Of a DNA stretch of 64,000 nucleotides, positions 1 through 64,000 are shown one piece after another; the first letter of the stretch is position 1, and each line of letters starts with the position of its first letter. Under the pieces are notes generated by a model, which was given only the letters and a program-made list of their open reading frames with translations, made no database searches and was not told the DNA's origin. Source of the stretch: a bacterium. GTDB lineage: Bacteria; Patescibacteriota; Dojkabacteria; JAKAPS01; JAJZLI01. The DNA is taken from positions 21,509 to 85,508 of the forward strand of contig JAJYFR010000003.1 of assembly GCA_021785355.1 (NCBI GenBank), read 5' to 3'. Position numbers and translations under genes: made by a program.

Positions 1-705
1 CCTACCAATCAGCCTACTTGTAAATTGTACCCTATGTTTTTCATCCAAAACATTCTGATTTTTAAGATGAGTGACAAGTTCGTTAAAGAAAGAAGAGATT
101 TCTCTATAGAATTGTTCATTTAGAGGATGTATATCAAAACTTTTCCAAAGAATTTCATGAATATTACCTTTATTTGAGTAATCAAAATCTTGAAACCAAT
201 TATTAAAAATCTCTTTTTGTGTATGATTTAGTTTTTGACTAAGCTCTAAAGTACGTATCTTATATTCTTTACTTAAAACAATTATCAATTTATCAGCTTC
301 TTCTGGAATTATAAAATCTATCCCAATAGGTCTATTCTTATTAAATTTTTCATCTTCAAAATTCTTTGTTAATGCAGTAATTTTTAAAATATTATTTTTA
401 TTGACTTTGGATACCCAAAAAAGATTGAACTCAATATTTCTATCATTATCTTGAGCTAGAACATATGTTGCTTTTCTATCTGAATATCCTGGAGCATTCA
501 GTGTCCAACTTATATTTCTTGTTTCTTTAGATAAACTAGGAAAATATAATAATGTTTTTGAAATATCAGTAATACCAAAAATAGAAACTATCTCTTTTGC
601 TATTTCAACTGCTGAATCAAAAGAATGATTTTCATTTGCAAATTTAAGTGCTTCATTTATTCTATCAAAATGTGTTGAATTTTTGTTATTTGTTTGAACT
701 GACAT
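1..705 (-). CDS. Partial CDS running off the window start, product unknown. It is the distal gene of the PLD/SNF2 operon and a possible defence partner protein.
   Basis: An ATG at 705 on the minus strand overlaps the stop of the upstream 686..4168 gene by 20 nt. The frame stays open to position 1 and translates as MSVQTNNKNSTHFDRINEALKFANENHSFDSAVEIAKEIV... No motif I can name with confidence. Confidence 0.4.
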   Translation of the reverse strand, partial: MSVQTNNKNSTHFDRINEALKFANENHSFDSAVEIAKEIVSIFGITDISKTLLYFPSLSKETRNISWTLNAPGYSDRKATYVLAQDNDRNIEFNLFWVSKVNKNNILKITALTKNFEDEKFNKNRPIGIDFIIPEEADKLIIVLSKEYKIRTLELSQKLNHTQKEIFNNWFQDFDYSNKGNIHEILWKSFDIHPLNEQFYREISSFFNELVTHLKNQNVLDEKHRVQFTSRLIGR

Positions 706-3700
706 AGTATAATATTTGTTTTACATTATTTGGTAAAATAGGTTCTTCTTTATTATCTTTAATATCTCTGGCTATAATTATAAGTTTTGTCAAATCATCA
801 TAGTACGGTTTGTTTTCTTTTTGTGATCTTGAAATCTTTCTTACTAATTTTATAATATTTCTTTTTTCATGGTAATTTTTTGTATTAAGCGCCTCATCAA
901 CTATTTCAATATCCTCAATATCATAATTTAATTCACTCATCAATCTAAGTAATTTTATATTCAAACCTTTTGCACTCTCTTCAGCTGGTGTAAAAGTATA
1001 TGCTTCTATATCACTTGCTTTATTAACAATAGACTCTTTCTTTACAGATATATTATCTTTAAATCTTTCATTATCTGTCACTTCTGTTTTCAATATATTT
1101 AATGCTTCTAAATAAGGAATCAAATGTATATTAGCACTATCTTTGTCCATCCCAATAAATTGAGGATATAAATATGTATCATCTTTCAAAAGATGACTTA
1201 ACACCATTACAGGAAAATAGTTTGTTTTATAAGAAGGTATTACTCCCCACTTTCCAAGTGGAATATCATAAATTGACTTTTTATATTCTATTGGAAAATG
1301 ATCACTCTTTTCAAATGATTTAAGATCTAATATAAAATCATCTTCTGCCATAAGTAAGTCACTCTTTTCTTCAATAGTCGTTAACGCTTGAATCCTTTTT
1401 TGCTCGTCATCACTATATAAATCTTTAATACTCTCCACAAAATCAATTGGATTTTCTACTTCACCTAAAACAGATTGATCACTTCCTATTGTATTACTTA
1501 TCATCTCAATCTTACTTTCTAATCTTTTTACTAGTTTAAGATATAGTTCAAGCTTAAATTCAGGCCTCATATTATATATATATACATTCTCATAGTTAGA
1601 TCCTATTCTATTAATTCTTCCATTTCTTTGGATCATTCTTACTGGATTCCAATGTAGGTCATAATTAATAATTATCCCAGCATCTTGTAAATTTTGTCCT
1701 TCTGATAATATGTCTGTAGAAAATAAATACCTAATTTCATCATTATTTAAAGTATAACCCTTTGCTATAGGAGAAAATCGTTTAGCTAAAATCTCCGAAT
1801 CATTCCTGTTTTTTGTTGAAACGAAAGCAGTATTACTTTCATTTAAAAGTCCATTTGATAATTTGAATATATTTTTCTCCAAATAATTTATAGTGTCAGC
1901 AAAATATGAGAATATAAGAACTTTTTCTCCAGCCAATTTTTCTTTATCAAGCTTTTTTAAAAGATCAATTAATGCATTTAACTTTGAATCCGGATTTTTA
2001 AAAAGTTTTAACTCTTTTAGAATAATATCTATAAGTTCAAATTCTTTTTTTATATCGTTAGAGAATGCTTCTAGATTATATTTAGTATTATTTACTTTAT
2101 CTAATACCATATCACTTTCTTCACCTATTATACTTGGATCATCAAGAGATTCATCTATATCTATCATCTTTAAAGCATCTTTTAAAACTTCTAAATCTTT
2201 TACTCCTACTATCTCATGATGTTTTTCTAAAGCTTCATTAAATTGTTCTAATTTTTCCTTATAGTTTCTCAAAGATTTTGATATTGCCTCAACTGATGAC
2301 TCCATTCTCTTAAGATACATTGTCCTGAAAATTCCATATATCCCTCTTTGTTGCTGTAAATCCCTACTTTCGTCTCCAGTTAATTTCAAAGCTTTGATTT
2401 CTTCAACTGTTTTACCGTAATATTTCCTTTGATATAATCTCCATCTATATGGGATAAATCCTAGCATTAAAATAAGTTGAAAAATGAAATAAATGGGAGA
2501 TTCATTTAATAAAGTTTTAATTTTAGTAGAATCTTCAGTAAGCTTATCTAGCTGATCTAATGGATGTTTTAAATCTGTACATTTATCAACAATCTCTTGA
2601 GGATCATATTGATAAAGTTTTTCTACATCAAAAGATACTTTTGCATCAAGATTAAGTATCTTATTATTTAATGATGATTCAAAATTATATTGATAATTTT
2701 CAGGTATTGCTTTAGGAAAACTTTTCTTTTCCTCATCTATAGTTAAGTGTCCATATTCTTTTTCTATACCTTGTCTAGTTCTCCTTACAACTACGCTCCT
2801 AATAATAGGAGCCATTACTTGTTTTATATTCTCATAATCAATTTCTTCTTCCTGTTTACTTTGTCTAGTAATTTTTCTTTGTAAATTCTCAATTGCTTGA
2901 ACAAAATCTACTTGTGATGTTTGACCAGATTTACTATCTCTTATAGTAATTTGTATGATATCTCCTCTTCCTCTCGTTCCTAATAGAATTTGATTAGTAA
3001 GATCCTTAAGTTCATTATTTATAGGAGTAGCTGTTAGGAGTAAAACATGTGCTTGTTTATTATTTTTTATCCAATCCAAAAGTTGTTCATATCTCTTTCC
3101 ATTAGATTTTCTCAAGTTATGAGATTCATCAATAACGAATAATGAGACTGAAGCAATATTATCTAAATTTCTTTCCTTTTGTATTGCTTCACTATTTTGT
3201 AAGGTTATTGGCGTTACATTAGTTAGTCCCTGACCAGTAAGTTCACTTTCCCATTGATCAGTTAAAGATTTTGGACATATAATTGCTACTCTTTTTCTTC
3301 CTTCTTTACTATCAATATATTGTTTAATTACTCCAATCGCAGTTATAGTTTTTCCTAATCCTACTGAATCAGAAAGCATTGCAGTTTTAAATTTATTAAG
3401 TTTGCGTATAAGTTGCTGAACATTCCTTTTTTGAAATTCCATTAATTCGTGTCTTGAATGACTAGTTTCTACTAATTCTACTTCTTCTAACTCTTCTTTA
3501 TATAACTCATACAATGTTTTTATATACATCTCATATGGACTAAATAACATATCTCCAACAGGAGAGTACTCAAGAATTTCCGTAAAATGATGATTCCATT
3601 CTTCTGACTCATTCCAAAATTCATCAAACCAATATAAATGTCCAACCTCTTGGTTATCATTTTTAGGTTCATAGGTTACTATTCTTGAATCATTTTCAAG

Positions 3701-4168
3701 TGCATTAAGCTCAGTATTCTTTGTAAGACCATTTCCTGTAAAATTAGATGATCCTATAATTCCAATCGCATTAGAAGATTCAAAATTACCAAATATATAA
3801 CACTTTGCATGTAGAAATGACTTTTTATATACCCTCACCTCAAGAACTCCTTTTGAGATAAGATCTTTTATTGAGATAATTGTTTCTTTTAATTTTTCAT
3901 TCGGAGTGAGAGCTTCCAAATCTTTGAATATATCTCTTTCTGGATAATCTGGTTCAGGATCATTTAATTGATGACGTGGAATTAAAGGTTCTCTTCCTAT
4001 TAATAAACGGATTTTTTTATAACCTTTTATTTGCTCTAAAAGCATATCAATACTTTGAAGATCCCAATAACCAGTAGCTATCGACAGTTCATCATACTCA
4101 GAAGAAATATTTTTGATTGTATCTAAAAGTAAAACTCTATTGTTATCAATAATTTTAACTATTTTCAT
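686..4168 (-). CDS. Fusion protein with an N-terminal PLD-like (phospholipase D / NucT-type) nuclease domain and a C-terminal SNF2-family helicase.
   Basis: PLD HxK..GSxN motif: LHAKCYIFGNFESSNAIGIIGSSNFTG near residue 120. SNF2/DExH helicase motifs: motif I LSDSVGLGKTITAIGV, motif II VIDESHNLR, motif III LLLTATPINN, motif VI QRNGRINRIGS. 1160 aa. Confidence 0.8.
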   Translation of the reverse strand: MKIVKIIDNNRVLLLDTIKNISSEYDELSIATGYWDLQSIDMLLEQIKGYKKIRLLIGREPLIPRHQLNDPEPDYPERDIFKDLEALTPNEKLKETIISIKDLISKGVLEVRVYKKSFLHAKCYIFGNFESSNAIGIIGSSNFTGNGLTKNTELNALENDSRIVTYEPKNDNQEVGHLYWFDEFWNESEEWNHHFTEILEYSPVGDMLFSPYEMYIKTLYELYKEELEEVELVETSHSRHELMEFQKRNVQQLIRKLNKFKTAMLSDSVGLGKTITAIGVIKQYIDSKEGRKRVAIICPKSLTDQWESELTGQGLTNVTPITLQNSEAIQKERNLDNIASVSLFVIDESHNLRKSNGKRYEQLLDWIKNNKQAHVLLLTATPINNELKDLTNQILLGTRGRGDIIQITIRDSKSGQTSQVDFVQAIENLQRKITRQSKQEEEIDYENIKQVMAPIIRSVVVRRTRQGIEKEYGHLTIDEEKKSFPKAIPENYQYNFESSLNNKILNLDAKVSFDVEKLYQYDPQEIVDKCTDLKHPLDQLDKLTEDSTKIKTLLNESPIYFIFQLILMLGFIPYRWRLYQRKYYGKTVEEIKALKLTGDESRDLQQQRGIYGIFRTMYLKRMESSVEAISKSLRNYKEKLEQFNEALEKHHEIVGVKDLEVLKDALKMIDIDESLDDPSIIGEESDMVLDKVNNTKYNLEAFSNDIKKEFELIDIILKELKLFKNPDSKLNALIDLLKKLDKEKLAGEKVLIFSYFADTINYLEKNIFKLSNGLLNESNTAFVSTKNRNDSEILAKRFSPIAKGYTLNNDEIRYLFSTDILSEGQNLQDAGIIINYDLHWNPVRMIQRNGRINRIGSNYENVYIYNMRPEFKLELYLKLVKRLESKIEMISNTIGSDQSVLGEVENPIDFVESIKDLYSDDEQKRIQALTTIEEKSDLLMAEDDFILDLKSFEKSDHFPIEYKKSIYDIPLGKWGVIPSYKTNYFPVMVLSHLLKDDTYLYPQFIGMDKDSANIHLIPYLEALNILKTEVTDNERFKDNISVKKESIVNKASDIEAYTFTPAEESAKGLNIKLLRLMSELNYDIEDIEIVDEALNTKNYHEKRNIIKLVRKISRSQKENKPYYDDLTKLIIIARDIKDNKEEPILPNNVKQILYYVSSNK

Positions 4169-4172
4169 ATTC

Positions 4173-4391
4173 TTATTTATTATTAACTCCTTTTAATAAA
4201 CTGTCAATTGGTATTTTTAAAGCTCCTGATATTTTTAATAATTTTTCAATACTTGGGTTTTTAATAACTCCATTCTCAAGTTTGGTAATAGTTGTAAATG
4301 GAACAGTAGAACTTTTAGCCAAATCTTCTTGAGTTAAACTTTGTTCTAATCGTATTTTTTTAATATTTTTTCCTATAATACTTAAATCCAT
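4173..4391 (-). CDS. XRE-family (Cro/cI-type) helix-turn-helix transcriptional regulator.
   Basis: 72 aa; HTH region LTQEDLAKSSTVPFTTITKLENG. Sits immediately upstream of the PLD/SNF2 gene on the same strand with a 4-nt gap. Confidence 0.75.
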   Translation of the reverse strand: MDLSIIGKNIKKIRLEQSLTQEDLAKSSTVPFTTITKLENGVIKNPSIEKLLKISGALKIPIDSLLKGVNNK

Positions 4392-4394
4392 ATA

Positions 4395-4429
4395 TTGATA
4401 TCAATCAAGTGTTTATATGATGTTAACAT
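4395..4429. promoter_or_regulatory. Two perfect 10-bp palindromes in the divergent intergenic region, candidate operator sites for the XRE regulator.
   Basis: TTGATATCAA at 4395-4404 and ATGTTAACAT at 4420-4429. Both are perfect palindromes between divergently oriented genes (4391 minus, 4474 plus). Confidence 0.3.
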
Positions 4430-4473
4430 ATTATTAGTTTTGAATAAAGATATATAGTATAATTAACTTAATC

Positions 4474-5052
4474 ATGTGGATAATCATTATAGCCTTTTTA
4501 GCATTAATAGTGTCCTATATAACATTTATTTATACTAGAAAATCATACGAAATATCTGTTTTGCCTTGTATAAAAATATCTTTTTTGAAGCAAGACAGTT
4601 CAGTCTTATGTTATGTAAAGAATATAGGGAGTGGCGTCGCTTTTGATATTGAAATACAAGAACAAATGATGAGATTTGAAAAGGAAAATGTATCTTTTCA
4701 TTTAGAATTAATATTGAAAGATAACAACATGCTTGATATAGGACAAAAATCACTTTTAGATGTTAAAGCGTATGAAATTATTAATGATAAGAAGCAAGTT
4801 AGTCTTCAAGATTTTGTATCAGGAATATTAAAAGAATCTGATTCAAAATTTTTAGTAACATTTAAAAATATTGGAGGAAAAAGATATTATTCAATAATAA
4901 ATTATAAAATAAAAGATGATCATGATTATATAAATATTTCTCCTCCAAAAAAGCTTAGTATTTTCAATGCAATTTTGGATAGTAGAGATAAAACAGATCT
5001 AATAAATATTTATATTGCTTATAAGAAAAGAATTTTTTTATTATCCAAATAA
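4474..5052 (+). CDS. Hypothetical membrane-anchored protein.
   Basis: 192 aa; N-terminal transmembrane helix MWIIIIAFLALIVSYITFIY followed by a soluble domain. No recognisable motif. Confidence 0.4.
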   Translation: MWIIIIAFLALIVSYITFIYTRKSYEISVLPCIKISFLKQDSSVLCYVKNIGSGVAFDIEIQEQMMRFEKENVSFHLELILKDNNMLDIGQKSLLDVKAYEIINDKKQVSLQDFVSGILKESDSKFLVTFKNIGGKRYYSIINYKIKDDHDYINISPPKKLSIFNAILDSRDKTDLINIYIAYKKRIFLLSK

Positions 5053-5100
5053 TAAAAACACTAAACTGTAACTTAACTAATAAATTTATTGAACTAAAAC

Positions 5101-5412
5101 ATGGACTTAAAAACATTTATAAAAAAATCTATTGTTGATATAACAAGTGGAGTAGTAGCATCAAACAATACACCCAATAGTTCTTACATGGTAAGATTAC
5201 AAGATTCTAGTGAAGGATATAATATAGAATTTGATATTGCAGTCATAGTAAAAGAAACTGACAATAACTCCAAAGATAAAAATATAGGAGCACAAATTAG
5301 TGTCTTATCTATGGGGTTGAAAGCTGGAATAAAAAGTGATAAAGATCATAGTAATGAAAATAGCACTGTAACAAGAATTAAATTCAAAGTGGAAGCGATA
5401 AAGACAAGATGA
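5101..5412 (+). CDS. Hypothetical protein.
   Basis: 103-aa ORF. Its stop overlaps the start of the next ORF (ATGA overlap at 5409-5412), suggesting translational coupling. Confidence 0.35.
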   Translation: MDLKTFIKKSIVDITSGVVASNNTPNSSYMVRLQDSSEGYNIEFDIAVIVKETDNNSKDKNIGAQISVLSMGLKAGIKSDKDHSNENSTVTRIKFKVEAIKTR

Positions 5413-6119
5413 GAATGAAGATTCAAAAATATGCAGACTTTGGGACTTCTTCACCATGGTTTGCAAGAATAAATGATATAAACTATATATTAGAACCGAT
5501 TTTTTTATTTAGAACACGACCATCATCTGATGATATAAAAAATGCAGAGATAAAAAAAGAGAAACTGAATAATATAAAATTTGAAGTCATAAAAGAACTA
5601 GGCAAAGCATATTTGAGTTTAGATACATTAAAAAATAAATCGAAAAATTTACCCCAACTCAATATTGAAAATGAATACAATAATATTTATGAATCTTTAT
5701 GGAGGGCATATAAGGATAGATCTTTGTTATTTATAAAAAATCTAGATTACGATATAGGATTCATGTTTAAAAATGATAAAGATTTCAGAAAGGATGGTTT
5801 AATTTTCATAAAAAATAATAATGTAGATGATAAATTCCTAGATCTTATTGAGGAAAAAAGGATTACCTGGCAGAACGAATTATCTGATTTCAGGAATAAT
5901 TTTTTAGATCACTTAAAAACAGATAAATCTCTTCAATACCAACATTTTTACACAATAAAAAACGTAGAGTTAGTCTTTGATCATGTATGGAAGTCCATAG
6001 AAGATATATGGATAATCCTTATTAAAAGTTATTATCCTTTAAATTTTGATTTAAGGGAAATACCTAAAGATAAAAGAGACAAAAATAACCCTATAAAATT
6101 TGAAATTATCAATATTTAA
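5409..6119 (+). CDS. Hypothetical protein.
   Basis: 236-aa ORF coupled to the preceding ORF; no recognisable motif. Confidence 0.4.
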   Translation: MRMKIQKYADFGTSSPWFARINDINYILEPIFLFRTRPSSDDIKNAEIKKEKLNNIKFEVIKELGKAYLSLDTLKNKSKNLPQLNIENEYNNIYESLWRAYKDRSLLFIKNLDYDIGFMFKNDKDFRKDGLIFIKNNNVDDKFLDLIEEKRITWQNELSDFRNNFLDHLKTDKSLQYQHFYTIKNVELVFDHVWKSIEDIWIILIKSYYPLNFDLREIPKDKRDKNNPIKFEIINI

Positions 6120-6246
6120 CAAATACTTGTTAATAATACAAATTAAGCATCAATTTTCTAATTAAGCATACTCTAATTTATCCCTTTACAAAGCTATTTT
6201 GCACCTACTATTTCAAACTATTGACATTACTTTCATATAGTTATAT

Positions 6247-6266
6247 ATTATCCTTATAGGGATAAT
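6247..6266. promoter_or_regulatory. Inverted repeat (7-bp arms, 6-nt spacer) downstream of a sigma70-like promoter, ahead of the recombinase operon.
   Basis: ATTATCC-ttatag-GGATAAT at 6247-6266. TTGACA at 6221-6226, 17-nt spacer, TATATT at 6244-6249. Confidence 0.3.
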
Positions 6267-6291
6267 ATATTAGTTAATAAGGTATAAGAAT

Positions 6292-6465
6292 ATGGCAAGA
6301 TTAAAGGGCAGTAAAAACAAAAAATCAAGTTCAAACGATCGTCCTATCACATCAAATTTATCAACAGAGGAAAGAATCAGATTTCTAGCAAATATCATAG
6401 TATATAGAATCATAGAGGACCAGAATACAGATAGCATTTTATTTAAGAACTTAAATTTAAAATAG
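6292..6465 (+). CDS. Small basic ORF (57 aa) translationally coupled to the serine recombinase gene. Possible recombination directionality factor or excisionase-like accessory protein.
   Basis: ATG at 6292, stop TAG at 6463-6465, recombinase ATG at 6468. Translates as MARLKGSKNKKSSSNDRPITSNLSTEERIRFLANIIVYRIIEDQNTDSILFKNLNLK. AAGGTA ribosome-binding site upstream. Below the 60-aa cutoff of the supplied ORF track. Confidence 0.3.
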   Translation: MARLKGSKNKKSSSNDRPITSNLSTEERIRFLANIIVYRIIEDQNTDSILFKNLNLK

Positions 6466-6467
6466 AT

Positions 6468-8207
6468 ATGGACAATATAAGAATGGAAAACGCTGTAGCT
6501 GCAATTAGAGTATCATCTGTAAAACAAGGAACTGACGGAGATTCTCCTGAAGCTCAAAGAGAACAAATAGAAAGATTTGCTGAAACTCATAATATCAATA
6601 TAAGGAAGATATTTGTTTTTCTAGAATCTGGATCTAAAGAAAAACAACCAGTACAAGAAGCAATTGATTATTGTAAGAATCCTAAGAATAATATTCAACT
6701 TTTTATCATTAAATCCATAGACAGATTCACTAGAGGTGGATCATATTTTTATGATGGTCTTAAAATGCAATTAGACCAAAAAGGAGTAAAACTTATTGAT
6801 ATTTATGGTGTTATAGGAACTCATGATGTAAATACTCTAGAACATCTTGGAGTATCATATAACTGGAGTGTCTACTCCCCTACTAAAAAAGCAGAGATGC
6901 TTGAGGCAGAAAGAGCAAAAGATGAGATGAGAGATATCATGTCAAGAATGATTGGAGCTCAAATAAGGTATATAAGGATGGGATATTGGGTACACAGAGC
7001 CCCATTCGGATATATGAATGAAAAGGTTGAAACATCTAATGGTAAAAGAGTTCTGTTAAAACCAGAACCAACAGAATCTGTATGGATAATTAAAATGTTT
7101 GAGTTAAGAGCAAGAGGCACATTAGATGACCATCAAATTGTAGATACCATAAATTCCATGGGATTCAAAACAAGAATTGAACTTAAAAGAAATCCGAAAA
7201 ACAGAACTCAGATTATAGGACAAAAAGGAGGAAACAAACTTACGTTGAAAGCATTATGGAGATTTATAGAAAATCCTATCTATGCAGGTATACATGTAGG
7301 AAGTTGGAATAAAGGTTTCCCTATAAAAGGCAGATATGCGGGATTAGTTTCATTTGATATCTTTAATAAAGCAAATAAAGGAAAAATCACAATAAGAGAA
7401 GATAATGGTGAGATAAAAGTATACAAAAGAGAACCAAAAGATTATCTAGTTCAAAAAGGAGTCAAAAACTCTGAATTTCCATATAAAAAATATGTTTTGT
7501 GTCCTCATTGTATGAAACCACTGTATGGGAGTGCATCTCGTGGCAAACTAGGTAAATATTATCCTGCTTATCATTGTAATAAGAGAGGTCACTATTTTAG
7601 AGTTCCCAAAAAAGATTTTGATGCTACAATATCAAAGTTTATAAAAAACATAAATCTATCACAAGAATATATTGACGCACTTCAAAAAGTAGTATTAGAG
7701 GAATGGGATAAAAGAAGTAATGAGATCAACAAGGATAAAGTAAACATTGATCAAAGAATCAGTGAACTTAAAATGCAATCAAAGGCAACTGTAGATAAGA
7801 TCAAATACCTTCAATCTGAAGTTGCTATAAAATATCTAGAGGCTGATTTAATAGAGAACGAGAATGAAATTGAAAAGTTAATGGTCAAAAAGGAAAAAGA
7901 GACAAAAGAACCAGTAAATATGGTCAAGGTTATGGAGTACATAAAATACTTTCTGGAACACCTTGATAATTTACTGCTACAAAGCGATAATCCTATAGAT
8001 AGAGCTACCTATTTTAGTGCTATTTTCAACCATGCTCCAACCTATCAAGAATTGATTTCTGGAACACCAGATTTAGCTGATTGTATCAGTCTAAACAAGG
8101 TCTTTATACAGGGTCGTGGACAGCTATCTGGGATGCAGGGACTCGAACCCCAAACTTCAGGACCAAAACCTGGCGTGATGCCATTTCACCACATCCCAAT
8201 ATATTGA
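6468..8207 (+). CDS. Large serine recombinase (resolvase/invertase N-terminal catalytic domain, recombinase domain, zinc ribbon, coiled coil).
   Basis: Catalytic motif AAIRVSSVKQ (nucleophile Ser). Zinc-ribbon cysteines CPHCMKPLYG...YHCNKRGH. Coiled-coil region. The last ~30 codons read through antisense tRNA-Gln sequence, so the true C-terminus and attachment site lie at the gene/tRNA junction. Confidence 0.85.
   Translation: MDNIRMENAVAAIRVSSVKQGTDGDSPEAQREQIERFAETHNINIRKIFVFLESGSKEKQPVQEAIDYCKNPKNNIQLFIIKSIDRFTRGGSYFYDGLKMQLDQKGVKLIDIYGVIGTHDVNTLEHLGVSYNWSVYSPTKKAEMLEAERAKDEMRDIMSRMIGAQIRYIRMGYWVHRAPFGYMNEKVETSNGKRVLLKPEPTESVWIIKMFELRARGTLDDHQIVDTINSMGFKTRIELKRNPKNRTQIIGQKGGNKLTLKALWRFIENPIYAGIHVGSWNKGFPIKGRYAGLVSFDIFNKANKGKITIREDNGEIKVYKREPKDYLVQKGVKNSEFPYKKYVLCPHCMKPLYGSASRGKLGKYYPAYHCNKRGHYFRVPKKDFDATISKFIKNINLSQEYIDALQKVVLEEWDKRSNEINKDKVNIDQRISELKMQSKATVDKIKYLQSEVAIKYLEADLIENENEIEKLMVKKEKETKEPVNMVKVMEYIKYFLEHLDNLLLQSDNPIDRATYFSAIFNHAPTYQELISGTPDLADCISLNKVFIQGRGQLSGMQGLEPQTSGPKPGVMPFHHIPIY
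8118..8188 (-). tRNA. tRNA-Gln (anticodon TTG), no encoded CCA.
   Basis: Reverse complement TGGGATGTGGTGAAATGGCATCACGCCAGGTTTTGGTCCTGAAGTTTGGGGTTCGAGTCCCTGCATCCCAG. U1:A72 pair and G73 discriminator typical of bacterial tRNA-Gln. Anticodon loop TTTTGGT. Confidence 0.7.
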
Positions 8208-8209
8208 AA

Positions 8210-8285
8210 TGGAGCGGAAAACGGGATTCAAACCCGCGACCTTATCCTTGGCAAGGATATGCTCTATCAACTGAGCTACTTCCGC
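8210..8285 (-). tRNA. tRNA-Gly (anticodon GCC), CCA encoded.
   Basis: Reverse complement GCGGAAGTAGCTCAGTTGATAGAGCATATCCTTGCCAAGGATAAGGTCGCGGGTTTGAATCCCGTTTTCCGCTCCA. Anticodon loop TTGCCAA. Confidence 0.8.
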
Positions 8286-8293
8286 ATAAAACT

Positions 8294-8366
8294 TGCCACA
8301 AGTGGGGGTCGAACCCACGACACAAGGCTCTTCAGGCCTCTGCTCTACCAACTGAGCTACCGTGGC
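8294..8366 (-). tRNA. tRNA-Phe (anticodon GAA).
   Basis: Reverse complement GCCACGGTAGCTCAGTTGGTAGAGCAGAGGCCTGAAGAGCCTTGTGTCGTGGGTTCGACCCCCACTTGTGGCA. Anticodon loop CTGAAGA. Confidence 0.8.
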
Positions 8367-8376
8367 ATATTACAAT

Positions 8377-8448
8377 GGGCAGTACAGGGATCGGACCTGT
8401 GACATCTACGGTGTAAACGTAGCGCTCTACCAGCTGAGCTAACTGCCC
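8377..8448 (-). tRNA. tRNA-Val (anticodon TAC).
   Basis: Reverse complement GGGCAGTTAGCTCAGCTGGTAGAGCGCTACGTTTACACCGTAGATGTCACAGGTCCGATCCCTGTACTGCCCA. Anticodon loop TTTACAC. Confidence 0.8.
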
Positions 8449-8472
8449 TTTTTTATATATAAAGGTCTTATT

Positions 8473-8557
8473 TTTTTTAGAATGGGCAGAAGAGGAGTTG
8501 AACCTCCACACCAATAAATTAGGCACAACCACCTCAAGGTTGCGTGTCTACCATTCC
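8473..8557 (-). tRNA. tRNA-Leu (anticodon GAG), class II with a long variable arm.
   Basis: Reverse complement GGGCAGGTGGTGGAATGGTAGACACGCAACCTTGAGGTGGTTG...GGAGGTTCAACTCCTCTTCTGCCCA. Anticodon loop TTGAGGT. Confidence 0.75.
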
Positions 8558-8622
8558 ACCACCTGCCCAATTTATGTAAGACATCGTATGATATTATATT
8601 GTGTAATGAGGATTTTTGCAAA

Positions 8623-8708
8623 TGCTAGAAAGAGGATTCGAACCTCCACATCTATAATAAGATACAATGTTCTGAACATTGCGTGTCTACCATTTCACCA
8701 TTCTAGCT
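8623..8708 (-). tRNA. tRNA-Leu (anticodon CAG), class II with a long variable arm.
   Basis: Reverse complement GCTAGAATGGTGAAATGGTAGACACGCAATGTTCAGAACATTG...GGAGGTTCGAATCCTCTTTCTAGCA. Anticodon loop TTCAGAA. Confidence 0.75.
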
Positions 8709-10272
8709 AATTGTACCATTTATAAGAATATAAAAACCTATCATAAGGATAAGAAACAAAATTGAAGTTTAAATTTTTAATAGTTTTGTTAGCTACATAT
8801 ACAAAATTATTACTGTATAAAAATATTGCAGGATTAATATTTTGTATACTTTGTGCTATTAGAGAATACGTTTCTTTTCTGTCATTTATATTAAGGGTAG
8901 ATACACCTACTAAAAGTAGTCTATCAATTTCGCTATTATTAAGCTGAGAGATATTTTGATTACTTTTAGAATACCATAAAGAAAACATATTGGGATCAAT
9001 ACTTGTATTTACAGATGTTAGAATTCCATCATAATTTTTTGATTTTATTATACTATCAATATTTATTGTATTTTCTGGCACAAATATTGCATTTACTCCT
9101 ATATTTGACCAATTTTGTTTTATATAATTTACTAAAGATTGAGGTATTGTATTGATATAGTATATTTTTAAGTTATATTGATTTCCAGAGAGTAAATCTG
9201 CTGCTTTTTTTTGATTAAAATTAAATGTTGTAGTTTTAGGATCAAATGCCCAAGATGTTGAAGGAATAGATGTATACATAGGACTTACTGTACCTCTCAT
9301 TATATTCGTTGATATATATCTAGGAGAAAGAGAGTAAGAGAGTGCATTCCTCAGTGTTATAGAAGTTACTTTATTAAGATTAAAAAATAGAGCAACATAA
9401 TTTGTAACTAGTGGATAAGTATATACATTTAGATTATGGTAAGAATATATATTATGATATTTACCTCCAATATATGCTCCATCTATTTGATCTCTTTTAA
9501 GATTTTTTATTATCTCTTTATAGTTATTGAATATTTGAATTACAAAATATTTAAAATGAGGTTTACCATAGAAGTAATATTTATTTTCAGTAAGTACTAT
9601 TTTGTTATTAGTAAGATAATCCATTTTATATTCACCAGAGCTTATTATATTTTGAGTATTTAGAATATAGTTACTACCAAATGGTACTATAAAAAAGTTT
9701 ATATCCTGATAAAAGGTAACATCCAATCTTTTTAATAAAAATTCTACTTTGTATTTAGATATCCTATATATAGATATATTTGAAAGCATTGACGAAGGAA
9801 AGTATTCTTTTTCAAAATTAAAAGAATAGACAATATCTTTAGCTGTTATATTTACTCCATTAGAAAAATAAAAATGTTTATGCAGAGATATTACATATTT
9901 TGTATAATTATCTTCTTCTTTAATAGATTTTGCTACAATATTTTCTATACTCCCATTAGATTTTTCATAAATTAATCTTGAGAACATTAATCTATTTACA
10001 TCTTTAATAAAGGTTTGATTATTATTTTTTGAATATGGGTTATAGTAAGTTGTATTAGCGACAACACCTTCTATATAGCTTTGTGATGCAGATAATTTCA
10101 AAGAATAGAATCCGTTTTTAAAGAGGATAAAGAAAAGTACAATAATGATTATGAGGGAAAGTATTATATATGAGGCAGGAGATTTCCTTTTTATATAACT
10201 AGGATAATCCCACATAAATTCTCTAAAATTTAAAGCACTCTTTAAACTTAGCATCTTACTTACCTTTTGCAA
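8707..10272 (-). CDS. Membrane-anchored extracytoplasmic protein, possibly a family-5 ABC-type solute-binding-like protein (weak call).
   Basis: 521 aa; N-terminal transmembrane anchor YIILSLIIIIVLFFILF; size and composition consistent with a peptide/oligosaccharide binding protein. No firm motif. Confidence 0.3.
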   Translation of the reverse strand: MQKVSKMLSLKSALNFREFMWDYPSYIKRKSPASYIILSLIIIIVLFFILFKNGFYSLKLSASQSYIEGVVANTTYYNPYSKNNNQTFIKDVNRLMFSRLIYEKSNGSIENIVAKSIKEEDNYTKYVISLHKHFYFSNGVNITAKDIVYSFNFEKEYFPSSMLSNISIYRISKYKVEFLLKRLDVTFYQDINFFIVPFGSNYILNTQNIISSGEYKMDYLTNNKIVLTENKYYFYGKPHFKYFVIQIFNNYKEIIKNLKRDQIDGAYIGGKYHNIYSYHNLNVYTYPLVTNYVALFFNLNKVTSITLRNALSYSLSPRYISTNIMRGTVSPMYTSIPSTSWAFDPKTTTFNFNQKKAADLLSGNQYNLKIYYINTIPQSLVNYIKQNWSNIGVNAIFVPENTINIDSIIKSKNYDGILTSVNTSIDPNMFSLWYSKSNQNISQLNNSEIDRLLLVGVSTLNINDRKETYSLIAQSIQNINPAIFLYSNNFVYVANKTIKNLNFNFVSYPYDRFLYSYKWYN

Positions 10273-10492
10273 GGATTAATGAAAGAATTACTGCTGTAAC
10301 AAAAATAATTGCAGCGATAATTGTAAAATACAGCAAGAATTTTTGAAGACCTCTTCTTGACCTAAAACTCTCACCTCCTCCACCTCCTCCAAAAGTTGCA
10401 GAAAGAGAAGTACCATTTGTTTGAAGAATTATCACTATAATTAAAATAGCTGATATTATAGAGAGTAATATATCTAGTTGATAAGGTTTCAT
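10256..10492 (-). CDS. secG: Preprotein translocase subunit SecG.
   Basis: 78 aa with two transmembrane helices flanking a glycine-rich loop: LSATFGGGGGGESFRSRRGL...TIIAAIIFVTAVIL. This matches the SecG GASATLFG..G...R pattern. Confidence 0.55.
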   Translation of the reverse strand: MKPYQLDILLSIISAILIIVIILQTNGTSLSATFGGGGGGESFRSRRGLQKFLLYFTIIAAIIFVTAVILSLILAKGK

Positions 10493-10513
10493 ATATAAGT
10501 TAATATTAAAAAA

Positions 10514-12430
10514 ATGAAGAGAATAAAAATAAAAATCATACTGGTTATACTTTTTTTAGTATTTATCATTTATCCTCAAGGAGTATTCGCTTCTAGCTCT
10601 CCTTTTAGTGTAGATTATAACATTTTGTATAAAATTGCAAAAGATGGCACTGCAACTGTATCTTATAATATAAATATATCTAATCTAACTCAGAATATAT
10701 ATGCATCTTCTTACTCTCTATCATTAACTAATACAGATATAACTAATGTTACGGTAACAGATAGTAATGGATCTAGTCTTCCTTTTAATACAGTAAAAAA
10801 TGCAAATTCTACTGTTATAATAACTACACTTCCACAATCGCAATATGGTTATGGAACAGGAGATAATTGGACAATCACTTTTAATACTTCTCAGATATCA
10901 AAAATTCAAGGAAAGCTTTTGAATATAGCAATTCCAGGATTTCCACAAAAATCTTTAATACATTCTGTAAAAACAGAAGTTGATATTCCGAAAAGTTTTG
11001 GAAATATAAATTTTTCATCACCCAATAATCCTACTATAGTTTCAGGTCAAAACTACAATAGAGTATATTACTCTAGTACTGATTCATATACTACTCAGGG
11101 TATATTATTAGTTATGGGAAATTATCAACTTTTTTCTTTTAAATTTCATTATCAATTGATTAACTACAACTCCCTATTCTCTCAAAAATATCAAATTGTA
11201 ATTCCTGCAGATTTTAAAAATCAAGTAGTAACTTTTTCTCAAATATCCCCTACTCCAACTAGCAGTTTTATTGATAAGGATGGAAATTATATTTTATCCT
11301 ATACTCTATCACCTAAAGAAAATATTAATGTTAGTATCAGAGGGGAATCAAAAGTTTTTTCAACTTACAATATACTTTCTTCAACCCCTATAACTCAAAA
11401 AGCATTAACTCCGAGTGAATATAAAATATATACCTCTCAACAACCATACTGGCAAGTTTTAAATCCTTTTATTCACAATTTAGCTATGAAGATTACAAAA
11501 GGAGATAGTACAAATCTTTCTAAAGCTTTAAGTATAGAAAATTATGTAGCAACTCATTTAACATATAATCAGAAAGCTATATTAGATCCTAATAGACAAA
11601 GACTAGGAGCTATAAAAGCATTAGAAGAGAAGAATAATGCTATTTGTCAGGAATATGTAGATGTATTTGTAACGCTTGCAAGATCTGCAGGACTACCTGC
11701 AAGGATGATTGCAGGATATGGAGATCCTCCTGATATTAATGTAAACCCACTACCTCCAGATATACTTCATGCATGGGTACAATTCTATTCCAATAGATTT
11801 GGATGGGTAAATTCAGATCCTACTTGGCAATCAACTTCTGGAAATCTTAATTTTTTTGGGAATGTGGGTTCTAGTCATTTTGCTTTAGTAAGATATGGAA
11901 TAAATTCTGAAAATCCTCCATTAATACTTTCTTTTGTAAAAGAGAAAAATCCTCAAAACAATATTAATATAGAGGCAACAACAAATAAATTTGTACAGAA
12001 TCCTAATTTTATACTAAAAATACCAAATTTTAATAATTTAGTTTCTGGGTTTAAAAATTATATAGATATAACAATACAAAATACAGGTAATCAAGTATTA
12101 AGAGGAGGGAATATAGAGATTCTTTCTAAAAATAATAAAATAATCTCTACTTTTAGTATTAAGAATATTGCAATATTCCCATACACTTCACAAAGTGTAA
12201 AAATACCAATTCAATCAAAAAGTCTTACACAATCATATAGTGAAATAATAAATATTAAAGCACAATTATCAAACTACCAAAACGATAATATTTCTAAAGA
12301 GGGATCGACTGTTATACAGTTCAAACCATTCTTTGTTTCAGGAATTATTCCTTGGATTATAATATTTATCCTCTTCATTTTTTCAATAATAATTGTAGAT
12401 TTATTCTTTAGGCTTAAAAGAAAAAAGTAA
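10514..12430 (+). CDS. Secreted, C-terminally membrane-anchored protein with a transglutaminase-like cysteine protease domain.
   Basis: Signal peptide. Transglutaminase core: Cys in NNAICQEYVDVFVTLARSAGLPARMIAGY, His in LHAWVQFY, Asp in VNSDPTW. C-terminal transmembrane helix plus RLKRKK. Confidence 0.6.
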   Translation: MKRIKIKIILVILFLVFIIYPQGVFASSSPFSVDYNILYKIAKDGTATVSYNINISNLTQNIYASSYSLSLTNTDITNVTVTDSNGSSLPFNTVKNANSTVIITTLPQSQYGYGTGDNWTITFNTSQISKIQGKLLNIAIPGFPQKSLIHSVKTEVDIPKSFGNINFSSPNNPTIVSGQNYNRVYYSSTDSYTTQGILLVMGNYQLFSFKFHYQLINYNSLFSQKYQIVIPADFKNQVVTFSQISPTPTSSFIDKDGNYILSYTLSPKENINVSIRGESKVFSTYNILSSTPITQKALTPSEYKIYTSQQPYWQVLNPFIHNLAMKITKGDSTNLSKALSIENYVATHLTYNQKAILDPNRQRLGAIKALEEKNNAICQEYVDVFVTLARSAGLPARMIAGYGDPPDINVNPLPPDILHAWVQFYSNRFGWVNSDPTWQSTSGNLNFFGNVGSSHFALVRYGINSENPPLILSFVKEKNPQNNINIEATTNKFVQNPNFILKIPNFNNLVSGFKNYIDITIQNTGNQVLRGGNIEILSKNNKIISTFSIKNIAIFPYTSQSVKIPIQSKSLTQSYSEIINIKAQLSNYQNDNISKEGSTVIQFKPFFVSGIIPWIIIFILFIFSIIIVDLFFRLKRKK

Positions 12431-12482
12431 GAATGGCTTAAAACTAGCATTTTAATTCTTTTTTATCAATTATATAGGTCAC

Positions 12483-12511
12483 TTGACAAGGATTTTTAAT
12501 ATACATAAAAT
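12483..12511 (+). promoter_or_regulatory. Sigma70-like promoter upstream of the 12538 gene.
   Basis: TTGACA at 12483-12488, 17-nt spacer, TAAAAT at 12506-12511. Confidence 0.35.
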
Positions 12512-12537
12512 GGAAGTATCTTAGACATAAAAAATTA

Positions 12538-15030
12538 ATGAATAATATAAAAACCATATTCCAATTTAATGAAATAAATGAAAATTTTAGAGCTAATCTT
12601 GGAGAGAAAGCTATAAGTATAGGAAGATTATTTAATTTATCTATACCTACACCTCCAGGTTTTGTAGTATCTGCTGATTCATATAGGTTCTTTTTAAATA
12701 TGTCTAATTTGGATGAACTTATAAAAAGCAAATTCTACACTATAGACAAGAATGATGAGATAGCTTTAAAAAATGTATCTTCTGAAATTGAAGATTTAAT
12801 AATGAAAACTATCATTCCTCCTTACGTAGAAAAAGATATTTCCAGAACATATTCAAAATTATCAGGTTTTTCAGATACATATGTATCTGTAAGAGCTTCT
12901 TATATATTTGATGGAAAGGATGCTAATGTTAATCAAACAACATTTCTAAATATAAGAGGTGTATCAGAATTGATTTTAGCAATAAAAGCTTGTTGGGCAA
13001 GTTTGTATGAGTATGAAAACATAAAATATAGAATTGATAATGAAATAGATATTACAGATTGTTCTTCTGCAGTAATAATACAAAAAATGGTACAAGCTGA
13101 AGCTTCTGGAATAACATTCACATACTCTCCTCTAACTGAAGATAACACAGAGATATCTATACAAGCAACACTAGGTGTTATTGATATAATAAAAAATGGA
13201 GAAATTAAACCTGATTCATATCATATAGATAAAGAAACTTTGAAATTTAAAGAAAAATCTATATCTAGACAAGAGTACATGTTTATTAGAAATACAAAAG
13301 GAAAAAGTGTTAAAGATACAAATATAAAAACAAAAGTTGCATTAAAATGGCAAGAAAAACAAAAAATTGATGATAAAACACTTATAATGATATCTAGATA
13401 TGCCAGAGGTATAGAGGATCAAACTCAATTCTTACAAGAAATTGAATGGATTGTAGAAAAAGGTAAAATTTGGATTATAAAATCAGATTCAATAAAAAAT
13501 ATAGAAAAACAAATTGAAAGTAAGGAAGCTTCTCATATAGAAGAAGCCTTCGCAAAAGAAGATAAAGAAATTAAGAAGACAAAAGAAATAAATCTAATTC
13601 CTGAAACTAAAGAAAGTGTACCAGAGATTATACCTGAGGTTATAAAAGAAGTTGTACCTGAAAAAGAAGAGATAAAGGTTATAGAAAATATAGTACCAGA
13701 AGTTCCTCAAGTAGAAACACCTCCTGTTTTAAATACCAATACATCTGCAAGAAAGAATAATACAAACCTTTTAATAACAGGAATACCTATATTTCCAGGA
13801 ATAATAGAAGGAGAGATTTCTGTATTAAAAAATATTAATGAAGTAGATCATAATAAAATGTATGACATTTTAGTTATAGAATCTCTTACTGAGGAATGGA
13901 AAGAGGTCTTAAAAAATGTAAAAGCATTAGTTATTGATGTAGGAGATATAAATTCTAGAGAAACAGAGATAGTAAGAGAATTTGGAATACCTACAATAAT
14001 ATCTACGCAGATAGGAACTAAGACTCTAGAGAATAATACTTATGCAATACTTGATGGTTCAACAGGAAGATTATATGAAACAAAGAGAAAAAGAGAAGAA
14101 GAGATAGATATATCTAAAAAATTATTTAAAGAAACAAGAAAAATACATACTGCAACAAAATTTTATACTAATATATCTGATATAAATCTTTATGAAGATA
14201 TATCTGAGAGTGATTTTGATGGTGTATATATATCAGCAGAAGATTTGATATTAGATTTAAAAGTACATCCAAAGCAGATATTTTCTCAAGAGAAAAGTAA
14301 TGAGTATATAGATCAAATAGCTAAAAAACTGTCTAAATTATGTGATTCAATTGGAAATGACAGACATGTAATATATACAATTTCAAATCTAACATCAAAC
14401 GAGATGTTTGACCTACAAGGTGGTGTACAGTTTGAAGTTCAGGAAACAAATCCTCATATAGGATATAGAGGTACATTAAGAAGTATAAAGGAAATAGAAA
14501 TTCTTAATATGGAGTTAGAAATCGTAAAAAGTGTAAGAAATAAGTATGGATATAAAAATTTATGGATAATGATTCCATTTATAAGGACAACAGAAGAGTT
14601 AATTGAAATGAAAAAAATTATACTTTCTTCTAATCTTAGACGTTCATCTACATTTAAAATCTTTATAGATATAGAGATTCCTTCTAATGTAATAATGATA
14701 AATGAATTTTTAGAAGTAGGAATAGATGGTATAAATATAAATTATGAAAAACTAGCTCAAATGATACTGAGTATAGATTTTCAAAATCCTAAATTAAAGA
14801 AAGAAAATATCAATTATCATCCTGCAATGCAAAAAGCTATAGATACAATTCTGAATGCTTCAAATTCATATAAGATTGTTAATTCTATATATGCAGAAGA
14901 TATTGTAAAAGACAGTGATTTTCTCAAATATCTTATAAGAAGAGGTGTCAATATAATTAATACAACAAAAGATAACTTATCTGAGTTAAAAGCACAAACT
15001 TTAAATATAGAAAAAGACATACTTTCATAA
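12538..15030 (+). CDS. PEP-utilizing enzyme family protein (pyruvate phosphate dikinase / PEP synthase-like). The phospho-histidine position appears substituted.
   Basis: N-terminal PEP/pyruvate-binding-domain-like region GEKAISIGRLFNLSIPTPPGFVVSADSY. Central mobile-domain-like segment VIDVGDINSRETEIVREFGIPTIIS. The canonical motif is GGRTSHAAIIARELGIP, so the catalytic His is replaced by Arg. C-terminal TIM-barrel-like region. Confidence 0.5.
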   Translation: MNNIKTIFQFNEINENFRANLGEKAISIGRLFNLSIPTPPGFVVSADSYRFFLNMSNLDELIKSKFYTIDKNDEIALKNVSSEIEDLIMKTIIPPYVEKDISRTYSKLSGFSDTYVSVRASYIFDGKDANVNQTTFLNIRGVSELILAIKACWASLYEYENIKYRIDNEIDITDCSSAVIIQKMVQAEASGITFTYSPLTEDNTEISIQATLGVIDIIKNGEIKPDSYHIDKETLKFKEKSISRQEYMFIRNTKGKSVKDTNIKTKVALKWQEKQKIDDKTLIMISRYARGIEDQTQFLQEIEWIVEKGKIWIIKSDSIKNIEKQIESKEASHIEEAFAKEDKEIKKTKEINLIPETKESVPEIIPEVIKEVVPEKEEIKVIENIVPEVPQVETPPVLNTNTSARKNNTNLLITGIPIFPGIIEGEISVLKNINEVDHNKMYDILVIESLTEEWKEVLKNVKALVIDVGDINSRETEIVREFGIPTIISTQIGTKTLENNTYAILDGSTGRLYETKRKREEEIDISKKLFKETRKIHTATKFYTNISDINLYEDISESDFDGVYISAEDLILDLKVHPKQIFSQEKSNEYIDQIAKKLSKLCDSIGNDRHVIYTISNLTSNEMFDLQGGVQFEVQETNPHIGYRGTLRSIKEIEILNMELEIVKSVRNKYGYKNLWIMIPFIRTTEELIEMKKIILSSNLRRSSTFKIFIDIEIPSNVIMINEFLEVGIDGININYEKLAQMILSIDFQNPKLKKENINYHPAMQKAIDTILNASNSYKIVNSIYAEDIVKDSDFLKYLIRRGVNIINTTKDNLSELKAQTLNIEKDILS

Positions 15031-15072
15031 AAGCTATTTACATACCTTAAAACTATTGAGATAATAAAGGTA

Positions 15073-16509
15073 ATGAAAAGAAATATAATACTTCTAATTC
15101 TGGATGGTTTTGGTATATCAAAAGAAAAATATGGGAATGCTATACTACAAGCTTCTACTCCAACTATAAACTATTTATATAAAAATTCTTTTGTATCGAC
15201 TCTTGAAGCTAGTGGAGAAAGTGTTGGATTACTTCCTAACAGTGCTGGAAACAGTGAAGTTGGTCATTTAAATATTGGAGCAGGAAGAATAGTAGACCAA
15301 TACTCTTACCTAATACATAAGGATATATTAAACAAAACTTTCTTTACAAATAGAAAAATAAAGGAAGAAGTATCAAAAACAAAAGGAGAGATACATTTAA
15401 TGGGGCTTGTATCTGATGGTCAAGTTCACTCTAATATGGAAATTATAGAATCTTTAATAGAAAGTATTGATAGAGAAAAAATATATTTAGATATATTCTC
15501 AGATGGAAGAGATTCTGGATATAAGAGTGTTGAAGAATATATAAAAAGATTAGGTAAATATAAAGATAAAGTTATTATATCCTCAATCATAGGGAGATTT
15601 TATGCTATGGATAGAGATAACAGAGAGAAAAGAATTAATAAAGCATTTGAACTTTTATATACTCATAAAGGTAGTGAGGTTAAAAATGTTTTTGAGGCAA
15701 TAGAGATGTCTTATAAAAAAGATATAACAGATGAATTTATTGAGCCTTTTTATATAAAGAATACACCTCCTATTAAAGATGAGGATTTGGTTATTTTTTT
15801 TAATTTTAGAGAAGATAGAGCAAGAGAATTATCTTTGAAATTTTTAAACAATACAAATGTTAATCTTCTTTGTATGACACAATATACAAATGATATTCAA
15901 AATTTTATATATCCTAGAATAAAAGTTGAAAATACACTAGGTAGTATTTTAGAAAAAAATAATTTATCTCAACTACGAATAGCCGAAACTGAAAAATATG
16001 CACATGTAACATATTTTTTTGATGGTGGAGAAAATATTGTATATAAGAGAGAGAAAAGAGATATAATACCTTCACTTAAAATATCTACATATGATAAGAA
16101 ACCTCAAATGAGAGTTTTTGATATAACAAAAACTATAATATCTAATATAGAAAATTTTAATTTTATATTAGCTAATTTTGCTAATCCAGATATGGTAGGT
16201 CATACAGGATCTCTTAGTAAAACTATAGAGAGTATAGAGTATGTAGATAAAGCAATAAAAGAAATTTTAGATGATTTGAAAGATAATATACTTATAATAA
16301 CAGCAGATCATGGAAATGCAGAAATTATGCTAGATAAAAAAGGTATTATTAATAAATCACATACAATAAGTAAAGTTCCTTTTATAATATATAATTATAA
16401 AAATATATCAGTATTAAAAAATGGAAAGCTAGCAGATATAGCTCCAACCATACTCAAAATATTAGATATAAAGAAACCAAAAGATATGTCAGGAGACTCT
16501 TTAATATGA
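15073..16509 (+). CDS. gpmI: 2,3-bisphosphoglycerate-independent phosphoglycerate mutase.
   Basis: N-terminus ILLILDGFGIS...GNAI..ASTP..., GNSEVGHLNIGAGRIVDQ, ADHGNAE; 478 aa. Confidence 0.85.
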   Translation: MKRNIILLILDGFGISKEKYGNAILQASTPTINYLYKNSFVSTLEASGESVGLLPNSAGNSEVGHLNIGAGRIVDQYSYLIHKDILNKTFFTNRKIKEEVSKTKGEIHLMGLVSDGQVHSNMEIIESLIESIDREKIYLDIFSDGRDSGYKSVEEYIKRLGKYKDKVIISSIIGRFYAMDRDNREKRINKAFELLYTHKGSEVKNVFEAIEMSYKKDITDEFIEPFYIKNTPPIKDEDLVIFFNFREDRARELSLKFLNNTNVNLLCMTQYTNDIQNFIYPRIKVENTLGSILEKNNLSQLRIAETEKYAHVTYFFDGGENIVYKREKRDIIPSLKISTYDKKPQMRVFDITKTIISNIENFNFILANFANPDMVGHTGSLSKTIESIEYVDKAIKEILDDLKDNILIITADHGNAEIMLDKKGIINKSHTISKVPFIIYNYKNISVLKNGKLADIAPTILKILDIKKPKDMSGDSLI

Positions 16510-17423
16510 ATTATAAAGTATTAGATCATATAGAGGAAAATACATTTAAATCTAATTTTTTAGAAACAGAAAATTGGGCTTTATTAAAACAAGAAGAAGG
16601 TTGGAAATCTTTTTTTATTCATTTTTATATTAATGATAAATTAATAGGCTATACTCTACTTTTAGAAAAGAAAACTAATATATTTAAACTTCATTACATA
16701 CCAAGAGGTCCAATAATAGAAGAAGAGTATTTTAAAGAAGCACTTGACCTTATAATTTCATTCTCAAAAAAAGAAGGAGCTTTTCTTCTAACAATAGAAC
16801 CTTCTTTAGAATATTCAGATACAAGGATAAAATACTTAGAAAAATTTAAAGAGAGTTCTGTATCATATCAACCTAAAGAGACAGCTATTATAAATTTAGA
16901 AGAAGATATTATAAAAAATATTCCTTCAAAAAAAAGAGGAAGAATTAGAAATAAGCATAATCTCATATTTAGAGAAACTGATGATTTAGAAAATTTTTAT
17001 AAACTGTATAAAAATACATTTGAAAACAATAATTTCAAGGGAAGAAGTTTGAACTATTTTCATAATATGAAAAAATGTTTTAAAGAAGACATGTTAATAT
17101 TTGAAGTATTACATGAGAATACAGTTATATCATCTTCTGTAAATATAGTACACCAAGATAGTATAACGTATCTTTATTCAGGATCTCTAAAAGAATTTAA
17201 TAATCTTTATCCTGGATATTTATTAGTATATGAAACTGCTAAATATGCCCAGAGTATAGGGTTAAAATCTTTTGATCTATGGGGCGTAAGTTATGATAAT
17301 CCTTCTTGGAAAGGTTTTAGTGAATTTAAGTTTAATATGGGAGGGAGATATTTTAAATTTTTAGGTAATTTTGATTATTCTTTCAATAATCTACTCTACT
17401 TCGTATATAAAAAACTTAAATAG
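16506..17423 (+). CDS. FemAB-like / GNAT-fold acyltransferase-like protein (weak call).
   Basis: 305 aa with an HYIPRGP motif and a region resembling peptidoglycan bridge-formation (Fem/MurM) family. Start overlaps the gpmI stop (ATGA). Confidence 0.3.
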   Translation: MNYKVLDHIEENTFKSNFLETENWALLKQEEGWKSFFIHFYINDKLIGYTLLLEKKTNIFKLHYIPRGPIIEEEYFKEALDLIISFSKKEGAFLLTIEPSLEYSDTRIKYLEKFKESSVSYQPKETAIINLEEDIIKNIPSKKRGRIRNKHNLIFRETDDLENFYKLYKNTFENNNFKGRSLNYFHNMKKCFKEDMLIFEVLHENTVISSSVNIVHQDSITYLYSGSLKEFNNLYPGYLLVYETAKYAQSIGLKSFDLWGVSYDNPSWKGFSEFKFNMGGRYFKFLGNFDYSFNNLLYFVYKKLK

Positions 17424-17425
17424 AT

Positions 17426-18598
17426 TTATATATTAATAAATCTATACACTGTAAATAAGAAAAATATTAAAATTAAAGAGATAATATTTAAGACATTAAA
17501 GAATAAATTTTCTGGAGATAAATTTATAGGGAAATTAGGAAGGTATCTAAATAATATTTGCATAATATATCCCGAGAATATAGCACCTATACTAAAGAAT
17601 GTAATAAATATATATATAATTTTTTTAGGATATGATTTTTTATATATTCTAATTAAAGGTAAAATAAGTAAATCTCCATATATATAAGTAATATTAGCAC
17701 CTATTGGTATATGCACACTATTTAAATATTTTGCTATAGGAACATTTCCCATAGAACAAACAAAAGTTATAATAGCAATTAAAAGTCCAGATATAAGGAG
17801 TAATAAGTATCCAAATATAGGTATATTATTAATATATATTAATAAATAAGAGAAAAAGGATTGTGGTATAAAACTCTCTGCAAAACCTGCAATTAAAAAT
17901 CCCAAAACAAGTTCCCATTTTAACATTGATATATCAGAAAAAAATGTAGATGATATTAATTTTATAGAATTTATACTAAAAAATTTGGCAGTTATATTCT
18001 TTGTATATACTAAAGGATTTATTTTAAATAAATTTTTATGATCTTGAGAACAAAATAAATATAAATTTTTACTATATCTATAAGATAAATCTTTTTTTCC
18101 TTCCATTCCGCATACAGGACAATTATATATGATATCTTCATTATCTTTTTTAAATTCATCTTTATAAAAAACTGAGAACCCTATAATTATAAATATAATT
18201 ATAATTATTCCTCCAAAAAATTCTGCAAATGCAAATTTCCAACTCAAAAGATATGCAAATAAAATTAAAATTGCAATATTCATGTTTGTAGAAGATACTA
18301 AAAATGATAATACATTTTTTATATCAACACCTTCTTTATAAAGACCTTTTCCAAGTTCAGCTGCTCCATATGAACAAGAAGATGAAATTATACCTAATAG
18401 TATAGAAAATATAACTCCAAAAATACCTTTTTTCATATATTTTTTAATAAATTCTTTAGGAGTAAAAACTTGTAATATTGCAGATAAGAAAAAACCTATA
18501 AATAAACCAAAGAGAGCTTCCCATAAAAGATATAGAGAATTAAATAAAGCATATAAAATATGAGATATAATAAATACTAACATAACTATATTATACAC
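17426..18598 (-). CDS. Multi-pass membrane permease with an embedded Cys-rich loop.
   Basis: 390 aa, roughly 8-10 predicted transmembrane helices. CPVCGMEGKK...FCSQDH zinc-ribbon/YHS-like loop. Confidence 0.4.
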   Translation of the reverse strand: MYNIVMLVFIISHILYALFNSLYLLWEALFGLFIGFFLSAILQVFTPKEFIKKYMKKGIFGVIFSILLGIISSSCSYGAAELGKGLYKEGVDIKNVLSFLVSSTNMNIAILILFAYLLSWKFAFAEFFGGIIIIIFIIIGFSVFYKDEFKKDNEDIIYNCPVCGMEGKKDLSYRYSKNLYLFCSQDHKNLFKINPLVYTKNITAKFFSINSIKLISSTFFSDISMLKWELVLGFLIAGFAESFIPQSFFSYLLIYINNIPIFGYLLLLISGLLIAIITFVCSMGNVPIAKYLNSVHIPIGANITYIYGDLLILPLIRIYKKSYPKKIIYIFITFFSIGAIFSGYIMQILFRYLPNFPINLSPENLFFNVLNIISLILIFFLFTVYRFINI

Positions 18599-18674
18599 CT
18601 TATTTTATTCTGAAGATAACTTAAAAACCTTATATATTGACATCATTTAACCATTATAATAGACTAATAATTAA

Positions 18675-19271
18675 ATGGAAAATAAGGGTTTTACTTTAGT
18701 TGAGCTTTTAATTGTTATGGCAATAATAGGTATACTTATTGCTGTGGCGATTGTAGGTTTAGGATCAGCTCAAGCAGATGCTAGAAATAATGCAAGAGAA
18801 ACAGCTGTAAAAGGTATATCTGGATTATTAGAAACTTATTATGCTAATAATAATCAATCATATCCTTCTGGAGCTCAAATGAATTCAGCTGGAAATGTAG
18901 AATTTTATTTTTGGTCTTCTTCTTCTCCATATTGGGCAACACAATCATCCTTATGTAAACCTACAATAGTACCTTCTCCTGCACAATATAATAGTGGAGG
19001 TTGTGGTACATATATAGATTTCTGTAATCCAATGGGATATTCAAGTGGACCTTGTAATTATCCAACTACATCATCAAGTACACAATATTTCTATATACCA
19101 TATACTAATGGTGTTCCTACAACAGGAAATACTACAGTAACTGGATATTTGGTAGGTGCATGTTTAGAAAATAATACGATTTTTGTATATACATCGAATG
19201 GATCTAATGCCCCTTATGTACAAACAGGTCCAGGTTCAATAAAAGTTAATGGAGTTCCCTTTTCTTGTTAA
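18675..19271 (+). CDS. Type IV pilin-like protein (prepilin N-terminal methylation motif) with a Cys-rich C-terminal domain.
   Basis: MENKGFTLVELLIVMAIIGILIAVAIVGL matches the G/FTLxE prepilin peptidase site. Multiple Cys in the C-terminal half. Confidence 0.75.
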   Translation: MENKGFTLVELLIVMAIIGILIAVAIVGLGSAQADARNNARETAVKGISGLLETYYANNNQSYPSGAQMNSAGNVEFYFWSSSSPYWATQSSLCKPTIVPSPAQYNSGGCGTYIDFCNPMGYSSGPCNYPTTSSSTQYFYIPYTNGVPTTGNTTVTGYLVGACLENNTIFVYTSNGSNAPYVQTGPGSIKVNGVPFSC

Positions 19272-19389
19272 AATGAAATATTTTTTATTTATCAAAATGA
19301 GATAAATACATTAATAAAGTAATTAAAAAGTCATAAATATAAAATTTTCCAATACAAAATTATAATTATATTTTTGTTGTCGCATTTGG

Positions 19390-19464
19390 TGGTGAGGGCA
19401 CTGGGATTTGAACCCAGAACCAACAGCTTAAAAGGCTGATGCTCTACCGTTGAGCTATACCCCC
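19390..19464 (-). tRNA. tRNA-Lys (anticodon TTT), CCA encoded.
   Basis: Reverse complement GGGGGTATAGCTCAACGGTAGAGCATCAGCCTTTTAAGCTGTTGGTTCTGGGTTCAAATCCCAGTGCCCTCACCA. Anticodon loop CTTTTAA. Confidence 0.8.
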
Positions 19465-19498
19465 TCTAGATTTAAGAATAATAACATAAAATAAAGAA

Positions 19499-20362
19499 TC
19501 AATCAAAATCTTTGTTTATTTTTTTATATATTTCTTCTAATTCCTCATCTGTTTTAAATTTTAAAATAACACTTCCTATGCCTTTTATATTTCTTTTTAT
19601 TTGAACTTTTTCATCTCCAAAAAAAGATTTAAGAACATTTTGAATAGTCATTGTTCTTTGAGACAGTATATTTAATTTGTTTTGAGAAAGCTTAGGTGAT
19701 GAAGATAATATTTTATCTACAACATCATTTGTTCTTGCAGGAGATAATTTTTCTTTCAATATTTTTTTATATATCTGAAGTTGAATATCCTTATTATCTA
19801 TTCTTATAAGGGCAACTGCATGTGCATATATAAGAGTTTCTTGATAAAGAGCATCTGTAATTTCTTGTGGTAGAGTTAATATTTTAAGATAATACCTAAT
19901 TGATCTATCTGTTACTCCTATTTGTTGTGCTATTTCTATATTTTTTAAATTAAATGTTGTTTTAAGATTCATTAAAGCTGTAGCTTCTTCCATCACATTA
20001 AGATCTTTTCTTTGAAAATTTTCTACTATTGCATATACTAATAAATCTTGAGTACTTGCTTCTTTGATTATTACTGGAATTTTTTCCCATTTCAAAGCTT
20101 TTGCTGCATTTAATCTTCTCTCTCCTGCTATAAGCTGATATCTACCATCATCCATCTTTGATACAATTAAAGGAGACAGTACACCATGTTCTTTCAAAGA
20201 AGCTGCAAGATCCTCAATGTCCTTTTTAGCATCTATTCTAGGTTGATAAGGATTAGGGACTATATTTGATATAAATACCTCCTTATACCCACCATCTTGA
20301 GGCGAATTTTGAATAAGTGCAGATAAACCTCTACCTAATTTTTTATCATCTTTTTTATCCAT
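19499..20362 (-). CDS. parB: Chromosome partitioning protein ParB/Spo0J.
   Basis: ParB box IPNPYQPR, YQLIAGERRLNAAKAL, HTH region; 287 aa. Overlaps parA. Confidence 0.85.
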   Translation of the reverse strand: MDKKDDKKLGRGLSALIQNSPQDGGYKEVFISNIVPNPYQPRIDAKKDIEDLAASLKEHGVLSPLIVSKMDDGRYQLIAGERRLNAAKALKWEKIPVIIKEASTQDLLVYAIVENFQRKDLNVMEEATALMNLKTTFNLKNIEIAQQIGVTDRSIRYYLKILTLPQEITDALYQETLIYAHAVALIRIDNKDIQLQIYKKILKEKLSPARTNDVVDKILSSSPKLSQNKLNILSQRTMTIQNVLKSFFGDEKVQIKRNIKGIGSVILKFKTDEELEEIYKKINKDFD

Positions 20363-21125
20363 ATTTTTTTATTAATTCATCACTAAATTTATCATAAGCC
20401 ATTGCTCCTGTTGAAGCTGGATCATATTCAAAAATAGATTTTCCAAAAGAAGGAGCTTCTGAGAGTTTAACATTTCTTGGTATTATTGTATCAAATGTTT
20501 TCTCTTTAAAAAATCCTTTTATCTCTGAGGCTACAGATTCAGATATTTTAATTCTATTATCATACATTGTAAGTAATACTCCTAATAATTCTAGATCTGG
20601 GTTTAGAGAATCTTTAACCAATTCTATAGTTTTGAGTAATTGAGATATACCTTCAAGAGCATAATATTCACATTGTACAGGAACTAAAACTTTCTGTGCT
20701 GCTACTAAAGAATTTATAGTAAGTATACCTAAAGAAGGAGGAGAATCTATTATTACATAATCATAATTTTCACTAAATTTCATTAAGGCATTCTTTAATT
20801 TATGTTCTCTAGAAAGTTTATTTACTAATTCAATCTCTGCTCCAGCTAAAGATATATTAGATGGAACTAAAAATAAATTAGGAATACTAGTAGATACAAA
20901 GACCTGACTAATAGGTAAATCATCTATTAGGACTTCATATATTGATAAGTTTTTATTCTCACCTTCCGAAGATATATTCAAGCCTAAACCTGACGTTAAA
21001 TTTGATTGAGGATCTAAATCAATTAGAACAGTTTTCTTTCCCTTATTAGCAAGTGAAGCTCCTATATTTAATGCAGAAGTTGTCTTCCCTACTCCTCCTT
21101 TTTGATTTAATACTGATATAATCAT
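20355..21125 (-). CDS. parA: Chromosome partitioning ATPase ParA/Soj.
   Basis: Deviant Walker A MIISVLNQKGGVGKTTSALNIGASLA; 256 aa. Confidence 0.9.
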   Translation of the reverse strand: MIISVLNQKGGVGKTTSALNIGASLANKGKKTVLIDLDPQSNLTSGLGLNISSEGENKNLSIYEVLIDDLPISQVFVSTSIPNLFLVPSNISLAGAEIELVNKLSREHKLKNALMKFSENYDYVIIDSPPSLGILTINSLVAAQKVLVPVQCEYYALEGISQLLKTIELVKDSLNPDLELLGVLLTMYDNRIKISESVASEIKGFFKEKTFDTIIPRNVKLSEAPSFGKSIFEYDPASTGAMAYDKFSDELIKKYG

Positions 21126-21769
21126 TAATTACTTTTTGTGTAAATTATATTTTTTCCGTTTATATATTTTATATTAGAAATGAAACCGAATTTATTCAAT
21201 GGCCAAAATACAAAAGAAGCAATACCTTTTATTTCATTTCTAGGAACAAAGCCCCAGAAACGAGAATCAGAACTATTTCCTCTATTATCTCCCATCACAA
21301 AATAATCACCCTTTGGTACTTTAATAACGACATTATTTGCAAGAAAACTTCCACCTTCAGTTTTTATATTACTATTTATATATGCACTCTCATTCAATAA
21401 ATTTCCATTTATATAAACCTTACCATTTTTTAATTCTAAAGTTTCTCCTGGAGTAGCTATTATTCTTTTTATATATTCTTCAGATGGAGTATGCTGAAAT
21501 ATAATAACTTGACCTTGTTTTGGATTAGAATATGAAAGTGATATTTTATTTGTAAAAAGATATTCTCCATTAACAAAATTTGGCATCATACTTTCTCCAA
21601 CAACTATATGAGGTGATGCAATAAATAAATATACTATTAACGCAATAGCTAATGTTACAGATACTGTTTCTATAAAATCTATTACAAATATACGTACAAT
21701 TTTAAGAATATAATCTTTATACTTATTTTTACTCGTCTTAACTTTACTTTTAGTTTTCTTTTTTGCCAT
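21125..21769 (-). CDS. lepB: Signal peptidase I (S26 family), paralog 1.
   Basis: GESMMPNF (catalytic Ser), KRIIATPGE (catalytic Lys), GDNRGNSSDSRFWGFV. Confidence 0.8.
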   Translation of the reverse strand: MAKKKTKSKVKTSKNKYKDYILKIVRIFVIDFIETVSVTLAIALIVYLFIASPHIVVGESMMPNFVNGEYLFTNKISLSYSNPKQGQVIIFQHTPSEEYIKRIIATPGETLELKNGKVYINGNLLNESAYINSNIKTEGGSFLANNVVIKVPKGDYFVMGDNRGNSSDSRFWGFVPRNEIKGIASFVFWPLNKFGFISNIKYINGKNIIYTKSN

Positions 21770-21802
21770 AAATACAATATTTATGATATAACAAAATCAA
21801 TA

Positions 21803-22399
21803 TTAGTTCAATTTTGCTACTAGAGTATTACCTTTTGGTGTATAAGTAACAGTAGGAACAAAACCAAATTTATCTAAAGGCCAAAATACAAAGAATGCTA
21901 TGCCTTTTATACTAGACTTTTTAACAAAACCCCAAGATCTTGAATCAAAACTATTTTCTCTATTATCTCCCATTACAAAGTAATATCCTTGAGGTACAGT
22001 TATTTTTACATTATTAGCTAAAAATTGACCACCAAAAGTATATACATGAGGAGGTATATAAGCACTTTCTATTAATTTTTTACCATTTACATATACAAAA
22101 CCATTTTTAAGTTCAATTGTATTTCCAGGAAGACCTATTATCCTTTTAATAAACTCTTCAGTTGGATCAAATTGGAAATTAATAACATCACCTCTCTGAA
22201 GATTAGAAAAAGATACAGCTAGTTTATTATTAATAAGATATTCTCCATTAACAAAATTTGGCATCATACTTTCTCCAACAACGACATGAGGAGAAGATAG
22301 AAAAATATATATAACAACTGCGATAGCTATTGTTATAACACCTGTTTCTAAAAAATCGATTAAAAATGTTTTTATATATTGTTTTATTTTATCATTCAT
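21803..22399 (-). CDS. lepB: Signal peptidase I (S26 family), paralog 2, a tandem duplicate.
   Basis: GESMMPNF, KRIIGLPGN, GDNRENSFDSRSWGFV. The same motif set as the neighbouring gene. Confidence 0.8.
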   Translation of the reverse strand: MNDKIKQYIKTFLIDFLETGVITIAIAVVIYIFLSSPHVVVGESMMPNFVNGEYLINNKLAVSFSNLQRGDVINFQFDPTEEFIKRIIGLPGNTIELKNGFVYVNGKKLIESAYIPPHVYTFGGQFLANNVKITVPQGYYFVMGDNRENSFDSRSWGFVKKSSIKGIAFFVFWPLDKFGFVPTVTYTPKGNTLVAKLN

Positions 22400-24369
22400 A
22401 ATATTGTTTGAGACCCATAATTATAAGGCCATAGACTTAAATTAAATTTAGTATTTGGATAGTACTTTAACGCACTAAGCATATAATCATTCCATATTAG
22501 AGCAGCAGTTGTCTCTCCCCAAGTATTATTTGATGTAAATGAATAATTATCATTTCCAGACCAAACAACAGCAACTAAGTTAGGAGAGAAACCAGCGAAT
22601 ACATTATCAATATGATTATTAGAAGTTCCTGTTTTTCCTGCTACAGAAAAACCTCTATCAAATAAAGGATACATAGTATAGTAACTTTTAATTATACTAA
22701 TAACCATTTCAGTATATTTTTTTTGAAAAACATTAATACCTTTAGGATTAGTATTATTCAAAATTAATTTATTATTTCTATTATATATTTTGAGTATAGG
22801 ACTAGGAGATATATATGTACCATAATTAGCTAAAGAAGCATATGCACCAGCTTCTTGAAGTGTTGTTATATCACAACCTCCTATAATAGCAGGATAACCA
22901 CATACTGCTATCTTACTCTGGGTAAATTGAGATAAACCTACCTGTCTAAATGTAGAAAATATAGCAGGAAGTCCTACTTCTAAACCCACTCTTACTGCTG
23001 GAATATTTCTTGATTGTAAAAGTGCACTAGCTATACTAATAGGACCCTCATAAGCATTATTCCAGTCCGTTGGACTCCAATTTCCTATAGTCAGAGGAGT
23101 ATCATAGACTATTGAATTAGGTGTCAGTCCTGCATTTCTAAACCCCGTAAGATATACAAAAGGTTTCAGAGAAGAACCAGGAGATATCAAACTAAGTGTA
23201 GAATTTACTTCTCCTTTTACATAACTATTATCTATATTATAATTTACTGAACCCACCATAGCAAGTATATGCCCATTTTTTGGATTAATAGATACTAAAG
23301 AAGAATTATGTGTATTTAAACCTTCTTGTAAAAATCTTGACACATTACTCACTACAGATTGTTGTGCTATTTTCTGAAGTTTTAAACTGAGTGTAGTATA
23401 AACTTTATAACCACCATTATTTATAAAAGAATTGCCATATTTATTAATTAAATATTGTTTTGTATAGTATATAAACCAAGGATCAATTAATTTTGATTTA
23501 GGCCTTTTGTAATATACCAATTTTGTTGACTGAGCTTTATTAATTACACTTAAAGGTATATTTAAAATATTATCATGCTTTTTGATCTCATTGAAAACAT
23601 ATGCTTGTCTTTGAAGACCTAGCTTAGGATCAGTTCCAAAAAAGGGAGAATAGATACTTGGAGCCTGAACCATACCCGCAAGGAGTGCTGATTGAGCAAG
23701 ATTAAGTTTTGAAGCAGGAATACCAAAATATGTTTCAGAAGCAGATTCAATTCCAGATATATTTCCTCCAAAAGACACATAATTTAGATAAGAATCTAAT
23801 ATTTTTTGTTTAGAATATTGTTGAGATAATCTAATAGAAAGTAATACTTCCTTTATTTTATTTTCAACAGATCTGTTATTAGAAAGAAGGGTATTTTTTA
23901 CTAACTGTTGAGTGATAGTACTTGCTCCTTGAACTCCATTTTGCCTTTTTAAAACATCATTATACAAAGATCTTAATATACTTGGGATATTTATACCTAG
24001 AGTATCTGAAAAAAAATGTACATCTTCTGCTGCTATCATAGATTTGATCATATAAGGAGATATATTATTATATGAAACAAATTGCCTATTAACATTGCCA
24101 TATATCGTATCTATCAGAGTTCCATTTCTAGAATAAATTTGAGTATTTTCAGATTTATTGTTTTTAACTGCATTTATAACAGAAGGAAGATTTGAATTAT
24201 AATCAGAAACAATGATTGAAAAGAAAACACAAAAAAGTATTATTACTACATATAAGAAAGATAGAAATATAGAGAAAAAAATATATATAATTTTTAATAT
24301 TCTTTTTTTATCTATATTCTTTTTTTTTACAACATCCTTTATTTGTGGGGTATTATTTTTTTTCATCAA
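22396..24369 (-). CDS. Class A penicillin-binding protein (GT51 transglycosylase plus transpeptidase), PBP1A-like.
   Basis: N-terminal transmembrane anchor. GT51 motifs AAEDVHFFSD and GASTITQQLVKN. Transpeptidase motifs SLKP (SxxK), SRN, KTGTS. Confidence 0.85.
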   Translation of the reverse strand: MMKKNNTPQIKDVVKKKNIDKKRILKIIYIFFSIFLSFLYVVIILFCVFFSIIVSDYNSNLPSVINAVKNNKSENTQIYSRNGTLIDTIYGNVNRQFVSYNNISPYMIKSMIAAEDVHFFSDTLGINIPSILRSLYNDVLKRQNGVQGASTITQQLVKNTLLSNNRSVENKIKEVLLSIRLSQQYSKQKILDSYLNYVSFGGNISGIESASETYFGIPASKLNLAQSALLAGMVQAPSIYSPFFGTDPKLGLQRQAYVFNEIKKHDNILNIPLSVINKAQSTKLVYYKRPKSKLIDPWFIYYTKQYLINKYGNSFINNGGYKVYTTLSLKLQKIAQQSVVSNVSRFLQEGLNTHNSSLVSINPKNGHILAMVGSVNYNIDNSYVKGEVNSTLSLISPGSSLKPFVYLTGFRNAGLTPNSIVYDTPLTIGNWSPTDWNNAYEGPISIASALLQSRNIPAVRVGLEVGLPAIFSTFRQVGLSQFTQSKIAVCGYPAIIGGCDITTLQEAGAYASLANYGTYISPSPILKIYNRNNKLILNNTNPKGINVFQKKYTEMVISIIKSYYTMYPLFDRGFSVAGKTGTSNNHIDNVFAGFSPNLVAVVWSGNDNYSFTSNNTWGETTAALIWNDYMLSALKYYPNTKFNLSLWPYNYGSQTIL

Positions 24370-24949
24370 AATTGAATAGTATTTCTAATTTCAAAGCTTT
24401 TACTGAATTTAATATTTCTTTTTCAAAATCAATTAAATAATTGGAGCTAGCACTTAAAGCTAAGATATCTCCTATTTTGATAATAAATAAATCTAAAAAA
24501 TCACTTTCAAACAAATCTTCATATGTTTTTGAATCATTTTTATGAGAATATTCTTTAATCCTTTTATTTGCTTTATCTATAAATTTATCTATATTAAAAG
24601 TTTCTTCTACATCACGCTCAAGAATTATCAAATCTAATACCGAAGATGTCTCCTGCAATATTATATCTTTTACTTTTGATTTATTCTTAATTTTAGAAAT
24701 TAAGATCACTGAATATAAAAAAAATATCTCAAGAAGAAAAGTTTCTATAAAAACATTATCAAAATCTCTAGCTTTTATAGAGCCTAATCCTATTTTATCT
24801 TTTTTATTATAAAGATTCATAGTACTAACACTCGCAATATATGAGAGCATTGGAGCTACAGTTGCAATTTTATCAACAGTATTCTCTTCAGTATCAGATC
24901 TATTATCAAAATCAGACCATAAATTGTCGATAGTTTTTTTATTATTCAT
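24353..24949 (-). CDS. Hypothetical protein.
   Basis: 198-aa ORF overlapping the PBP gene start; no motif. Confidence 0.3.
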   Translation of the reverse strand: MNNKKTIDNLWSDFDNRSDTEENTVDKIATVAPMLSYIASVSTMNLYNKKDKIGLGSIKARDFDNVFIETFLLEIFFLYSVILISKIKNKSKVKDIILQETSSVLDLIILERDVEETFNIDKFIDKANKRIKEYSHKNDSKTYEDLFESDFLDLFIIKIGDILALSASSNYLIDFEKEILNSVKALKLEILFNFDEKK

Positions 24950-25075
24950 TACATTGTATTATATACTGTTTTTACTAATATTTTAATAGATGAAAAAATA
25001 ACAAATTAATAAGGTTTACTTTCATATTTTTGATTTTTAATTTATAATTAGAAAGTAAAAAATATTTCTTACAGT

Positions 25076-25157
25076 CGCTGGGGTGGCGGAATAGGTATAC
25101 GCGACGGACTTAAAATCCGTTGAAGCAATTCATGCGGGTTCGATTCCCGCCCTCAGC
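25076..25157 (+). tRNA. tRNA-Leu (anticodon TAA), class II.
   Basis: GCTGGGGTGGCGGAATAGGTATACGCGACGGACTTAAAATCCGTTGAAGCAATTCATGCGGGTTCGATTCCCGCCCTCAGCA. Anticodon loop CTTAAAA. Confidence 0.8.
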
Positions 25158-25164
25158 AATCTTT

Positions 25165-25238
25165 ACGGAATGTAGTTCAGTTGGCTAGAACGCTTGCTTT
25201 GGGAGCAAGAGGTCGTGGGTTCGAGTCCCGCCATTCCG
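25165..25238 (+). tRNA. tRNA-Pro (anticodon GGG).
   Basis: CGGAATGTAGTTCAGTTGGCTAGAACGCTTGCTTTGGGAGCAAGAGGTCGTGGGTTCGAGTCCCGCCATTCCGA. C1:G72 pair typical of bacterial tRNA-Pro. Anticodon loop TTTGGGA. Confidence 0.8.
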
Positions 25239-25283
25239 AGTATGCATGACAAATGCCTTTTTACCCCCTTTAAAGAACATATC
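25236..25283 (+). repeat. Left copy of a 48-bp direct repeat, starting in the last 3 nt of tRNA-Pro.
   Basis: CGAGTATGCATGACAAATGCCTTTTTACCCCCTTTAAAGAACATATCA. 46 of 48 identical to the copy at 28741-28788, and similarity extends about 8 nt further 5' into the tRNA end. Confidence 0.8.
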
Positions 25284-25484
25284 AGTCCGATTTTTTCCTC
25301 TCTTAATTTGACTCTTAAGATTATCATATTCTTTTTTTCTGCTCTAAATTAATATGACAATTATTTGATATGGTTGATATTATTACAATATCTTTATCTA
25401 GGTTTTTTAATACCCCAAGAAGAAATAATAGATATAATTGAAAAATGTATTCTCAAAATTAAAAGTATAGAAGATCAACATAGA

Positions 25485-26525
25485 TTAATGAATTGTATTT
25501 TTATTATACCTATGTAATGCTATCAAAACAACCTTTTCTACTAAATCGTCAAAAGATACTCCTTCAAAACTAGCCATTTTTGTTAAAGTATTATTTAATC
25601 CATGTGTATTTGGCCCTATTCCAGGATTATAGTTTACTTCAAGTAAGTAAATATTATTTTGTGCATCAATCCTAAAATCAATTCTTGCATAATCCCTACA
25701 TTCAGATACAATAAAAGCCTTTCTACTATATATTTCCAACTTTTCAATAATAGCAGGACTTAAGTTGGCTCTTACCATTTTTTCTTTCTTCCCTCCCCAT
25801 TTATATTCATATGAACGAATTTGTTGTAATTCTGAATTTGTACCTTCAAACAAAAATTCAAGTGGCGGGAATATATGTAAATCTGGTGGATTTCCTATCA
25901 TACCAACTGATATTTCTCGTCCTGATATGAATTGCTCTACCAAAACTGGTTGATTATATCTATCTAATGATTCTTGAATTTTCACCATAAGACTAGCTTC
26001 ATCAATAATCACACTATCTTGATATATCCCTATACTTGCTTCTTCTCTTACAGGCTTAACAATAAGTGGGAATCTAAGACCTTCCTGCAAAACTTCACTA
26101 CCAGATCTAAAAAGTTGATGTGGAGGAACAGGAATACCATATGAATTAAGTACTAAATTAGTTTTCTCTTTATCCATAGTAAAGTGCATATTATGTGAAG
26201 AGGCTCCAGTAAATGGAATATTTAATCCTTCAAGTATTGCAGGAACAACAGTTTCATTAGTATTCCCACCTCCAAAAGCTTCTGCTAAATTAAGAACAAT
26301 ATCAATAGTACTTTTTCTTAATTTTAATTGTTCCCACAATTCATAATCTGCCTTTAATGTATTAATATTATATCCCCTAGAAGTTAACAATTGAACCATC
26401 AATGGAACAATAATCTTAATCTCTTGTTCACAGATCAGATCACTCGGAATTCCTTTTTCAAGTCTTTCTGCATCATTATAAAGAATTAAAATTGATTCTG
26501 GCATTATCTTACTTATAAATTGCAA
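25485..26525 (-). CDS. ATP-grasp fold ligase (D-Ala-D-Ala ligase-like / RimK-like carboxylate-amine ligase).
   Basis: 346 aa. Ddl-like N-terminal region AEAFGGGNTNETVVPAILEGLNIPFTG, central FPLIVKPVREEASIGI, C-terminal LLEVNYNPG. Confidence 0.65.
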   Translation of the reverse strand: MQFISKIMPESILILYNDAERLEKGIPSDLICEQEIKIIVPLMVQLLTSRGYNINTLKADYELWEQLKLRKSTIDIVLNLAEAFGGGNTNETVVPAILEGLNIPFTGASSHNMHFTMDKEKTNLVLNSYGIPVPPHQLFRSGSEVLQEGLRFPLIVKPVREEASIGIYQDSVIIDEASLMVKIQESLDRYNQPVLVEQFISGREISVGMIGNPPDLHIFPPLEFLFEGTNSELQQIRSYEYKWGGKKEKMVRANLSPAIIEKLEIYSRKAFIVSECRDYARIDFRIDAQNNIYLLEVNYNPGIGPNTHGLNNTLTKMASFEGVSFDDLVEKVVLIALHRYNKNTIH

Positions 26526-27012
26526 TACACTGACAAATAATAAGGTTCTCTTTCGTTATATATTCTCCTGTAAAATCAAACCATACGCTCATAAATATTT
26601 CCTTTTCTATTCTTCTACTCTTTCCAATTTCTGGATCTTGTAGATATATATATTTATTATCTAATCCATAGACTACACTATAATGTCCATCAGGCACATC
26701 TTCGTCAGTATAATCAGATCTACCTCGTGTAAACCAATTTACAATAACAGGAACTCCTTTATTTAACCATTCTTCAATATCTTTAAAAGTACTATTGTTT
26801 TTTATAGTTACTTTAAATCCAAAACTTTCAGCTGTTTTTTTTAGACTAATATCATTAGTACCTAAATTTTTATCTGTAAAACATAGTTTTGCCAACTTTC
26901 CTTCATCCTCTTCAATCCCATAATAAGATAATATAATTTTCAACGATGCTGGACCACACATACCAGAATTTAAAGTTTCTTGAAAAGACTTAATATTTAA
27001 AAATTTCTTCAT
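26509..27012 (-). CDS. Standalone peptidase C39-like (papain-fold bacteriocin-processing-type) cysteine peptidase domain protein.
   Basis: 167 aa. QETLNSGMCGPASLKIILSYYG carries the C39 Gln/Cys motif, DGHYSVVYG carries the catalytic His. No transmembrane or ABC domains. Confidence 0.65.
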   Translation of the reverse strand: MKKFLNIKSFQETLNSGMCGPASLKIILSYYGIEEDEGKLAKLCFTDKNLGTNDISLKKTAESFGFKVTIKNNSTFKDIEEWLNKGVPVIVNWFTRGRSDYTDEDVPDGHYSVVYGLDNKYIYLQDPEIGKSRRIEKEIFMSVWFDFTGEYITKENLIICQCIAIYK

Positions 27013-27016
27013 GTTA

Positions 27017-28354
27017 TTAATTATTTTGTAAATTAAATATATCTAGCATTTTGTTATATATTACAAAAGCTTTATCTTTAGATTTACCTATTATTATAAA
27101 TCCTAATTTTGGTTCCCATTTATTTATAATTGATATTATAACACCTTGCGCTTCTCCATACATAGGATATAATATATTTTGTAATTTATATAAAATTTCT
27201 TCTGCATTCAATATCCTATTCCCATATTTAAAATTATCATTTGAAAAAGCATATATTTTATTTTCCCAATTATTCCCCAATAAGAATTTGAGTACATCAT
27301 AGACATGAGTTCCACCAGTTTTCCTCATATTTGTTTCAATAACATAAGGGTCATCCTTGTTAGACAAAACAAAATCAATATCAAAAATTCCTCTATAACC
27401 TAGTTTTTTAAATTTACTTCCTATTTGTAATGAAATTTTTTTAATTTTTCTTAAAGTAGCTTGTGAAAAAACTCTACCTACAGCAATCCCTTGAAATGTT
27501 CCTTCTAAACTTAAAATTTGATTGCAAACATATGTAACTAAAACTTCTTTATCTGATATAAAAAGTTCAGAAGACGGCGATATTATTTTAGTATTATTTT
27601 TAGAATTTATATATTCCTCTACTAGTATCAAATCTTTATCCCATATTTGAGTTTCTCCAAATTTTTTCATAATATAAAAAATACACTCTTGGATATTATT
27701 AAATTGATTTTTATAAACAAAAATTAATCCCCAACCAGATTCTCCAAAATTTGATTTAATTACACAAGATTTATCATTCTTATAAAACCAGAGTGCAATG
27801 TTCATTGCATGTTTCTTATCCGTACATATAATGCTCTCAGGAGTGAAAATATCTGCTCTTATAATTTTATTAATTTCTGTTCTAGAACCAACCTTAGAAT
27901 CAAGGTATGAAACTAACCAATCTTCGTTATTTAATGGTCTTTCTCTAATTATAAAATTTAAACCTTGTGATTTAAATAAATCTATCAATGAAATAAATTT
28001 TTCAGTTATAGCATAAGGAGAAATTTCAATCTGAGGGTTTTCTTTAATAATTATATATAATTCATTTAATAATTTTTTATCCTGTTTTATTGCATCAGAT
28101 AAACTAATGTCAATATGTTGTGGAAATAAATTTTTTATATTTTTGTAACCTAATACATTTTTATTATGATCAAATAATTTTTGATTTATGAAAAATGGAG
28201 TTATAATAACTTTATCATCTCTCTCTAATAATAATGCACGTTCACATAGACTATGTTCTACTTGTGTATATAATAATTTCTTTTTATTAGAACTAATCTT
28301 GTTAATAGAGTTTTCAAATGCTTCGGCAATATTAGCAATGATAATAACTTTCAT
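27017..28354 (-). CDS. Second ATP-grasp-like protein (a pre-ATP-grasp plus ATP-grasp architecture).
   Basis: 445 aa. CVIKSNFGESGWGL resembles the ATP-grasp glycine-rich loop; VIETNMRKTGGTH resembles the C-terminal ATP-grasp motif. Confidence 0.45.
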   Translation of the reverse strand: MKVIIIANIAEAFENSINKISSNKKKLLYTQVEHSLCERALLLERDDKVIITPFFINQKLFDHNKNVLGYKNIKNLFPQHIDISLSDAIKQDKKLLNELYIIIKENPQIEISPYAITEKFISLIDLFKSQGLNFIIRERPLNNEDWLVSYLDSKVGSRTEINKIIRADIFTPESIICTDKKHAMNIALWFYKNDKSCVIKSNFGESGWGLIFVYKNQFNNIQECIFYIMKKFGETQIWDKDLILVEEYINSKNNTKIISPSSELFISDKEVLVTYVCNQILSLEGTFQGIAVGRVFSQATLRKIKKISLQIGSKFKKLGYRGIFDIDFVLSNKDDPYVIETNMRKTGGTHVYDVLKFLLGNNWENKIYAFSNDNFKYGNRILNAEEILYKLQNILYPMYGEAQGVIISIINKWEPKLGFIIIGKSKDKAFVIYNKMLDIFNLQNN

Positions 28355-28740
28355 AATTCTAAAATTTTTAATATTTTAAATATAAAACCAAAGAAATTAA
28401 CCTATATGAAGATACCTATTAATACAATAGAAAACGCTCTTGTTTTCATTAATTTTCATTCTTAATCTTAATGGTTTAAATATAGGTGACAACAAATTTT
28501 CATCTGATGCATCTACCTCTACCATATCTGTAAAACATTTGTCATATTATTTACTGTATTATCATCATTACTCATATACATCTTATTAATATATACTTTG
28601 TACCGTCATTATAGCAGAATTCATTACTATTTTTTTTATTAATAGCACTAGAGAATTCTTTGTTAAAAGTGTTTGTATGAAGGCTTAATACTATTGCATC
28701 ATATATTATTTCTATATGTTCAAACTCTGTAGCCTTATCT

Positions 28741-28788
28741 CGAGTATGCATGACAAATGTCTTTTTACCCCATTTAAAGAACATATCA
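28741..28788 (+). repeat. Right copy of the 48-bp direct repeat.
   Basis: CGAGTATGCATGACAAATGTCTTTTTACCCCATTTAAAGAACATATCA. Confidence 0.8.
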
Positions 28789-29087
28789 AATGGATTATTT
28801 AGATCACACGACAACAACTTCTTGTCCTTAATGAGATATTTAAAAAAATCTATATATTACTTTTTTTTATTTTCTTTTATCAGATTTTCTACATCTAATA
28901 TAGATTGAAATCCGATATCTTCTGCAACTTCTGCTGATATACCGTCGTATTCACCTCCAATTTGATTGGTCCTTATATTATCTAAGAAAACTGATATTAT
29001 ATCTTTTTCTGTAGTATTCATAGTATATGTATATTATATTTCAAATAAATAAAAAAATCTATATATAAGTATATTATCGCAATTTAA

Positions 29088-30134
29088 TTAATACCAATTA
29101 AATTGACATTCATGATTATATGCACTTACAATATCTCCTTGATATCTTACTTTTATATATTCAAATAAGGATTGGATTTGAGAATCCAATGTCCAATATA
29201 CTGTTTGAGATTGAACATTAACTTGTTGTTCACAAGGATCTTGTTGCATTAAACCACAAGCTCCTGATTTAGGATTTATTGCATTAGGATTAAATTTAGA
29301 CTCTATTGATACAATATAATCTAAATAAAAAATTTCCCAAGGACTGTATCCATACTGAGATACAGCTTCTTGATTAATCATATTTTTTATACCATTAGGT
29401 GATAAAGGAGCTACACTAGGAGATGAAGGTATCATATGTTGAACTGCAGATGTTTCTATCTTTGGAGCCGTAGTAATAGGAGGTGTATTTTTTGGTATTG
29501 AAATCTCTCCTTCTTTTTTTTGTGCTATTGAATATAAAACAGGTTTAGCAATTTTATCTATTTGTTGAGATGAACTATTAGATATATAGGATGATTTGTT
29601 ATAAAGATCATCATTTTTCGTAAAATGATAAAAATTATACAAACCTAGAAGAGAGACAATAGAAAGTAATCTTATAGGTGTATCAGATTTATATTTTGAT
29701 ATTTTCTCTCTTTTAAAAAATAGATCCAGATTCTTTTTTATTTTTTTCTTAAGATCTATACTCTGATCTTCTATTAAATGAAAATTATCCTGAAGATATA
29801 AGGATATGATATCTAAATCTCTTGTATCTAAATCATCTATTAATGTTCTGTGAGCTGAAGTTAGTCTCAAAAGTTCTCTTATTATAAAAGCTTCTATTAT
29901 AATTTCTTTTGGCGAAGTTTGATCTTGAATATCTTTAAAATCCTTAACTCTTTTATTTAGTTCTAATAGGCTTATTTCTCTTTTTGATAAATTGGTATTA
30001 TCCTTAGAACCTTCAAATAGAAATAGACCTTCTTCTGATTTCAACCATAAATCATCAATAATAAGTCTTTTATCTAGAGATTCAAAATAAACACCTTTTC
30101 TATACTCCTCTGGAGGTAATATTTTTTCCATCAT
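29088..30134 (-). CDS. Protein with a C-terminal lytic transglycosylase (SLT)-like domain.
   Basis: C-terminal IESKFNPNAINPKSGACGLMQQ matches the SLT family-1 ES...GA.GLMQ signature. N-terminal region with a transmembrane segment. Confidence 0.5.
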   Translation of the reverse strand: MMEKILPPEEYRKGVYFESLDKRLIIDDLWLKSEEGLFLFEGSKDNTNLSKREISLLELNKRVKDFKDIQDQTSPKEIIIEAFIIRELLRLTSAHRTLIDDLDTRDLDIISLYLQDNFHLIEDQSIDLKKKIKKNLDLFFKREKISKYKSDTPIRLLSIVSLLGLYNFYHFTKNDDLYNKSSYISNSSSQQIDKIAKPVLYSIAQKKEGEISIPKNTPPITTAPKIETSAVQHMIPSSPSVAPLSPNGIKNMINQEAVSQYGYSPWEIFYLDYIVSIESKFNPNAINPKSGACGLMQQDPCEQQVNVQSQTVYWTLDSQIQSLFEYIKVRYQGDIVSAYNHECQFNWY

Positions 30135-30376
30135 TGTTTATATATAATAAATATAAAATATGGAACTTTAAAAAATTAAAAAGATAAACTTTTATAAATA
30201 TGAACTAGGAAAAATTATTTTATATCTAAATATTTGAGTACAGAAATTTATTTATGTGCTTAAAAGTTTAAATATAACCTTACCTTTATATTTATTATCT
30301 AATTTAATAAAGATCTATCCTATAATAACATGCGATATGTATATTTGCAAGTTTTACATTATTAATTAAGTATAAT

Positions 30377-30997
30377 TTACAAGGATTTTTCTAATATATC
30401 ACTCCAGGAAAAAACTCTTTCTATTTCATTAGGTAAATTTTTTATACTATGATTCCATGGTCTATCCATTAAAAATGTTTTTATACCTACATTTTGATAA
30501 ACATCTAATACATTATTTACGGAATCATCTATAAATATATCAGCATTTATATTTCTGCAAATTTCTGATTTTTTTCTACTTTTGTCATAAAAATGATTAG
30601 TAAAAAATATATTTTCAAAAGTATCTTCACTAAAATACGAAGAAATATTACCTATTGTAGAATCTTCTATAAAATCAGGTCTTGCTGTAACAATGTAAAG
30701 TTGATATTTATTTCTAAGAGAAAAAATTGCATCAAAAGCACCTTCTATTAATTTAAGTTCTTTATTTGAATTTAAAAATTCTTCTATTCTTCTTATAGAT
30801 TCTTCATGAGTACATCCCCATATCTTAGCTAAATCAAAACTATCTATATCTTCATATTTCAAAGAGGTTCCATATTTTAAATTATGAAATTCTATTAAGC
30901 TTCCATTTAGATCCAGAACTGTATCATCTAAGTCTATAGCCATAACTTTATTAGGCTTATACACTTCTCTATTTGTTAATAATTCTAGATTATTCAT
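30377..30997 (-). CDS. HAD-superfamily hydrolase, 5'(3')-deoxyribonucleotidase-like.
   Basis: HAD motif I AIDLDDTVLDL; later FIDDS. 206 aa. Confidence 0.5.
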   Translation of the reverse strand: MNNLELLTNREVYKPNKVMAIDLDDTVLDLNGSLIEFHNLKYGTSLKYEDIDSFDLAKIWGCTHEESIRRIEEFLNSNKELKLIEGAFDAIFSLRNKYQLYIVTARPDFIEDSTIGNISSYFSEDTFENIFFTNHFYDKSRKKSEICRNINADIFIDDSVNNVLDVYQNVGIKTFLMDRPWNHSIKNLPNEIERVFSWSDILEKSL

Positions 30998-31035
30998 TTT
31001 ATAAAATATGATTATACCATGTAATTTATAAATTT

Positions 31036-31722
31036 TTAAAATCCGAATTTTTCATAATATATTTTATCCTTATTTATATTACATGCTTCTAATAATTTCT
31101 TTGTATCCATAACCATGTGAGGTGCACCACATATATAGAAAGATATATCTTCCTTTTCTTTTTCATTTTCAAGATATTCAATCATAACCCTATTAATTCT
31201 TCCTCTCTCTCCATTCCATAATGTATCTTTATTTGTAATAGAATATATAATATTTATTCCTTCAATATTAATTTGAGGAAACTCATTTTTATCTCTAGCT
31301 CCTAAAAAAAGAATTATATCTTTTTTATCTTTTATATTTTTAATCATTGGTATAAAAGGAGATATACCACTTCCTGTAGCAATAAACCAATTTTTATGAG
31401 TAACTTCATTATTATTATATATAAAATCACCCATTGGTCCTGCAAAAAAAATTTCTTTATTTATATTGAACTCTTTTATACTTCTTCTTCCTATTCCATC
31501 CCCATTAATATTTACAATTATTGAAAATACAGTTTTATTTAATGAGACTTCATATATAGAATAATTCCTAGCAACCACACCTTCAATATATAAAATTATA
31601 TATTGACCAGGAATATATTCAAAAAAATCAGTTTTAAAATCAATTTTCAAAAGATTAGAAGAGATTTTCTCTACATTAATAATTTTAGCTTCTCTCTTTT
31701 TATAAAATAATTTATTAAACAT
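31036..31722 (-). CDS. FNR-like FAD/NAD(P)-binding oxidoreductase domain protein.
   Basis: RNYSIYE (RxYS FAD-binding motif), ATGSGISPF (NAD(P)-binding GxGxxP motif). 228 aa. Confidence 0.6.
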   Translation of the reverse strand: MFNKLFYKKREAKIINVEKISSNLLKIDFKTDFFEYIPGQYIILYIEGVVARNYSIYEVSLNKTVFSIIVNINGDGIGRRSIKEFNINKEIFFAGPMGDFIYNNNEVTHKNWFIATGSGISPFIPMIKNIKDKKDIILFLGARDKNEFPQINIEGINIIYSITNKDTLWNGERGRINRVMIEYLENEKEKEDISFYICGAPHMVMDTKKLLEACNINKDKIYYEKFGF

Positions 31723-32170
31723 GGAGTATTCTTACAACTGCTATAAAAAAAGAATAATGGAATATCAAAACTCCTAAAAACATATGAATAAATACAAATA
31801 ATAAAGATATAAAACCTAAAATATAGTGTATTTTAGATGAAGGTAATTGATACTTTTTAAATGGTTCTATATTGTAATACTTTATAATTCCAGTTATAAA
31901 AGCAAATAAAAAGAAAATAAAAGCTATTAGACCTGCCCAATAATCAAGATTATAGAATTCAAATGTAGATAGAGCTAAAGATACATGCACTATAACCATT
32001 ATAATAGTAGACCATCCTAAATAGGGATGTATTCTATTTAAAAACACTTGATATCTAACCCATATTTTTAAATTATATTTTATTATAATTGCAGTTATAA
32101 TAAGCAAAGCCAGTAAAAAAACTGCTAAAATTCCAGTTACGGCTATATATGTAAATATACCAAAATTCAT
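31715..32170 (-). CDS. Ferric-reductase-like transmembrane (heme b-binding) domain protein, the partner of the FNR-like gene.
   Basis: 151 aa, four transmembrane helices with conserved His pairs (VHVSLAL..., HYILGF..., FIHMFLG). Overlaps the start of the FNR-like gene (a split NOX/FRE architecture). Confidence 0.45.
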   Translation of the reverse strand: MNFGIFTYIAVTGILAVFLLALLIITAIIIKYNLKIWVRYQVFLNRIHPYLGWSTIIMVIVHVSLALSTFEFYNLDYWAGLIAFIFFLFAFITGIIKYYNIEPFKKYQLPSSKIHYILGFISLLFVFIHMFLGVLIFHYSFFIAVVRILHV

Positions 32171-32286
32171 TTTTTTATATAGAGATATTATTAGACTAGA
32201 GTCTTGGATAAGATTACATAAGTATTATTAAAATTAAATTAAAAATTTAATCTATTAATAATTTGTGATACAATCACCTATTAATT

Positions 32287-32616
32287 ATGAAACTAGAAAG
32301 AGATAATAGTTTAGAAGAGAATATAGATATCTTAAGTCTTATAGGATTTAAATATGCGCAAAAGTTTGAAGAAGAGACACATTCTTCTCTAACAAGTTTG
32401 ATAGATAAATTAATTGAATTAAGAAAAATACAAAATAAAGAACTTCCTCCTTTACATTTACTTTTGCCTATAAATCAAGAAAGATTTGAAGATATCTGTA
32501 GAGTAATGAATTCACTATATTTAGAAGATGAAGAAAAAGAAGAAATTGACTATGCTATTAACACTCTTTCTACATCTTATGGATATGATGTACCTATAAA
32601 AATTACTTCAGAGTAA
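32287..32616 (+). CDS. Hypothetical acidic protein.
   Basis: 109-aa ORF convergent with the MarR gene; no motif. Confidence 0.3.
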   Translation: MKLERDNSLEENIDILSLIGFKYAQKFEEETHSSLTSLIDKLIELRKIQNKELPPLHLLLPINQERFEDICRVMNSLYLEDEEKEEIDYAINTLSTSYGYDVPIKITSE

Positions 32617-33019
32617 TTTTCTTCAAAATATTAGTTACTGACGCCAAAGATTCTTCTAATATAATTTTATCCTCATCTTTTAGAGAAGATATTTTATCTT
32701 TCATTTCTTCTCTCATTAATTTAGCAATTTCTTTAAATTGAGAATCTCCTTTATCTGTAATTGATATAATTTTTTCTCTTTTATCTTCACCTTCTTGTCT
32801 TTTTATAAAACCTTTAGCTTCTAATTTGTCTAAAGCTTCTGTAACAGAAGGAGCAGATATATTCATTTTTTTTGCAATATCTATAACTCTAGATTCTTTA
32901 TTTTCTTTTATTATTCTAAGAAGCATAGCAGAAGATATAAAATTATTACCATAAATAAAATGAGATTTCATTTCCATTACAAGATCTATAATTTTATTTT
33001 CAATATTATTCGTTTTCAT
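32603..33019 (-). CDS. MarR-family transcriptional regulator.
   Basis: Winged HTH region ISAPSVTEALDKLEAKGFIKRQEGEDKREKIISITDKG. 138 aa. Overlaps the upstream MFS gene. Confidence 0.8.
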   Translation of the reverse strand: MKTNNIENKIIDLVMEMKSHFIYGNNFISSAMLLRIIKENKESRVIDIAKKMNISAPSVTEALDKLEAKGFIKRQEGEDKREKIISITDKGDSQFKEIAKLMREEMKDKISSLKDEDKIILEESLASVTNILKKITLK

Positions 33020-34577
33020 GTTTATGTGAAGTCCTTAAAGGAATTTCTTTTATAAAAAATGCGAAGATAATAGAGACCAGTAAAATGGCAGCAGCAAAAA
33101 TCATAATATAACTAATAGATTCTGTTAAAGATACATAAATAGCATGAGTTATTTCATTAACATATTTTATTAAAAAACTAGGTATATTTTTAGTAGATAT
33201 ATCTGTTGAAAAAGAAGAAGATGTTGAATTAAAAGAATTTTTTATAGTATCATATTTTGAAGATAGTACTAAAGGAAGATTACCAGGTTTATTAGCTGAT
33301 ATTCTAGAAATTAGAGTATTATTCAGAACGGCACCCATAGCAGCAAGACCAATAGCACCTGCTATATTTCTAAAAAATTGTAAAGTTCCTGTTACCACTC
33401 CAACTTCAGAAGAATTAAAGAAATTTTGAGCAACTATCGTCAAAACAGGAAGAAGAACACCTAAACCTGCACCTGTTATAAACATATATACATTTAAATC
33501 AAAAAGATTAGTATTATATTTAATAGTAGAGATTAGAAAAAATCCAAAACTTGCAAAAATAATACCTAAAAGTATCATTAACTTATATTTTCCAAATTTT
33601 GTAAGTAATTGACCTCCTACAATAGAAGTTGTTATCAAACCTGCTACTAGAGATACCAAATATAATCCTGATACTGTAGGTGAAATACCTCTTACATATT
33701 GGAAATAAATTGGAAGAAAAACAATTGCTCCTAAGAATGAAAATGAAGTTAGAAATGCCACTATATTTATATATATAAATGATTTATTTTTAAATAAAGA
33801 TAAAGGTAATAATGGATAGGTTATACTTTTCTGTCTCCATATAAATATAATTAGAAATATTATAAATGTTACAAGAAGTGAATATTCCTGATAAGAATTC
33901 CAAGGAAACAGAGATCCTCCAAAAATTAATGCAGATATTAATGCAACAGTGAATATTGAGAAAAATAATATTCCGGAATAATCTATTTTTTCTTTTTTAT
34001 CCATTTTTATTACAGGATACTCAGTTGCTATTAAAAAGAAAGCAAGAATACCTATTGGAACATTAACATAAAAAATCCAATTCCATGAAATTGCAGTAGT
34101 AAGATATCCTCCGATCAAGGGACCTACAACAGCAGCAATTCCAAAACTAGAAGATATTATTCCTTGCCATTTTCCTCTTTCTCTTGGAGTAAATAAATCT
34201 CCAACAGATGCAAATGCTAATGAAGTTAAAGCTCCACCTCCTATACCTTGTACAGCTCTAAAAATAATTAACTGAATTATATTATGAGATAAACCTGACA
34301 GAGCAGAACCAACAACAAATATTGTTATACCAATAAGATAAAACAACTTTCTTCCATATAAATCAGAAAGTCTACCTACTACCAAAATAGATATAGTAGA
34401 CGTAAGAATATATGATGCATATACCCAAGTTAAAAGATTAAAACCTCCTAGATCTTTGAGTATTGTAGGTAATGCAGTTGCTACGATTGTTTGATCCAAA
34501 GAAGACATAAACATAGATAACAATATTGCTATCATTAAAAATGCTAATCTTCCAGGTTTTATATGGTCTTTCATCAT
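33006..34577 (-). CDS. MFS transporter, DHA2 (EmrB/QacA-like, 14-TMS) family.
   Basis: 523 aa, multi-pass. MFS motif GRLSDLYGRK. Linked to MarR. Confidence 0.8.
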   Translation of the reverse strand: MMKDHIKPGRLAFLMIAILLSMFMSSLDQTIVATALPTILKDLGGFNLLTWVYASYILTSTISILVVGRLSDLYGRKLFYLIGITIFVVGSALSGLSHNIIQLIIFRAVQGIGGGALTSLAFASVGDLFTPRERGKWQGIISSSFGIAAVVGPLIGGYLTTAISWNWIFYVNVPIGILAFFLIATEYPVIKMDKKEKIDYSGILFFSIFTVALISALIFGGSLFPWNSYQEYSLLVTFIIFLIIFIWRQKSITYPLLPLSLFKNKSFIYINIVAFLTSFSFLGAIVFLPIYFQYVRGISPTVSGLYLVSLVAGLITTSIVGGQLLTKFGKYKLMILLGIIFASFGFFLISTIKYNTNLFDLNVYMFITGAGLGVLLPVLTIVAQNFFNSSEVGVVTGTLQFFRNIAGAIGLAAMGAVLNNTLISRISANKPGNLPLVLSSKYDTIKNSFNSTSSSFSTDISTKNIPSFLIKYVNEITHAIYVSLTESISYIMIFAAAILLVSIIFAFFIKEIPLRTSHKHENE

Positions 34578-34651
34578 AATATTAAAATGTGATTAAGTAA
34601 AATACCTAATAATTAGGTAACCTTAATATATTAGCACATATTTTTTATATG

Positions 34652-35332
34652 TCAACTAATATTTTTTAGAATTAATTGATAAGCTTCATTTACTTCTTTA
34701 AATTTAGTATCATCTTTGTTTTGGGTGAAATCAGGATGCAGTAATCTAGCCTTCTCCTTAAACGATTTTCTTACATCTGATAATTTTGCATTTTTTGAAA
34801 GACCTAATAGTTTATATGCATAATTTAAATCACTTTTATCTTCTGTTTTTGATTTATTTGATTGATCTTGTTCAAAATTTTTAAATGAATTATATAAATT
34901 AAATATCACTTCATTTGAAAGGTTATATCTAGTTTTAATTGTTTTTTGAAATTCTTCAAAACTAGAAGTTCTTTGATATATATTAATTATAGTCTCATAA
35001 TTATCAATTATTATTTCTTCCATTCTAGAATTCTTATTAATAATTCCTCTAATTTTAAACACGTATTGAAATAAATCTTTTAGAAAATTTAACCCTCCTA
35101 TAAAAAAAGCTATTGTTATATAAATAAAATCTTGTGTAAAAAAGGATGCCCATCCTCCAATTGTCAAAATTAAAGAACTATAGAATAAATGTTCTAGAAG
35201 TACAGTTCTATACTTTTCTGAATTGAGTTTAGATTCTTTTTTAGGAGAAAGATATAGTATTAGAGATATAAAACTAGGTACAAGTGCTAAAGCTAGATAT
35301 ATTAAAAAGTTATATGTTTGTTGAGACAACAT
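34652..35332 (-). CDS. Membrane-anchored J-domain (DnaJ-like) protein.
   Basis: N-terminal transmembrane helices. C-terminal J domain YKLLGLSKNAKLSDVRKSFKEKARLLHPD with the HPD motif. Confidence 0.65.
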   Translation of the reverse strand: MLSQQTYNFLIYLALALVPSFISLILYLSPKKESKLNSEKYRTVLLEHLFYSSLILTIGGWASFFTQDFIYITIAFFIGGLNFLKDLFQYVFKIRGIINKNSRMEEIIIDNYETIINIYQRTSSFEEFQKTIKTRYNLSNEVIFNLYNSFKNFEQDQSNKSKTEDKSDLNYAYKLLGLSKNAKLSDVRKSFKEKARLLHPDFTQNKDDTKFKEVNEAYQLILKNIS

Positions 35333-35514
35333 AATTATATACTTTGACCATAGGGCCTTACTAATATTTCATATATACCAACATTTTTTTGTTGATTTAT
35401 AACAACACTATAATTTTCTTTTTCTATTTTATCTAAGCCACCTGTTATTAAAAAGATTTTTTTAACCATATTTTATATATTATAAACCATTGGTTATTAA
35501 AAACATATTAATTT

Positions 35515-37908
35515 TTATTTTACAAATTTCCAATCAGTAATTTCTTCTGGATCTTTACCATATTTATTAATATAATCTCTATGCCAATTAATTATATCTA
35601 TATATTTTTTCTTTACATCATCTATTTTGGAGACATCATACTTGTTCCTTACAAGATCCAACGCCATCATTGCAATATGAAATCTAGATGTCTTATTTCT
35701 AATATACATATCAAAAGGAGTAGTAGTGGTTCCTTCTTCAATATAACCATTAATTATAAATCTAGAAGTGTCACCTCTATCAAATAAAAGCTGTTTTATA
35801 GCAGAAGGATATCCTATATAACTTATAATAACAGGCTTATCTTTTGTGAAATATGATATAAAATCTTTATTTGATAACCCCAAAGAAAATTCTTCAGGAG
35901 TTTCTAAAACCATTAAATTCGAAACATTTAATATTCTAAACTTTATTTCAGAAAAATCTTCTTTTAATAAAGATGAAGCAGCTAAAACTTCCTCTGTTGC
36001 ATAATCACCCATTCCAACAATAACCACATCACAATCATCACCAGAAGAAGATGCCCAATCCCAATAAGCAATACCTTTACTCATTAATTCCTTAGCCTCT
36101 TGTTGTTCTAAAAGTAAAGGTCTTTCGTCTTTTCCTGCAACAACTATATTTATTTTGTTCTTCTCTTCTAAACACATTTTCATGGTATATAAAAGTGAAT
36201 TAGGATCAGGTGGTAAATATACATTCAAAAGATCACTCTTTTTGTTTAACATATTATTTATAAAACCAGGAGATTGATGAGAGTATCCATTATGTTCTTG
36301 CCTCCAACTCAAAGATGTAAGTAAATAATTTAAAGATGAAACAGGTTTTCTCCAAGGAATCTCTAGTGATACTTTCAAAAATTTAGAGTATTGATTCATC
36401 ATGCTATCTACTATTGGTAAAAATGCTTCATAACTAGGGAATAATGCATGTCTACCTGTCAGAACATAACCTTCCATCCATCCTTGACAGATATGCTCAG
36501 ATAGTATTTCCATAACTCTTCCTTCTGGAGCAATAAAATCATCGTATTTAGAGTGAGGCCATAAATATTGTCTCTCAGTCACTTCAAATACAGCTTCCAA
36601 TTTATTTGAAATTAATTCATCAGGAGAAAATATTCTAAAATTTCTCTTTTCTTCATTTTTAGAAATAACATCTCTCAAATACTGACCTACCCTCTCCATT
36701 CCACTTGATCTTACAGAACATCTACTCTCTAAATCAAATGAATATCCATCAATACTAGGTAAAGACAAAGATATTCTAACTTCTCCACCCAAAGAATGAA
36801 TGTTTGTTCCCATTCTTCTATCTCCCTTAGGTATAATTGAAAATAACTCATTAATCATGGTTTTATCTTCATTTAATAATTCTCCAATATTATAAGAAGA
36901 AAGCCAATCTTGTACTAATCTTAAATGATTTTTATTTGTCTTTACATCTACTGCAGGAACTTGATGAGCTCTGAATGAACCTTCAATTTTCTTACCATCC
37001 ATTTCTTTTATTCCTCCCATACCTTTTGGAGTCTTAAGTACTATTAATGGCCATCTAAAAGGACCATACATATTTGTAGATCTAGCAGAACTTTGTATAC
37101 TTCTGATTTGGTTATATGCCCACTCCATAGCAGAAAATAAATCTGCATTTATATCTGTATCTTGAGCTATATGCACATCATATCCTAATCCTTCGAAATA
37201 AGAGATTATCTCAGAATTACTCATTGTGCCAAATAAAGTAGGATTTGATATCTTATACCCATTCAAATGTAGAATAGGTAAAACTGCTCCATCATAAACA
37301 GGATTAATAAATTTATTACTTTGCCAAGAAGCAGATAAAGGTCCAGTTTCTGCTTCACCATCTCCTATTATACATGCAGTGATAAGATTAGGATTATCTA
37401 GTATTGAACCATAAGCAATAGATAAAGAATATCCTAGTTCTCCACCTTCTGATATTACACCAGGTAGTGAAGGATCTAAATGAGAAGGAAATCCTCCTGG
37501 CCAACTAAACTCTTTAATTAGATATTTAATACCCTTCTCATCCATTGTAAGATTAGGAAAATATTCACTCAATGTTCCTTCAAGATATAAATTAGCCCTA
37601 TTAGCTGGAGATCCATGACCCGGTCCTGTAACCAACATCATATTCAAATCATATTCAACTATCAATCTATTTAAATGAGCATAAATAAGGTTTATTCCTG
37701 GATCTGTCCCCCAATGTCCTAATAGTCTTTCCTTTATATCAGAGGGTATAAGTTCTCTTTCTAAAAAAAAATTATCCTTCAGATATAACTGTGCTGCAGA
37801 AAGGTAATTCGTTAATCTTAAATATTTTTCAATTAAATCTAATATATCACTATTTCTACTTCTAGTATCTCTTGTACTTTCTGGTCTTATTATTACTTCT
37901 TTTATCAT
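35515..37908 (-). CDS. xfp: Xylulose-5-phosphate / fructose-6-phosphate phosphoketolase.
   Basis: 797 aa. Signature EGGELGYSLSIAYG and GDGEAETGPL (thiamine-diphosphate-binding). Confidence 0.9.
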   Translation of the reverse strand: MIKEVIIRPESTRDTRSRNSDILDLIEKYLRLTNYLSAAQLYLKDNFFLERELIPSDIKERLLGHWGTDPGINLIYAHLNRLIVEYDLNMMLVTGPGHGSPANRANLYLEGTLSEYFPNLTMDEKGIKYLIKEFSWPGGFPSHLDPSLPGVISEGGELGYSLSIAYGSILDNPNLITACIIGDGEAETGPLSASWQSNKFINPVYDGAVLPILHLNGYKISNPTLFGTMSNSEIISYFEGLGYDVHIAQDTDINADLFSAMEWAYNQIRSIQSSARSTNMYGPFRWPLIVLKTPKGMGGIKEMDGKKIEGSFRAHQVPAVDVKTNKNHLRLVQDWLSSYNIGELLNEDKTMINELFSIIPKGDRRMGTNIHSLGGEVRISLSLPSIDGYSFDLESRCSVRSSGMERVGQYLRDVISKNEEKRNFRIFSPDELISNKLEAVFEVTERQYLWPHSKYDDFIAPEGRVMEILSEHICQGWMEGYVLTGRHALFPSYEAFLPIVDSMMNQYSKFLKVSLEIPWRKPVSSLNYLLTSLSWRQEHNGYSHQSPGFINNMLNKKSDLLNVYLPPDPNSLLYTMKMCLEEKNKINIVVAGKDERPLLLEQQEAKELMSKGIAYWDWASSSGDDCDVVIVGMGDYATEEVLAASSLLKEDFSEIKFRILNVSNLMVLETPEEFSLGLSNKDFISYFTKDKPVIISYIGYPSAIKQLLFDRGDTSRFIINGYIEEGTTTTPFDMYIRNKTSRFHIAMMALDLVRNKYDVSKIDDVKKKYIDIINWHRDYINKYGKDPEEITDWKFVK

Positions 37909-38249
37909 TCTTTTATCCTTATAAAATAAAATATAGAATTTTCTAGAGCTTCAATTTTATGCATCTCTCCTGCATTAAGTAAAATCACATCGTTTTTTTC
38001 ATACTCTTTTACATGATCCTCATCTTTATATTTAACATATCCTTTACCTTCTATAACCAAAGCTATTTCATCTGAACTTTCATGTTTATGCCAATCAAAA
38101 AAATTTCCTTTTAAAAGGTAATCTTTATTTAATATATCAAAATGTGGGTTATCAATATCTTTATTTGTAATAATTTCTCTTTTTCTTCCCTCTCCTCCAT
38201 GGGCAGGACTAAATTCAATATCTTTTATCTTTCTTATAATTATACACAT
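37905..38249 (-). CDS. Cupin domain protein.
   Basis: 114 aa. Cupin His/Glu pattern (HKHESSDEIALVIEG...GEMHKIEA). Overlaps both neighbouring genes. Confidence 0.45.
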   Translation of the reverse strand: MCIIIRKIKDIEFSPAHGGEGRKREIITNKDIDNPHFDILNKDYLLKGNFFDWHKHESSDEIALVIEGKGYVKYKDEDHVKEYEKNDVILLNAGEMHKIEALENSIFYFIRIKE

Positions 38250-40255
38250 AAATATATCTTAGGATCTACTGTCAAAATATCTCCTTTCTTAGTTAAGATA
38301 ATTGGATTTATATCTATCTGAGATATCTGAGGAATATTTTCAATTAGATAAGATAATCCCATTAACACATTAATAATATCACTCTCTTTGTATTTTTCAA
38401 GACCTCTAAACCCATGTAAAAGAGGGTAAAATTTAGTTTTTCTTAAAAGATTCAAAGCCTCTTCTTCATTTATAGGGAGATACTCTTTTATATGATCATC
38501 TAAAATTTCTGTTAGAATACCTCCTGTACCTAACACTATTACAGAACCTATACCTTCATATCTTATAACTCCTGTCATTATTTCAAAAGTTGAATCAATA
38601 TACTCTTGCATTAATACTCTACTAGATAAAGATTGCAATCTTCTATACGAAGATAATAAATCTTCATAGTTTTGAATATTATTAATAACCCCCTTCTTAT
38701 CTGATTTATGAGGAATATCTTTATCCTCTACTTTTAAAGTTAAAGGATATCCTATATTAAGAACTGATTTCTCTAAATCTTCTATATTTTCTATTACTCT
38801 GAATTTAGGAAATTTAATATTAAATTTTTCTAAAATATTTACACTATCTTCAAATCCTAAAATTTTACCTTTATTATTGCTATCAATTATTGAAATGATT
38901 TCTTTTTTATCTATCTTTAAATTATTTTCATATTTTATAGATTTACCATGAATAAATTTATCTAAATAGTTTAAAGCATTAATAGCTCTCTCAGGGAAAC
39001 TATATGAGGGAATCTGAAGATTTGTGAGAAAATTTATAGCTTTTTGAGCATAAAAGCCTCCTGTAAAAACTGAAATTACAAATTTTTCTGAACAAGTTAA
39101 TGAAAAATCGTTTATAACATTAGCAATTTCATCAATATCAGTACTTGCTTGAGGCGTTATTATAACCATAACTATATCTATATTTTCATCATCTTTTAGT
39201 ATATCTAAAACATCTCTATATCTTTGAGATTGAGCATCACCTAGTATATCAATAGGATTTGATACTTTTCTTCCTGAAAAATATTTCTCCAGTTTATCTT
39301 TTGTCTCTTGTGATAATTCAGCAAAAGATATTTGGCTTCCTTCCATACAATCAGTAGCTAAAATTGCCATACCTCCTGCGTTTGTAACAATTGCAAGCCT
39401 TGTTCCTTTAATATTGTTATACTTTAAATTTGCAAAAATTTTTGACACATCAAATAAATCTTCTAAAGAGGTTAGTTCTAATATGTTATTTTTTCTTAAT
39501 GCTAAAGAAAGAATATCTCTATCCGATACTATAGCACCTGTATGTGATTGTATTTCAACTTGAGATTTATTACTTTTCCCAGGAGAAAGTATAAATTTAG
39601 GATTTTTTATTTTACCAAAATTATCCATAAATTCTTTGAAATTATCTATACTTTCAAGGTAAAAACATAAACAATCATCTTCTTCTATATGATCCAAAAT
39701 ATCAATTTCAGATATATCCATTTTATTCCCCAAAGATATTGCTTTTCTGATACCTAAGTTATTTTCAGCTGAAAAATCAATAAGGGATGTAAGTATTGCC
39801 CCTGATTGAGTTACCAAAAACAAATTTCCTTCTTTAATATTTTCATTTTTACTAAATGAAGCATTTATACTTGATGATAGTACTCCACATGAATTAGGCC
39901 CAACTACTTTTATATCAGTATCTTTTATAAGGTCTTTTATTTTATTTTCACTATCTATATCTCCTGACTCTTTAAATCCTCCTGCTATTATAACTATACT
40001 TTTTACTTTTTTCTCTACACACTCTGTTACAACATTTACTACATCTTTTTTAGGTATAACAATTACAACAAGATCAATTTCATCTTTAACATCAAGAATA
40101 GAACTATAGAAAGAAGAATCATTTTTATTTACGCCATAAAGTTTACCTTTAAATGAAGAATTCTTTATATTTTTTAATATCCTATATCCTGCTTTAGCAG
40201 TATTTGTACTTGCACCAATAACAACAACAGATGAAGGATTAAATATTTTATCCAT
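38240..40255 (-). CDS. ADP-forming acetyl-CoA synthetase (NDP-forming acyl-CoA synthetase, fused alpha/beta).
   Basis: N-terminal CoA-binding Rossmann region SVVVIGASTNTAKAGYRILKN, succinyl-CoA-synthetase-like ligase domain, C-terminal ATP-grasp. 671 aa. Adjacent to phosphoketolase. Confidence 0.7.
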   Translation of the reverse strand: MDKIFNPSSVVVIGASTNTAKAGYRILKNIKNSSFKGKLYGVNKNDSSFYSSILDVKDEIDLVVIVIPKKDVVNVVTECVEKKVKSIVIIAGGFKESGDIDSENKIKDLIKDTDIKVVGPNSCGVLSSSINASFSKNENIKEGNLFLVTQSGAILTSLIDFSAENNLGIRKAISLGNKMDISEIDILDHIEEDDCLCFYLESIDNFKEFMDNFGKIKNPKFILSPGKSNKSQVEIQSHTGAIVSDRDILSLALRKNNILELTSLEDLFDVSKIFANLKYNNIKGTRLAIVTNAGGMAILATDCMEGSQISFAELSQETKDKLEKYFSGRKVSNPIDILGDAQSQRYRDVLDILKDDENIDIVMVIITPQASTDIDEIANVINDFSLTCSEKFVISVFTGGFYAQKAINFLTNLQIPSYSFPERAINALNYLDKFIHGKSIKYENNLKIDKKEIISIIDSNNKGKILGFEDSVNILEKFNIKFPKFRVIENIEDLEKSVLNIGYPLTLKVEDKDIPHKSDKKGVINNIQNYEDLLSSYRRLQSLSSRVLMQEYIDSTFEIMTGVIRYEGIGSVIVLGTGGILTEILDDHIKEYLPINEEEALNLLRKTKFYPLLHGFRGLEKYKESDIINVLMGLSYLIENIPQISQIDINPIILTKKGDILTVDPKIYLCV

Positions 40256-40352
40256 ATATTATTGTATATAACACAAATATATTAATTTATACAATAATAT
40301 TGTATTTTTCTTTTAAAGTTGTATTATCATAATAAAGGGGGGTGAGTAAGAA

Positions 40353-40844
40353 ATGAAAATAAAAAAAGAAGATTTAATATGGGGTCTTTTAAGATTAAGT
40401 TTGGGTTGGATTTTTTTCTGGGCATTTTTGGATAAATTATTTGGATTAGGTTTCTCTACAAAATTGGGAAAAGGATGGTTAGAAGGTGTATCTCCAACAT
40501 ATGGTTTCTTAAAATTTGGAGCTAAAGGTATTTTTAGTGCACCAATTCAGAGTCTAGCAGGAAACCCTTTAGTAGATTGGTTATTTATGTTAGGTTTATT
40601 TTTTATAGGTATCTCTTTAATTTTGGGAATATTTGTTAAGCTTAGTTCTTATGCAGGAATAATAATATTATTTTTAATGTGGTTATCATTATTTCCTTCT
40701 ACGAATAATCCTTTTTTAGACAAACATCTTGTGTATTTAATATTAATGTGCGGATTTATAGTATTTAATGCAGGGAATTATATAGGATTGGGAAAATGGT
40801 GGAGTAGAAATTCTCTAGTAAGTAAATATCCTATATTAAAATAA
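40353..40844 (+). CDS. DoxX-family membrane protein.
   Basis: LLRLSLGWIFFWAFLDKLFG; four transmembrane helices; 163 aa. Confidence 0.5.
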   Translation: MKIKKEDLIWGLLRLSLGWIFFWAFLDKLFGLGFSTKLGKGWLEGVSPTYGFLKFGAKGIFSAPIQSLAGNPLVDWLFMLGLFFIGISLILGIFVKLSSYAGIIILFLMWLSLFPSTNNPFLDKHLVYLILMCGFIVFNAGNYIGLGKWWSRNSLVSKYPILK

Positions 40845-40905
40845 AATCTATAGTTTGGATGTATGTAAAAATACATCCAGTACTTTTAATGTAATTTAAA
40901 TCTTT

Positions 40906-41532
40906 ATGTTCTATAATGAATATATGGACACAGAAAAAATAGAACAAATATCAATAGGAAAAGTTATTCCTGAAATTAATATAAAAACATATAATCCGAA
41001 GATTAATGCTTTTTCAGAATTCTCTTTAAAAAAATCAAAAGATAATGGAAGATGGACTGTGTTTGTCTTTTATCCCGCAGATTATACTTTTGTCTGTCCT
41101 ACCGAATTAGCAGATTATGCAACAAAACAAGAAGAATTAGAAAAAATTGGAGTTGATATAGTATCTATTAGTACAGATACAGAATTTGTACATATGGCAT
41201 GGAAAAGAGAAGAAAAATTACTTAAAGATGTAAATTTTCAAATGGGAGCAGACCATAATGGATCTGTATCAAAAATGTTTGGGGTTTATGATTATAATAC
41301 AGGAGAAGCTTATAGAGGTACATTTATCATTGATCCTAATTTGGTATTAGTCTCATCAGAGATAAATCTTAATAATGTTGGACGTGATGCAGATGAACTT
41401 ACAAGGAAAGTAAAAGCTTTTATCTATGTATCACTACATCCACATGAAGTATGTCCTGCAAAATGGAGTAAAGGACATAAAACTCTTAAACCTGAAGAAA
41501 CTACTATTGGGAATGTATCTGAATTTCTTTAA
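40906..41532 (+). CDS. Peroxiredoxin (AhpC/TSA family).
   Basis: FVFYPADYTFVCPTELADYA (peroxidatic Cys motif); 208 aa. Confidence 0.85.
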   Translation: MFYNEYMDTEKIEQISIGKVIPEINIKTYNPKINAFSEFSLKKSKDNGRWTVFVFYPADYTFVCPTELADYATKQEELEKIGVDIVSISTDTEFVHMAWKREEKLLKDVNFQMGADHNGSVSKMFGVYDYNTGEAYRGTFIIDPNLVLVSSEINLNNVGRDADELTRKVKAFIYVSLHPHEVCPAKWSKGHKTLKPEETTIGNVSEFL

Positions 41533-41540
41533 TTTTTAGA

Positions 41541-42815
41541 TTACTCATATCTTAGAGCATCTATAGGTTTTAATTTACTTGCTTTAATAGAAGGAATAGT
41601 ACCTGCTACAAAACCTACAAACATAAGAAATATTATTATCCAAATGATTTGTTCAGGATTAAATATAAGTAATTTATATCCAGGGAATGATTTCAGTATT
41701 GAATTAGAAATATATTGATCTATAATATTTCCTACAATTATAGCCAACACTGATCCTATTACGCCTCCCCAAAATCCTATACTTATTGCTTCTATTGAGA
41801 ACATTTTAAAAATATCAAAACTACTCATTCCTATTGCTTTCATCAAGCCTATTTCTCTTGTTCTTTGTATTACACTCATAAATAGTGTATTTATTATTCC
41901 AAATGATGCTACAAATAAAGCAATTAATGCAAATAATGTTAATATTGTTTCTATTGAAAGTATAATATAACTAACTTGTTGAATTTCATCTTTATAAGTT
42001 AATCCATTCATAGAATTTTTACTTAAAAGTGACTTTATTTTATTTATTTGAGTTGTTGTTAAAGTTTTCTTATATACACCTGCTATTTCAATATATGAAT
42101 TTGCTAAATTTGTTCCTTTATCTTCAAATAAAGTAATATTTTTCGCATTTTTAGTACTAATATACCCTGATCCTGTAATTATAGAATTTACTAATACACC
42201 TTTTATTGTATAACTTTTCTTTAATGATATATTTGAAAGATTTTTATATACAATATAAACTTTCTTTCCAATAGCATCTTTTGCAGATGAAAATCCCAAC
42301 GATTTCACATACATAGATGGAATAATTATATAATTATTCTCTCCTAAAGAAGGGAGACTTCCTGCTTCTAGACTAGGAGAAAAGAAACTTCCAGGATAAT
42401 TAGCTACACTAAATTTATATTTTTCATTATTCTTACTTTCTATATATTTAACCTCTGGAACATATAATGGTACTACTTTTTCTATACCTACAATATTTTT
42501 TACTATATTAACTTGTCTTTGATCTATAAAACTTATACCTAAAGTTCCATTATTTTGCTTTGAAGAATATTTTATAGGTTTTAAATTTATACCAACTCCT
42601 GTAGAATTTCCTCCGTTAGATCTAATAATAAGTGTATGGTTCATTTTGATTGAAGAAAATTGATTTTGAAGAAAATTAGTTGCACCATTCCCTAAACTCA
42701 TTGTTAATGTAATAACAAAAGCCCCTATAATAATAGAAAATATAGTTAATACTGTTCTCGTTTTAGAGAGCATTAAATTTTTATTTGCTTTTTTTATTAA
42801 ATCTAATGTTTTCAT
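41541..42815 (-). CDS. ABC transporter permease, FtsX/MacB-like.
   Basis: 424 aa. N-terminal transmembrane helix, large periplasmic loop, C-terminal FtsX-type four-helix bundle. Confidence 0.8.
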   Translation of the reverse strand: MKTLDLIKKANKNLMLSKTRTVLTIFSIIIGAFVITLTMSLGNGATNFLQNQFSSIKMNHTLIIRSNGGNSTGVGINLKPIKYSSKQNNGTLGISFIDQRQVNIVKNIVGIEKVVPLYVPEVKYIESKNNEKYKFSVANYPGSFFSPSLEAGSLPSLGENNYIIIPSMYVKSLGFSSAKDAIGKKVYIVYKNLSNISLKKSYTIKGVLVNSIITGSGYISTKNAKNITLFEDKGTNLANSYIEIAGVYKKTLTTTQINKIKSLLSKNSMNGLTYKDEIQQVSYIILSIETILTLFALIALFVASFGIINTLFMSVIQRTREIGLMKAIGMSSFDIFKMFSIEAISIGFWGGVIGSVLAIIVGNIIDQYISNSILKSFPGYKLLIFNPEQIIWIIIFLMFVGFVAGTIPSIKASKLKPIDALRYE

Positions 42816-42819
42816 TTCT

Positions 42820-43482
42820 TTATATAACCTTTCCGTCTTGTATATGTATTAACTGTGAACATATCCCAGATACATCCTTATCATGAGTTACTATAACAAC
42901 AGTTTTGGAAGATTTCTTGTTTAAATTAATTAATAAATCTATAATATTCTGACTATTTTCTGTATCTAAATTACCTGTTGGTTCATCTGCAAATATTATA
43001 TCTGGATTATTTACAATAGCTCTTGCAACACAAATTCTTTGTTTTTGTCCACCCGATAAATTTATAACTTTCTCATTTACTTTATCCATCATATCAACAC
43101 TTTCTAATGCATCTAGAGCCATTTTACGCCTTTTTGCAAATGATATACCAGAAATTTCTAAAGGAAGCATGATATTGCTAAGCGATGTTTCTTTTTCTTG
43201 AAGATAAAAAAATTGAAATACAAATCCAATTTTTTCATTTCTAAATTTATTTAGTTCTTTATTTTTTATAACCGAAATATTTACATTATCTATCTCAATT
43301 TTACCTTTATCAACACTGTCTAACCCTGACATAACATGCATTAAAGTAGATTTTCCAGACCCAGATTTTCCTACAATTCCTACAATACTTGCTGTTTCTA
43401 TTTCTAGTGAAATGTCATTAAGAGCTGTAAATTTATTTTCCTTTTTACCATAAGTTTTAGTTACATTTGAAACTTTGATCAT
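42820..43482 (-). CDS. ABC transporter ATP-binding protein (MacB/LolD-type).
   Basis: Walker A GKSGSGKSTLMHV, ABC signature LSGGQKQR, Walker B IIFADEPTGNLD. Confidence 0.9.
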   Translation of the reverse strand: MIKVSNVTKTYGKKENKFTALNDISLEIETASIVGIVGKSGSGKSTLMHVMSGLDSVDKGKIEIDNVNISVIKNKELNKFRNEKIGFVFQFFYLQEKETSLSNIMLPLEISGISFAKRRKMALDALESVDMMDKVNEKVINLSGGQKQRICVARAIVNNPDIIFADEPTGNLDTENSQNIIDLLINLNKKSSKTVVIVTHDKDVSGICSQLIHIQDGKVI

Positions 43483-43652
43483 TCTAATATGTTATATATC
43501 ATATAAAATATAAGAAGTAAATTAAAAACACACAATGGTGTATGTTGAATATTTAATATAAAGGATGACTATGTTTTTATAATGTTATTTTGCAACTTAG
43601 TATATTTTCTAACCAATTCACGTTGCATCCTAAATATCTGGTTTAATAATTA

Positions 43653-43681
43653 TTGACATCTAAAATGGAACAGTCTATAAT
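43653..43681 (+). promoter_or_regulatory. Consensus sigma70 promoter giving a leaderless or near-leaderless transcript for the 43690 gene.
   Basis: TTGACA at 43653-43658, 17-nt spacer, TATAAT at 43676-43681. The ORF ATG sits at 43690, about 8 nt after the -10 element. Confidence 0.5.
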
Positions 43682-43689
43682 ACTATACT

Positions 43690-44460
43690 ATGAGACCAGA
43701 GCTAGATAGGCAATTTGAGAATGAGTTAGAAAAACTATCTATGTTAGCTATGTTATATGGTGAAAAGGTGGATGAAAACGGTACACCAGTCAATGAATCT
43801 GATATAGAACTTTTTGAAAGAATATCTAAGTTACATTCTTATTTTCCTGATAATAATAGAGCTATTAATGATGCTATAGAAGAAGACAAAGAGTATCCTA
43901 GTGAGAAAAAAGTTTTTTCTTTTTATAATGGAATAGTAGAGTTATATAAGGATCTATATCAATTAGAACCAACAATGAAGACAACTCAAGTATATCACTA
44001 TATATCAGATGGACAAGTTTTACAACATGAAATAATTCGTAGTAAAATTTCTAAGAGTGGAAGCAAGGCTAGTCTTACATATTATGTAATTGAAGGAGAA
44101 GACATGGCGAAAGAAAAAATTGATGATCCTAATAAAGTCAATGACTTGGTCTATATTCACATAGATATTCCTATAGGAGATTTTGTATATGATATTTCGT
44201 TCAGTATAGATAATCCTAATGGTAAACTAGGGAACCCTGATTATGTAATTCAAAAAGATAGTGCAGGGAATCCTGTTAAGATTTTATGGGAAATAGATGG
44301 TCCTCATATCAGGAGGCAATTAAGAGGTTTTACTGAAAAAATAATAGAACATGGGTTTTTAGGTACTGACTATAATGAGATAGGTTTTGATCTAAATCTT
44401 AAAAATACAGAAATTGATGCAATGAAAATTGTATTTGAAGATTTTGGTATACACATCTAA
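43690..44460 (+). CDS. Hypothetical protein.
   Basis: 256-aa ORF with a strong promoter; no motif. Confidence 0.35.
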   Translation: MRPELDRQFENELEKLSMLAMLYGEKVDENGTPVNESDIELFERISKLHSYFPDNNRAINDAIEEDKEYPSEKKVFSFYNGIVELYKDLYQLEPTMKTTQVYHYISDGQVLQHEIIRSKISKSGSKASLTYYVIEGEDMAKEKIDDPNKVNDLVYIHIDIPIGDFVYDISFSIDNPNGKLGNPDYVIQKDSAGNPVKILWEIDGPHIRRQLRGFTEKIIEHGFLGTDYNEIGFDLNLKNTEIDAMKIVFEDFGIHI

Positions 44461-44592
44461 ATACTGTGGTAATAATCTTGAATATCTAAAAGTGTCTTTT
44501 ACTCTTATCTAAAATATAACCCTATTCCATTTATATTAAACTATTTTTAGATCTATTATAATAGGAAATAATATTAGTATATAATTATCCTT

Positions 44593-45740
44593 TTAAAATA
44601 GTTCTTCAATCTTTTGGAAATAATTTTTTGAATTAAGAACTATAAACTTATGTTCTATAGGAAATATATCTTTGCTCTTCTTATCCTCACTCACTTTAAT
44701 CTCTATACTTATATAGTTCTTTTTATAATCCTCCAATACTATATCAACCTCTGCCCCAGAATATTCTCTATAAAAATAGATAGTCTCTTTTATATCTAAA
44801 TTTTTCCTCCTCTTCTCTATTTCTGATACTATAAAATTTTCAAAGACGCCTCTTTTATCAGGACGAATATTAAGATCTCTAAAATCTTTTACTAGAATAT
44901 TTCGAATTCCTAAATCATAAAAAAACAATTTTCTATTTTCTGACACAGCACGCCTCATATTTGTTTTGAATGATGGTAGTGGGATAAGAATATAATTTTT
45001 GATAAAAATTTCTATATAATTGGATACAGTAGTTTCATTGGCATTTAAACTCTTTGCTATTTCTCTGACAGAAACTTCAGATCCAATTTGTAATGCTATC
45101 TTAGTTAATATATCCTTAGCAAGTTTTTCATCTTTTAAATTATATATATTAACAACATCTTTAAGAACATAAGTATCAAGGATACTTTGCAACAAGTTTA
45201 TTATCTCTACTTCACTTAATTCAGTATTTGCATATATCTCAGGATAAGCTCCATAAATTTGCAACTTACTTTGAAGATTATATTTAAAATTTGACATTTC
45301 ATATGCTGGAACTGAACTATTTTGCACACATTCCCCAATAGACATAGGTAAACAGTAATGTTCCGTATATCTTTCTAAAAGTATATCAAAATCCTTAGAT
45401 GATTTCTTCTTTAATTCACTACTCCCTGTAGCAATTATTTTAACTTTGTACTTATCATGAAGTATTTTGGAGAGACTGTACCTTCTGGATAATTTTGTAC
45501 TTCATCAATAAGAATTATTTTAGTTTCTGCTACAATACTTGAAAGTGCATCCTCAGTGTTGATAAAGCGTTCTTTATCTGAAAGTAAATCAAAGTTAAAT
45601 ATAGGTATAGAAAATTCTTTAGATATTTCTTCAAGAATAGTAGTTTTGCCAGAACGCCTAGGTCCCCAAATAAAAAATATCTTAAAATCATCACTTTTTA
45701 TATAGTTATCTAATTGTTTCTTAATTAATCTTGTTAACAT
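44593..45740 (-). pseudogene. Disrupted AAA_14/DUF4143-type ATPase gene (N-terminal and C-terminal fragments in different frames).
   Basis: 45435..45740 encodes the Walker A N-terminus FFIWGPRRSGKTTILEEI...IDEVQNYPE. 44593..45345 encodes the C-terminal DUF4143-like part. A 90-nt gap and frame change separate them. The intact paralog is at 47236..48489. Confidence 0.5.
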
Positions 45741-45828
45741 ATATTATATATTAACATAAATGTATATAATGCCAATATGTATTTTAATATGAAAATATAT
45801 ACTACATGCAGCCAATTTTATCTATAAT

Positions 45829-45910
45829 TGTCGCATTTGGTGACCTTAAGGTGCCTCAGATCGAACCGCTTTTAGTTTGGATTATTAAATTGATAAAAGT
45901 ATATTTAAAA
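45829..45910. repeat. Degenerate tRNA 3'-end-like repeat (copy A) just downstream of the Fic gene.
   Basis: The reverse complement contains GCGGTTCGATCTGAGGCACCTTAAGGTCACCAAATGCGACAA, which resembles the T-arm/acceptor of tRNA-Glu plus the tRNA-Lys 3' flank. About 60% identical to copy B over 75 nt. No cloverleaf can be formed. Confidence 0.6.
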
Positions 45911-45922
45911 TGATGAAATTTT

Positions 45923-46990
45923 TCAATCTTTTATTATTCTATAGTAAGTTCCCACTCCTTGTCCCAATTTTTCAACTTTCTTTAACTTAATTAATTTATT
46001 TAATACCTGCCTTAGCGTATCTCTTCCTATATCTGTGTTTTGAGATATATCTTTAGGTCTTGCTTCTCCTACTTTAGATATATATTCCCAAACTTTTAAT
46101 TGTATCTTAGTAAGTAAAGATTCTATATTATCATTTGATCTAAAATCAACAGCATATTGAGCTTGCATAATCATAATATCTATAAAAAAATTCATCCAAG
46201 GTAGAATATTTTCCATTTTTTTGTTGAAAGTTTTTTGACTTTTCATCAAAGAGAGGTAATATTCTTGTTTATTTTCTTCTATCAACTTTTCATGAGAGCT
46301 ATATTCTGCATATTTATATCCCCCCTTTAATAATAAAAAACTAGTTAATATTCTTGATAACCTACCATTTCCATCCTGAAACGGATGAATCTTCAAAAAT
46401 TCAACAATAAAATTTCCAATCACTAATAATGGGTGATATTTCTTCGCGAGTAAAGCATTTTGAGTCCATTCTACAAGAGAATGCATTTGGTGAGAAACTA
46501 AATATGGAGGTGTAGTTTCAAAAATCACCTCTACAATATTATTAGGTTCATCTATTAACTCAACATGATTAGGTAGATTTTTATATTCTCCTTTATGTGA
46601 TTGATCCTTTTCTACATATTTTAGAAGTTCATTGTGAAAAGATTTAATACAGTTTTCATTGAAAGTTAAAGTATTAAAATTATTAAATACATTTTCTAGA
46701 AGCTCGAAGTATCCTTTCACTTCTTGCTCATCTCTATTTCTAAAATTTTGAATTTTTATGCCTTTAATAACTTTCTCAATCTCTTCATCAGATAGTCCTG
46801 ATCCTTCAATTCTGGTTGAAGCTCCTGTTGAGGTTATTAGGGCCGACTGTTTAAGTCTACCAAGTGTTTGAGGACTTAATTTCATGCCTCCAATCCACAT
46901 ACCTTTGAGCTCATCGGTTTTAGATATCTTTAGATATATATCTGATGTAATACTTTCTAGTCTTTTATCGAATCTTTTATGATCATCCAT
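45923..46990 (-). CDS. Fic-family protein (AMPylator / Fic-Doc).
   Basis: Canonical Fic motif HPFQDGNGRLSRIL; C-terminal winged-HTH-like region. 355 aa. Confidence 0.85.
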   Translation of the reverse strand: MDDHKRFDKRLESITSDIYLKISKTDELKGMWIGGMKLSPQTLGRLKQSALITSTGASTRIEGSGLSDEEIEKVIKGIKIQNFRNRDEQEVKGYFELLENVFNNFNTLTFNENCIKSFHNELLKYVEKDQSHKGEYKNLPNHVELIDEPNNIVEVIFETTPPYLVSHQMHSLVEWTQNALLAKKYHPLLVIGNFIVEFLKIHPFQDGNGRLSRILTSFLLLKGGYKYAEYSSHEKLIEENKQEYYLSLMKSQKTFNKKMENILPWMNFFIDIMIMQAQYAVDFRSNDNIESLLTKIQLKVWEYISKVGEARPKDISQNTDIGRDTLRQVLNKLIKLKKVEKLGQGVGTYYRIIKD

Positions 46991-47117
46991 AATAAAGTAT
47001 ATTTAACTATACTCAACTATACTACATAATACGACTAATTGCAAGTATTGGTCATGTTGCTATTTCAAACTACACTTGTAGGCAGGTTCTATCAGTACAT
47101 TCAGGATGTTTCAAGTG

Positions 47118-47200
47118 GTAGTGTCGCATCACTTGATCTTGGTGTGCCCTAGATCTAACCCCTTTAGTTTAGATTATTAAAATGATAAAAGTAATCTAGA
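47118..47200. repeat. Degenerate tRNA 3'-end-like repeat (copy B) just downstream of the AAA/DUF4143 gene.
   Basis: The reverse complement contains GGGGTTAGATCTAGGGCACACCAAGATCAAGTGATGCGACA. Compare the tRNA-Glu 3' end GGGTTCGAATCCCGCCAAGGTCAAGT. Confidence 0.6.
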
Positions 47201-47235
47201 TTTTTACTATATCTAATTAAAAAATTATGAATAAT

Positions 47236-48489
47236 TTATATAATTTGCTTTACCAAAACTTTCCATAAAGGAATAAATATTATCTTTTTTTCATCAAATA
47301 CTAATTCTTCTTCAACAGATTCTGTGATAACAGTAGCATTAGTTACATCTAATGATTTCATTGCCTTTAGAAGAGATTTTGGATTAAACTCAGAAATATC
47401 ATTTATGTATTTAGACTCTATCAGTTCTAATCTATCCTGATATTTCAATATAAAATCTACTTCTACTTTATTATCATAATAGAAATAAATTGAATCTGAA
47501 TATTTCTTATATAAATAATCAAACAAAGTTCTCTCTGCAGATTGACCTTTATTAAATTTACCAGATTGATTAAATTGTAATCCATTATCATTTAAATAGT
47601 ATTTTTTAGCAAAATATATTCTCTCATTCCTGCTTGAAGAATAACGTTGTAATTCATATACAGAAAAACTTCCCTTTAAAGCATATATATATTCCCTCAC
47701 TGTTTCTTTACTTATAGACAGAATATTTCCTATTTTTGAAAGACTTGAATGAGACCCTGTTCTATCTGAAAGTAATTTAAATAAGTCTTTAACAATATCT
47801 AAATTTTTAATATTAAAATATTCTACAAAATCTTTATATACAATACTGTCTACAAGATTAGGAAAATATTGTGGATCCTCTTTAATAACATATTCTGGAT
47901 ATCCTCCTTTAAATAAATATTCATTTAATTCATTTTGATATTTATAACTCTCAGATGGAAGAATTTTAATACCTCTAATGCCTATCCATTCTAAAAAATT
48001 TAAAGGATATAAATTCATAATTTCATATCTACCTGTTAGAAAAGATGTTTTTGTATGAATTTTAAAACTTGCAGATCCAGATAAAACTATTTGTATATTT
48101 GGCTCAGTATCATAAAGATTCTTTACTTCTTGCTCCCATGAATCTTTATATTGAATCTCATCTAAGAAAATATATATTTTCTCATCTATACTAAGATTAT
48201 GAATTTTTCTATATTCTCTTAGTAAATTAACAATTGTTATATCTTCAAATGCCCTTGTATCTAAAAGTAAATATAGTATATTTTTTTCTTTTATTCTTGA
48301 TTTTAAAAGATAATCTATATATTGATATATCAAAAAAGTTTTTCCTACACGTCTCCCTCCAAGTAACATTGTAACTTTATTATTTAAAGCCATACTCTTT
48401 AATTTATCAAGAGATTGTTTTCTTATTATCCCTATATTAAATTCTCTATTCATCCACCAAGGATTTTGCATATATAATGTTTCTTCCAT
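47236..48489 (-). CDS. AAA_14/DUF4143-type ATPase.
   Basis: Walker A MLLGGRRVGKTFLIYQY, Walker B IFLDEIQY, C-terminal DUF4143-like region. 417 aa. Confidence 0.65.
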   Translation of the reverse strand: MEETLYMQNPWWMNREFNIGIIRKQSLDKLKSMALNNKVTMLLGGRRVGKTFLIYQYIDYLLKSRIKEKNILYLLLDTRAFEDITIVNLLREYRKIHNLSIDEKIYIFLDEIQYKDSWEQEVKNLYDTEPNIQIVLSGSASFKIHTKTSFLTGRYEIMNLYPLNFLEWIGIRGIKILPSESYKYQNELNEYLFKGGYPEYVIKEDPQYFPNLVDSIVYKDFVEYFNIKNLDIVKDLFKLLSDRTGSHSSLSKIGNILSISKETVREYIYALKGSFSVYELQRYSSSRNERIYFAKKYYLNDNGLQFNQSGKFNKGQSAERTLFDYLYKKYSDSIYFYYDNKVEVDFILKYQDRLELIESKYINDISEFNPKSLLKAMKSLDVTNATVITESVEEELVFDEKKIIFIPLWKVLVKQII

Positions 48490-48616
48490 GTACTAATTAT
48501 GATATATTATCCAATAATTGTCAATATCGGAGAATTCAGATTGACGATAGTAACATTACTCTCGAAATTCTTCATCAATATATTTGGAACGTTTCAAACG
48601 TGTGATATCGAGTTAC

Positions 48617-48691
48617 TTGACCTTGGCGGGATTCGAACCCGCGATTACCAGGATGAAAACCTGGTGTCCTAGTCCACTAGACGACAAGGCC
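48617..48691 (-). tRNA. tRNA-Glu (anticodon TTC).
   Basis: Reverse complement GGCCTTGTCGTCTAGTGGACTAGGACACCAGGTTTTCATCCTGGTAATCGCGGGTTCGAATCCCGCCAAGGTCA. Anticodon loop TTTTCAT. Confidence 0.8.
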
Positions 48692-48876
48692 TAAATATAA
48701 AGAGAATATAACAAATACATGTAATTTTTGCAAATAAAAAAAGTATCATTAATACAAAATGTATAGGCTTAAAGTGTGATTTATCTTTATAGATACAGTG
48801 TTCTTTGCTAATTGAGTTTTGGATAAATATATTATACAATAAATATGAATCCTAAACATATAAAGATTTAAAATAA

Positions 48877-49944
48877 ATGAAGAAACAAACTATAGAAATA
48901 TCTACCAAAACAATTTTTACAATCATAGGTATTTTCATTTTATTGTTTTTACTCATAAAAATAGCAACAATATTTATACTCATATTTATTTCTTTTATTT
49001 TAATGTCAGCAATAAATCCTGTCGTAGTTTGGTTTGAAAATAAAAAAATATCAAGAGGTCTTTCTGTTTTTATAACAATGGCTATTATAATATTTGTAAT
49101 AGTTCTGTTTTTTTTAATTACGATAACACCTTTTACTAATCAAATTAATAATATTATTCACTCTTTTTCTAATATTCCTACTAGAATAATAAATTATTTT
49201 CCTTTCTTAAAAAATCAATTTCATGTAAATGCCAATTCTTTGAAATTTAATATATCTAAATATGTATCTCAAAATGTATATAATATATTTATATCAAGTT
49301 TTAATAATCTATCAAATACAACCATATCTGTCTTCACAACAATAGGATATACAATATTAATATTTGTAATGTCAGCCTATATGTTACTGTATAAAGAGCA
49401 TTTCTATAAAACTACTTTACAAATAATACCAAAAGGTACTAGAGAACAAATAGAGAAAATAATATATGAAGTAGAGAGTCAATTAGGTGCATGGTTAAGA
49501 GGTCAATTAATAGTAAGTCTTGCAATAGGTTTACTTTTCTTTATATATTTATTTATATTAGGAAATCCATATGCACTTCCATTAGCTATATTTGCAGCAT
49601 TTGCAGAAGTTATTCCATTTGTAGGTCCTATAATATCAGGAATCGTTGCCTGTATTGTAGTGTTTCTTGTTACACCAGGATTATTAATATTTTCTATTAT
49701 ATTTGTAATTGTAATACAGCAATTAGAAGCAAACATAATAGGACCTCAAGTTATGAAAAGAATAATAGGTATAAACCCTTTAATAGTAATAATAGCTATA
49801 TTTATAGGTTCATCTCTAGATGGTCTTTTAGGTGCATTAATAGCTATTCCAATAATTACAGTCTTACAATTAGTAATATATGACATATTAGAATATAACC
49901 TATTAGATAATAATAAAAATGATCATACACTTAAAAACAATTAA
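48877..49944 (+). CDS. AI-2E family transporter (PerM/YdiK-like permease).
   Basis: 355 aa, about 8 transmembrane helices. Conserved FAEVIPFVGPIISGI motif. Confidence 0.65.
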   Translation: MKKQTIEISTKTIFTIIGIFILLFLLIKIATIFILIFISFILMSAINPVVVWFENKKISRGLSVFITMAIIIFVIVLFFLITITPFTNQINNIIHSFSNIPTRIINYFPFLKNQFHVNANSLKFNISKYVSQNVYNIFISSFNNLSNTTISVFTTIGYTILIFVMSAYMLLYKEHFYKTTLQIIPKGTREQIEKIIYEVESQLGAWLRGQLIVSLAIGLLFFIYLFILGNPYALPLAIFAAFAEVIPFVGPIISGIVACIVVFLVTPGLLIFSIIFVIVIQQLEANIIGPQVMKRIIGINPLIVIIAIFIGSSLDGLLGALIAIPIITVLQLVIYDILEYNLLDNNKNDHTLKNN

Positions 49945-50740
49945 TGGTATAAAAGTACAATGTACTGAAAATGAGAATAAATTACTCTCAAATGGTGATG
50001 ACATAAGGATTTTCAAAATACTAAATAGAGAGTTGGATCAGATGAGAAAAGTTATACTAAACGATAAATTAGTATATCCTAAACTTTTTTATACAGAATA
50101 TTTTCATATATATAAGGATGAGCACGCAAAAGTTTTCAAAGATAACAATATCAGACATGATATTACTATAATGTCTGGAAACCTTGCTGGAATAGAATTC
50201 ATGAAAACATATGGATATTATCATGAAATATTAGAAGGTAATTACAGTGCTCCTGAAATTATAGAAATATTACATGGTAGCGGTATTATATTATTACAAA
50301 AGCCAAAGATAATATCTCAAGATGCAAAAAATATAGAAGATATGTATGATTTTGGTCATATTACGGACTTTTCTATATTTAAAGTTAAAACAGGTGATGT
50401 ATTTGTAATACCACCTCATTATGGTCATATAATAATAAATCAAAGACCTACTGCAATGGTATTTTCATCATTGATATCTTCTAGGGCTAAAAGTATATAT
50501 AAAGGAATACATGATTATAAGGGAGGTGCATATTACATAATAAAAAAGAATGCTAAACAAGTTTTTGTACAGAATCCAAATTATAAATATGTACCTAAGA
50601 TAAAAAAACAGAAAAAATGGTCATACAATAATTTAATTGATGGAAAAAAAATATCTACATATTCTCATTTTATAAATAATCCTAAAGAATACTCTTGGAT
50701 AAATCATCCTGATTCAGTTAAATGGGAAAATTTTGCTTAA
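49919..50740 (+). CDS. Cupin-fold protein, possibly cupin-type glucose-6-phosphate isomerase-like (weak call).
   Basis: TYGYYHEILEG...VIPPHYGHIIIN resembles the metal-binding His/Glu motifs of archaeal-type cupin phosphoglucose isomerase. 273 aa. Confidence 0.3.
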   Translation: MIIHLKTINGIKVQCTENENKLLSNGDDIRIFKILNRELDQMRKVILNDKLVYPKLFYTEYFHIYKDEHAKVFKDNNIRHDITIMSGNLAGIEFMKTYGYYHEILEGNYSAPEIIEILHGSGIILLQKPKIISQDAKNIEDMYDFGHITDFSIFKVKTGDVFVIPPHYGHIIINQRPTAMVFSSLISSRAKSIYKGIHDYKGGAYYIIKKNAKQVFVQNPNYKYVPKIKKQKKWSYNNLIDGKKISTYSHFINNPKEYSWINHPDSVKWENFA

Positions 50741-50743
50741 AAA

Positions 50744-50825
50744 TGCCTGGAAAAGGATTTGAACCTTCACGCTAAAAATAGCACTAGCTCCTAAGGCTAG
50801 CGTGTCTACCATTTCACCATCCAGG
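50744..50825 (-). tRNA. tRNA-Leu (anticodon TAG), class II.
   Basis: Reverse complement GCCTGGATGGTGAAATGGTAGACACGCTAGCCTTAGGAGCTAGTGCTATTTTTAGCGTGAAGGTTCAAATCCTTTTCCAGGCA. Anticodon loop CTTAGGA. Confidence 0.8.
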
Positions 50826-50826
50826 C

Positions 50827-51621
50827 TTATAATTGATTTATATAAGATTGAACCTCAGATGCCCAACCTGGATTAGGAGGACAATATATAGGTTGCATTA
50901 CATAAGGAGATTCATTTCCATAAGAAGATGATATACCTTGTGCTATTGATTGAATAGCTACAGGCCATGAACCAAAGCTTGCAAATCCACCAAAATTATA
51001 ACTACCTCCTGTCCATCCCCATGCATTATATGAAAGCACTCCAGAAGTTGATTGAGGTATAACTCTTCCAAATCCTGACTCTACTCCAGATATAGCAACT
51101 AATACTTTCCAATCTATATTATACATTTTAGCATACTTTACAAAATCTGACGCATATGGAGCCATAGGAGAGTTATGCGCTACTAAAAAATTATAAAGTA
51201 TTGTTACTGATGCATCTTGAGTTGAAGTTATCTGTCCAGAAACCAAATTGTCTCTAGAAGGTGCAACTTCTGCTAAAACTCTAGCTTTATATATATTCGG
51301 ATTTATAAGTTTAACACCTGCAATCTTATTTAGATTATCTATATTATTATTTTTTATAATTCTAACATTTTCTGCCATTACAACACCTTTTGAAAAAGTA
51401 TTACTTTCTATAATAGCATTTAAAGGTTTTTTAAAAATAAAAAAAGATAATACTATTACAAAGGTGAAAATAGATATAAAAATAATAAGATTCTTTTTGT
51501 TTACAAATTTTGACTCTTTTTTATCATTCTTTATATTATTAATATAAGAGGATAATTTTCCAGAATCATCTAAAAAGTTCATATATAAATATATATTATA
51601 TTGTTTATAAATAAAAATCAA
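50827..51621 (-). CDS. Membrane-anchored putative peptidoglycan hydrolase (glucosaminidase/FlgJ-like domain; weak call).
   Basis: N-terminal transmembrane helix. C-terminal region VLVAISGVESGFGRV...NAWGW resembles the ALESGWG glucosaminidase motif. Confidence 0.3.
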   Translation of the reverse strand: MIFIYKQYNIYLYMNFLDDSGKLSSYINNIKNDKKESKFVNKKNLIIFISIFTFVIVLSFFIFKKPLNAIIESNTFSKGVVMAENVRIIKNNNIDNLNKIAGVKLINPNIYKARVLAEVAPSRDNLVSGQITSTQDASVTILYNFLVAHNSPMAPYASDFVKYAKMYNIDWKVLVAISGVESGFGRVIPQSTSGVLSYNAWGWTGGSYNFGGFASFGSWPVAIQSIAQGISSSYGNESPYVMQPIYCPPNPGWASEVQSYINQL

Positions 51622-52958
51622 ATGGCTTTAGACACAGATGAAAGATTAAAATCTTTAACATATACATATGGAGCTACAACATTCAAAGCACTCTCTCCTC
51701 CAAATTCACGAGGAAGTGTTAAATATGACGCTGAAAGCTTTAATATGTTTTCTAAAACCTTTATAGGAGATTGATTAAATCTAAAATTATTTATTGAATT
51801 TATTATCTTTCCATTTTTAACTGTATATACTCCATCTCTTGTAAGACCAGTCAGTAAACCTGTTATTGGATCAACTTCTCTTATATACCATAAATTATTA
51901 ATATACAATGCATCATCTATATCTTTTATAAATTCTTCAAATGTCAAAGATGAACCTTTTAATATAAGGTTTGAAGGTGGATATATATTTTCTGTATTTT
52001 TCATTTTATCATCGAAAAATCTATTCGATATCAAAGATTTTAATACTCCATCCTTTATTAAATACTCTTTTTTCAAAGACAAACCTAAATCAAATTTATG
52101 ATTCACTGAACTTTGATTAAATAATAGAAACGGTATAGACTTCATTTCTTTTAGGTTAGGATCTGTATATAAAGTTATATAATCTGGGAATATTTTTTCT
52201 CTTTTTAATGAAGAGAAAGGACTTTTACCTTCACATGCATCTTGAAATGACATGAAATACAGTAAATATAAAAGCATATCAGATAAAGCAGATGGAGATA
52301 AAATTACATTATATCTACCTTCTTTCTGAGATTTTATAATCTTTGTATTTTTAAAATCATTCAAAAGAATATTATACAGTCTCTCTAATTCATCTTTCTT
52401 ATAAAAACTAGACACACTTCCCTGCCATACAGATCTTTTAATATCCATATCCTTTATATTCATTGAATAATTAAATTCTTGCAAAAAAGATCTTTTATAT
52501 AATTTTTCTGAATTAAAAAGAGTAATATCTAGAAAACTACCAGTTATATATCCAAAAACCCTTAAAGATGGATCTTTTGAGAAAATATTAAAAAGTTTCT
52601 TTTCTATATCTGATAGAATAAATTCAAAATTAGGACTTTCAATTTCTTTTTCATCTAAATATTCATCTGAAACTAAAGGATAGTAATCTTCAGAGACTAG
52701 AGAAAAAGAAGCTTGATTATATGAATTTTTTATACACTCAAGAATTCCTTCTTTTGATATATCTGATGTACTAGAACTTCCTACTTTTTTATCTATAATT
52801 GTAGTTATAGATAAATCATAAGAATCTCCAACTCCATTAGAGATTATTTTATTGTCTGAAAACCTAACATTAAAACCTTGAGATCTGGATACAATAACAT
52901 AATATTCAGAGGATTTTATATTATCTTTTATAAATTGTTCAATTTCTTTAATTTTCAT
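51618..52958 (-). CDS. PmbA/TldE-family protein (the TldD partner).
   Basis: 446-aa TldD/PmbA-fold protein without the HExxxH motif, directly downstream of and overlapping the TldD-like gene. Confidence 0.55.
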   Translation of the reverse strand: MKIKEIEQFIKDNIKSSEYYVIVSRSQGFNVRFSDNKIISNGVGDSYDLSITTIIDKKVGSSSTSDISKEGILECIKNSYNQASFSLVSEDYYPLVSDEYLDEKEIESPNFEFILSDIEKKLFNIFSKDPSLRVFGYITGSFLDITLFNSEKLYKRSFLQEFNYSMNIKDMDIKRSVWQGSVSSFYKKDELERLYNILLNDFKNTKIIKSQKEGRYNVILSPSALSDMLLYLLYFMSFQDACEGKSPFSSLKREKIFPDYITLYTDPNLKEMKSIPFLLFNQSSVNHKFDLGLSLKKEYLIKDGVLKSLISNRFFDDKMKNTENIYPPSNLILKGSSLTFEEFIKDIDDALYINNLWYIREVDPITGLLTGLTRDGVYTVKNGKIINSINNFRFNQSPIKVLENILKLSASYLTLPREFGGESALNVVAPYVYVKDFNLSSVSKAI

Positions 52959-54408
52959 TCTGTGTATTTTTTATATTTATATCTTTAAATAATGCTAAAG
53001 GAGCTCCATGAGATACAGCTGCAACTTGTGATGGTTGTCCTTTTCCACAATTAAATGCACCTTCTAAAGAATATGTACTCTCTCCACCTACTTCAATACA
53101 ATTTTTCCAAAAATCCTGAGTATTTGACTGATAAATAACATCTTTAAGCATACCCTTAATCTCTCCTCCAGAAACCTCATAAAACAGATTCCCTGTAAAC
53201 TGAAAGTTATATCTTTGCATATCTATACTCCAACTACTATCTCCTACAATATATATTCCATCTTCACACAAAGATAACATATCTTTTAATTTTAAATCTT
53301 TATCTTTATTAGGAAGTAATGATATATTTGGCATTCTTTGTAATGGAAATGAACTGTATGAATCTGCATAAGAACACGCTTTTGATTTTTTTTCTCCTGC
53401 AAGAATAGCTATTTCTCGATTAGACTGTAATCCTGTAAGAACACCATTTTTTATAATATCAAACTCATATGTTTTGACACCTTCATCATCATACATAACA
53501 GTAGAAAGTCCATCTTTTTGAGATCTATCTGCGACTATATTTACCTTCTCAGATCCATAAATAAGATCTCCTATTTGATCTATAGATGCAAAAGAACTTC
53601 CTGCATAGTTTGCCTCATATAAAAGTACTCTATCCATCTCTGTAGAATGTCCAATTGTTTCATGTATAGTTAACCATAAATTTGAAGGATCTATTAAAAG
53701 ATTATATTTTTGAGGAATTACACTTTTAGCTTTTGATTTTTCATTAATTTGTTCATTATATTTTAGAATTTCGTTTCTAAAATTCATATTTTTAATATAT
53801 TCAAAACCTTTAGCAGTGGGATGAGTATTTGATTTTAAAACAGTCAATTCTGGCTTCAATTTATACATACTAAAACTAGGATCTATTCTTGTTCTTTCTT
53901 GATAAATTCTACTTCCTGAAGAATTCATATATAATTTCTTTTCTCTGTGTGCTAAAAACATAAAATCAGAAAAATCTATATTTTTAGATTTCAAAATTTC
54001 ATTTTGGATATCTTTTATAAAGTTTATTTTTTCATTTAAAGGTACATCAAATGGATTAATTGCAACATCCTGTATATACTCATCTGTATATACCTCCTCT
54101 TCTGTAAGAGAAACCTTTCCTTCTTCTAAATTTTCAACAATACTCATAGCTTTAAGAAAAACTTTCTGGACTTCATTCTCAGATATAACACTACTAGAAG
54201 CAAAACCCCAATTTCCTCTATATAATACTCTTATGGAAAAGCCTTTCTCTATAGAATTATCTATATATTCTGGATTTAAATTTTTAAAAATAATATATTC
54301 TGACTGATCTTCTTGAAATCTAATTTCCAGAAAATCAACTCTTGATATGAGATTAGAGTTGAGTAATTTATTCGCATATTGTATATATTTATCTTTATCA
54401 AAAAACAT
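52948..54408 (-). CDS. TldD-family metallopeptidase.
   Basis: 486 aa. HETIGHSTEMDRV matches the TldD HExxxH zinc motif. C-terminal Gly-rich region. Confidence 0.65.
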   Translation of the reverse strand: MFFDKDKYIQYANKLLNSNLISRVDFLEIRFQEDQSEYIIFKNLNPEYIDNSIEKGFSIRVLYRGNWGFASSSVISENEVQKVFLKAMSIVENLEEGKVSLTEEEVYTDEYIQDVAINPFDVPLNEKINFIKDIQNEILKSKNIDFSDFMFLAHREKKLYMNSSGSRIYQERTRIDPSFSMYKLKPELTVLKSNTHPTAKGFEYIKNMNFRNEILKYNEQINEKSKAKSVIPQKYNLLIDPSNLWLTIHETIGHSTEMDRVLLYEANYAGSSFASIDQIGDLIYGSEKVNIVADRSQKDGLSTVMYDDEGVKTYEFDIIKNGVLTGLQSNREIAILAGEKKSKACSYADSYSSFPLQRMPNISLLPNKDKDLKLKDMLSLCEDGIYIVGDSSWSIDMQRYNFQFTGNLFYEVSGGEIKGMLKDVIYQSNTQDFWKNCIEVGGESTYSLEGAFNCGKGQPSQVAAVSHGAPLALFKDINIKNTQNEN

Positions 54409-54419
54409 ATATTAAAAAT

Positions 54420-54492
54420 AGCAGAAGACGGGGCTCGAACCCGCGACAACTAGTTTGGAAAACTAGTACTCTACCAACTGAGTTACTTCTGC
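54420..54492 (-). tRNA. tRNA-Gly (anticodon TCC).
   Basis: Reverse complement GCAGAAGTAACTCAGTTGGTAGAGTACTAGTTTTCCAAACTAGTTGTCGCGGGTTCGAGCCCCGTCTTCTGCT. Anticodon loop TTTCCAA, U73 discriminator. Confidence 0.75.
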
Positions 54493-54535
54493 ATAATTAC
54501 TTATATTATATCAAAAAGTAGTACTTATGAAAAAT

Positions 54536-55057
54536 TTATTTACACTTTACAAATTGGTTATAGAGTTTTAATGAATTTATAATATGATCAAATACAGCAA
54601 TTTTGTATATACTCTCATAGTTAAGAATTATATTAAAATTAGAAGCATAAAAACTAACTCCTTTACTATTCACATTTTCTACACCTGTGTATCCTGCAAT
54701 AACAGTATTTGCGCCTTTATCTTTAGAAATATTTTGACAAGATAGATATGTATTTATAGTAACATTATATTTCTGCAAGCCAAATTCTGCAATTTCAGAA
54801 TTTGTAAGTTGTGCTACATTTATAGCCTTCCATCCTTGAGGATAACTAAAACTAAAAGATTTAGAATTAGAGTATGTTCCATTAAATGTTGAATATTTAA
54901 TATTTACTGCAGTACTCGTTGAAACAACATTACCTGTATAGGCTGGTGTATTTTGAGAATTTAAAGATTGAAGTTCCTCTGCATAAATAGTCGTTATGTA
55001 AAGAAAACCTATCAAAATTAAAGAAAATAAAATAATAAATAGTACTTTAGATTTCAT
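54536..55057 (-). CDS. Secreted hypothetical protein.
   Basis: 173 aa with an N-terminal signal/transmembrane segment; no motif. Confidence 0.3.
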   Translation of the reverse strand: MKSKVLFIILFSLILIGFLYITTIYAEELQSLNSQNTPAYTGNVVSTSTAVNIKYSTFNGTYSNSKSFSFSYPQGWKAINVAQLTNSEIAEFGLQKYNVTINTYLSCQNISKDKGANTVIAGYTGVENVNSKGVSFYASNFNIILNYESIYKIAVFDHIINSLKLYNQFVKCK

Positions 55058-55147
55058 ATAAATATATCATATATCTTTTTGTATATTTCATCAAGTATAA
55101 AAAAAGGAGATTTCTCTCCTTTTTTTATATACTTTATATGTTTGTAT

Positions 55148-57445
55148 TTAAAATACTAACATTGATACTCCTAAAGTCATAATTACAATCCCTGCAATTA
55201 TTAATATATTAATAGGTGCATTACCTGAAGTTTGAGGTAATGATTGTTGTACAACAGGAGTTACAGGTACTTTAGGTATACAGTTACTTGAGACTTGAGA
55301 AGATGTAGTAACATTGAATTTTTGACCAGAAGAATTCTCTATCCATCCTACAACAGTATAAGAATCCTGACCATTAGCTCCTTGCCAAATATATTGACCT
55401 AATACTGATGGGGTCTGAGGTATTAAATATACTTGAGTACCTGTAGTAACATCATTTATATAACCATAAAAGTTATCTGTTGATGTAACATTTTGAGCCT
55501 GCCAAGTAATAGACAAATTATTTGTTGTATTATTTTCACAAGCAAGTGAGATAGAAGACATCAAAGGTACCTTAGGTGTCAAACAATTACTAATACTTGC
55601 AGAAGAGGTTGTCATTACATTACTTGTACCATTATCACCTTTAATATAACCTGATACTGTATAAGCATCTGTTGAGTTGACTGCATTCCAATTATAGCTA
55701 TTATTTGCTATTGGAGATGAAAATGTTGCAATATTATTAGTATTTGTAGTTACATCATTAACTGTACCATAGAATAAATCTGTGCTATCAGTTGTTGTAT
55801 TATTATAAGTCCAATTAACATTTAAATTATTAGAACCAGTAACACAGCTTAATGTTACTGTTTGTAATACAGGAACTTTCATATGAGTTGTACAGTTATA
55901 AAAGCTAACACTAGATGATTTTTCAGATATAACACTGCCTGAATTTGTTAATATTACAGTTGCAATATAGTTATCTTGATTATTTTCTAAACTTGTAACA
56001 AAAGAGTTTTCAGAACCATTAAATGTTGATTGATAAGAGCTTACACTCTGTTGAGGAATTGTATATACACTCTGATTACTTGTTGTATCTGTTACATTTC
56101 CTGTAATAGTACTTCCTCCATTAAGATTTGTACCTGTCCAAGAAACTCCTGTACAACCTAATGATACGCTTAGTGTAGGTGTAAAATTCAAACAATTAGA
56201 ATATATAACACTACCTGAATTTGCACTCACTACTTGACCATTACTAGAAAGTGACATATTTGCAGTATAAGAAAGACCTGACTGACCATACTCTAAAGTT
56301 TTTACAAAAGAACTATCTGATCCTTGTGCTTGATTCTGAGTATTAATACTTGCAACTACTTGATTTTGAGCATTTATAATATTCCCACTAACTGTAGGTG
56401 AAGTTGCATTTGTACTTGTCCAAGAAACTCCTGTACATGAAAGATTCACACTAAGTGTAGGAGTATGATTCGAACATGAGTAGAAATTAAACGGAGAAGA
56501 TTGTACGGTACTAGAAGACCCATTATCCGACACCTCCATATATGCTTCATAATTAATATTATTATTTAAAAGACTTGATACGAATGAACTATCAGGATTT
56601 GTTTGTGTATCAATATTCAATACAGCCTGATTAGTTTGTGTATTTACTATTGTTCCTGTTACTACAGCATTTGAATCTGTATTTGCTGTAGACCAAGAAG
56701 CTCCTTGACAATTTAGTGTAACACTTATTGTAGGTGCTGCAGGAGTAACTACAATAGTATAGGTAGGTACAGAAGTACCATTTAAAACATTTATAGTATT
56801 AGTACTAGGAGATGCTGTCCATCCTTGAGGTAGACCTCCTAATGTATATGTTATAGGAGAAAATGCACAATCTATAAGTTGATAATATTCTAAAGTAACT
56901 TGACTAGAACTAGACTGAGTTCTTGTTATATTACCAGCTAAACTTGAGCATGATGTGCCTGAAGGACATGTAAATATACGTCCTGTAGATCCAGCACTTC
57001 CACCTCCAACGTTAATAGAACCAAATGTTTGAAAAGTTGTAGGTGCTTGTCCAGTCTGGCTATGATATGCATCTATTTGTTGAGGAGAAATATATTGTCC
57101 TTGTGAGAAACTAGATGATTGTTCAAAAACATCTTGTAAATTATTATTGTATCCTGAATTCCAAGGAATACCATTATCCCATCCATTAGAACAAGGAGAT
57201 GTTTGCAATGACAATCCTAAATTTGATGGTAAAGGAACAGAAGCACTAGATGATTTCACTATTATTGCAACAGATGCAAAATATGAAGTACTACCATTAA
57301 AATTACATACAGGCGCTGCATGAAGACCACTCGAATTTCCATTAAAAAACGGAAAAGAAGCTATAACAGCTAGAAATATAATATTTAGAGTTATAAATAT
57401 AGTTATGATTAAATGACTATATTTTATTTTGAATTTTTTTAACAT
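55148..57445 (-). CDS. Large Ser/Thr/Asn-rich repetitive surface protein with an LPxTG-like sortase signal.
   Basis: 765 aa with a signal peptide. Repeated ~90-aa modules (PTLSVNLSCTGVSWTSTN, PTLSVSLGCTGVSWTGTN, SxSNC...). C-terminus LPQTSGNAP, then a hydrophobic helix, then the end. Confidence 0.55.
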   Translation of the reverse strand: MLKKFKIKYSHLIITIFITLNIIFLAVIASFPFFNGNSSGLHAAPVCNFNGSTSYFASVAIIVKSSSASVPLPSNLGLSLQTSPCSNGWDNGIPWNSGYNNNLQDVFEQSSSFSQGQYISPQQIDAYHSQTGQAPTTFQTFGSINVGGGSAGSTGRIFTCPSGTSCSSLAGNITRTQSSSSQVTLEYYQLIDCAFSPITYTLGGLPQGWTASPSTNTINVLNGTSVPTYTIVVTPAAPTISVTLNCQGASWSTANTDSNAVVTGTIVNTQTNQAVLNIDTQTNPDSSFVSSLLNNNINYEAYMEVSDNGSSSTVQSSPFNFYSCSNHTPTLSVNLSCTGVSWTSTNATSPTVSGNIINAQNQVVASINTQNQAQGSDSSFVKTLEYGQSGLSYTANMSLSSNGQVVSANSGSVIYSNCLNFTPTLSVSLGCTGVSWTGTNLNGGSTITGNVTDTTSNQSVYTIPQQSVSSYQSTFNGSENSFVTSLENNQDNYIATVILTNSGSVISEKSSSVSFYNCTTHMKVPVLQTVTLSCVTGSNNLNVNWTYNNTTTDSTDLFYGTVNDVTTNTNNIATFSSPIANNSYNWNAVNSTDAYTVSGYIKGDNGTSNVMTTSSASISNCLTPKVPLMSSISLACENNTTNNLSITWQAQNVTSTDNFYGYINDVTTGTQVYLIPQTPSVLGQYIWQGANGQDSYTVVGWIENSSGQKFNVTTSSQVSSNCIPKVPVTPVVQQSLPQTSGNAPINILIIAGIVIMTLGVSMLVF

Positions 57446-57568
57446 AAATATTTAAATATAAATTATAGCAAGATTATATACCCATCCTATAGAAAAAGCA
57501 AACTTATACCATATATGTATATGATGTTTCCTATATTCTTCATATAATTATGTGATAATATAAAATAT

Positions 57569-58114
57569 ATGATACTTATAAATTTCAATAACATTAAAGT
57601 ATTAAGTAGCGCTGAATCTTTTCTATATAAAATAAAAGAAAAGATGGATGATGATGTTATTATATTTCCTCATATTCTTGATACTAAAGATTTCAAAAAC
57701 AAATTTAATTATAAAACAGGAGTAACTATTACAAATGGATTAGATATATCTACTATAAAGAATTTAGAGATACGTTTTGCTCTGATAAATACAGAACTTT
57801 CTCGGTGTGGATTTAATCAAACATTTGAAATTATAAAACAATGTTTAGATTATAATATAAGAAGTTTTATATACAGCTATTCTCCTGAAGAATTTTTAAA
57901 ATTAAAGTCATTAGATGGAGAATACTCAATAATTAAATTAAATGAGCTAAAAGATATATTAAAATATAGTATTGGAATAAATGATAAAGTTGTTGTAGAC
58001 TATAATATTAGAAGTTATAAAGATATAGATTATTTAACAAAAATAGGTATAAATAATTTTATAATAAAACCATATATAAAAGATTTCAATTTATTAAAGA
58101 ATTACTATGATTAA
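57569..58114 (+). CDS. Hypothetical protein.
   Basis: 181-aa ORF overlapping the ALDH start; no motif. Confidence 0.3.
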   Translation: MILINFNNIKVLSSAESFLYKIKEKMDDDVIIFPHILDTKDFKNKFNYKTGVTITNGLDISTIKNLEIRFALINTELSRCGFNQTFEIIKQCLDYNIRSFIYSYSPEEFLKLKSLDGEYSIIKLNELKDILKYSIGINDKVVVDYNIRSYKDIDYLTKIGINNFIIKPYIKDFNLLKNYYD

Positions 58115-59591
58115 AGATTTTATACTACAAAAAGAATTCGGTTATTTATTAGATAATAAATGGGTAGAACCTCAGAGTGATAAATATATAGATATTCTGT
58201 CCCCTCAAGACAATTCATTAGTAGGGGCAATACCTTCTCTGAATGAGGATGAAATTGATAAATGTATATTGAGTTCTAATAAAGCTTTCCTTTTATGGAA
58301 AGACAAAAGTATAAATCAAAGGACAGAAATATTAAAAAGAGTATCTCAAATAATAAGAGACGAAAGATATGAACTAACAAACCTTATTATAAATGAAGTT
58401 GGAAAACCATATAAGGATTCATATGACGAAGTTATGAGAACCTCGGATATAATTGATTTTTATGCAGAAGAAGGAAGAAGGATTTTTGGGGATGTGTTAT
58501 TGTCAGAATCTTTCCCTGGATTTGGAAAAGAAAAAATAGCTATAACAAAGAGGGTTCCTTTAGGAGTAACTCTGGCTATACCTCCTTTTAATTATCCTTT
58601 AAATGAAACTATTCCGAAAATCATAGGAGCTATAATACCAGGGAATACTGTTATTCTAAAAGCACCTCAACAAGGTGGTATTACTTGTATGGTTATAGGT
58701 GAAATATTTAGACTCGCAGGCCTTGATGATGGAGTTTTAAATATTGTATCTGGAGAAAATAATGTTGTAGGAGATTATTTAGTAAGATCAGAATATATAA
58801 AAGCAATAAATTTTACAGGAGGAACTAAAACAGCAATTCATATACAAAGAGAAGTCACAAAAAGAGAAGATGTTATACCTGTAATGCTTTTAGGATTAAG
58901 TGGTAAGGATGCTTCTATAGTACTTAAAGATGCAGATATAAAAAAGAGTGTTACTAATATAGCACAAGGTGCATTTTCTTATTCAGGACAAAGATGTACA
59001 GCTATAAAAAGAGTCCTTATAGATCAAAGTATTGAAGATGAATTTATAAAAGAATTAGTAAAAGAAGTAAAAGAAAATTTTATTCTAGGAGATCCAAAAG
59101 ATAAAAATACTACAATAGGTCCTGTTATTAATGATAAAGCAGCCATGTATCTTAATGAATTAAAAAAAGATGCAATAGACAAAGGAGCTAAGATTGTCCT
59201 TGAGGGTGAAAATAAAGGAAGATTTATATATCCCATAATACTTAGTAATGTTTCTCTAGATATGAGAATTGCTTGGGAAGAACCTTTCTCTCCTATACTC
59301 CCAATAATAAAAATAAAAGATAAAAATGAAGCTATTGATATAGCCAATCAATCAGAATATGGTCTTCAGTCTTCTGTATTTACAGAAAATATATCTGATG
59401 CTTTTTATATAGCAGAGAGACTTGATGTAGGAAACGTTCAAATAAATGGAAAAGATTCTAGGGGACCAGATAATTTCCCTTTTAATGGTGTTAAGAAATC
59501 AGGAATAGGAAATATACAGGGAGCAAAATATTTAATAGAATCATTGAGTAGAATCAAAACATTTGTTATAAATCTTGAAGATGAAAAATGA
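58107..59591 (+). CDS. NAD(P)-dependent aldehyde dehydrogenase, GapN-like (non-phosphorylating glyceraldehyde-3-phosphate dehydrogenase family).
   Basis: FTGGTKTAIHI, catalytic Cys in SGQRCTAIKRVLI, EEPFSPILPII. 494 aa. Confidence 0.85.
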   Translation: MIKDFILQKEFGYLLDNKWVEPQSDKYIDILSPQDNSLVGAIPSLNEDEIDKCILSSNKAFLLWKDKSINQRTEILKRVSQIIRDERYELTNLIINEVGKPYKDSYDEVMRTSDIIDFYAEEGRRIFGDVLLSESFPGFGKEKIAITKRVPLGVTLAIPPFNYPLNETIPKIIGAIIPGNTVILKAPQQGGITCMVIGEIFRLAGLDDGVLNIVSGENNVVGDYLVRSEYIKAINFTGGTKTAIHIQREVTKREDVIPVMLLGLSGKDASIVLKDADIKKSVTNIAQGAFSYSGQRCTAIKRVLIDQSIEDEFIKELVKEVKENFILGDPKDKNTTIGPVINDKAAMYLNELKKDAIDKGAKIVLEGENKGRFIYPIILSNVSLDMRIAWEEPFSPILPIIKIKDKNEAIDIANQSEYGLQSSVFTENISDAFYIAERLDVGNVQINGKDSRGPDNFPFNGVKKSGIGNIQGAKYLIESLSRIKTFVINLEDEK

Positions 59592-60906
59592 TTTAGATAT
59601 AAATTCTGCAGATTTCTCAAAAAATATACCGTTTCTTCCTGGTTGTTATATGTTTAAAGATGAAAAACATAATATAATATATATAGGTAAAGCAAAAATA
59701 TTAAGAAAAAGAGTCTTGCAATATTTTTTAAATTCTAAAGATTTAAGAGTAAAGACAAAAAAAATGATTCAAGCTGCAAAATTTCTATCTTTTATAATAA
59801 CAGACAATGAAGTTGAAGCTTTAATATTGGAAAGTAATCTAATTAAAAAATATCAACCTAAATATAACTTCATGCTCAAAGACGATAAAAAATATGCTTG
59901 GGTAAAAATAACTAATGAAGACTTCCCTAAAATAATAAGGGTAAGAGAAAGAATTGAAGATGGGTCTCTATATTATGGACCTTATCCTTCAGGAAGAACT
60001 ATTATAGAACTTTTATCTAATCTAAGAAAATTATTTCCATACAGAACATGTAATTTGAAAATTTTCGAAGGACAAACAGTTTTAAAATCACGATTGTGTA
60101 TTTATTATCATATTAATCTATGTAATGGACCTTGCGATTCTCTTATATCCAAAAAAGAATATATGAAAAATATAAATATTATAAAAAAATATTTATCAGG
60201 AGAAAAGCTAAAGGTTATAAAAAATCTTAAAACCCAAATGATAAAAGAAAGTAATAAACAAAATTTTGAAAAGGCTCAAATAATAAAGACACAAATTGAT
60301 CAAATTGAATATATATCTCAAAATATAAAAGTAGATTTTGGAGATGATGAAGAAATATTTAAAAAGAATAAAAAAATTGAAAATATACAAGCTATAAAAG
60401 AATTATTTTCAATTATAGGTATTGAATATAAAAATGGCAGAATAGAGTGTTTTGATATTTCAAATATACAAGGAAAATTTCCAGTATCATCTATGGTAGT
60501 TTTAAGAGAGGGAGATATGGATAATTCTCATTATAGAAAATTTAAAATAAGATCAGAAGATACCCCTAACGATCCTTTAATGATGTATGAAACTATAAAA
60601 CGAAGATTTTCTCATACAAAAACAGATAAAAGTTTTGGAGAAATACCCAATCTAGTTATAGTTGATGGAGGTCGTACACAGCTTAATTCTGCTATAAAAG
60701 CACTCAATGAACTTCAATTGAATATACCTATAATAGGTTTAGCAAAAAAGAAAGAAGCTATATTTACTCCTTCAAAAAGTGAACCTATACTCATAAACTA
60801 TCGAGAAAAATCTCATCTTCTTATAAGAAGAATTAGAGATGAGGCTCATAGATTCGCTATTACTTTTCACAAACAATTAAGAAGTAAGAATTTTATTCAA
60901 AAATAA
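59575..60906 (+). CDS. UvrC-like excinuclease (GIY-YIG domain plus UvrC RNase H-like endonuclease domain, no C-terminal HhH).
   Basis: GIY-YIG region LPGCYMFKDEKHNIIYIGKAKILRKRVLQY. C-terminal VIVDGGRTQLNSA...IGLAKKKE...RIRDEAHRFAITFH. 443 aa versus about 600 for full UvrC. Confidence 0.65.
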   Translation: MKMKNDLDINSADFSKNIPFLPGCYMFKDEKHNIIYIGKAKILRKRVLQYFLNSKDLRVKTKKMIQAAKFLSFIITDNEVEALILESNLIKKYQPKYNFMLKDDKKYAWVKITNEDFPKIIRVRERIEDGSLYYGPYPSGRTIIELLSNLRKLFPYRTCNLKIFEGQTVLKSRLCIYYHINLCNGPCDSLISKKEYMKNINIIKKYLSGEKLKVIKNLKTQMIKESNKQNFEKAQIIKTQIDQIEYISQNIKVDFGDDEEIFKKNKKIENIQAIKELFSIIGIEYKNGRIECFDISNIQGKFPVSSMVVLREGDMDNSHYRKFKIRSEDTPNDPLMMYETIKRRFSHTKTDKSFGEIPNLVIVDGGRTQLNSAIKALNELQLNIPIIGLAKKKEAIFTPSKSEPILINYREKSHLLIRRIRDEAHRFAITFHKQLRSKNFIQK

Positions 60907-61299
60907 GTATACAGAGATAAAAAATAATAGAAGAGTAATAACATGTATTGAGCTACACCAAAGACAAACAGAATGTATCAGTGCGAATTCTACGTATACT
61001 AAATACATTACAGATAAAACACCTAAAATACTCAGTACTAGTAGATATAACTCTTTTTTTAAAAAAGTAAATACTGACATTAATATAAAAAATGCCATAC
61101 CAAAAAAAGGAACAGGTATACCTAGAATGGAAGAATACTGACTAGTAAGGACATTTGCGCAATCAATTATACCAACTCTAGGGCATGCAACTGAAACATC
61201 TGCAAAATGTGCATATAAAAGATATATACATATAAGAATTCCTACAAAAGAAAGTATATAGATACTATATATTAGAACAGACTTTTTGAGGTTTTTCAT
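60877..61299 (-). CDS. Vitamin K epoxide reductase (VKOR)-family membrane protein.
   Basis: 140 aa, four transmembrane helices. Loop cysteines [13 protein letters not shown] and active-site CLWC in the last helix. Confidence 0.55.
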
Positions 61300-62098
61300 T
61301 TGTTATCTTACATATATTTTTTATTATGCTAGCAGAAGATTTTAATACATTTTGAGATATAACAGATTTTGTATTAGCAATCGAAGAAGCTATTTGACTC
61401 CAATTCATAGATTGTAGTAATTGAGGAGAATACTGTGCGCCTACTATTAATCCCTTATTCCCTATATCTATAAAAGGAATGCTTCCTGCTGATGATTTTG
61501 TTACATAAGGATATGCATCAAATTTATTTATTAAATTATTTTCAATCTGAGTTAAAGTCTCTAATGAGGTATATCCTCCCTGAGATGATATATTTGTATT
61601 GGTTTCTTTAGGAGTAAAATCTATATATTTTGAAGTATATGAAGATTTATAGAATGTAAAAGTAGCTGTACTAGGATAAACATCAGAAGAGGAAGATGTC
61701 ATATAGCGAAGATTTGAAAATTTTCCAAATTTTGAGAGTGCAATTATTAATGCCCATCTTTCTGCTGCACAGTAAGGACAATAATCAGCCCCCACATAAA
61801 CTACACGAGGAAGATTATTCTTAACCAAAAGGGGTTCTCCTGTTATAGGAGTTGTTGTAGTTGCTTTTACATTTGAATTTAATGCATTTTTTAAATTAGG
61901 TAAAGAAATTGAGAAAAGAGATGATAATACATTTTTATTAGCAAGCTTATTGTCTTTATTCACTAAGCTATTTACACTCTGAGTAGATGTATTTGCATTA
62001 TTATTTGCAATATATATAACTATCCCCATTGCAATAATAACTATTACGACTATAATTATAAAAATTAAATTAGAATTGTCTTGTTGCCTCTTTGCCAT
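61265..62098 (-). CDS. Thioredoxin-fold DsbA-like protein, the VKOR partner.
   Basis: N-terminal transmembrane helix. CPYC active site in [16 protein letters not shown]. 277 aa. Overlaps the VKOR gene. Confidence 0.6.
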
Positions 62099-62119
62099 AA
62101 AAATGTAAACTAATGTATA

Positions 62120-63031
62120 TTGTTATTATATAAAAATAAAAAGAAAATGAAAAGTAAAGATCAAAAAAGAATATTAATTATAGGTGGATCAGGTTTTATA
62201 GGAAAAAATTCTATTATCAAATTTACTGAATTTAATATAGGAAATATGTTAAATTTGGATAAAGATTTTTCATTACTTGGAGTTAAAACAATTTATATGG
62301 ATCTTAGATCTCCTATATTTACAGAAATTAGAAGATTTATGCCAGAATATATAATCTATTTAGCTTCTCTCAATGACTATGAATGTGATGATTTGAATAT
62401 TGCAACTAGAATAAATGTAGATGCATTAGAAAGAATATATCAGGAATTAATAGGATATGAGACATTAAAAAAATTTATATATATATCAGATTATAAACTT
62501 TACTCTTCTACTCCCCCATTTAAAGAAAATGACAGTATTAAGAAAAACAATAACTATCTTATAACAAAAAGTTTGGCAGAAGAAATATGTTTGAAATATA
62601 TAAAAGAATATTCAATCCCTTCAATTATATTTAGAGCATCTAATATATATGGACCTTTAGATCAAAAGAAAAATGATATTATTTCTAATATGATAAAACA
62701 AGCTCTAAGGACTGATAATATAATAATAGAAAATAATAATATATATGATTACTTATATATTTCTGATTTTATTAAAGCTCTGATAAAATCTCTTGATTGT
62801 GAATTTTGTGGTATTATTAATATAGGGTCAGGAAAAGCTACAGAAACTATTAATATAGCTAAATATATCTCATCCGCGCTAAATACAAAGATAGAAATAA
62901 AAAATAATACAATATATGAGTTTTATCTAAATGATATAACAAAAGTTCAAAATATACTTAATTGGAATCCTAGGATAGAACTTTCTGTAGGAATAGATAA
63001 TACAATAAAATACCTTAAAAAGACTAATTAA
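62120..63031 (+). CDS. NAD-dependent epimerase/dehydratase (extended SDR family).
   Basis: [13 protein letters not shown] Rossmann motif; 303 aa. Confidence 0.65.
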
Positions 63032-64000
63032 AGATTTTCTACAAATTTAGATAACATCCCTTGAAAACTTCCAGTTGACATAAATAAAAAAACAGTATCC
63101 TTTGAAAATTCTTTTTTCAAATATTCAACTAAATCAGAATTTTTCACATAAACCGAATCTTTTACATCCAATTTTACAATATCTACTATATCATTACTCT
63201 CTAATCTTTTTTCTTCATCCAAAGCATTTTTCTTATAAATATCAACAATAATAACTTTATCTGATCCTATGAATATATCTTTATACCACATAAGAGTTTT
63301 TTTATCTCTAGCAGACATAGAATGAGGTTCATAAATAGAGATTATCTTTTTTGAACTAAAATACTCCCTAACAGCTTCGACTGAAGCTTTAACTTTATAG
63401 GGAGAATGTGCAAAATCATCAATCACAATCCCTTTTTCTCCTTTATATCTTACTTCTAATCTTCTTTTTGGACCTTTATAGTCTAATACCGCTTTTTTTA
63501 TATCTTCATAATCCAAACCTAGTGATAAAGATAATGCAATCCCTGCTGTGAGATTTTGTATATTATGTCTACCTATAAGTGTAGTTTTAAATATATATTT
63601 ATTATTTATTTCAAACTGTGTCACTCCTCCTAGTATATCAATAGAAGAAACAGCAAAATCAGCATTTTGATCCTTTAAAGAATAAGTTTTTATATTTTTA
63701 TCTAATGGTAAAATCTTTTCTATACTCTTATCATCAATATTAAGTATTATCATTCCGTCCTTAGGAACTAGTGATACTAATTTTTTAAAAGTGTTTATAT
63801 AGTCTTCCTCTTTTGGAAAAAGATCAATATGATCCCACAATAAAGATGTTAGAATAAGATACTTAGGTTTATAGTATAAAAATTTAGATGATTTATCCAA
63901 AGAAGATGCATTGTACTCATCTCCTTCAATTATAGAAATATCTGAATCTTCAATTTTCATACTTTCTTTAAGATCTAGTGAAATTCCACCAAACATATAT
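63028..64000 (-). CDS. Mur ligase family protein (Mpl / MurC-like), partial, N-terminus beyond the window end.
   Basis: IIEGDEYNASSLDKSSKFLYYKPKYLILTSLLWDHIDLF matches the Mpl motif VIEADEYDTAFFDKRSKF...FDH. The frame is open to the window end. Confidence 0.6.
   Translation of the reverse strand, partial: YMFGGISLDLKESMKIEDSDISIIEGDEYNASSLDKSSKFLYYKPKYLILTSLLWDHIDLFPKEEDYINTFKKLVSLVPKDGMIILNIDDKSIEKILPLDKNIKTYSLKDQNADFAVSSIDILGGVTQFEINNKYIFKTTLIGRHNIQNLTAGIALSLSLGLDYEDIKKAVLDYKGPKRRLEVRYKGEKGIVIDDFAHSPYKVKASVEAVREYFSSKKIISIYEPHSMSARDKKTLMWYKDIFIGSDKVIIVDIYKKNALDEEKRLESNDIVDIVKLDVKDSVYVKNSDLVEYLKKEFSKDTVFLFMSTGSFQGMLSKFVENL

What the first reader, a model, noticed from the sequence alone, without database searches (positions are those of the whole stretch)
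1..8207. Serine-recombinase island at tRNA-Gln carrying a regulator, a nuclease-helicase fusion and unannotatable cargo
A 579-aa large serine recombinase gene (6468..8207) reads directly into the antisense strand of tRNA-Gln, the first of six clustered tRNAs. Its last ~30 codons are encoded by tRNA sequence, so the integration junction is at the gene's 3' end. Everything to the left looks like island cargo. There is a 57-aa ORF coupled to the recombinase (a possible recombination directionality factor). There are three co-oriented genes with no recognisable domains (4474..6119, one with a transmembrane anchor, two translationally coupled). A divergently transcribed XRE regulator precedes a 1160-aa PLD-nuclease/SNF2-helicase gene. 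A further overlapping gene leaves the window. The regulator plus nuclease-helicase plus unknown partner arrangement on a tRNA-integrated element is what phage-defence islands typically look like. I cannot match the set to a named system from sequence alone.
Basis: partly seen in the sequence, partly recalled or inferred. Interest (0 to 1): 0.8.

Follow-up and report, generated by a model that had tools for sequence, protein, structure and literature searches.

The report
Serine-integrase defence island at tRNA-Gln
This is the right-hand third of a roughly 24-kb mobile island full of anti-phage genes in an ultra-small (Patescibacteria) bacterium. Its integrase belongs to a large, apparently undescribed family that always inserts at the very end of a tRNA gene and reads into that tRNA backwards.

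Summary
A large serine recombinase (LSR) gene (6468..8207) reads antisense through tRNA-Gln (8127..8199), and the listed ORFs are all there.

The window is from a Patescibacteria MAG (GCA_027424915.1). The island runs about 16 kb beyond the left edge of the window. A 9-bp direct repeat, TCGTGGACA, lies 5 nt past the tRNA 3' end (8114..8122). Its only other copy is at window -16089, just before chromosomal genes. That gives an island of about 24.2 kb.

Cargo:
- a C-protein, an HKD/PLD-SNF2 enzyme and an MmeI/Eco57I-type N6A methyltransferase, forming a restriction-modification-like module;
- an EcoRI-like methylase with a GmrSD/HNH nuclease;
- a frameshifted PDC-S19 gene;
- one "unannotatable" gene that is a HEPN-fold protein.

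The LSR family matters more than the cargo. It has more than 1,600 homologues in 331 species genomes, nearly all Patescibacteria. In 52 of 63 testable loci the ORF ends inside an antisense tRNA. A conserved 55-57-aa ORF usually lies just upstream.

Near-identical elements (96% identity) sit at divergent tRNAs (75-78%) with unrelated flanks, and homology breaks at the tRNA 3' terminus. So the tRNA is the host target and the integrase tail is host-encoded.

No empty site and no excised circle were found.

Verdict: a real island, and a new variant of a known kind.

The parts
1..705 (-). First 235 codons of a 1101-aa MmeI/Eco57I-family gamma-class N6-adenine DNA methyltransferase with a TaqI_C specificity domain. 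The gene continues left of the window and overlaps the stop of the PLD-SNF2 gene by 20 nt.
   Evidence: The full gene is seen in L001/L015. PADLOC REase_MTase_IIG 2.5e-160. Pfam Eco57I 2.9e-37, TaqI_C 2.6e-14, MmeI_Mtase, weak MmeI_hel; no nuclease domain detected. DPACGSGAF and NPPY motifs are visible in the translation.
686..4168 (-). 1160-aa fusion of an N-terminal HKD/PLD-family nuclease domain with an SNF2-type ATPase. It is the predicted ATP-driven restriction subunit.
   Evidence: Pfam PLDc_2, RE_NgoFVII, SNF2-rel_dom, Helicase_C. Best PADLOC hit 'C3a139 HKD+Snf2' 5.2e-51, then DrmD-like. NCBIfam DrmD and phospholipD_antiphage hits fall far below their cut-offs. PDB sequence hits are SNF2 remodellers and RapA. 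GLGKT, DESH and QRNGRINR motifs are present in the translation.
4173..4391 (-). 72-aa XRE/HTH_3 regulator, 4 nt upstream of the PLD-SNF2 gene on the same strand. It is probably a restriction-modification controller (C) protein.
   Evidence: Pfam HTH_3 3.2e-15. PADLOC HTH_VI 3.4e-13 and Control_protein 2.9e-9.
4392..4473 (.). Divergent intergenic region between the C-protein operon and the plus-strand trio. It contains the palindrome TTGATATCAA (4395..4404) directly before the C-protein ATG, a possible operator.
   Evidence: Read directly from the sequence. Function is inferred only.
4474..5052 (+). 192-aa protein with an N-terminal transmembrane segment. No family match.
   Evidence: No hits in Pfam, NCBIfam or PHROGs. 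PADLOC gave only a marginal ZorB1|ZorB (MotB) match (E 0.0064), which I treat as chance. No relative in 81 related loci.
5101..5412 (+). 103-aa protein, translationally coupled (ATGA overlap) to the HEPN-fold gene. It is a candidate partner or antitoxin.
   Evidence: No family hits. Not homologous to the small ORF upstream of a HEPN-family homologue elsewhere.
5409..6119 (+). 236-aa HEPN-fold protein with a conserved R162-N163-x4-H168 motif. It is a predicted RNase-type toxin or abortive-infection effector.
6221..6270 (+). Best promoter-like site of the region (TTGACA-17-TATATT, 6221..6249). A 14-nt inverted repeat (6243..6256 / 6257..6270) overlaps it. This is the probable regulated promoter of the small-ORF/recombinase operon.
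   Evidence: Consensus matches only; function is inferred.
6292..6465 (+). 57-aa basic protein, 2 nt upstream of the recombinase gene. It is a conserved partner of this recombinase family and a candidate accessory or recombination directionality factor.
   Evidence: tblastn finds a homologous small ORF directly upstream of the recombinase in at least 53 of 77 related loci. No family match in any library.
6468..8207 (+). 579-aa large serine recombinase (574 aa if the second Met is used). The conserved body ends near 8100. The last 27-28 codons are host-derived (antisense tRNA-Gln).
   Evidence: Pfam Resolvase 1.4e-9, weak Recombinase. NCBIfam XisF 1.5e-13, below cut-off. PHROG 95 integrase 9e-39. 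R14, S16, Q20, D85-R86, R89 and the C345/C348/C370 zinc-ribbon cysteines are invariant in alignment A2.
8114..8122 (+). TCGTGGACA, the candidate common core of the recombinase-proximal attachment junction, 5-13 nt past the tRNA-Gln 3' end. The second copy, in the same orientation, is at window -16089..-16081 (L015 17356..17364).
   Evidence: The 9-mer is unique in the 64-kb window and in the 20-kb L015, against 0.02-0.03 expected. It is the best information-weighted match of the junction to the whole 27 kb upstream. None of 500 shuffles of the 371-nt boundary region reach it.
8127..8199 (-). tRNA-Gln(UUG), intact. It is the host target (attB side), and its 3' end faces the island.
   Evidence: ARAGORN. 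Family pairs show the tRNA body is host DNA.
8210..8707 (-). Five further host tRNA genes (Gly, Phe, Val, Leu, Leu) transcribed towards the island. No terminator-like site separates tRNA-Gln from the recombinase 3' end.

Best explanation
Window 1..8122 is the recombinase-proximal third of an integrated genomic island of about 24.2 kb in a Patescibacteria (CPR) chromosome.

**How it got there.** A large serine recombinase (LSR) inserted the island by site-specific recombination at a site that abuts the 3' terminus of tRNA-Gln(UUG). The crossover is placed in or next to the 9-bp core TCGTGGACA. The tRNA stays intact and remains host DNA. Because the element's own attachment site (attP) lies inside the 3' end of the recombinase ORF, integration replaces the ORF's last codons. 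In the integrated state the ORF runs on through antisense tRNA. In the predicted circular form it would end ...GRGQYSNPN*.

**The recombination module.** It consists of the conserved 57-aa ORF followed by the LSR. It appears to be driven by one operator-covered promoter.

**The cargo is defence.**
- (i) A C-protein-controlled restriction-modification-like module. An MmeI/Eco57I-type N6A methyltransferase with a specificity domain would mark self DNA. An HKD-nuclease/SNF2-ATPase would translocate along unmodified DNA and cut it.
- (ii) An EcoRI-like methylase plus a GmrSD_N/HNH nuclease.
- (iii) A decayed PDC-S19 gene.
- (iv) A small module of a membrane protein, a 103-aa protein and a HEPN-fold predicted RNase.
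- (v) About ten genes of unknown function.

**What is shown.** Gene content, domain assignments, the tRNA overlap, the family-wide tRNA association, and the host origin of the tRNA in related elements.

**What is inferred.** The exact crossover, the left boundary, current mobility, regulation, and every biochemical activity.
For: Anatomy.

The island extends left to a boundary next to AspRS and NUDIX genes.

Unique 9-bp direct repeat at both ends.

LSR catalytic and zinc-ribbon residues are invariant, and the protein matches integrase family PHROG 95.

Family evidence:
- more than 1,600 homologues at 59-68% identity;
- 331 species genomes, nearly all Patescibacteria;
- 52 of 63 complete loci have an antisense tRNA of ten different identities under the ORF end.

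Evidence that related elements moved between hosts:
- L022/L045: recombinase 3' 600 nt 96% identical, tRNA 78%, flanks unrelated even by tblastx.
- L024/L025: 95.7%, 75%, none.
- L072/L074 and L071/L092/L066: homology ends at ...TGGTG(A), the last nt of tRNA-Lys.

Cargo differs between family members. Defence annotations.
Against: - No empty attB and no circular attP junction was found for this element. All contigs carrying the flanking genes either hold the island or end in the tRNA cluster. DNA pattern scans of GTDB genomes and JGI metagenomes were empty.
- The left boundary rests on one 9-bp repeat. A comparable 12-nt repeat in the WWE3 relative falls inside a gene end and may be chance, and a family-wide repeat scan was no better than its reverse-complement control.
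- G+C content does not distinguish the island from the chromosome.
- About 11 of 63 family loci show no tRNA after the recombinase.
- No transfer, replication or phage genes were recognised in this island.
- Logan contig ends near window -16130 are unexplained.
Confidence: 0.8

Rival explanations
1. The tRNA next to the recombinase belongs to the element. In that case the true attachment site lies beyond the tRNA 5' end, for example at CAATATATT(T)GA between tRNA-Gln and tRNA-Gly, and the island brings its own tRNA-Gln.
For: [quoted passage not shown] A second weak direct repeat, CAATATATT, occurs at window 8197 and -16141, and Logan contigs from both sides end at -16130 and -16135.
Against: Inside those blocks the tRNA is only 75-78% identical, with compensatory stem changes, while the adjoining recombinase end is 96% identical. 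So the tRNA is not co-inherited with the element. Three other pairs break at the tRNA 3' terminus. CAATATATT is AT-rich, and by my own estimate several copies are expected by chance in 64 kb.
Confidence: 0.07
2. The recombinase is a domesticated, vertically inherited chromosomal gene of Patescibacteria, for example a developmental excisase or resolvase like XisF or SpoIVCA. The region to its left is then ordinary variable chromosome, not a mobile element.
For: Conservation is unusually high (59-68% identity across CPR classes). The best NCBIfam hit is XisF. No empty site was found. The island shows no compositional contrast with the chromosome.
Against: Near-identical copies sit in unrelated chromosomal contexts at different tRNAs. 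Target tRNA identity varies across ten amino-acid specificities. Neighbouring cargo is not conserved. Some relatives carry TraG/DUF87-type and Replic_Relax genes. One MAG holds two copies on different contigs (L072/L077).
Confidence: 0.06
3. The region is a prophage or phage satellite that uses a serine integrase.
For: Serine integrases are typical of temperate phages, and PHROG 95 is an integrase family.
Against: No capsid, terminase, tail or lysis gene was found in about 24 kb. Of the ten island proteins scanned against PHROGs, only the integrase matched. No relative of the recombinase exists in IMG/VR. The closest phage integrases are 24% identical or less.
Confidence: 0.03

Closest known systems
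Large serine recombinase (serine integrase) integrative elements, e.g. phiC31, Bxb1, A118, TP901-1, SCCmec Ccr, Vibrio PLE Int
   Same: N-terminal resolvase-type catalytic domain with the RVS..Q serine motif, a recombinase domain, and a Cys-rich zinc ribbon followed by a coiled-coil segment. A short common core replaces a long identity block. The integrase gene sits at the element end. A small adjacent ORF could be a directionality factor.
   Different: At most 24% identical to any phage or plasmid LSR in the collections searched, and no PDB sequence match even with a profile. The target is the 3' terminus of tRNA genes, which to my knowledge is the habit of tyrosine integrases. The ORF spans the crossover, so its C-terminus changes on integration. 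The family is essentially confined to Patescibacteria.
tRNA-targeting genomic islands with tyrosine integrases (Islander-type islands, tycheposons)
   Same: Integration at the 3' side of a tRNA gene with the tRNA kept functional. The integrase is adjacent to the intact tRNA. Cargo is variable and often defensive. Tycheposons include a minority with LSRs (bioRxiv 10.1101/2020.12.28.424599).
   Different: There is no displaced partial tRNA copy at the far end, only a 9-bp core. The enzyme class differs. The crossover lies at or just beyond the tRNA terminus rather than inside the tRNA body.
Integration-dependent immunity systems of mycobacteriophages, where attP lies inside a gene so that integration changes the protein's C-terminus (summarised in PMC8092301)
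   Same: attP lies within the 3' end of an element gene, so the integrated and free forms encode proteins with different C-termini, partly host-encoded.
   Different: There the gene affected is the repressor and the integrase is a tyrosine recombinase, and a regulatory role has been shown. Here the gene affected is the integrase itself, and no functional consequence is shown. The tails are not conserved in length or sequence.
ATP-dependent restriction-modification relatives: Type III, Type ISP, CglI/NgoAVII, DISARM (DrmD/DrmC/DrmMI), BREX-related 'BR type-2' systems (PMC12839542)
   Same: An N6-adenine methyltransferase is paired with an SF2/SNF2 motor and a nuclease (HKD/PLD as in NgoAVII, DrmC and BR type-2). 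The module is under a C-protein-like regulator.
   Different: It is a two-gene core with nuclease and motor fused. There is no DrmA/DrmB (DISARM), no DUF499 (BR systems), no PglZ/BrxC (BREX) and no Res-type PD-(D/E)XK domain. The methyltransferase resembles Type IIG enzymes, but no nuclease domain was detected in it.
HEPN toxins (HEPN-MNT toxin-antitoxin pairs, RnlA/LsoA, AbiA C-terminal domain)
   Different: There is no sequence-level match to any Pfam HEPN family. An extra ~110-residue N-terminal helical region and a C-terminal beta hairpin are present. The partner is not an MNT by sequence.

Membership tests
Large serine recombinase (serine integrase) | Resolvase-type catalytic domain with the nucleophilic serine and conserved Arg/Asp residues | tested here: met
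   Pfam Resolvase 1.4e-9, residues 10-113. R14, S16, Q20, D85, R86 and R89 are invariant in 22 sequences.
Large serine recombinase (serine integrase) | C-terminal recombinase domain plus zinc ribbon with an embedded coiled coil | tested here: inconclusive
   Pfam Recombinase scores 18.5 bits, below the 21.1 cut-off in this protein, though PF07508 is precomputed for several homologues. C345, C348 and C370 are invariant. Residues 409-481 show a coiled-coil-like match. Pfam gave no zinc-ribbon hit and PDB gave no match. PHROG 95 integrase covers residues 3-499 at 9e-39.
Large serine recombinase (serine integrase) | Catalyses attP x attB integration with a short central crossover, and excision needs a directionality factor | not testable with these tools
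   The only evidence is a 9-bp repeat at both ends and a conserved small ORF.
Integrated mobile genomic island | The same element is found in different genomic contexts, or an empty site exists | tested here: inconclusive
   For this exact island, no empty site was found. For close family members, the feature is met: 96% identical elements at divergent tRNAs with unrelated flanks.
DISARM | Core genes drmA (helicase), drmB (DUF1998) and drmC (PLD) | tested here: not met
   No DrmA or DrmB match among the island proteins. The DrmD NCBIfam score is 161.7 against a cut-off of 610.
BREX and BREX-related (BR) systems | PglZ and BrxC (BREX), or the DUF499 ATPase (BR systems, PMC12839542) | tested here: not met
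   No PglZ, BrxC or DUF499 hit in Pfam or PADLOC for any island protein. Only PglX-like similarity of the methyltransferase was seen.
Type IIG restriction-modification enzyme (MmeI-like) | Nuclease, methyltransferase and specificity domains in one polypeptide | tested here: inconclusive
   The methyltransferase, TaqI_C specificity domain and a weak MmeI helical spacer are present. Residues 1-100 match nothing and no nuclease domain is detected.
Type II restriction-modification system (second module, outside the window) | Adjacent methyltransferase and endonuclease genes | tested here: met
   EcoRI_methylase 7.6e-123 and MTase_II 9.4e-120. The adjacent 363-aa protein scores GmrSD_N + HNH and REase_II 2e-131.
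HEPN domain proteins | HEPN four-helix fold with an Rx4-6H motif | tested here: met

The most novel reading that the evidence does not exclude
This recombinase may represent a previously undescribed, Patescibacteria-wide class of serine integrases that use the 3' terminus of tRNA genes as attB and keep attP inside their own ORF. Under this reading, integration swaps the integrase C-terminus for a host, tRNA-antisense-encoded tail. It also places the gene head-on against an unterminated tRNA operon. Together these would act as an integration-dependent switch on integrase stability, activity or expression, analogous to integration-dependent immunity in mycobacteriophages. These elements would also be a main vehicle for defence genes in CPR bacteria.
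Probability: 0.2. Interest if true: 0.75.

Novelty: new variant of a known kind. Interest (0 to 1): 0.55.

Why it matters
Patescibacteria make up a large share of bacterial diversity. They have tiny genomes, are mostly uncultured, and are hard to manipulate genetically. How they acquire genes and defend themselves is poorly known.

A single, highly conserved serine-integrase family in hundreds of their species, tied to tRNA 3' ends and carrying variable cargo, would account for part of their gene flow. It would also offer ready-made integrases with predictable, conserved attB sites (tRNA ends) for engineering these organisms.

It also runs against the usual rule that tRNA genes are targets of tyrosine integrases rather than serine integrases.

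The cargo itself is of ordinary interest: a compact HKD-SNF2 plus Type IIG-like methyltransferase module, and a new HEPN family.

Tried and rejected
Only the tRNA itself matches in all fetched loci.
- **Empty site through the right-flank gene (SBP) and the left-flank gene (AspRS).** Every contig holds the island or stops in the tRNA cluster or near the left junction.
- **Predicted junction patterns in GTDB genomes and JGI metagenomes.** No match.
- **Synteny in a more distant AspRS relative.** Not conserved.
- **Family-wide search for short direct repeats within 10 kb upstream.** No better than the reverse-complement control. The WWE3 12-mer lies inside a gene end.
- **tRNA-like remnant at the left junction.** Rfam finds nothing and ARAGORN finds nothing. 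The loose dyad seen by eye there is not detected by the repeat finder.
- **L002, an apparent second chromosomal context for the island.** The join falls exactly at the start of the universal D-arm sequence TAGCTCAGTTGGTAGAGC of tRNA-Phe. I treat it as a probable assembly chimera or tRNA-mediated recombination, not as evidence of transposition.
- **Single-sequence AlphaFold of the 236-aa protein.** Useless, pLDDT 39.
- **Foldseek against PDB.** Nothing significant. The afdb50 library was unavailable.
- **Pfam at lenient thresholds on unknown cargo.** Only sub-threshold hints: a hydrolase-like 225-aa protein and a Zn-peptidase-like 224-aa protein.
- **Prophage reading.** Rejected.
- **DISARM, BREX and BR membership.** Rejected for lack of core genes.
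Full report
**1. Observation**

A 579-aa ORF (6468..8207, plus strand) has a resolvase-type N-terminus (Pfam Resolvase 1.4e-9). It runs through the whole of tRNA-Gln(UUG) (8127..8199, minus strand) and stops in the 10-nt spacer before tRNA-Gly.

Five more tRNAs follow on the minus strand. Upstream lie a 57-aa ORF (6292..6465), three co-oriented ORFs (4474..6119) and, on the other strand, an XRE gene (4173..4391). The XRE gene directly precedes a 1160-aa PLD + SNF2 gene (686..4168), which overlaps a gene that leaves the window.

**2. Where the window comes from and how far the island goes**

An exact-protein look-up places the window on contig DAIBWQ010000002.1 of MAG GCA_027424915.1. The same sequence occurs in about 20 ENA and Logan contigs. 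Homologues of its AspRS are annotated as Patescibacteria, Paceibacteria or Minisyncoccia, so the host is a CPR bacterium with about 26% G+C.

Two further look-ups extended the sequence 19 kb to the left. The truncated gene at the window edge is a 1101-aa MmeI/Eco57I-type methyltransferase. Beyond it, in order, lie:
- a frameshifted DUF3644/PDC-S19 gene;
- a second C-protein-like HTH with a 444-aa ORF;
- about ten ORFs with no family match;
- an EcoRI-like methylase with a GmrSD_N/HNH nuclease.

After that come a 371-nt intergenic region, two small ORFs, AspRS and NUDIX, which are chromosomal.

**3. Boundaries**

There is no second copy of the tRNA-Gln 3' end, and none is expected for a serine integrase.

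The 9-mer TCGTGGACA lies 5-13 nt past the tRNA 3' end (8114..8122). It occurs exactly once more in all the sequence fetched, in the same orientation, inside the left boundary intergenic region (L015 17356..17364, equal to window -16089..-16081). The expected count is 0.02-0.03 per sequence. It is the best information-weighted match of the junction region to the entire 27 kb upstream. None of 500 shuffles of the boundary region reach it.

Taking this repeat as the common core gives an island of about 24.2 kb. In the predicted circular form the recombinase ORF would end ...GRGQYSNPN*.

This boundary is a single-repeat inference. I found no empty site and no circular junction.

**4. The recombinase family**

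This is the most informative result.
- The protein has more than 1,600 homologues. The best 120 are all 59-68% identical over the full length.
- A scan of one genome per species found relatives in 331 genomes. By record title most of the 80 fetched loci are Microgenomates, Saccharibacteria, WWE3, Levy-, Roizman- or Shapirobacteria. About 19 are labelled Gammaproteobacteria and a few others carry other names (Pseudomonadales, Methanobacterium, Methylococcaceae). I read those labels as mis-binning, but I did not test that.
- The alignment shows conserved catalytic and zinc-ribbon residues. It also shows C-termini that all degenerate into '..LA..GFEP..', the antisense translation of a tRNA acceptor/T-arm.
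- Of the 80 fetched loci, 63 are not cut by a contig end. In 52 of these an antisense tRNA lies under the ORF end. The tRNAs are Gln, Glu, Lys, Arg, Ser, Asn, Val, Asp, Ile or Trp.
- The 57-aa ORF has a recognisable homologue directly upstream of the recombinase in at least 53 of 77 loci.
- Cargo is not shared between loci. The WWE3 RAAC2 relative carries a TraG/DUF87-type ATPase and a Replic_Relax gene.

**5. Which side of the junction is host DNA**

In two pairs, near-identical elements sit at different tRNA genes:
- L022/L045: the last 600 nt of the recombinase are 96% identical, the tRNA 78%.
- L024/L025: 95.7% and 75%.

In both pairs the sequence beyond the tRNA is unrelated, even by tblastx.

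In three further comparisons a tRNA-Lys locus is set against relatives without a tRNA (L072/L074, L071/L092, L071/L066). Identity is perfect up to ...TGGTG(A), the last nucleotides of the tRNA, and then vanishes.

So these elements move between hosts, the tRNA is the host target, and the crossover lies at the tRNA 3' terminus. The part of the recombinase ORF beyond that point is host-encoded. Its length and sequence are not conserved, so I do not assume it has a function.

**6. Regulation (inferred)**

The best promoter-like site of the region (TTGACA-17-TATATT, 6221..6249) precedes the small ORF. A 14-nt inverted repeat overlaps it. No terminator-like site separates the leftward-transcribed tRNA operon from the recombinase 3' end, so antisense read-through is possible.

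A 10-bp palindrome sits immediately before the C-protein ATG.

**7. Cargo**

*PLD-SNF2 module.* The PLD-SNF2 protein best matches PADLOC's 'HKD+Snf2' model (5e-51). It matches DrmD only partially and scores far below NCBIfam cut-offs. Its partner methyltransferase matches Type IIG models (2.5e-160) and carries a TaqI_C specificity domain, but no nuclease domain was detected. The 72-aa HTH matches restriction-modification control proteins.

I read this as a compact ATP-dependent restriction-modification-like module. It is not DISARM, BREX or a DUF499-centred BREX-related system (PMC12839542), because their core genes are absent.

*Still unassigned.* The co-translated 103-aa protein and the 192-aa membrane protein have no assignment.

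**8. Comparison with what is known**

The enzyme is a large serine recombinase, but it is distant from characterised ones. It is at most 24% identical to phage integrases, has no relative in IMG/VR, and has no PDB sequence match.

Targeting of tRNA 3' ends is, to my knowledge, the hallmark of tyrosine integrases. The Islander abstract in the results says as much (PMC4383910). The papers I searched on Patescibacteria genomic islands (PMC12455944) and on tRNA-targeting elements that include some LSRs (tycheposons) do not describe this family.

An attP inside a gene, so that integration changes the protein's C-terminus, is known from mycobacteriophage integration-dependent immunity (PMC8092301). 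There the gene is the repressor, not the integrase.

**9. Verdict**

The island is one member of a large, apparently undescribed, CPR-specific family of tRNA-end-targeting serine-integrase elements. Its cargo is mostly recognisable defence.

I rate it a new variant of a known kind, with interest 0.55. The main gaps are the lack of direct evidence that this copy is still mobile and the single-repeat basis of the left boundary.

Noticed in passing
L006 11860..12268 (ENA ERZ27237515 k141_966208), corresponding to window ~8071..8385: A second version of the locus. The SBP gene, both tRNA-Leu genes and most of tRNA-Val are identical to the window. Then come a tRNA-Val 3' acceptor strand that no longer pairs with its 5' strand, an 89-nt spacer, and Phe/Gly/Gln genes plus a recombinase 3' end about 10% diverged from the window. 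This could be a sister strain, an allelic replacement through tRNA homology, or an assembly hybrid.
   Followed up: partly
L002 5700..5810 (ENA ERZ27237515 k141_1210408): The island plus tRNA-Gln, tRNA-Gly and nucleotides 9-76 of tRNA-Phe are joined to an unrelated tRNA-Ala/LigA context. The break falls exactly at the start of the conserved D-arm sequence. It is probably a chimeric assembly or recombination between tRNA genes.
   Followed up: partly
window -16135..-16130 (L101 12257..12262): Logan contigs from the chromosome side (L103, L104) and from the island side (L016) all end within 6 nt of each other, 41 nt left of the 9-bp repeat, in several samples. A weak AT-rich repeat CAATATATT(T)GA occurs here and at window 8197..8207. 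This remains unexplained.
   Followed up: partly
L015 18497..19815 (left chromosomal flank, outside the window): The AspRS gene is called as 389 aa plus a separate 33-aa ORF. The 389-aa product lacks the N-terminal anticodon-binding domain that all 437-aa homologues have. This may be a frameshift, a sequencing error or an interrupted gene.
   Followed up: no
L015 3902..5001 (outside the window): The DUF3644/PDC-S19 candidate defence gene is split into overlapping 109-aa and 269-aa ORFs, so it is apparently a frameshifted pseudogene. An intact DUF3644 gene is also carried by the related WWE3 element.
   Followed up: partly
L015 12830..14859 (outside the window): Two consecutive pairs each consist of a 75-aa ORF followed by a ~225-aa ORF. 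The larger proteins give sub-threshold hits to alpha/beta-hydrolase/Tle3-like and Zn-metallopeptidase families respectively. They may be paired toxin/immunity-like modules.
   Followed up: no
L031, L039, L055, L066, L068, L074, L084, L092, L098, L030 (family loci): About one in six family members has no detectable tRNA after the recombinase. In some (L092, L031) the sequence beyond the junction looks like further island cargo (SEC-C, HNH-like proteins). These could be attP-type junctions of free or tandem elements, or secondary sites.
   Followed up: partly
L101 4143..7025 (chromosome left of AspRS): The left chromosomal flank holds PIN, HicA and IS200-type Y1 transposase genes, so it is itself a variable region.
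   Followed up: no
L050 2544..5165 and 58..1404: Another family member (Patescibacteria PATE-7, at tRNA-Glu) carries a distantly related PLD-SNF2 plus methyltransferase pair (24-39% identity). This restriction-modification-like module therefore recurs on these elements.
   Followed up: no

What the first reader, a model, noticed from the sequence alone, without database searches (positions are those of the whole stretch)
686..4168. PLD-nuclease/SNF2-helicase fusion operonic with an unknown partner: candidate core of an undescribed defence system
The protein carries a phospholipase-D/NucT-type HxK..GSxN nuclease motif in its first 150 residues, then a full SNF2/DExH helicase core (GKT, DESH, TATP, QxxGRxxR). 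Its stop overlaps by 20 nt the start of a downstream gene that leaves the window (1..705). A dedicated XRE regulator sits 4 nt upstream. Separate SNF2 helicase and PLD nuclease proteins are components of DISARM-type systems. A single-polypeptide fusion with a coupled unknown partner under XRE control on a mobile island is not an arrangement I can assign to a named system.
Basis: partly seen in the sequence, partly recalled or inferred. Interest (0 to 1): 0.75.

Follow-up and report, generated by a model that had tools for sequence, protein, structure and literature searches.

The report
Two-gene helicase-nuclease restriction-modification module
The fusion protein is real, but its "unknown partner" is a DNA adenine methyltransferase with its own sequence-reading domain, so the pair looks like a widespread restriction-modification system that was noted in silico in 2018 and 2023 and has never been tested.

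Summary
ORF 686..4168(-) encodes a 1160-aa protein with one N-terminal HKD/PLD nuclease motif and a complete SNF2 ATPase core. It overlaps the next gene by 20 nt and lies 4 nt after an XRE gene.

The partner, read in full from an identical contig, is a 1101-aa Eco57I/MmeI-type N6-adenine methyltransferase with a TaqI-like target-recognition domain.

- The pair is conserved. 53 of 54 evaluable loci of the helicase clade have this methyltransferase directly downstream. In 5 methyltransferase-centred look-ups a large gene lay directly upstream: an annotated PLD+SNF2 protein in 4, an unannotated contig-end fragment in the fifth.
- The two proteins co-diverge (Spearman rho 0.75), while the recognition domain is hypervariable.
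- The pair is the main cargo of small lactic-acid-bacterial plasmids. One of these carries a spare recognition-domain cassette and an invertase.
- DISARM, BREX and BR/Hma core genes are absent.

The same architecture was described in silico on Lactococcus plasmid pLd8 in 2018 and listed again in 2023. No experimental test was found.

Best reading: a two-subunit, ATP-dependent, Type ISP/III-like restriction-modification system whose nuclease is the HKD domain. I rate it a new member of a known but untested kind, with moderate interest.

The parts
686..4168 (-). Restriction subunit: 1160-aa HKD(PLD)-nuclease / SNF2-ATPase fusion
   Evidence: ORF. Pfam PLDc_2, RE_NgoFVII, SNF2-rel_dom, ResIII, Helicase_C. 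PADLOC best model 'HKD+Snf2' 5e-51. PDB sequence hits are Snf2, Swr1, DDM1 and RapA ATPases.
3677..4108 (-). HKD/PLD nuclease domain (aa 21-164), with a single HxK...GSxN...NxE motif (H120, K122, G139-N142, N151, E153)
   Evidence: The residues are invariant in A1. The motif is present in 52 of 54 full-length helicases from related loci.
1601..3451 (-). SNF2 ATPase core: lobe 1 (aa 240-389: GLGKT, DESH, TATP), a helical insertion of about 340 aa, and lobe 2 (aa 729-856: QRNGRINR)
   Evidence: Motifs are intact in 46-54 of 54 related helicases.
689..1471 (-). Family-specific C-terminal region of the helicase (aa 900-1160), role unknown; candidate contact surface for the methyltransferase (inference)
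1..705 (-). First 235 aa of the partner, which leaves the window. The full protein is 1101 aa: N-terminal family-specific domain, helical linker, gamma-class N6-adenine methyltransferase (DPACGSG, NPPY), TaqI-like recognition domain
   Evidence: The full gene is read on the identical contig L001 13464-16769. Pfam Eco57I 3e-37, N6_Mtase, TaqI_C 2.6e-14, MmeI_Mtase. PADLOC REase_MTase_IIG 2.5e-160. The N-terminal domain has no Pfam model. It was found in only 175 library representatives, and nearly always at the N-terminus of the listed hits, most of which are about 1000-1150 aa.
686..705 (-). 20-nt overlap of the helicase stop with the methyltransferase start (translational coupling)
   Evidence: Overlaps of 1 to 62 nt recur in most related loci, and exactly 20 nt in L004, L006, L007 and L009.
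4173..4391 (-). 72-aa XRE/HTH_3 regulator, 4 nt upstream of the helicase gene; candidate controller (C-protein-like)
   Evidence: Pfam HTH_3 3e-15. PADLOC HTH_VI 3e-13 and 'Control_protein' 3e-9. A homologous HTH gene occupies the same position in L004 and in 14 Bacteroidota-type loci.
4392..4473 (.). Divergent intergenic region holding the presumed promoter. The palindrome ATTGATATCAAT (4394..4405) abuts the XRE start codon.
   Evidence: Palindromes of this size occur 48 times in the window, as expected by chance, so this is only a candidate operator.
6468..8207 (+). Large serine recombinase at the edge of the shared block (context, not part of the system)
   Evidence: Pfam Resolvase and Recombinase. 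PHROG integrase 1e-38. Large serine recombinases also neighbour the module in 9 other loci.
8127..8707 (-). tRNA cluster (Gln, Gly, Phe, Val, Leu, Leu). The shared block ends at about 8371, at the 5' acceptor stem of tRNA-Phe.

Best explanation
A two-subunit, ATP-dependent restriction-modification system built like a split Type ISP or Type III enzyme.

Subunit M is the 1101-aa partner. It reads a short, probably asymmetric DNA site with its TaqI-like recognition domain and methylates an adenine there, which marks host DNA as self.

Subunit R is the 1160-aa protein in the window. It is made in step with M through the overlapping stop and start codons. I propose that it docks on M at unmethylated sites.

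The proposed cycle has four steps:
1. The SNF2 motor hydrolyses ATP to translocate along double-stranded DNA.
2. Each R chain carries only one HKD motif, so two R chains must bring their N-terminal domains together to form one metal-independent active site.
3. Two converging complexes, or two bound sites, are therefore needed before DNA is cut.
4. That two-site requirement would protect freshly replicated, one-strand-methylated host DNA.

The XRE protein would set the timing or level of expression after transfer to a new host.

Shown here: the domain content, the intact catalytic motifs, the obligate pairing and co-divergence of the two genes, the hypervariable recognition domain, and carriage on plasmids.

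Inferred: the physical complex, ATP-driven translocation, cleavage through HKD dimerisation, one-strand methylation, and the regulatory role of XRE.
For: 1. Domains and motifs. HKD plus SNF2 in R. Eco57I/N6_Mtase/TaqI_C with DPACGSG and NPPY in M.

2. Obligate pairing.
- The methyltransferase lies directly downstream on the same strand in 53 of 54 evaluable loci whose helicase is at least 34% identical, mostly with overlapping stop and start.
- In 5 look-ups starting from distant methyltransferases carrying the same N-terminal domain, a large gene lay directly upstream. It was an annotated PLD+SNF2 protein in 4; the fifth was a 915-aa contig-end product without annotation.

3. Co-divergence. 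Similarity matrices of the two proteins correlate, Spearman 0.75, with 0 of 300 label permutations reaching that value.

4. Behaviour typical of restriction-modification.
- The recognition domain has a median identity of 16%, against 41-61% for the rest of M.
- A silent TaqI_C cassette and an Mpi invertase lie next to the pair on pJM1F.
- RhuM, Bro-N or Fic genes are inserted between or beside the two genes. GmrSD, KAP and AbiEi genes are neighbours.
- The distribution is patchy, with 50-60% identity across phyla.

5. HKD is the only nuclease kept throughout. It is present in 52 of 54 helicases. The candidate D...DxK triad in M's N-terminal domain becomes R/R/H in the Bacteroidota-type clade, lacks the first Asp in the Lactococcus protein, and reads E92/N94 in the window protein.

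6. An independent in-silico proposal of the same division of labour exists for pLd8 orf33/orf34 (PMC6098607). [quoted passage not shown]

7. From my own knowledge, not tested here: single-HKD nucleases such as Nuc and BfiI form their active site across a dimer, SNF2 ATPases are double-strand translocases, and Type III and ISP enzymes tolerate one-strand methylation because they need two sites.
Against: - No experiment on this family was found, so no methylation motif, cleavage or phage protection has been shown.
- The subclade nearest the window protein conserves D76, D92-x-K94, E117, D118, D130 and D138 in M's N-terminal domain, in a strand-helix order compatible with a PD-(D/E)xK nuclease. 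Some members may therefore carry a second nuclease, and M might restrict on its own.
- Cj0031, which Milman et al. call a homologue of such methyltransferases, restricts phage without a helicase (PMC4889913).
- The R-M contact was not modelled.
- More distant HKD-SNF2 relatives (29-31% identity) sit beside housekeeping genes without a methyltransferase (L064, L066). The fusion therefore does not need a methyltransferase in every lineage.
Confidence: 0.6

Rival explanations
1. The partner is a self-sufficient Type IIG/IIL restriction-methylation enzyme that cuts with its own N-terminal PD-(D/E)xK-like domain. The HKD-SNF2 protein is an accessory second layer, for example processive degradation after the first cut or a back-up against anti-restriction. 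It is not the system's nuclease.
For: - PADLOC files the partner under REase_MTase_IIG at 2.5e-160.
- The nearest 80 homologues conserve D76...D92-x-K94 with EcoRV-like spacing on a beta hairpin of a confident model.
- Cj0031 restricts phage alone.
Against: - No Pfam nuclease model matches even at E=10.
- The triad is not kept across the paired family. It is R-x-R and H in Bacteroidota-type loci, S76 in Lactococcus, and E92/N94 in the window protein.
- van Mastrigt et al. found no restriction domain in the pLd8 partner.
- The N-terminal domain occurs only in this family. In 4 of 5 look-ups the gene directly upstream was an annotated PLD+SNF2 helicase, and the fifth was an unannotated contig-end fragment. 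This fits a coupling domain better.
Confidence: 0.17
2. A BREX/DISARM-like exclusion system. The PglX-like methyltransferase marks self DNA and senses unmodified sites. The SNF2-HKD protein blocks phage replication, or acts on host DNA as an abortive response, without classical site-linked cleavage.
For: - The partner matches PglX models (5.6e-33) and DrmMI models (5.5e-17), and PglX/BrxX structures by profile.
- The helicase matches DrmD, BrxHII and HmaA models.
- HmaA alone protects against T4 (PMC11232893).
- The Aravind-lab papers consider suicide action for HKD-helicase effectors.
Against: - None of the defining extra components is present within 10 kb on either side: PglZ, BrxC, DrmA/DrmB, DUF499, DUF3780.
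- Small plasmids carry only the two genes.
- An intact HKD nuclease argues for DNA cutting.
Confidence: 0.13
3. Not defence. The pair is an epigenetic regulator (a phase-variable methyltransferase) coupled to a repair or remodelling helicase of the host chromosome.
For: - Type IIG-like methyltransferases such as Cj0031 alter gene expression.
- Distant HKD-SNF2 relatives lie next to housekeeping genes.
- SNF2 proteins such as RapA have housekeeping roles.
Against: - The distribution is patchy and indicates horizontal transfer.
- The pair is the main cargo of plasmids of 11.8 and 15.4 kb.
- Neighbours are defence genes and recombinases.
- Recognition-domain hypervariability and the conserved nuclease motif fit restriction better.
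Confidence: 0.05

Closest known systems
pLd8 orf33/orf34-type putative restriction-modification operon of lactic acid bacteria (van Mastrigt et al. 2018, PMC6098607). The same context is listed by Milman et al. 2023 (PMC9881135).
   Same: - Same two-gene architecture: a PLD+SNF2+Helicase_C protein followed by a REBASE 'type IIG' N6-adenine methyltransferase with a TaqI_C recognition domain and no recognisable nuclease.
- I did not retrieve pLd8 itself. The plasmid pairs I compared (L. cremoris pJM1F, L. plantarum plas2) match both window proteins: 36.6% identity for the helicase, and 34% over the full length (E 3e-179) for the methyltransferase. Their stop and start codons overlap.
   Different: - The window copy is chromosomal or island-borne in an uncultured, 26% G+C organism.
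- It has its own XRE gene and no recognition-domain shufflon.
- It is only 34-37% identical to the plasmid pairs.
- The family has no name and no experimental test.
Type ISP restriction-modification enzymes (LlaGI, LlaBIII)
   Same: Same order of modules: nuclease, ATP motor, linker, gamma-class adenine methyltransferase, recognition domain. The expected logic is also the same: translocation from an asymmetric site, cleavage on meeting a second enzyme, one-strand methylation. This comparison rests on my own knowledge of Type ISP enzymes.
   Different: - It is split into two polypeptides.
- The nuclease is a metal-independent HKD domain instead of an Mrr-type PD-(D/E)xK domain.
- The motor is SNF2-type rather than HsdR-like.
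Type III restriction-modification (EcoP15I Mod/Res)
   Same: Two subunits: a methyltransferase that reads the site, and a helicase-nuclease that needs ATP and two sites.
   Different: In Type III, Res carries a C-terminal PD-(D/E)xK nuclease and Mod is a beta-class methyltransferase. Here the nuclease is an N-terminal HKD domain and the methyltransferase is of the Eco57I/MmeI gamma class.
Class 1 DISARM (DrmA, DrmB, DrmC, DrmD, DrmMI)
   Same: It combines an SNF2 helicase, a PLD nuclease and a large type IIG-like adenine methyltransferase. DrmD is the second-best PADLOC hit (8e-39).
   Different: - The core DrmA and DrmB (DUF1998) are absent.
- PLD and SNF2 are fused here.
- The DrmD score is far below the curated cut-off (162 against 610 bits).
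Hma and 'BREX-related' (BR) systems; Type-2 BR has an HKD-Swi2/Snf2 helicase (PMC12839542, PMC11232893)
   Same: The helicase architecture is the same as in Type-2 BR: an N-terminal HKD domain plus Swi2/Snf2, paired with an N6 methyltransferase. The proposed logic is also restriction-modification-like. HmaA was shown to protect against T4.
   Different: No DUF499 ATPase and no DUF3780 are present. I have not seen what type the BR methyltransferase is; the one here is of the Eco57I/MmeI/TaqI_C type.
Type IIG/IIL enzymes (MmeI, Eco57I, DrdV, Cj0031) and BREX PglX
   Same: The partner shares their methyltransferase and recognition-domain core, and their habit of swapping or inverting recognition domains.
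   Different: Those enzymes carry their own nuclease (MmeI, Eco57I) or work inside BREX (PglX). Here the N-terminal domain is family-specific, with no confirmed nuclease, and an HKD-SNF2 partner accompanies it almost always.

Membership tests
PLD-SNF2 + type IIG-like methyltransferase operon (pLd8 orf33/orf34 kind) | Large protein with one N-terminal HKD motif followed by a complete SNF2 ATPase core | tested here: met
PLD-SNF2 + type IIG-like methyltransferase operon (pLd8 orf33/orf34 kind) | An Eco57I-type N6-adenine methyltransferase with a TaqI_C recognition domain lies immediately downstream on the same strand | tested here: met
   The arrangement is conserved in 53 of 54 evaluable loci.
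PLD-SNF2 + type IIG-like methyltransferase operon (pLd8 orf33/orf34 kind) | Sequence homology of both proteins to the pairs on lactic-acid-bacterial plasmids | tested here: met
   Helicase 36.6% identity over 90% of its length. Methyltransferase 34% over the full length, E 3e-179. Same Pfam domains. pLd8 itself was not retrieved; its description matches.
PLD-SNF2 + type IIG-like methyltransferase operon (pLd8 orf33/orf34 kind) | Restriction and modification activity | not testable with these tools
   No experimental paper was found.
Class 1 DISARM | DrmA helicase and DrmB (DUF1998) core genes in the locus | tested here: not met
   No such domains among the genes within 10 kb on either side.
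Class 1 DISARM | The helicase reaches the curated DrmD model cut-off | tested here: not met
   NF038317 gives 161.7 bits against a cut-off of 610. NF038318 gives 78 bits against 950.
BREX (any type) | PglZ phosphatase and BrxC/PglY ATPase | tested here: not met
   Absent from the window's first 8 kb and from 10 kb beyond it on L001. The partner resembles PglX only in the methyltransferase core.
BR Type-2 / Hma | DUF499 ATPase (HmaC) and, for Type-2, DUF3780 | tested here: not met
   None in the locus. Small plasmids carry only the two genes.
BR Type-2 / Hma | Helicase with an N-terminal HKD domain plus Swi2/Snf2 | tested here: met
Type ISP restriction-modification | All modules in one polypeptide, with an Mrr-type nuclease | tested here: not met
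   Two ORFs with a 20-nt overlap, and the nuclease is an HKD domain.
Type III restriction-modification | Res with a C-terminal PD-(D/E)xK nuclease, and a beta-class Mod | tested here: not met
   The helicase C-terminal region (aa 900-1160) shows no nuclease fold. The methyltransferase is of the Eco57I/MmeI gamma class.
Type IIG/IIL restriction-modification (single-chain nuclease-methyltransferase) | Methyltransferase and recognition domain in one chain | tested here: met
Type IIG/IIL restriction-modification (single-chain nuclease-methyltransferase) | A nuclease domain in the same chain | tested here: inconclusive
   - The model is confident (pLDDT 88.5) and its strand-helix order is compatible with a restriction-nuclease fold.
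- The candidate D...DxK triad is conserved only in the nearest subclade. It is changed in the window protein (E92, N94) and in other clades.
SauUSI-type Type IV enzymes (PLD + helicase) | A C-terminal DUF3427 reader of modified DNA, and no cognate methyltransferase | tested here: not met
   No DUF3427 hit, and a cognate methyltransferase is conserved.

The most novel reading that the evidence does not exclude
The family is a distinct, formally unrecognised class of ATP-dependent restriction-modification enzyme. It would be a 'split Type ISP' in which an SNF2 chromatin-remodeller-type motor carries a half-site HKD nuclease. Dimerisation of two HKD domains when two translocating complexes meet would serve as the two-site licence for cutting. 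The family-specific N-terminal domain of the methyltransferase would couple site recognition to the motor. That domain was found in only 175 representatives among 1.84 billion, nearly always at the N-terminus of the listed hits.
Probability: 0.35. Interest if true: 0.55.

Novelty: new member of a known kind. Interest (0 to 1): 0.35.

Why it matters
If the proposed mechanism holds, this would be a compact two-gene restriction system that couples a metal-independent nuclease to an SNF2 double-strand DNA translocase.

- The family is common. At least 591 of about 185,600 species-representative genomes encode a relative of the helicase, and the pair occurs on dairy-starter plasmids.
- Current defence-finding tools would report only a 'type IIG' gene and miss the helicase-nuclease.
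- A test would settle how a nuclease-less 'type IIG' methyltransferase restricts DNA.
- It would add a well-defined class to restriction-modification nomenclature.
- It would explain a phage-resistance trait on industrial Lactococcus plasmids.

For this window specifically, the finding is an ordinary member of that family.

Tried and rejected

3. C-box or operator. The 12-bp palindrome next to the XRE start is at chance frequency for this AT-rich DNA. The promoter and terminator scan was at background.

4. Recognition-domain shufflon in this locus. No long inverted repeats were found.

5. Phage carriage. Only 11 relatives turned up in 2.9 million viral contigs, so the module is not typically phage-borne.

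6. Named-system membership. DISARM, BREX, BR/Hma, Dpd, Zorya ZorD and the NCBIfam 'phospholipase D-like anti-phage protein' all fall far below curated cut-offs or lack their core genes.

7. Organism name. The exact-sequence look-up returned no names.

8. Island limits. Only the recombinase and tRNA side could be examined; the other end lies beyond the 10 kb that could be fetched.

9. Rfam found only tRNAs. PHROGs, Pfam and PADLOC gave no usable match for the small ORFs at 4474..6465; the only hits were two weak ones far below cut-off.

Full report
OBSERVATION. The ORF at 686..4168 on the minus strand encodes 1160 aa. Pfam places a PLD-like domain at aa 21-164 (PLDc_2 6e-9; NgoFVII-type PLD nuclease 2e-7). 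It places SNF2-related, ResIII and DEAD matches at aa 240-389, and Helicase_C at aa 729-856. They are invariant or nearly so in alignments of 13 and 74 homologues. There is only one HKD motif per chain. The best matches among solved structures are Snf2, Swr1, DDM1 and RapA ATPases. The stop codon lies 20 nt inside the next ORF (ATG at 705), and the 72-aa XRE/HTH_3 gene 4173..4391 ends 4 nt before the helicase start.

THE PARTNER. An exact-sequence look-up found the helicase on 21 contigs. Locus L001 (GCA_027424915.1, DAIBWQ010000002.1) is 100% identical to window 1..14168 and continues past the window's start. There the downstream gene is complete at 1101 aa. It carries Eco57I methylase (3e-37), N6_Mtase, MmeI_Mtase and a TaqI-like C-terminal specificity domain (2.6e-14), plus a weak MmeI helical-spacer match at aa 231-308. 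PADLOC files it under 'type IIG restriction enzyme-methyltransferase' (2.5e-160), with weaker matches to PglX and DrmMI. The catalytic DPACGSG and NPPY motifs are present. By sequence it resembles BseCI, CamA, TaqI, PglX/BrxX, MmeI and DrdV, but only in the methyltransferase and recognition-domain part. The 'unknown partner' is therefore a site-specific adenine methyltransferase with its own recognition domain.

IS THE PAIR A UNIT? The evidence falls into five groups.

- Spread. The helicase family is large: 5372 proteins with E up to 1e-10 among 8000 scored. Full-length relatives at 50-60% identity occur in unrelated phyla including Omnitrophota, Margulisiibacteriota, Patescibacteria, Clostridiales and Methylacidiphilales. 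A scan of one genome per species found at least 591 relatives, and 80 loci were fetched.
- Helicase-centred linkage. 59 loci have a helicase at least 34% identical. Five end inside or just after the helicase. Of the other 54, 53 carry a homologue of the methyltransferase directly downstream on the same strand, usually with overlapping stop and start (exactly 20 nt in four of them). The remaining locus has a Fic gene and then the contig ends.
- Methyltransferase-centred linkage. Starting from five distant methyltransferases (26-31% identity in the N-terminal domain), a large gene always lay directly upstream. It was an annotated PLD+SNF2 protein in four. The fifth was an unannotated 915-aa product at a contig end.
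- Co-divergence and variable specificity. Pairwise similarities of the two proteins correlate across 41 loci, Spearman 0.75, with 0 of 300 permutations as high. Within the methyltransferase the recognition domain is hypervariable (median identity 16%), against 41% for the N-terminal domain, 61% for the linker and 46% for the catalytic domain.
- Plasmids and neighbours. On L. cremoris plasmid pJM1F (15.4 kb) and an 11.8-kb L. plantarum plasmid the two genes are the main cargo. pJM1F also carries an inverted silent TaqI_C cassette and an Mpi-family invertase, which together form a specificity shufflon. Genes that typically lodge inside restriction loci (RhuM, Bro-N, Fic) are inserted between or beside the two genes in some loci. 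GmrSD, KAP NTPase, an SMC/AAA_15 ATPase, AbiEi and large serine recombinases are recurrent neighbours.

All of this is the behaviour of a mobile restriction-modification unit.

REGULATOR AND CONTEXT. The XRE protein matches generic HTH models and, more weakly, restriction 'control protein' models. A homologous HTH gene sits in the same place in the closest relative L004 and in 14 Bacteroidota-type loci, where it overlaps the helicase start. Other loci have different regulators or none. XRE is thus a recurrent accessory, not a defining part. A 12-bp palindrome abuts its start codon, but palindromes of that size are at chance frequency here. Window 1..8371 recurs at 99.95% identity in a second contig whose flank differs. 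The break falls in the 5' acceptor stem of tRNA-Phe, next to a large serine recombinase whose ORF runs antisense into tRNA-Gln. This fits a mobile island, but the other end was out of reach and base composition is uninformative.

MECHANISM (inferred). M reads an asymmetric site and methylates one adenine. R is made in stoichiometric step with M and docks on M at unmodified sites. Its SNF2 motor translocates double-stranded DNA using ATP. Because each R chain has half an HKD site, cutting needs two R chains to meet. This gives the two-site licence that lets Type III and Type ISP enzymes live with one-strand methylation. The shown parts are the domains, the motifs, the pairing, the co-divergence, the variable specificity and the plasmid carriage. 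The complex, the translocation, the dimer-dependent cutting and the control by XRE are inferences from what is established for single-HKD nucleases, SNF2 translocases, and Type III and ISP enzymes.

COMPARISON WITH WHAT IS KNOWN. None of the named multi-gene systems fits.

- DISARM. DrmA and DrmB are absent, and the DrmD score is 162 bits against a cut-off of 610.
- BREX. PglZ and BrxC are absent.
- BR Type-2 and Hma. DUF499 and DUF3780 are absent, and the methyltransferase here is of the Eco57I/MmeI/TaqI_C type.
- Other curated helicase-nuclease models. Dpd, Zorya ZorD and the NCBIfam PLD anti-phage protein all score far below their curated cut-offs.

It is also not Type ISP, which is one chain with an Mrr-type nuclease. 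It is not Type III, whose Res has a C-terminal PD-(D/E)xK nuclease and whose Mod is beta-class.

The arrangement has nevertheless been described. On L. lactis plasmid pLd8, orf33 (PLD+SNF2+helicase) and orf34 (a REBASE 'type IIG' methyltransferase with TaqI_C and no restriction domain) were reported in 2018. Those authors proposed that the PLD domain supplies restriction, and they compared the pair with class 1 DISARM (PMC6098607). Milman et al. 2023 list Cj0031-like type II genes with an adjacent PLD+SNF gene as targets of programmed inversions (PMC9881135). [quoted passage not shown] I found no experimental test of the two-gene family.

VERDICT. The feature is real, and the defence reading is well supported. 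It is a new and fairly divergent member of a widespread, previously noticed, unnamed and untested kind of ATP-dependent restriction-modification system. It is not the core of an undescribed system. Interest is moderate at 0.35. The window copy itself is ordinary, but the family is a good target for a first biochemical characterisation.

Noticed in passing
window 424..432 (codons 92-94 of the partner gene, minus strand): Among its 80 nearest homologues, the window's methyltransferase is the only one with both E92 and N94 (GAG, AAT). 75 of the others have D92 and 78 have K94. Each is a single-base difference, and the same sequence occurs on many contigs, so it is not a read error.
   Followed up: partly
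window 4474..6465 (+): Four small ORFs (192, 103, 236 and 57 aa) lie between the XRE gene and the recombinase. They have no usable match in Pfam, PADLOC, NCBIfam or PHROGs; the only hits were two weak ones far below cut-off. The 192-aa product starts with a hydrophobic helix. They travel with the module in all three contexts seen.
   Followed up: partly
window 8127..8371: The recombinase ORF (6468..8207) runs antisense through tRNA-Gln. The block shared with a second contig ends inside the 5' acceptor stem of tRNA-Phe. In that other contig (L002) the tRNA-Phe copy has a non-matching 5' strand, is not called as a tRNA, and is preceded by a tRNA-Ala.
   Followed up: partly
L001 16796..17895 (outside the window, just beyond its start): A DUF3644 gene (PADLOC candidate PDC-S19) lies directly after the methyltransferase. 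It is split into two overlapping ORFs that match model positions 1-94 and 94-343. This points to a frameshift or pseudogene.
   Followed up: no
L001 17999..19555: A second small HTH_3 gene (67 aa) is followed by a 444-aa ORF with no match anywhere. This HTH is homologous to the HTH gene that precedes the helicase in Bacteroidota-type loci. The pair could be another regulator-effector unit.
   Followed up: no
L001 19720..19803 and 21163..21246: An 84-nt direct repeat (93% identity) brackets a 413-aa orphan gene. The repeat contains the start of a 69-aa ORF. A short assembly contig (L003) ends within this first repeat copy (L001 position 19749).
   Followed up: no
L084 (pJM1F) 8763..10230: An inverted silent TaqI_C cassette and an Mpi-family invertase lie next to the plasmid-borne homologous pair. 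This indicates switchable specificity in that member.
   Followed up: partly
L064, L066 (Fimbriimonadales, Tumidithrix): More distant HKD-SNF2 relatives (29-31% identity) lie beside housekeeping genes (aspartate/ornithine carbamoyltransferase, sigma-70, Ile-tRNA ligase) with no methyltransferase nearby. Others at the same distance are paired with Eco57I-type methyltransferases of 1300-1800 aa, upstream or downstream.
   Followed up: partly
L053 6525..8254 and 12630..14161: ORF pairs of the same sizes (378 aa with 129/130 aa) lie on both sides of the helicase. The downstream 378-aa ORF is a Fic protein. Whether the two pairs are duplicates was not checked.
   Followed up: no

Follow-up and report, generated by a model that had tools for sequence, protein, structure and literature searches.

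The systems closest to the locus described here are the Abi2/AbiD/AbiF and EC042_2821/DUF3644 (HEC-08) proteins, which are single-domain, helical and ~200-350 aa in length, with an R-[NDH]-x3-5-H motif. DUF3644 has been assigned to HEPN, in which a polar N, D or H directly follows the motif Arg (PMC3710099), and as HEC-08 it requires the motif His for defence (bioRxiv 10.1101/2024.01.29.577857). The genes of R-M-embedded HEPN proteins lie within or next to R-M operons and also on mobile elements (PMC3710099; bioRxiv 10.1101/2024.01.29.577857). PrrC and RloC, located between hsd genes, provide back-up RNA cutting once the R-M system has been neutralised (PMC3710099). Most genes found embedded in type I R-M operons have a role in defence, and 'guilt by embedding' (Payne et al. 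2024) applies to a gene flanked by R-M, BREX, DISARM or Hma genes in the same orientation. Two other systems are relevant to the locus. In HEPN-MNT (HepT/MntA, type II/VII), a small partner gene overlaps the gene with the HEPN motif, which is of the RNxxxH type, and RptR, which like the C-proteins is a small regulator encoded at the head of R-M or defence operons, acts as the repressor of a type I R-M island in which a toxin-antitoxin system is embedded (PMC12255303).

We analyzed a 64,000-nucleotide stretch of DNA (the window) in which three same-strand genes, ORF1 to ORF3, lie between the gene of an XRE regulator and that of a large serine recombinase (Table 1). A sequence-only reading had proposed that the three genes are a hidden defence or abortive-infection module on an integrative element. 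The proposal found inferential support for ORF3, through its motif, the embedding of two homologs in R-M operons and the XRE/Replic_Relax context of another, but not for the three genes as one cassette. Our explanation, which we hold tentatively and at a little under even confidence, is that the cassette is variable cargo carried by a serine-recombinase island associated with a tRNA, beside an R-M-like operon, and that ORF3 would be a HEPN-like abortive-infection or addiction effector.

Table 1. Positions of the cassette and of neighbouring features in the window
Feature	Position	Strand	Description
MmeI/Eco57I-type N6-adenine methyltransferase, 5' part	1-705	-	1101 aa gene; continues past the left edge of the window
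PLD (HKD) nuclease-SNF2 helicase fusion	686-4168	-	1160 aa; PLDc_2, SNF2-rel_dom, Helicase_C
XRE-family HTH protein	4173-4391	-	72 aa; HTH_3 3e-15
Divergent spacer	4392-4473	.	82 nt; two palindromes and TATAAT
ORF1	4474-5052	+	192 aa; N-terminal membrane anchor (1-21) and soluble part of ~170 aa
ORF2	5101-5412	+	103 aa; soluble; stop overlaps ORF3 start (ATGA)
ORF3	5409-6119	+	236 aa; R-N-x4-H motif at residues 162-168; candidate RNase effector/toxin
Sigma-70-like site	6221-6249	+	TTGACA-17-TATATT; 11/12 matches; consensus match only
57-aa basic protein	6292-6465	+	Directly upstream of the recombinase; conserved ORF of ~55 aa
Large serine recombinase	6483-8207	+	574 aa as called; Resolvase 1e-9, Recombinase and Zn_ribbon_recom weak
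tRNA-Gln	8127-8199	-	Overlapped antisense by the 3' end of the recombinase

The ORF3 family and its motif

None of the three proteins had a significant match in Pfam, PADLOC, PHROGs or NCBIfam, and a word-indexed homolog search returned self matches only for each of them. In PADLOC-DB v2, ORF1 matched only ZorB (0.006, 14 bits) and ORF2 and ORF3 matched nothing. For ORF3 the word-indexed result proved to be a false negative. An exhaustive HMMER search with ORF3 brought up 121 relatives of ~240 aa, 67 of them at E <=1e-10, the best at 40% identity, and fast word-indexed orphan calls are thus untrustworthy at identities of 40% or less. The search of genome contigs gave nothing for ORF3, and the family was absent from IMG/VR viral contigs, queried with both the single ORF and the family alignment, and from plasmid or phage records (tblastn). 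The two outcomes named in advance as counting against the defence proposal, homologs that are conserved housekeeping genes or a lack of conservation, were not what we found for ORF3.

The sequence-only reading saw no recognizable motif in the three genes; ORF3, however, carries RNNFLDH, which is conserved across its family. The Arg (R162) is present in 106/106 members, the Asn (N163) in 98/106, with Asp in its place in 3/106, and the His (H168) in 97/102, with three further members carrying the His shifted by one residue. All three residues are retained by the window ORF3. Five residues separate the Arg from the His (Rx5H), four in a few members (Rx4H); an E or Q is conserved directly before the His, and the family consensus reads WQNxLxxFRNxxxEH. 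A second Arg, R151, is kept in 103/104 members. No polar feature of the family is more conserved than R-N-x4-H, whose conservation spans ~100 sequences at 25-40% identity. Both features expected of HEPN proteins, Rx4-6H spacing and a polar residue (N or D here) right after the motif Arg, are present. ORF3 belongs to an undescribed family of ~240 aa proteins that, judged by their sequences, have the signature of a HEPN-type RNase, and R-N-x4-H may be the catalytic Rx4-6H dyad of such an enzyme, with the fold and the activity as predictions.

The family resembles the Abi and DUF3644 proteins in its motif and in its embedding between hsdM and hsdS, and the same island has a DUF3644 protein of its own (Pfam DUF3644 9e-24) with the similar local pattern LRNKIEH. 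It differs from them in several respects. A Pfam scan of 115 family members gave no match to any profile, Abi_2, DUF3644 and the other HEPN families included, and hhalign of the family with an alignment of three DUF3644 sequences returned a probability of 0.1%. The family also has additional conserved blocks (ADFGTxEPFVARI, LWxAYKDR and GxDIGFLF) that are not known in Abi or DUF3644 proteins. PADLOC scanning of 50 members produced three isolated weak matches. There was no sequence match in the PDB, where the best hit of a profile search (E 0.42) was an unrelated chain, and a single-sequence AF2 model of ORF3 was all-helical at low confidence (pLDDT 39). HEPN domains are all-alpha, up-down bundles of four helices in which the motif opens the last core helix, and HEPN RNases act independently of metal through the Arg and the His.

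These results bear on the possibility that the ORF3 proteins are not nucleases at all. Their conserved R, N and H would then serve another purpose, such as nucleic-acid or partner binding in an R-M accessory or regulator, or a mobile-element function, and the cassette would be unrelated accessory cargo. The missing profile or structure link to HEPN is what such a family would show, several homologs lie among miscellaneous genes, and an Rx4-6H pattern arises by chance in about 1 in 3 single sequences (estimated from residue counts). A chance pattern fits poorly with an Arg that is invariant and an Asn and a His each above 90% over ~100 sequences at 25-40% identity, or with a placement of homologs between hsdM and hsdS that was found twice. 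We regard a non-nuclease family as possible but on the unlikely side.

Genomic contexts of ORF3 homologs

We sampled nine contexts of ORF3 homologs, and in two of them the homolog lies between hsdM and hsdS in a type I R-M operon. At the first (L103, homolog P0005) the gene order is HsdM, a 178-aa membrane-anchored protein, the ORF3 homolog, a 183-aa protein and HsdS; at the second (L108, homolog P0008) it is HsdM, the ORF3 homolog and HsdS, with overlapping genes. The flanking proteins of both homologs are N6_Mtase/HsdM and Methylase_S/HsdS, so that P0005 and P0008 are embedded in the sense of Payne et al. (2024). The window ORF3 is instead adjacent and divergent to an R-M-like operon. In a third setting (L111-113) an XRE gene is followed, after a 5-nt gap, by the ORF3 homolog on a Replic_Relax/T4CP element with an IS alongside, and at L117 the homolog adjoins an NYN nuclease gene. 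The other five contexts (L097, L105, L109, L110 and L114) were uninformative or resembled those of ordinary accessory genes, and the neighbours of some homologs were miscellaneous (PadR, DUF1048, HAD hydrolase, glyoxalase and glycosyltransferase). The sequence-only reading had suggested examining whether homologs co-occur with recombinases or defence genes. Two of the nine ORF3 homolog contexts are of this kind, inside type I R-M operons; relatives of ORF1 and ORF2 were found neither in 21 loci around ORF3 homologs nor in 80 loci of related recombinase elements. The homologs in R-M operons and mobile elements, read with the motif, make ORF3 a probable small gene of defence or addiction carried by an integrative element.

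The logic that we propose for ORF3 equals that of PrrC and RloC. In those proteins an ABC ATPase is fused to the nuclease, whereas members of the ORF3 family lack an NTPase domain. The overlap of a small gene with the gene of the HEPN-type motif is a feature that the cassette has in common with HEPN-MNT systems. HepT, however, is ~130 aa and ORF3 ~240 aa, and the partner of HepT is a nucleotidyltransferase; family-library searches found no nucleotidyltransferase domain in ORF1 or ORF2, and no adjacent minimal nucleotidyltransferase accompanies ORF3.

A related possibility is that ORF2-ORF3, or the XRE gene with ORF3, serves mainly for addiction, as a toxin-antitoxin module that keeps the island in the chromosome and is not directed against phages, with ORF3 as the toxin and ORF2 or the XRE protein as a labile antidote or repressor. 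The two-gene operon of XRE and ORF3 homolog at L111-113 has the classic antitoxin-toxin layout, and the window island, which is recombinase-borne, lacks within 17.5 kb the T4CP and Replic_Relax genes common to most related elements. The ATGA at 5409-5412, common to the end of ORF2 and the start of ORF3, points the same way. This overlap had been read as translational coupling, and it is present, but it is ordinary for this 26% GC genome and carries little weight: 13 of 36 neighbouring same-strand gene pairs in the window overlap, four of them by 4 nt. Against an addiction module, ORF2 has neither an antitoxin-like domain nor a homolog beside other family members, ORF2 and ORF3 are both basic (pI 8.9 and 8.7), and the homolog at L108 stands alone in its R-M operon with no small partner. 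The difference between addiction and abortive-infection defence is partly semantic. We consider a module that acts primarily in addiction to be unlikely.

Coding evidence and searches for relatives of ORF1 and ORF2

The three genes of the cassette are real and have host-like coding statistics, in agreement with the sequence-only reading, which had called them at the same positions. If each codon is a stop with probability 0.083, the chance of an open frame is P ~6e-8 for 192 codons (ORF1) and P ~1e-9 for 236 codons (ORF3), and shuffled windows contained no frames of at least 190 codons. The same windows contained ~1.7 frames of at least 100 codons each, so the length of ORF2 alone is not decisive. 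We trained a frame-specific codon model on 45 further genes of the window, and it favoured the annotated frame for all three ORFs; the margins per codon were 0.141, 0.150 and 0.151, where the host median is 0.152. Antisense ORFs received negative scores. Translation table 11 fits the long intact ORFs, and TGA terminates 8 of the 49 ORFs that reach at least 150 aa; an alternative code in which UGA encodes Gly was rejected.

The description of ORF1 as membrane-anchored was borne out by its strongly hydrophobic residues 1-21 (Kyte-Doolittle 19-residue mean 2.67), which are followed by RK. We found no ORF1 or ORF2 relatives in PDB sequences, viral contigs, or plasmids and phages (tblastn). The exhaustive HMMER search covered ORF3, and the orphan calls for ORF1 and ORF2 come from the other searches; their orphan status is unproven, since the same word-indexed search missed the relatives of ORF3. 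The possibility that ORF1-ORF3 are diverged core genes of the element family was rejected, because hhalign gave probabilities of no more than 5% against 16 conserved families from 80 loci. ORF1 was also compared with the 178-aa membrane-anchored protein of L103 and dismissed as its homolog (z = 1.4, falling to -0.3 once the membrane segment was left out). A resemblance of ORF2 to Trypco2-like adaptors, noticed by eye, was dropped after Pfam at E up to 1 gave only FANCA_arcN at 0.12, and the single-sequence AF2 model of ORF2 (pLDDT 40) was unusable. Copies of the island are ~100% identical; the sole SNP among them is D123Y in ORF1, and one SNP yields no signal of selection.

ORF1, ORF2 or both could be non-functional, that is, decaying or spurious ORFs between ORF3 and the XRE operon. 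No homologs of either turned up in the collections searched, a 103-codon frame is of a size that shuffling produces, and decay does occur on this island, where the DUF3644 gene is split into two ORFs. The codon scores equal to the host median, the negative antisense scores, the chance probability of the ORF1 frame and the way in which the ORFs tile their gap with no overlap with other genes all speak against it, as does the failure of word-indexed orphan calls on ORF3. Non-functional ORFs of this kind are improbable in our judgement. The loci compared do not contain ORF1-ORF2-ORF3 as a conserved three-gene system, and what would link ORF1 and ORF2 to ORF3 is solely adjacency and a kind of overlap common in this genome.

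The island, the divergent operon and a possible mechanism

The recombinase has more than 250 relatives, and in 70 of 80 loci its 3' end overlaps a tRNA gene in antisense. The window island has the recombinase domains (Resolvase, Recombinase, Zn-ribbon) and the tRNA adjacency of ICEs and mobilisable elements with large serine recombinases. What sets this family apart from such elements is a recombinase frame that enters the tRNA gene in antisense and is preceded by the conserved ~55 aa ORF. The cassette does lie between regulator and recombinase as described in the sequence-only reading, but a fourth small ORF in that interval, which encodes the 57-aa basic protein, had been overlooked and belongs with the recombinase. 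This protein has 70 homologs at E <=1e-3 among the 80 related loci, always just 5' of the recombinase, and is a candidate directionality or regulatory factor outside the cassette. The predicted sigma-70-like promoter would mark the small ORF and the recombinase as a separate unit after the cassette. No att repeat of the tRNA-Gln region was found within 9.3 kb to the left of the window, a distance that stops short of the island's far end. An identical island on a 43% GC flank (L002) was rejected as proof of transfer, being a probable assembly chimera inside tRNA-Phe. The ends of 13.9-kb Logan contigs were likewise rejected as island boundaries, as the break coincides with an internal 84-nt repeat and with a tRNA.

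On the other side of the cassette, the operon of the island comprises the genes for the XRE protein, the PLD-SNF2 helicase, the MmeI-like methylase and DUF3644 (HEPN). The methylase, the last of these visible in the window, matches Eco57I (3e-37), N6_Mtase (1e-14), TaqI_C (3e-14) and MmeI_Mtase (1e-9); its gene is complete on L006 (13464-16769) and overlaps the helicase gene by 20 nt. The helicase matches C3a139 'HKD+Snf2' in PADLOC at 5e-51, along with DrmD and HmaA, and, in a further search and below the cut-off, the DISARM protein DrmD (3e-47), and by these matches is a defence-type helicase-nuclease. A helicase query in genome contigs gave one distant and uninformative match. The XRE protein matches HTH_VI (3e-13) and the R-M Control_protein (3e-9) in PADLOC. 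That match, the gap of 4 nt between the XRE stop and the helicase start, and the similar layout of L049 (small HTH, helicase, methylase, with a different small HTH gene) indicate that XRE heads the helicase-methylase operon, of which it is the probable controller.

The two perfect palindromes reported in the divergent spacer are present (ATTGATATCAAT at 4394-4405 and ATGTTAACAT at 4420-4429), together with TATAAT at 4458-4463, 10 nt ahead of the ORF1 ATG. Perfect palindromes of at least 10 nt occur at 2.4 per kb across the window, and dinucleotide shuffles of the spacer contain at least one in 37% and at least two in 7.5% of cases; being statistically not unusual, the palindromes are weak evidence and would be putative operators. 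As in C-protein/RptR-type regulation, the XRE gene heads an operon, has palindromes just upstream and gives a Control_protein match. As far as tested it is not of the RptR family, its Pfam match being only to the generic HTH_3, and its putative sites are ordinary in number. The XRE protein may act also on the shared spacer and the divergent cassette.

If ORF3 is a HEPN-like effector, it would be the functional core of the cassette, a HEPN-type RNase kept inactive during normal growth in the manner of AbiD/AbiF, PrrC/RloC and HEC-08. Disabling of the neighbouring restriction system, or the entry of a phage or foreign element, might trigger it to cut RNA (tRNA, rRNA or mRNA). Translation would then stop, and the infection would be aborted or cells that lose the island would be killed. 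ORF2, whose stop overlaps the ORF3 start, would most likely be a stoichiometric inhibitor or partner of ORF3. ORF1, membrane-anchored and with its bulk in the cytoplasm according to the positive-inside rule, could be a sensor or localiser, and the two divergent promoters may both be under repression by the XRE protein acting at the spacer between them.

A most improbable reading is that the cassette is an anti-defence or anti-restriction module that guards the element as it enters a new host. In its favour, the recombinase-adjacent element end is a frequent site of leading-region or anti-restriction genes, and a DUF2958-like gene (by eye only) occupies the analogous place in related elements. 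Against it, the embedding of homologs in host R-M operons in the same orientation fits a defence partner and not an inhibitor, and the family is absent from the viral contigs and plasmid records searched.

A more elaborate version of the HEPN-like reading, in which ORF1-ORF3 form a new membrane-linked abortive-infection system of ultra-small bacteria (probably CPR/Patescibacteria), with ORF1 as the sensor, ORF2 as the inhibitor and ORF3 as the founding member of a HEPN-like RNase family that is also a back-up effector in type I R-M operons, is speculative and rather doubtful. The immune repertoire of reduced-genome bacteria is poorly known. If the HEPN-like reading is true, ORF3 would define an unannotated family that neither Pfam nor PADLOC contains and that comprises ~120 clusters at 50% identity, and that family would be a candidate RNase effector backing up R-M systems, including those of bacteria with reduced genomes.

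The three genes and their surroundings

The proposal of three same-strand ORFs between the XRE regulator and the serine recombinase was confirmed at the coordinates in the table. Coding density in the AT-rich window (26% GC) is high, and its genes follow the standard bacterial code. At this composition, open frames as long as ORF1 and ORF3 (192 and 236 codons) have chance probabilities of ~6e-8 and ~1e-9 and did not occur in shuffles, while a frame of 103 codons, the length of ORF2, is expected ~1.7 times per shuffled window. We trained a frame-specific codon model on 45 other window genes; it chose the annotated frame for ORF1, ORF2 and ORF3 with margins of 0.141, 0.150 and 0.151 per codon, matching the host median of 0.152, and gave the antisense ORFs negative scores. 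We take all three as real genes.

The first protein had been described as membrane-anchored, and residues 1-21 of ORF1 are strongly hydrophobic and followed by RK; by the positive-inside rule, this anchor would be N-out and most of ORF1 would lie on the cytoplasmic side. The ATGA proposed to couple ORF2 and ORF3 is present at 5409-5412 and common to both genes, and the two palindromes reported in the 82-nt spacer are also there. Both features carry little evidential weight because they are common in this genome: 13 of 36 same-strand neighboring gene pairs overlap, so a 4-nt overlap is ordinary, and palindromes occur at 2.4 per kb, with at least one in 37% of shuffles of the spacer.

Features of the three-gene region and its neighbors (window coordinates)
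Feature	Position	Strand	Remarks
Methyltransferase, MmeI/Eco57I-type	leaves window at left edge	-	1101 aa; third operon gene
PLD(HKD)-SNF2 helicase	686-4168	-	1160 aa; PADLOC 'HKD+Snf2' C3a139 5e-51; DrmD and HmaA-like
XRE gene	4173-4391	-	first gene of tight operon
ORF1	4474-5052	+	192 aa
ORF2	5101-5412	+	103 aa
ORF3	5409-6119	+	236 aa
Promoter-like site, strong	6221-6249		precedes 57-aa ORF and recombinase
57-aa ORF	6292-6465		upstream of recombinase
Large serine recombinase	6483-8207		3' end antisense across tRNA-Gln (8127-8199)

The ORF3 family and its HEPN-like motif

An exhaustive HMMER search, performed for ORF3 only against 1.84 billion cluster representatives, returned 121 relatives, typically 225-260 aa long and 67 of them at E <=1e-10; the best shares 40% identity (E 3e-34). 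One match, P0076, was rejected as a eukaryotic IQ-repeat artefact. A word-indexed search of 5.8 billion clusters gave self matches only for all three proteins, and since it missed the 121 ORF3 relatives, orphan calls from this fast search are unreliable in AT-rich, fast-evolving lineages. ORF1 and ORF2 were covered by the fast search, which misses relatives at <=40% identity, making their orphan status provisional.

In a 50-sequence alignment of the family, R162 and F190 are invariant and other residues, including N163, H168, R151, W154 and W194, are at least 90% conserved. The alignment of all 120 family matches has R162 in 106/106, R151 in 103/104, N163 in 98/106 (D in three) and H168 in 97/102, with the His shifted by one residue in three more; position 167 is E or Q in 89/101. 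The consensus reads WQNxLxxFRNxxxEH: an Rx4-6H motif in which the usual polar residue follows the Arg, the signature of HEPN RNases (PMC3710099). The window ORF3 retains every one of these conserved residues. The sequence-only reading recognized no motif in any of the three proteins; ORF3 does have one.

Scans of 115 family members against Pfam (HEPN or other) and PADLOC gave no match, and a PDB search with the family profile returned nothing. Single-sequence structure predictions were of low confidence (pLDDT 39 for ORF3 and 40 for ORF2). We call ORF3 HEPN-like, not HEPN, since the motif is present but a profile match is absent. ORF3 lies outside every Pfam and PADLOC family and is taken to represent an undescribed family of a familiar effector type. 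P0108, a distant family member of 307 aa, has an N-terminal SEC-C zinc-binding motif (Pfam 4e-6).

The same local pattern is found in the DUF3644 protein of the island (LRNKIEH) and in a 137-aa island protein (IDYRNKTIIH, Rx5H) encoded ~8.7-9.1 kb left of the window, at 22889-23302 of L006, a contig carrying the same island. The ORF3-family profile aligned with the 137-aa protein over the motif only, and hhalign of the family against a three-sequence DUF3644 alignment was negative. DUF3644 belongs to the HEPN families and is typically found in R-M operons (PMC3710099); under the name HEC-08 it has experimental support as a defense gene that cannot do without the His of its motif (bioRxiv 10.1101/2024.01.29.577857). 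With ORF3, the number of HEPN-like genes on the island may be three.

Restriction-modification contexts

We sampled nine distinct contexts of ORF3 homologs, a small and non-random set. One locus (L103) encodes HsdM, a 178-aa membrane-anchored protein that resembles ORF1 in architecture only, the ORF3 homolog, a 183-aa protein and HsdS (Methylase_S 2e-42), beside a TrwB-like ATPase; in another (L108), overlapping genes encode N6_Mtase (3e-92), the homolog and Methylase_S (5e-24). PrrC, RloC, Abi2 and other back-up effectors occupy this place, co-oriented with the flanking hsdM and hsdS (PMC3710099), and such embedding strongly predicts defense function ('guilt by embedding'; Payne et al. 2024). 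Elsewhere the homolog follows an XRE gene after 5 nt, with genes for Replic_Relax, an IS1595 transposase and a protein of 867 aa nearby (L111-113), or adjoins a NYN nuclease-domain gene (L117). It is solitary two genes from an AAA_15/SMC_N ATPase (L097-102) and among PadR, DUF1048, HAD and SDR genes (L114-116); the remaining three contexts are on contigs too short to judge. The family was absent from IMG/VR viral contigs and plasmid records. The sequence-only reading called for a check of co-occurrence with recombinases or defense genes: ORF3 relatives lie inside two hsdM/hsdS operons, and relatives of ORF1 or ORF2 were in none of the sampled loci.

In the window, the divergent operon is compact, with a 4-nt gap between XRE and helicase genes and a 20-nt overlap of helicase and methyltransferase. 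The XRE protein matches R-M control-protein models (PADLOC), and in a related island (L049) a different small HTH gene occupies the XRE position; the XRE gene is therefore best assigned to the helicase-methylase operon in the first place. The L049 island (2-5379) has the same recombinase family and homologs of the helicase (1e-46) and methylase (6e-81), and its 73-aa HTH protein is MerR/excisionase-type by eye, not XRE. Because this layout persists with the HTH type replaced, the small HTH, helicase and methylase together look like a mobile three-gene unit.

Left of the window are a DUF3644 gene, another HTH gene and several genes without assignment. The DUF3644 gene adjoins the methylase (L006 16796-17125 and 17086-17895, ~2.6-3.7 kb beyond position 1) and is split into two ORFs (109 and 269 aa) that overlap; a frameshift or decay of the copy is probable. 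A 413-aa gene of no assigned function is flanked by direct repeats of 84 nt (L006 19720-19803 and 21163-21246; 93% identity), which explain the ends of several Logan contigs at this place. The island also encodes a 203-aa SEC-C-motif protein (L006 22150-22761) unrelated to ORF3.

The integrative element and the proposed role of its cargo

A metagenome scan for recombinase relatives gave more than 250 at 57-67% identity, from which we kept 80 loci (L017-L096). In 70 of these loci an antisense tRNA gene overlaps the 3' end of the recombinase gene by 13-199 nt, with differing tRNA identity (Gln, Ser, Glu, Lys, Arg, Asp, Ile, Asn/Tyr and others). Given this overlap, the recombinase coding sequence seems to contain the attachment site, and the recombinase C-terminus would therefore change on integration or excision. 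Homologs of the 57-aa ORF (basic, ~55 aa; 70 matches at E <=1e-3) lie directly upstream of the recombinase; they have no Pfam or PHROG match and are candidates for a directionality factor or regulator of the element family. The usual next genes encode a type IV coupling protein of ~870 aa (DUF87, TrwB_AAD_bind, TraG-D_C) and a Replic_Relax protein. The tRNA overlap, the conserved ~55-aa ORF and these two proteins point to tRNA-targeting integrative elements of small genomes, probably mobilizable or conjugative. The GC content of 26%, the gene content, the source contig of ~757 kb and the ~0.7-1.3 Mb contigs with related recombinases suggest a CPR/Patescibacteria host. Run with filters off, phmmer detected no ORF1, ORF2 or ORF3 relative in the 80 loci, and the three showed no profile similarity to 16 conserved gene families of the related elements (hhalign at most 5%); they are variable cargo outside the element core.

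The island-bearing contigs are virtually identical, and with a single SNP (ORF1 D123Y) no selection test is possible. One copy (L002/L007, ENA ERZ27237515 k141_1210408) matches the island without difference for at least 17.7 kb up to a junction inside tRNA-Phe at window 8359, beyond which lies 43% GC sequence with tRNA-Ala, DNA ligase and M48 peptidase. A real transfer of the island to another host is possible, but a chimeric assembly at the conserved tRNA is most likely, since that sample's host contig also breaks in this tRNA array. A second strain in that sample (L012 11873-12268, ENA ERZ27237515 k141_966208; ~window 8382-8071) has an identical host flank up to the tRNA-Val 3' end, followed by an 81-nt insert and then a segment with tRNA-Phe, tRNA-Gly, tRNA-Gln and the recombinase 3' end that is a 91% identical variant, suggesting that a diverged version of the island occupies this site.

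The hidden defense or abortive-infection module first proposed agrees with the ORF3 motif and R-M contexts, but ORF1-3 did not recur as one unit in the sampled loci. We consider it fairly probable that the three genes are conflict-type cargo of the integrative element and, more tentatively, hold a HEPN-type RNase effector to be the likeliest reading of ORF3. In apparent function, ORF3 resembles the HEPN abortive-infection proteins associated with R-M systems (Abi2/AbiD/AbiF, DUF3644/HEC-08), and in logic it is like PrrC/RloC; ORF1 and ORF2 are taken as its two unexplained lineage-specific partners. Competing explanations are a toxin-antitoxin module for addiction alone, an accessory role other than that of a nuclease, a non-functional ORF1 or ORF2 and an anti-defense module.

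As an RNase effector, ORF3 would be held in check in healthy cells, and infection or the loss of its neighbors would lead it to cut RNA of the cell or the invader. The best candidate for an inhibitor or adaptor is ORF2, given its stop-start overlap; ORF1 could be a sensor or anchor in the membrane, and the XRE protein may act from the shared spacer as a repressor of both divergent units. The family, its motif and the contexts of its members rest on observation; the fold and activity of ORF3, the roles of its partners and their regulation are inferred. ORF3 would back up the adjacent restriction-like system, act as an addiction gene of the island, or do both.
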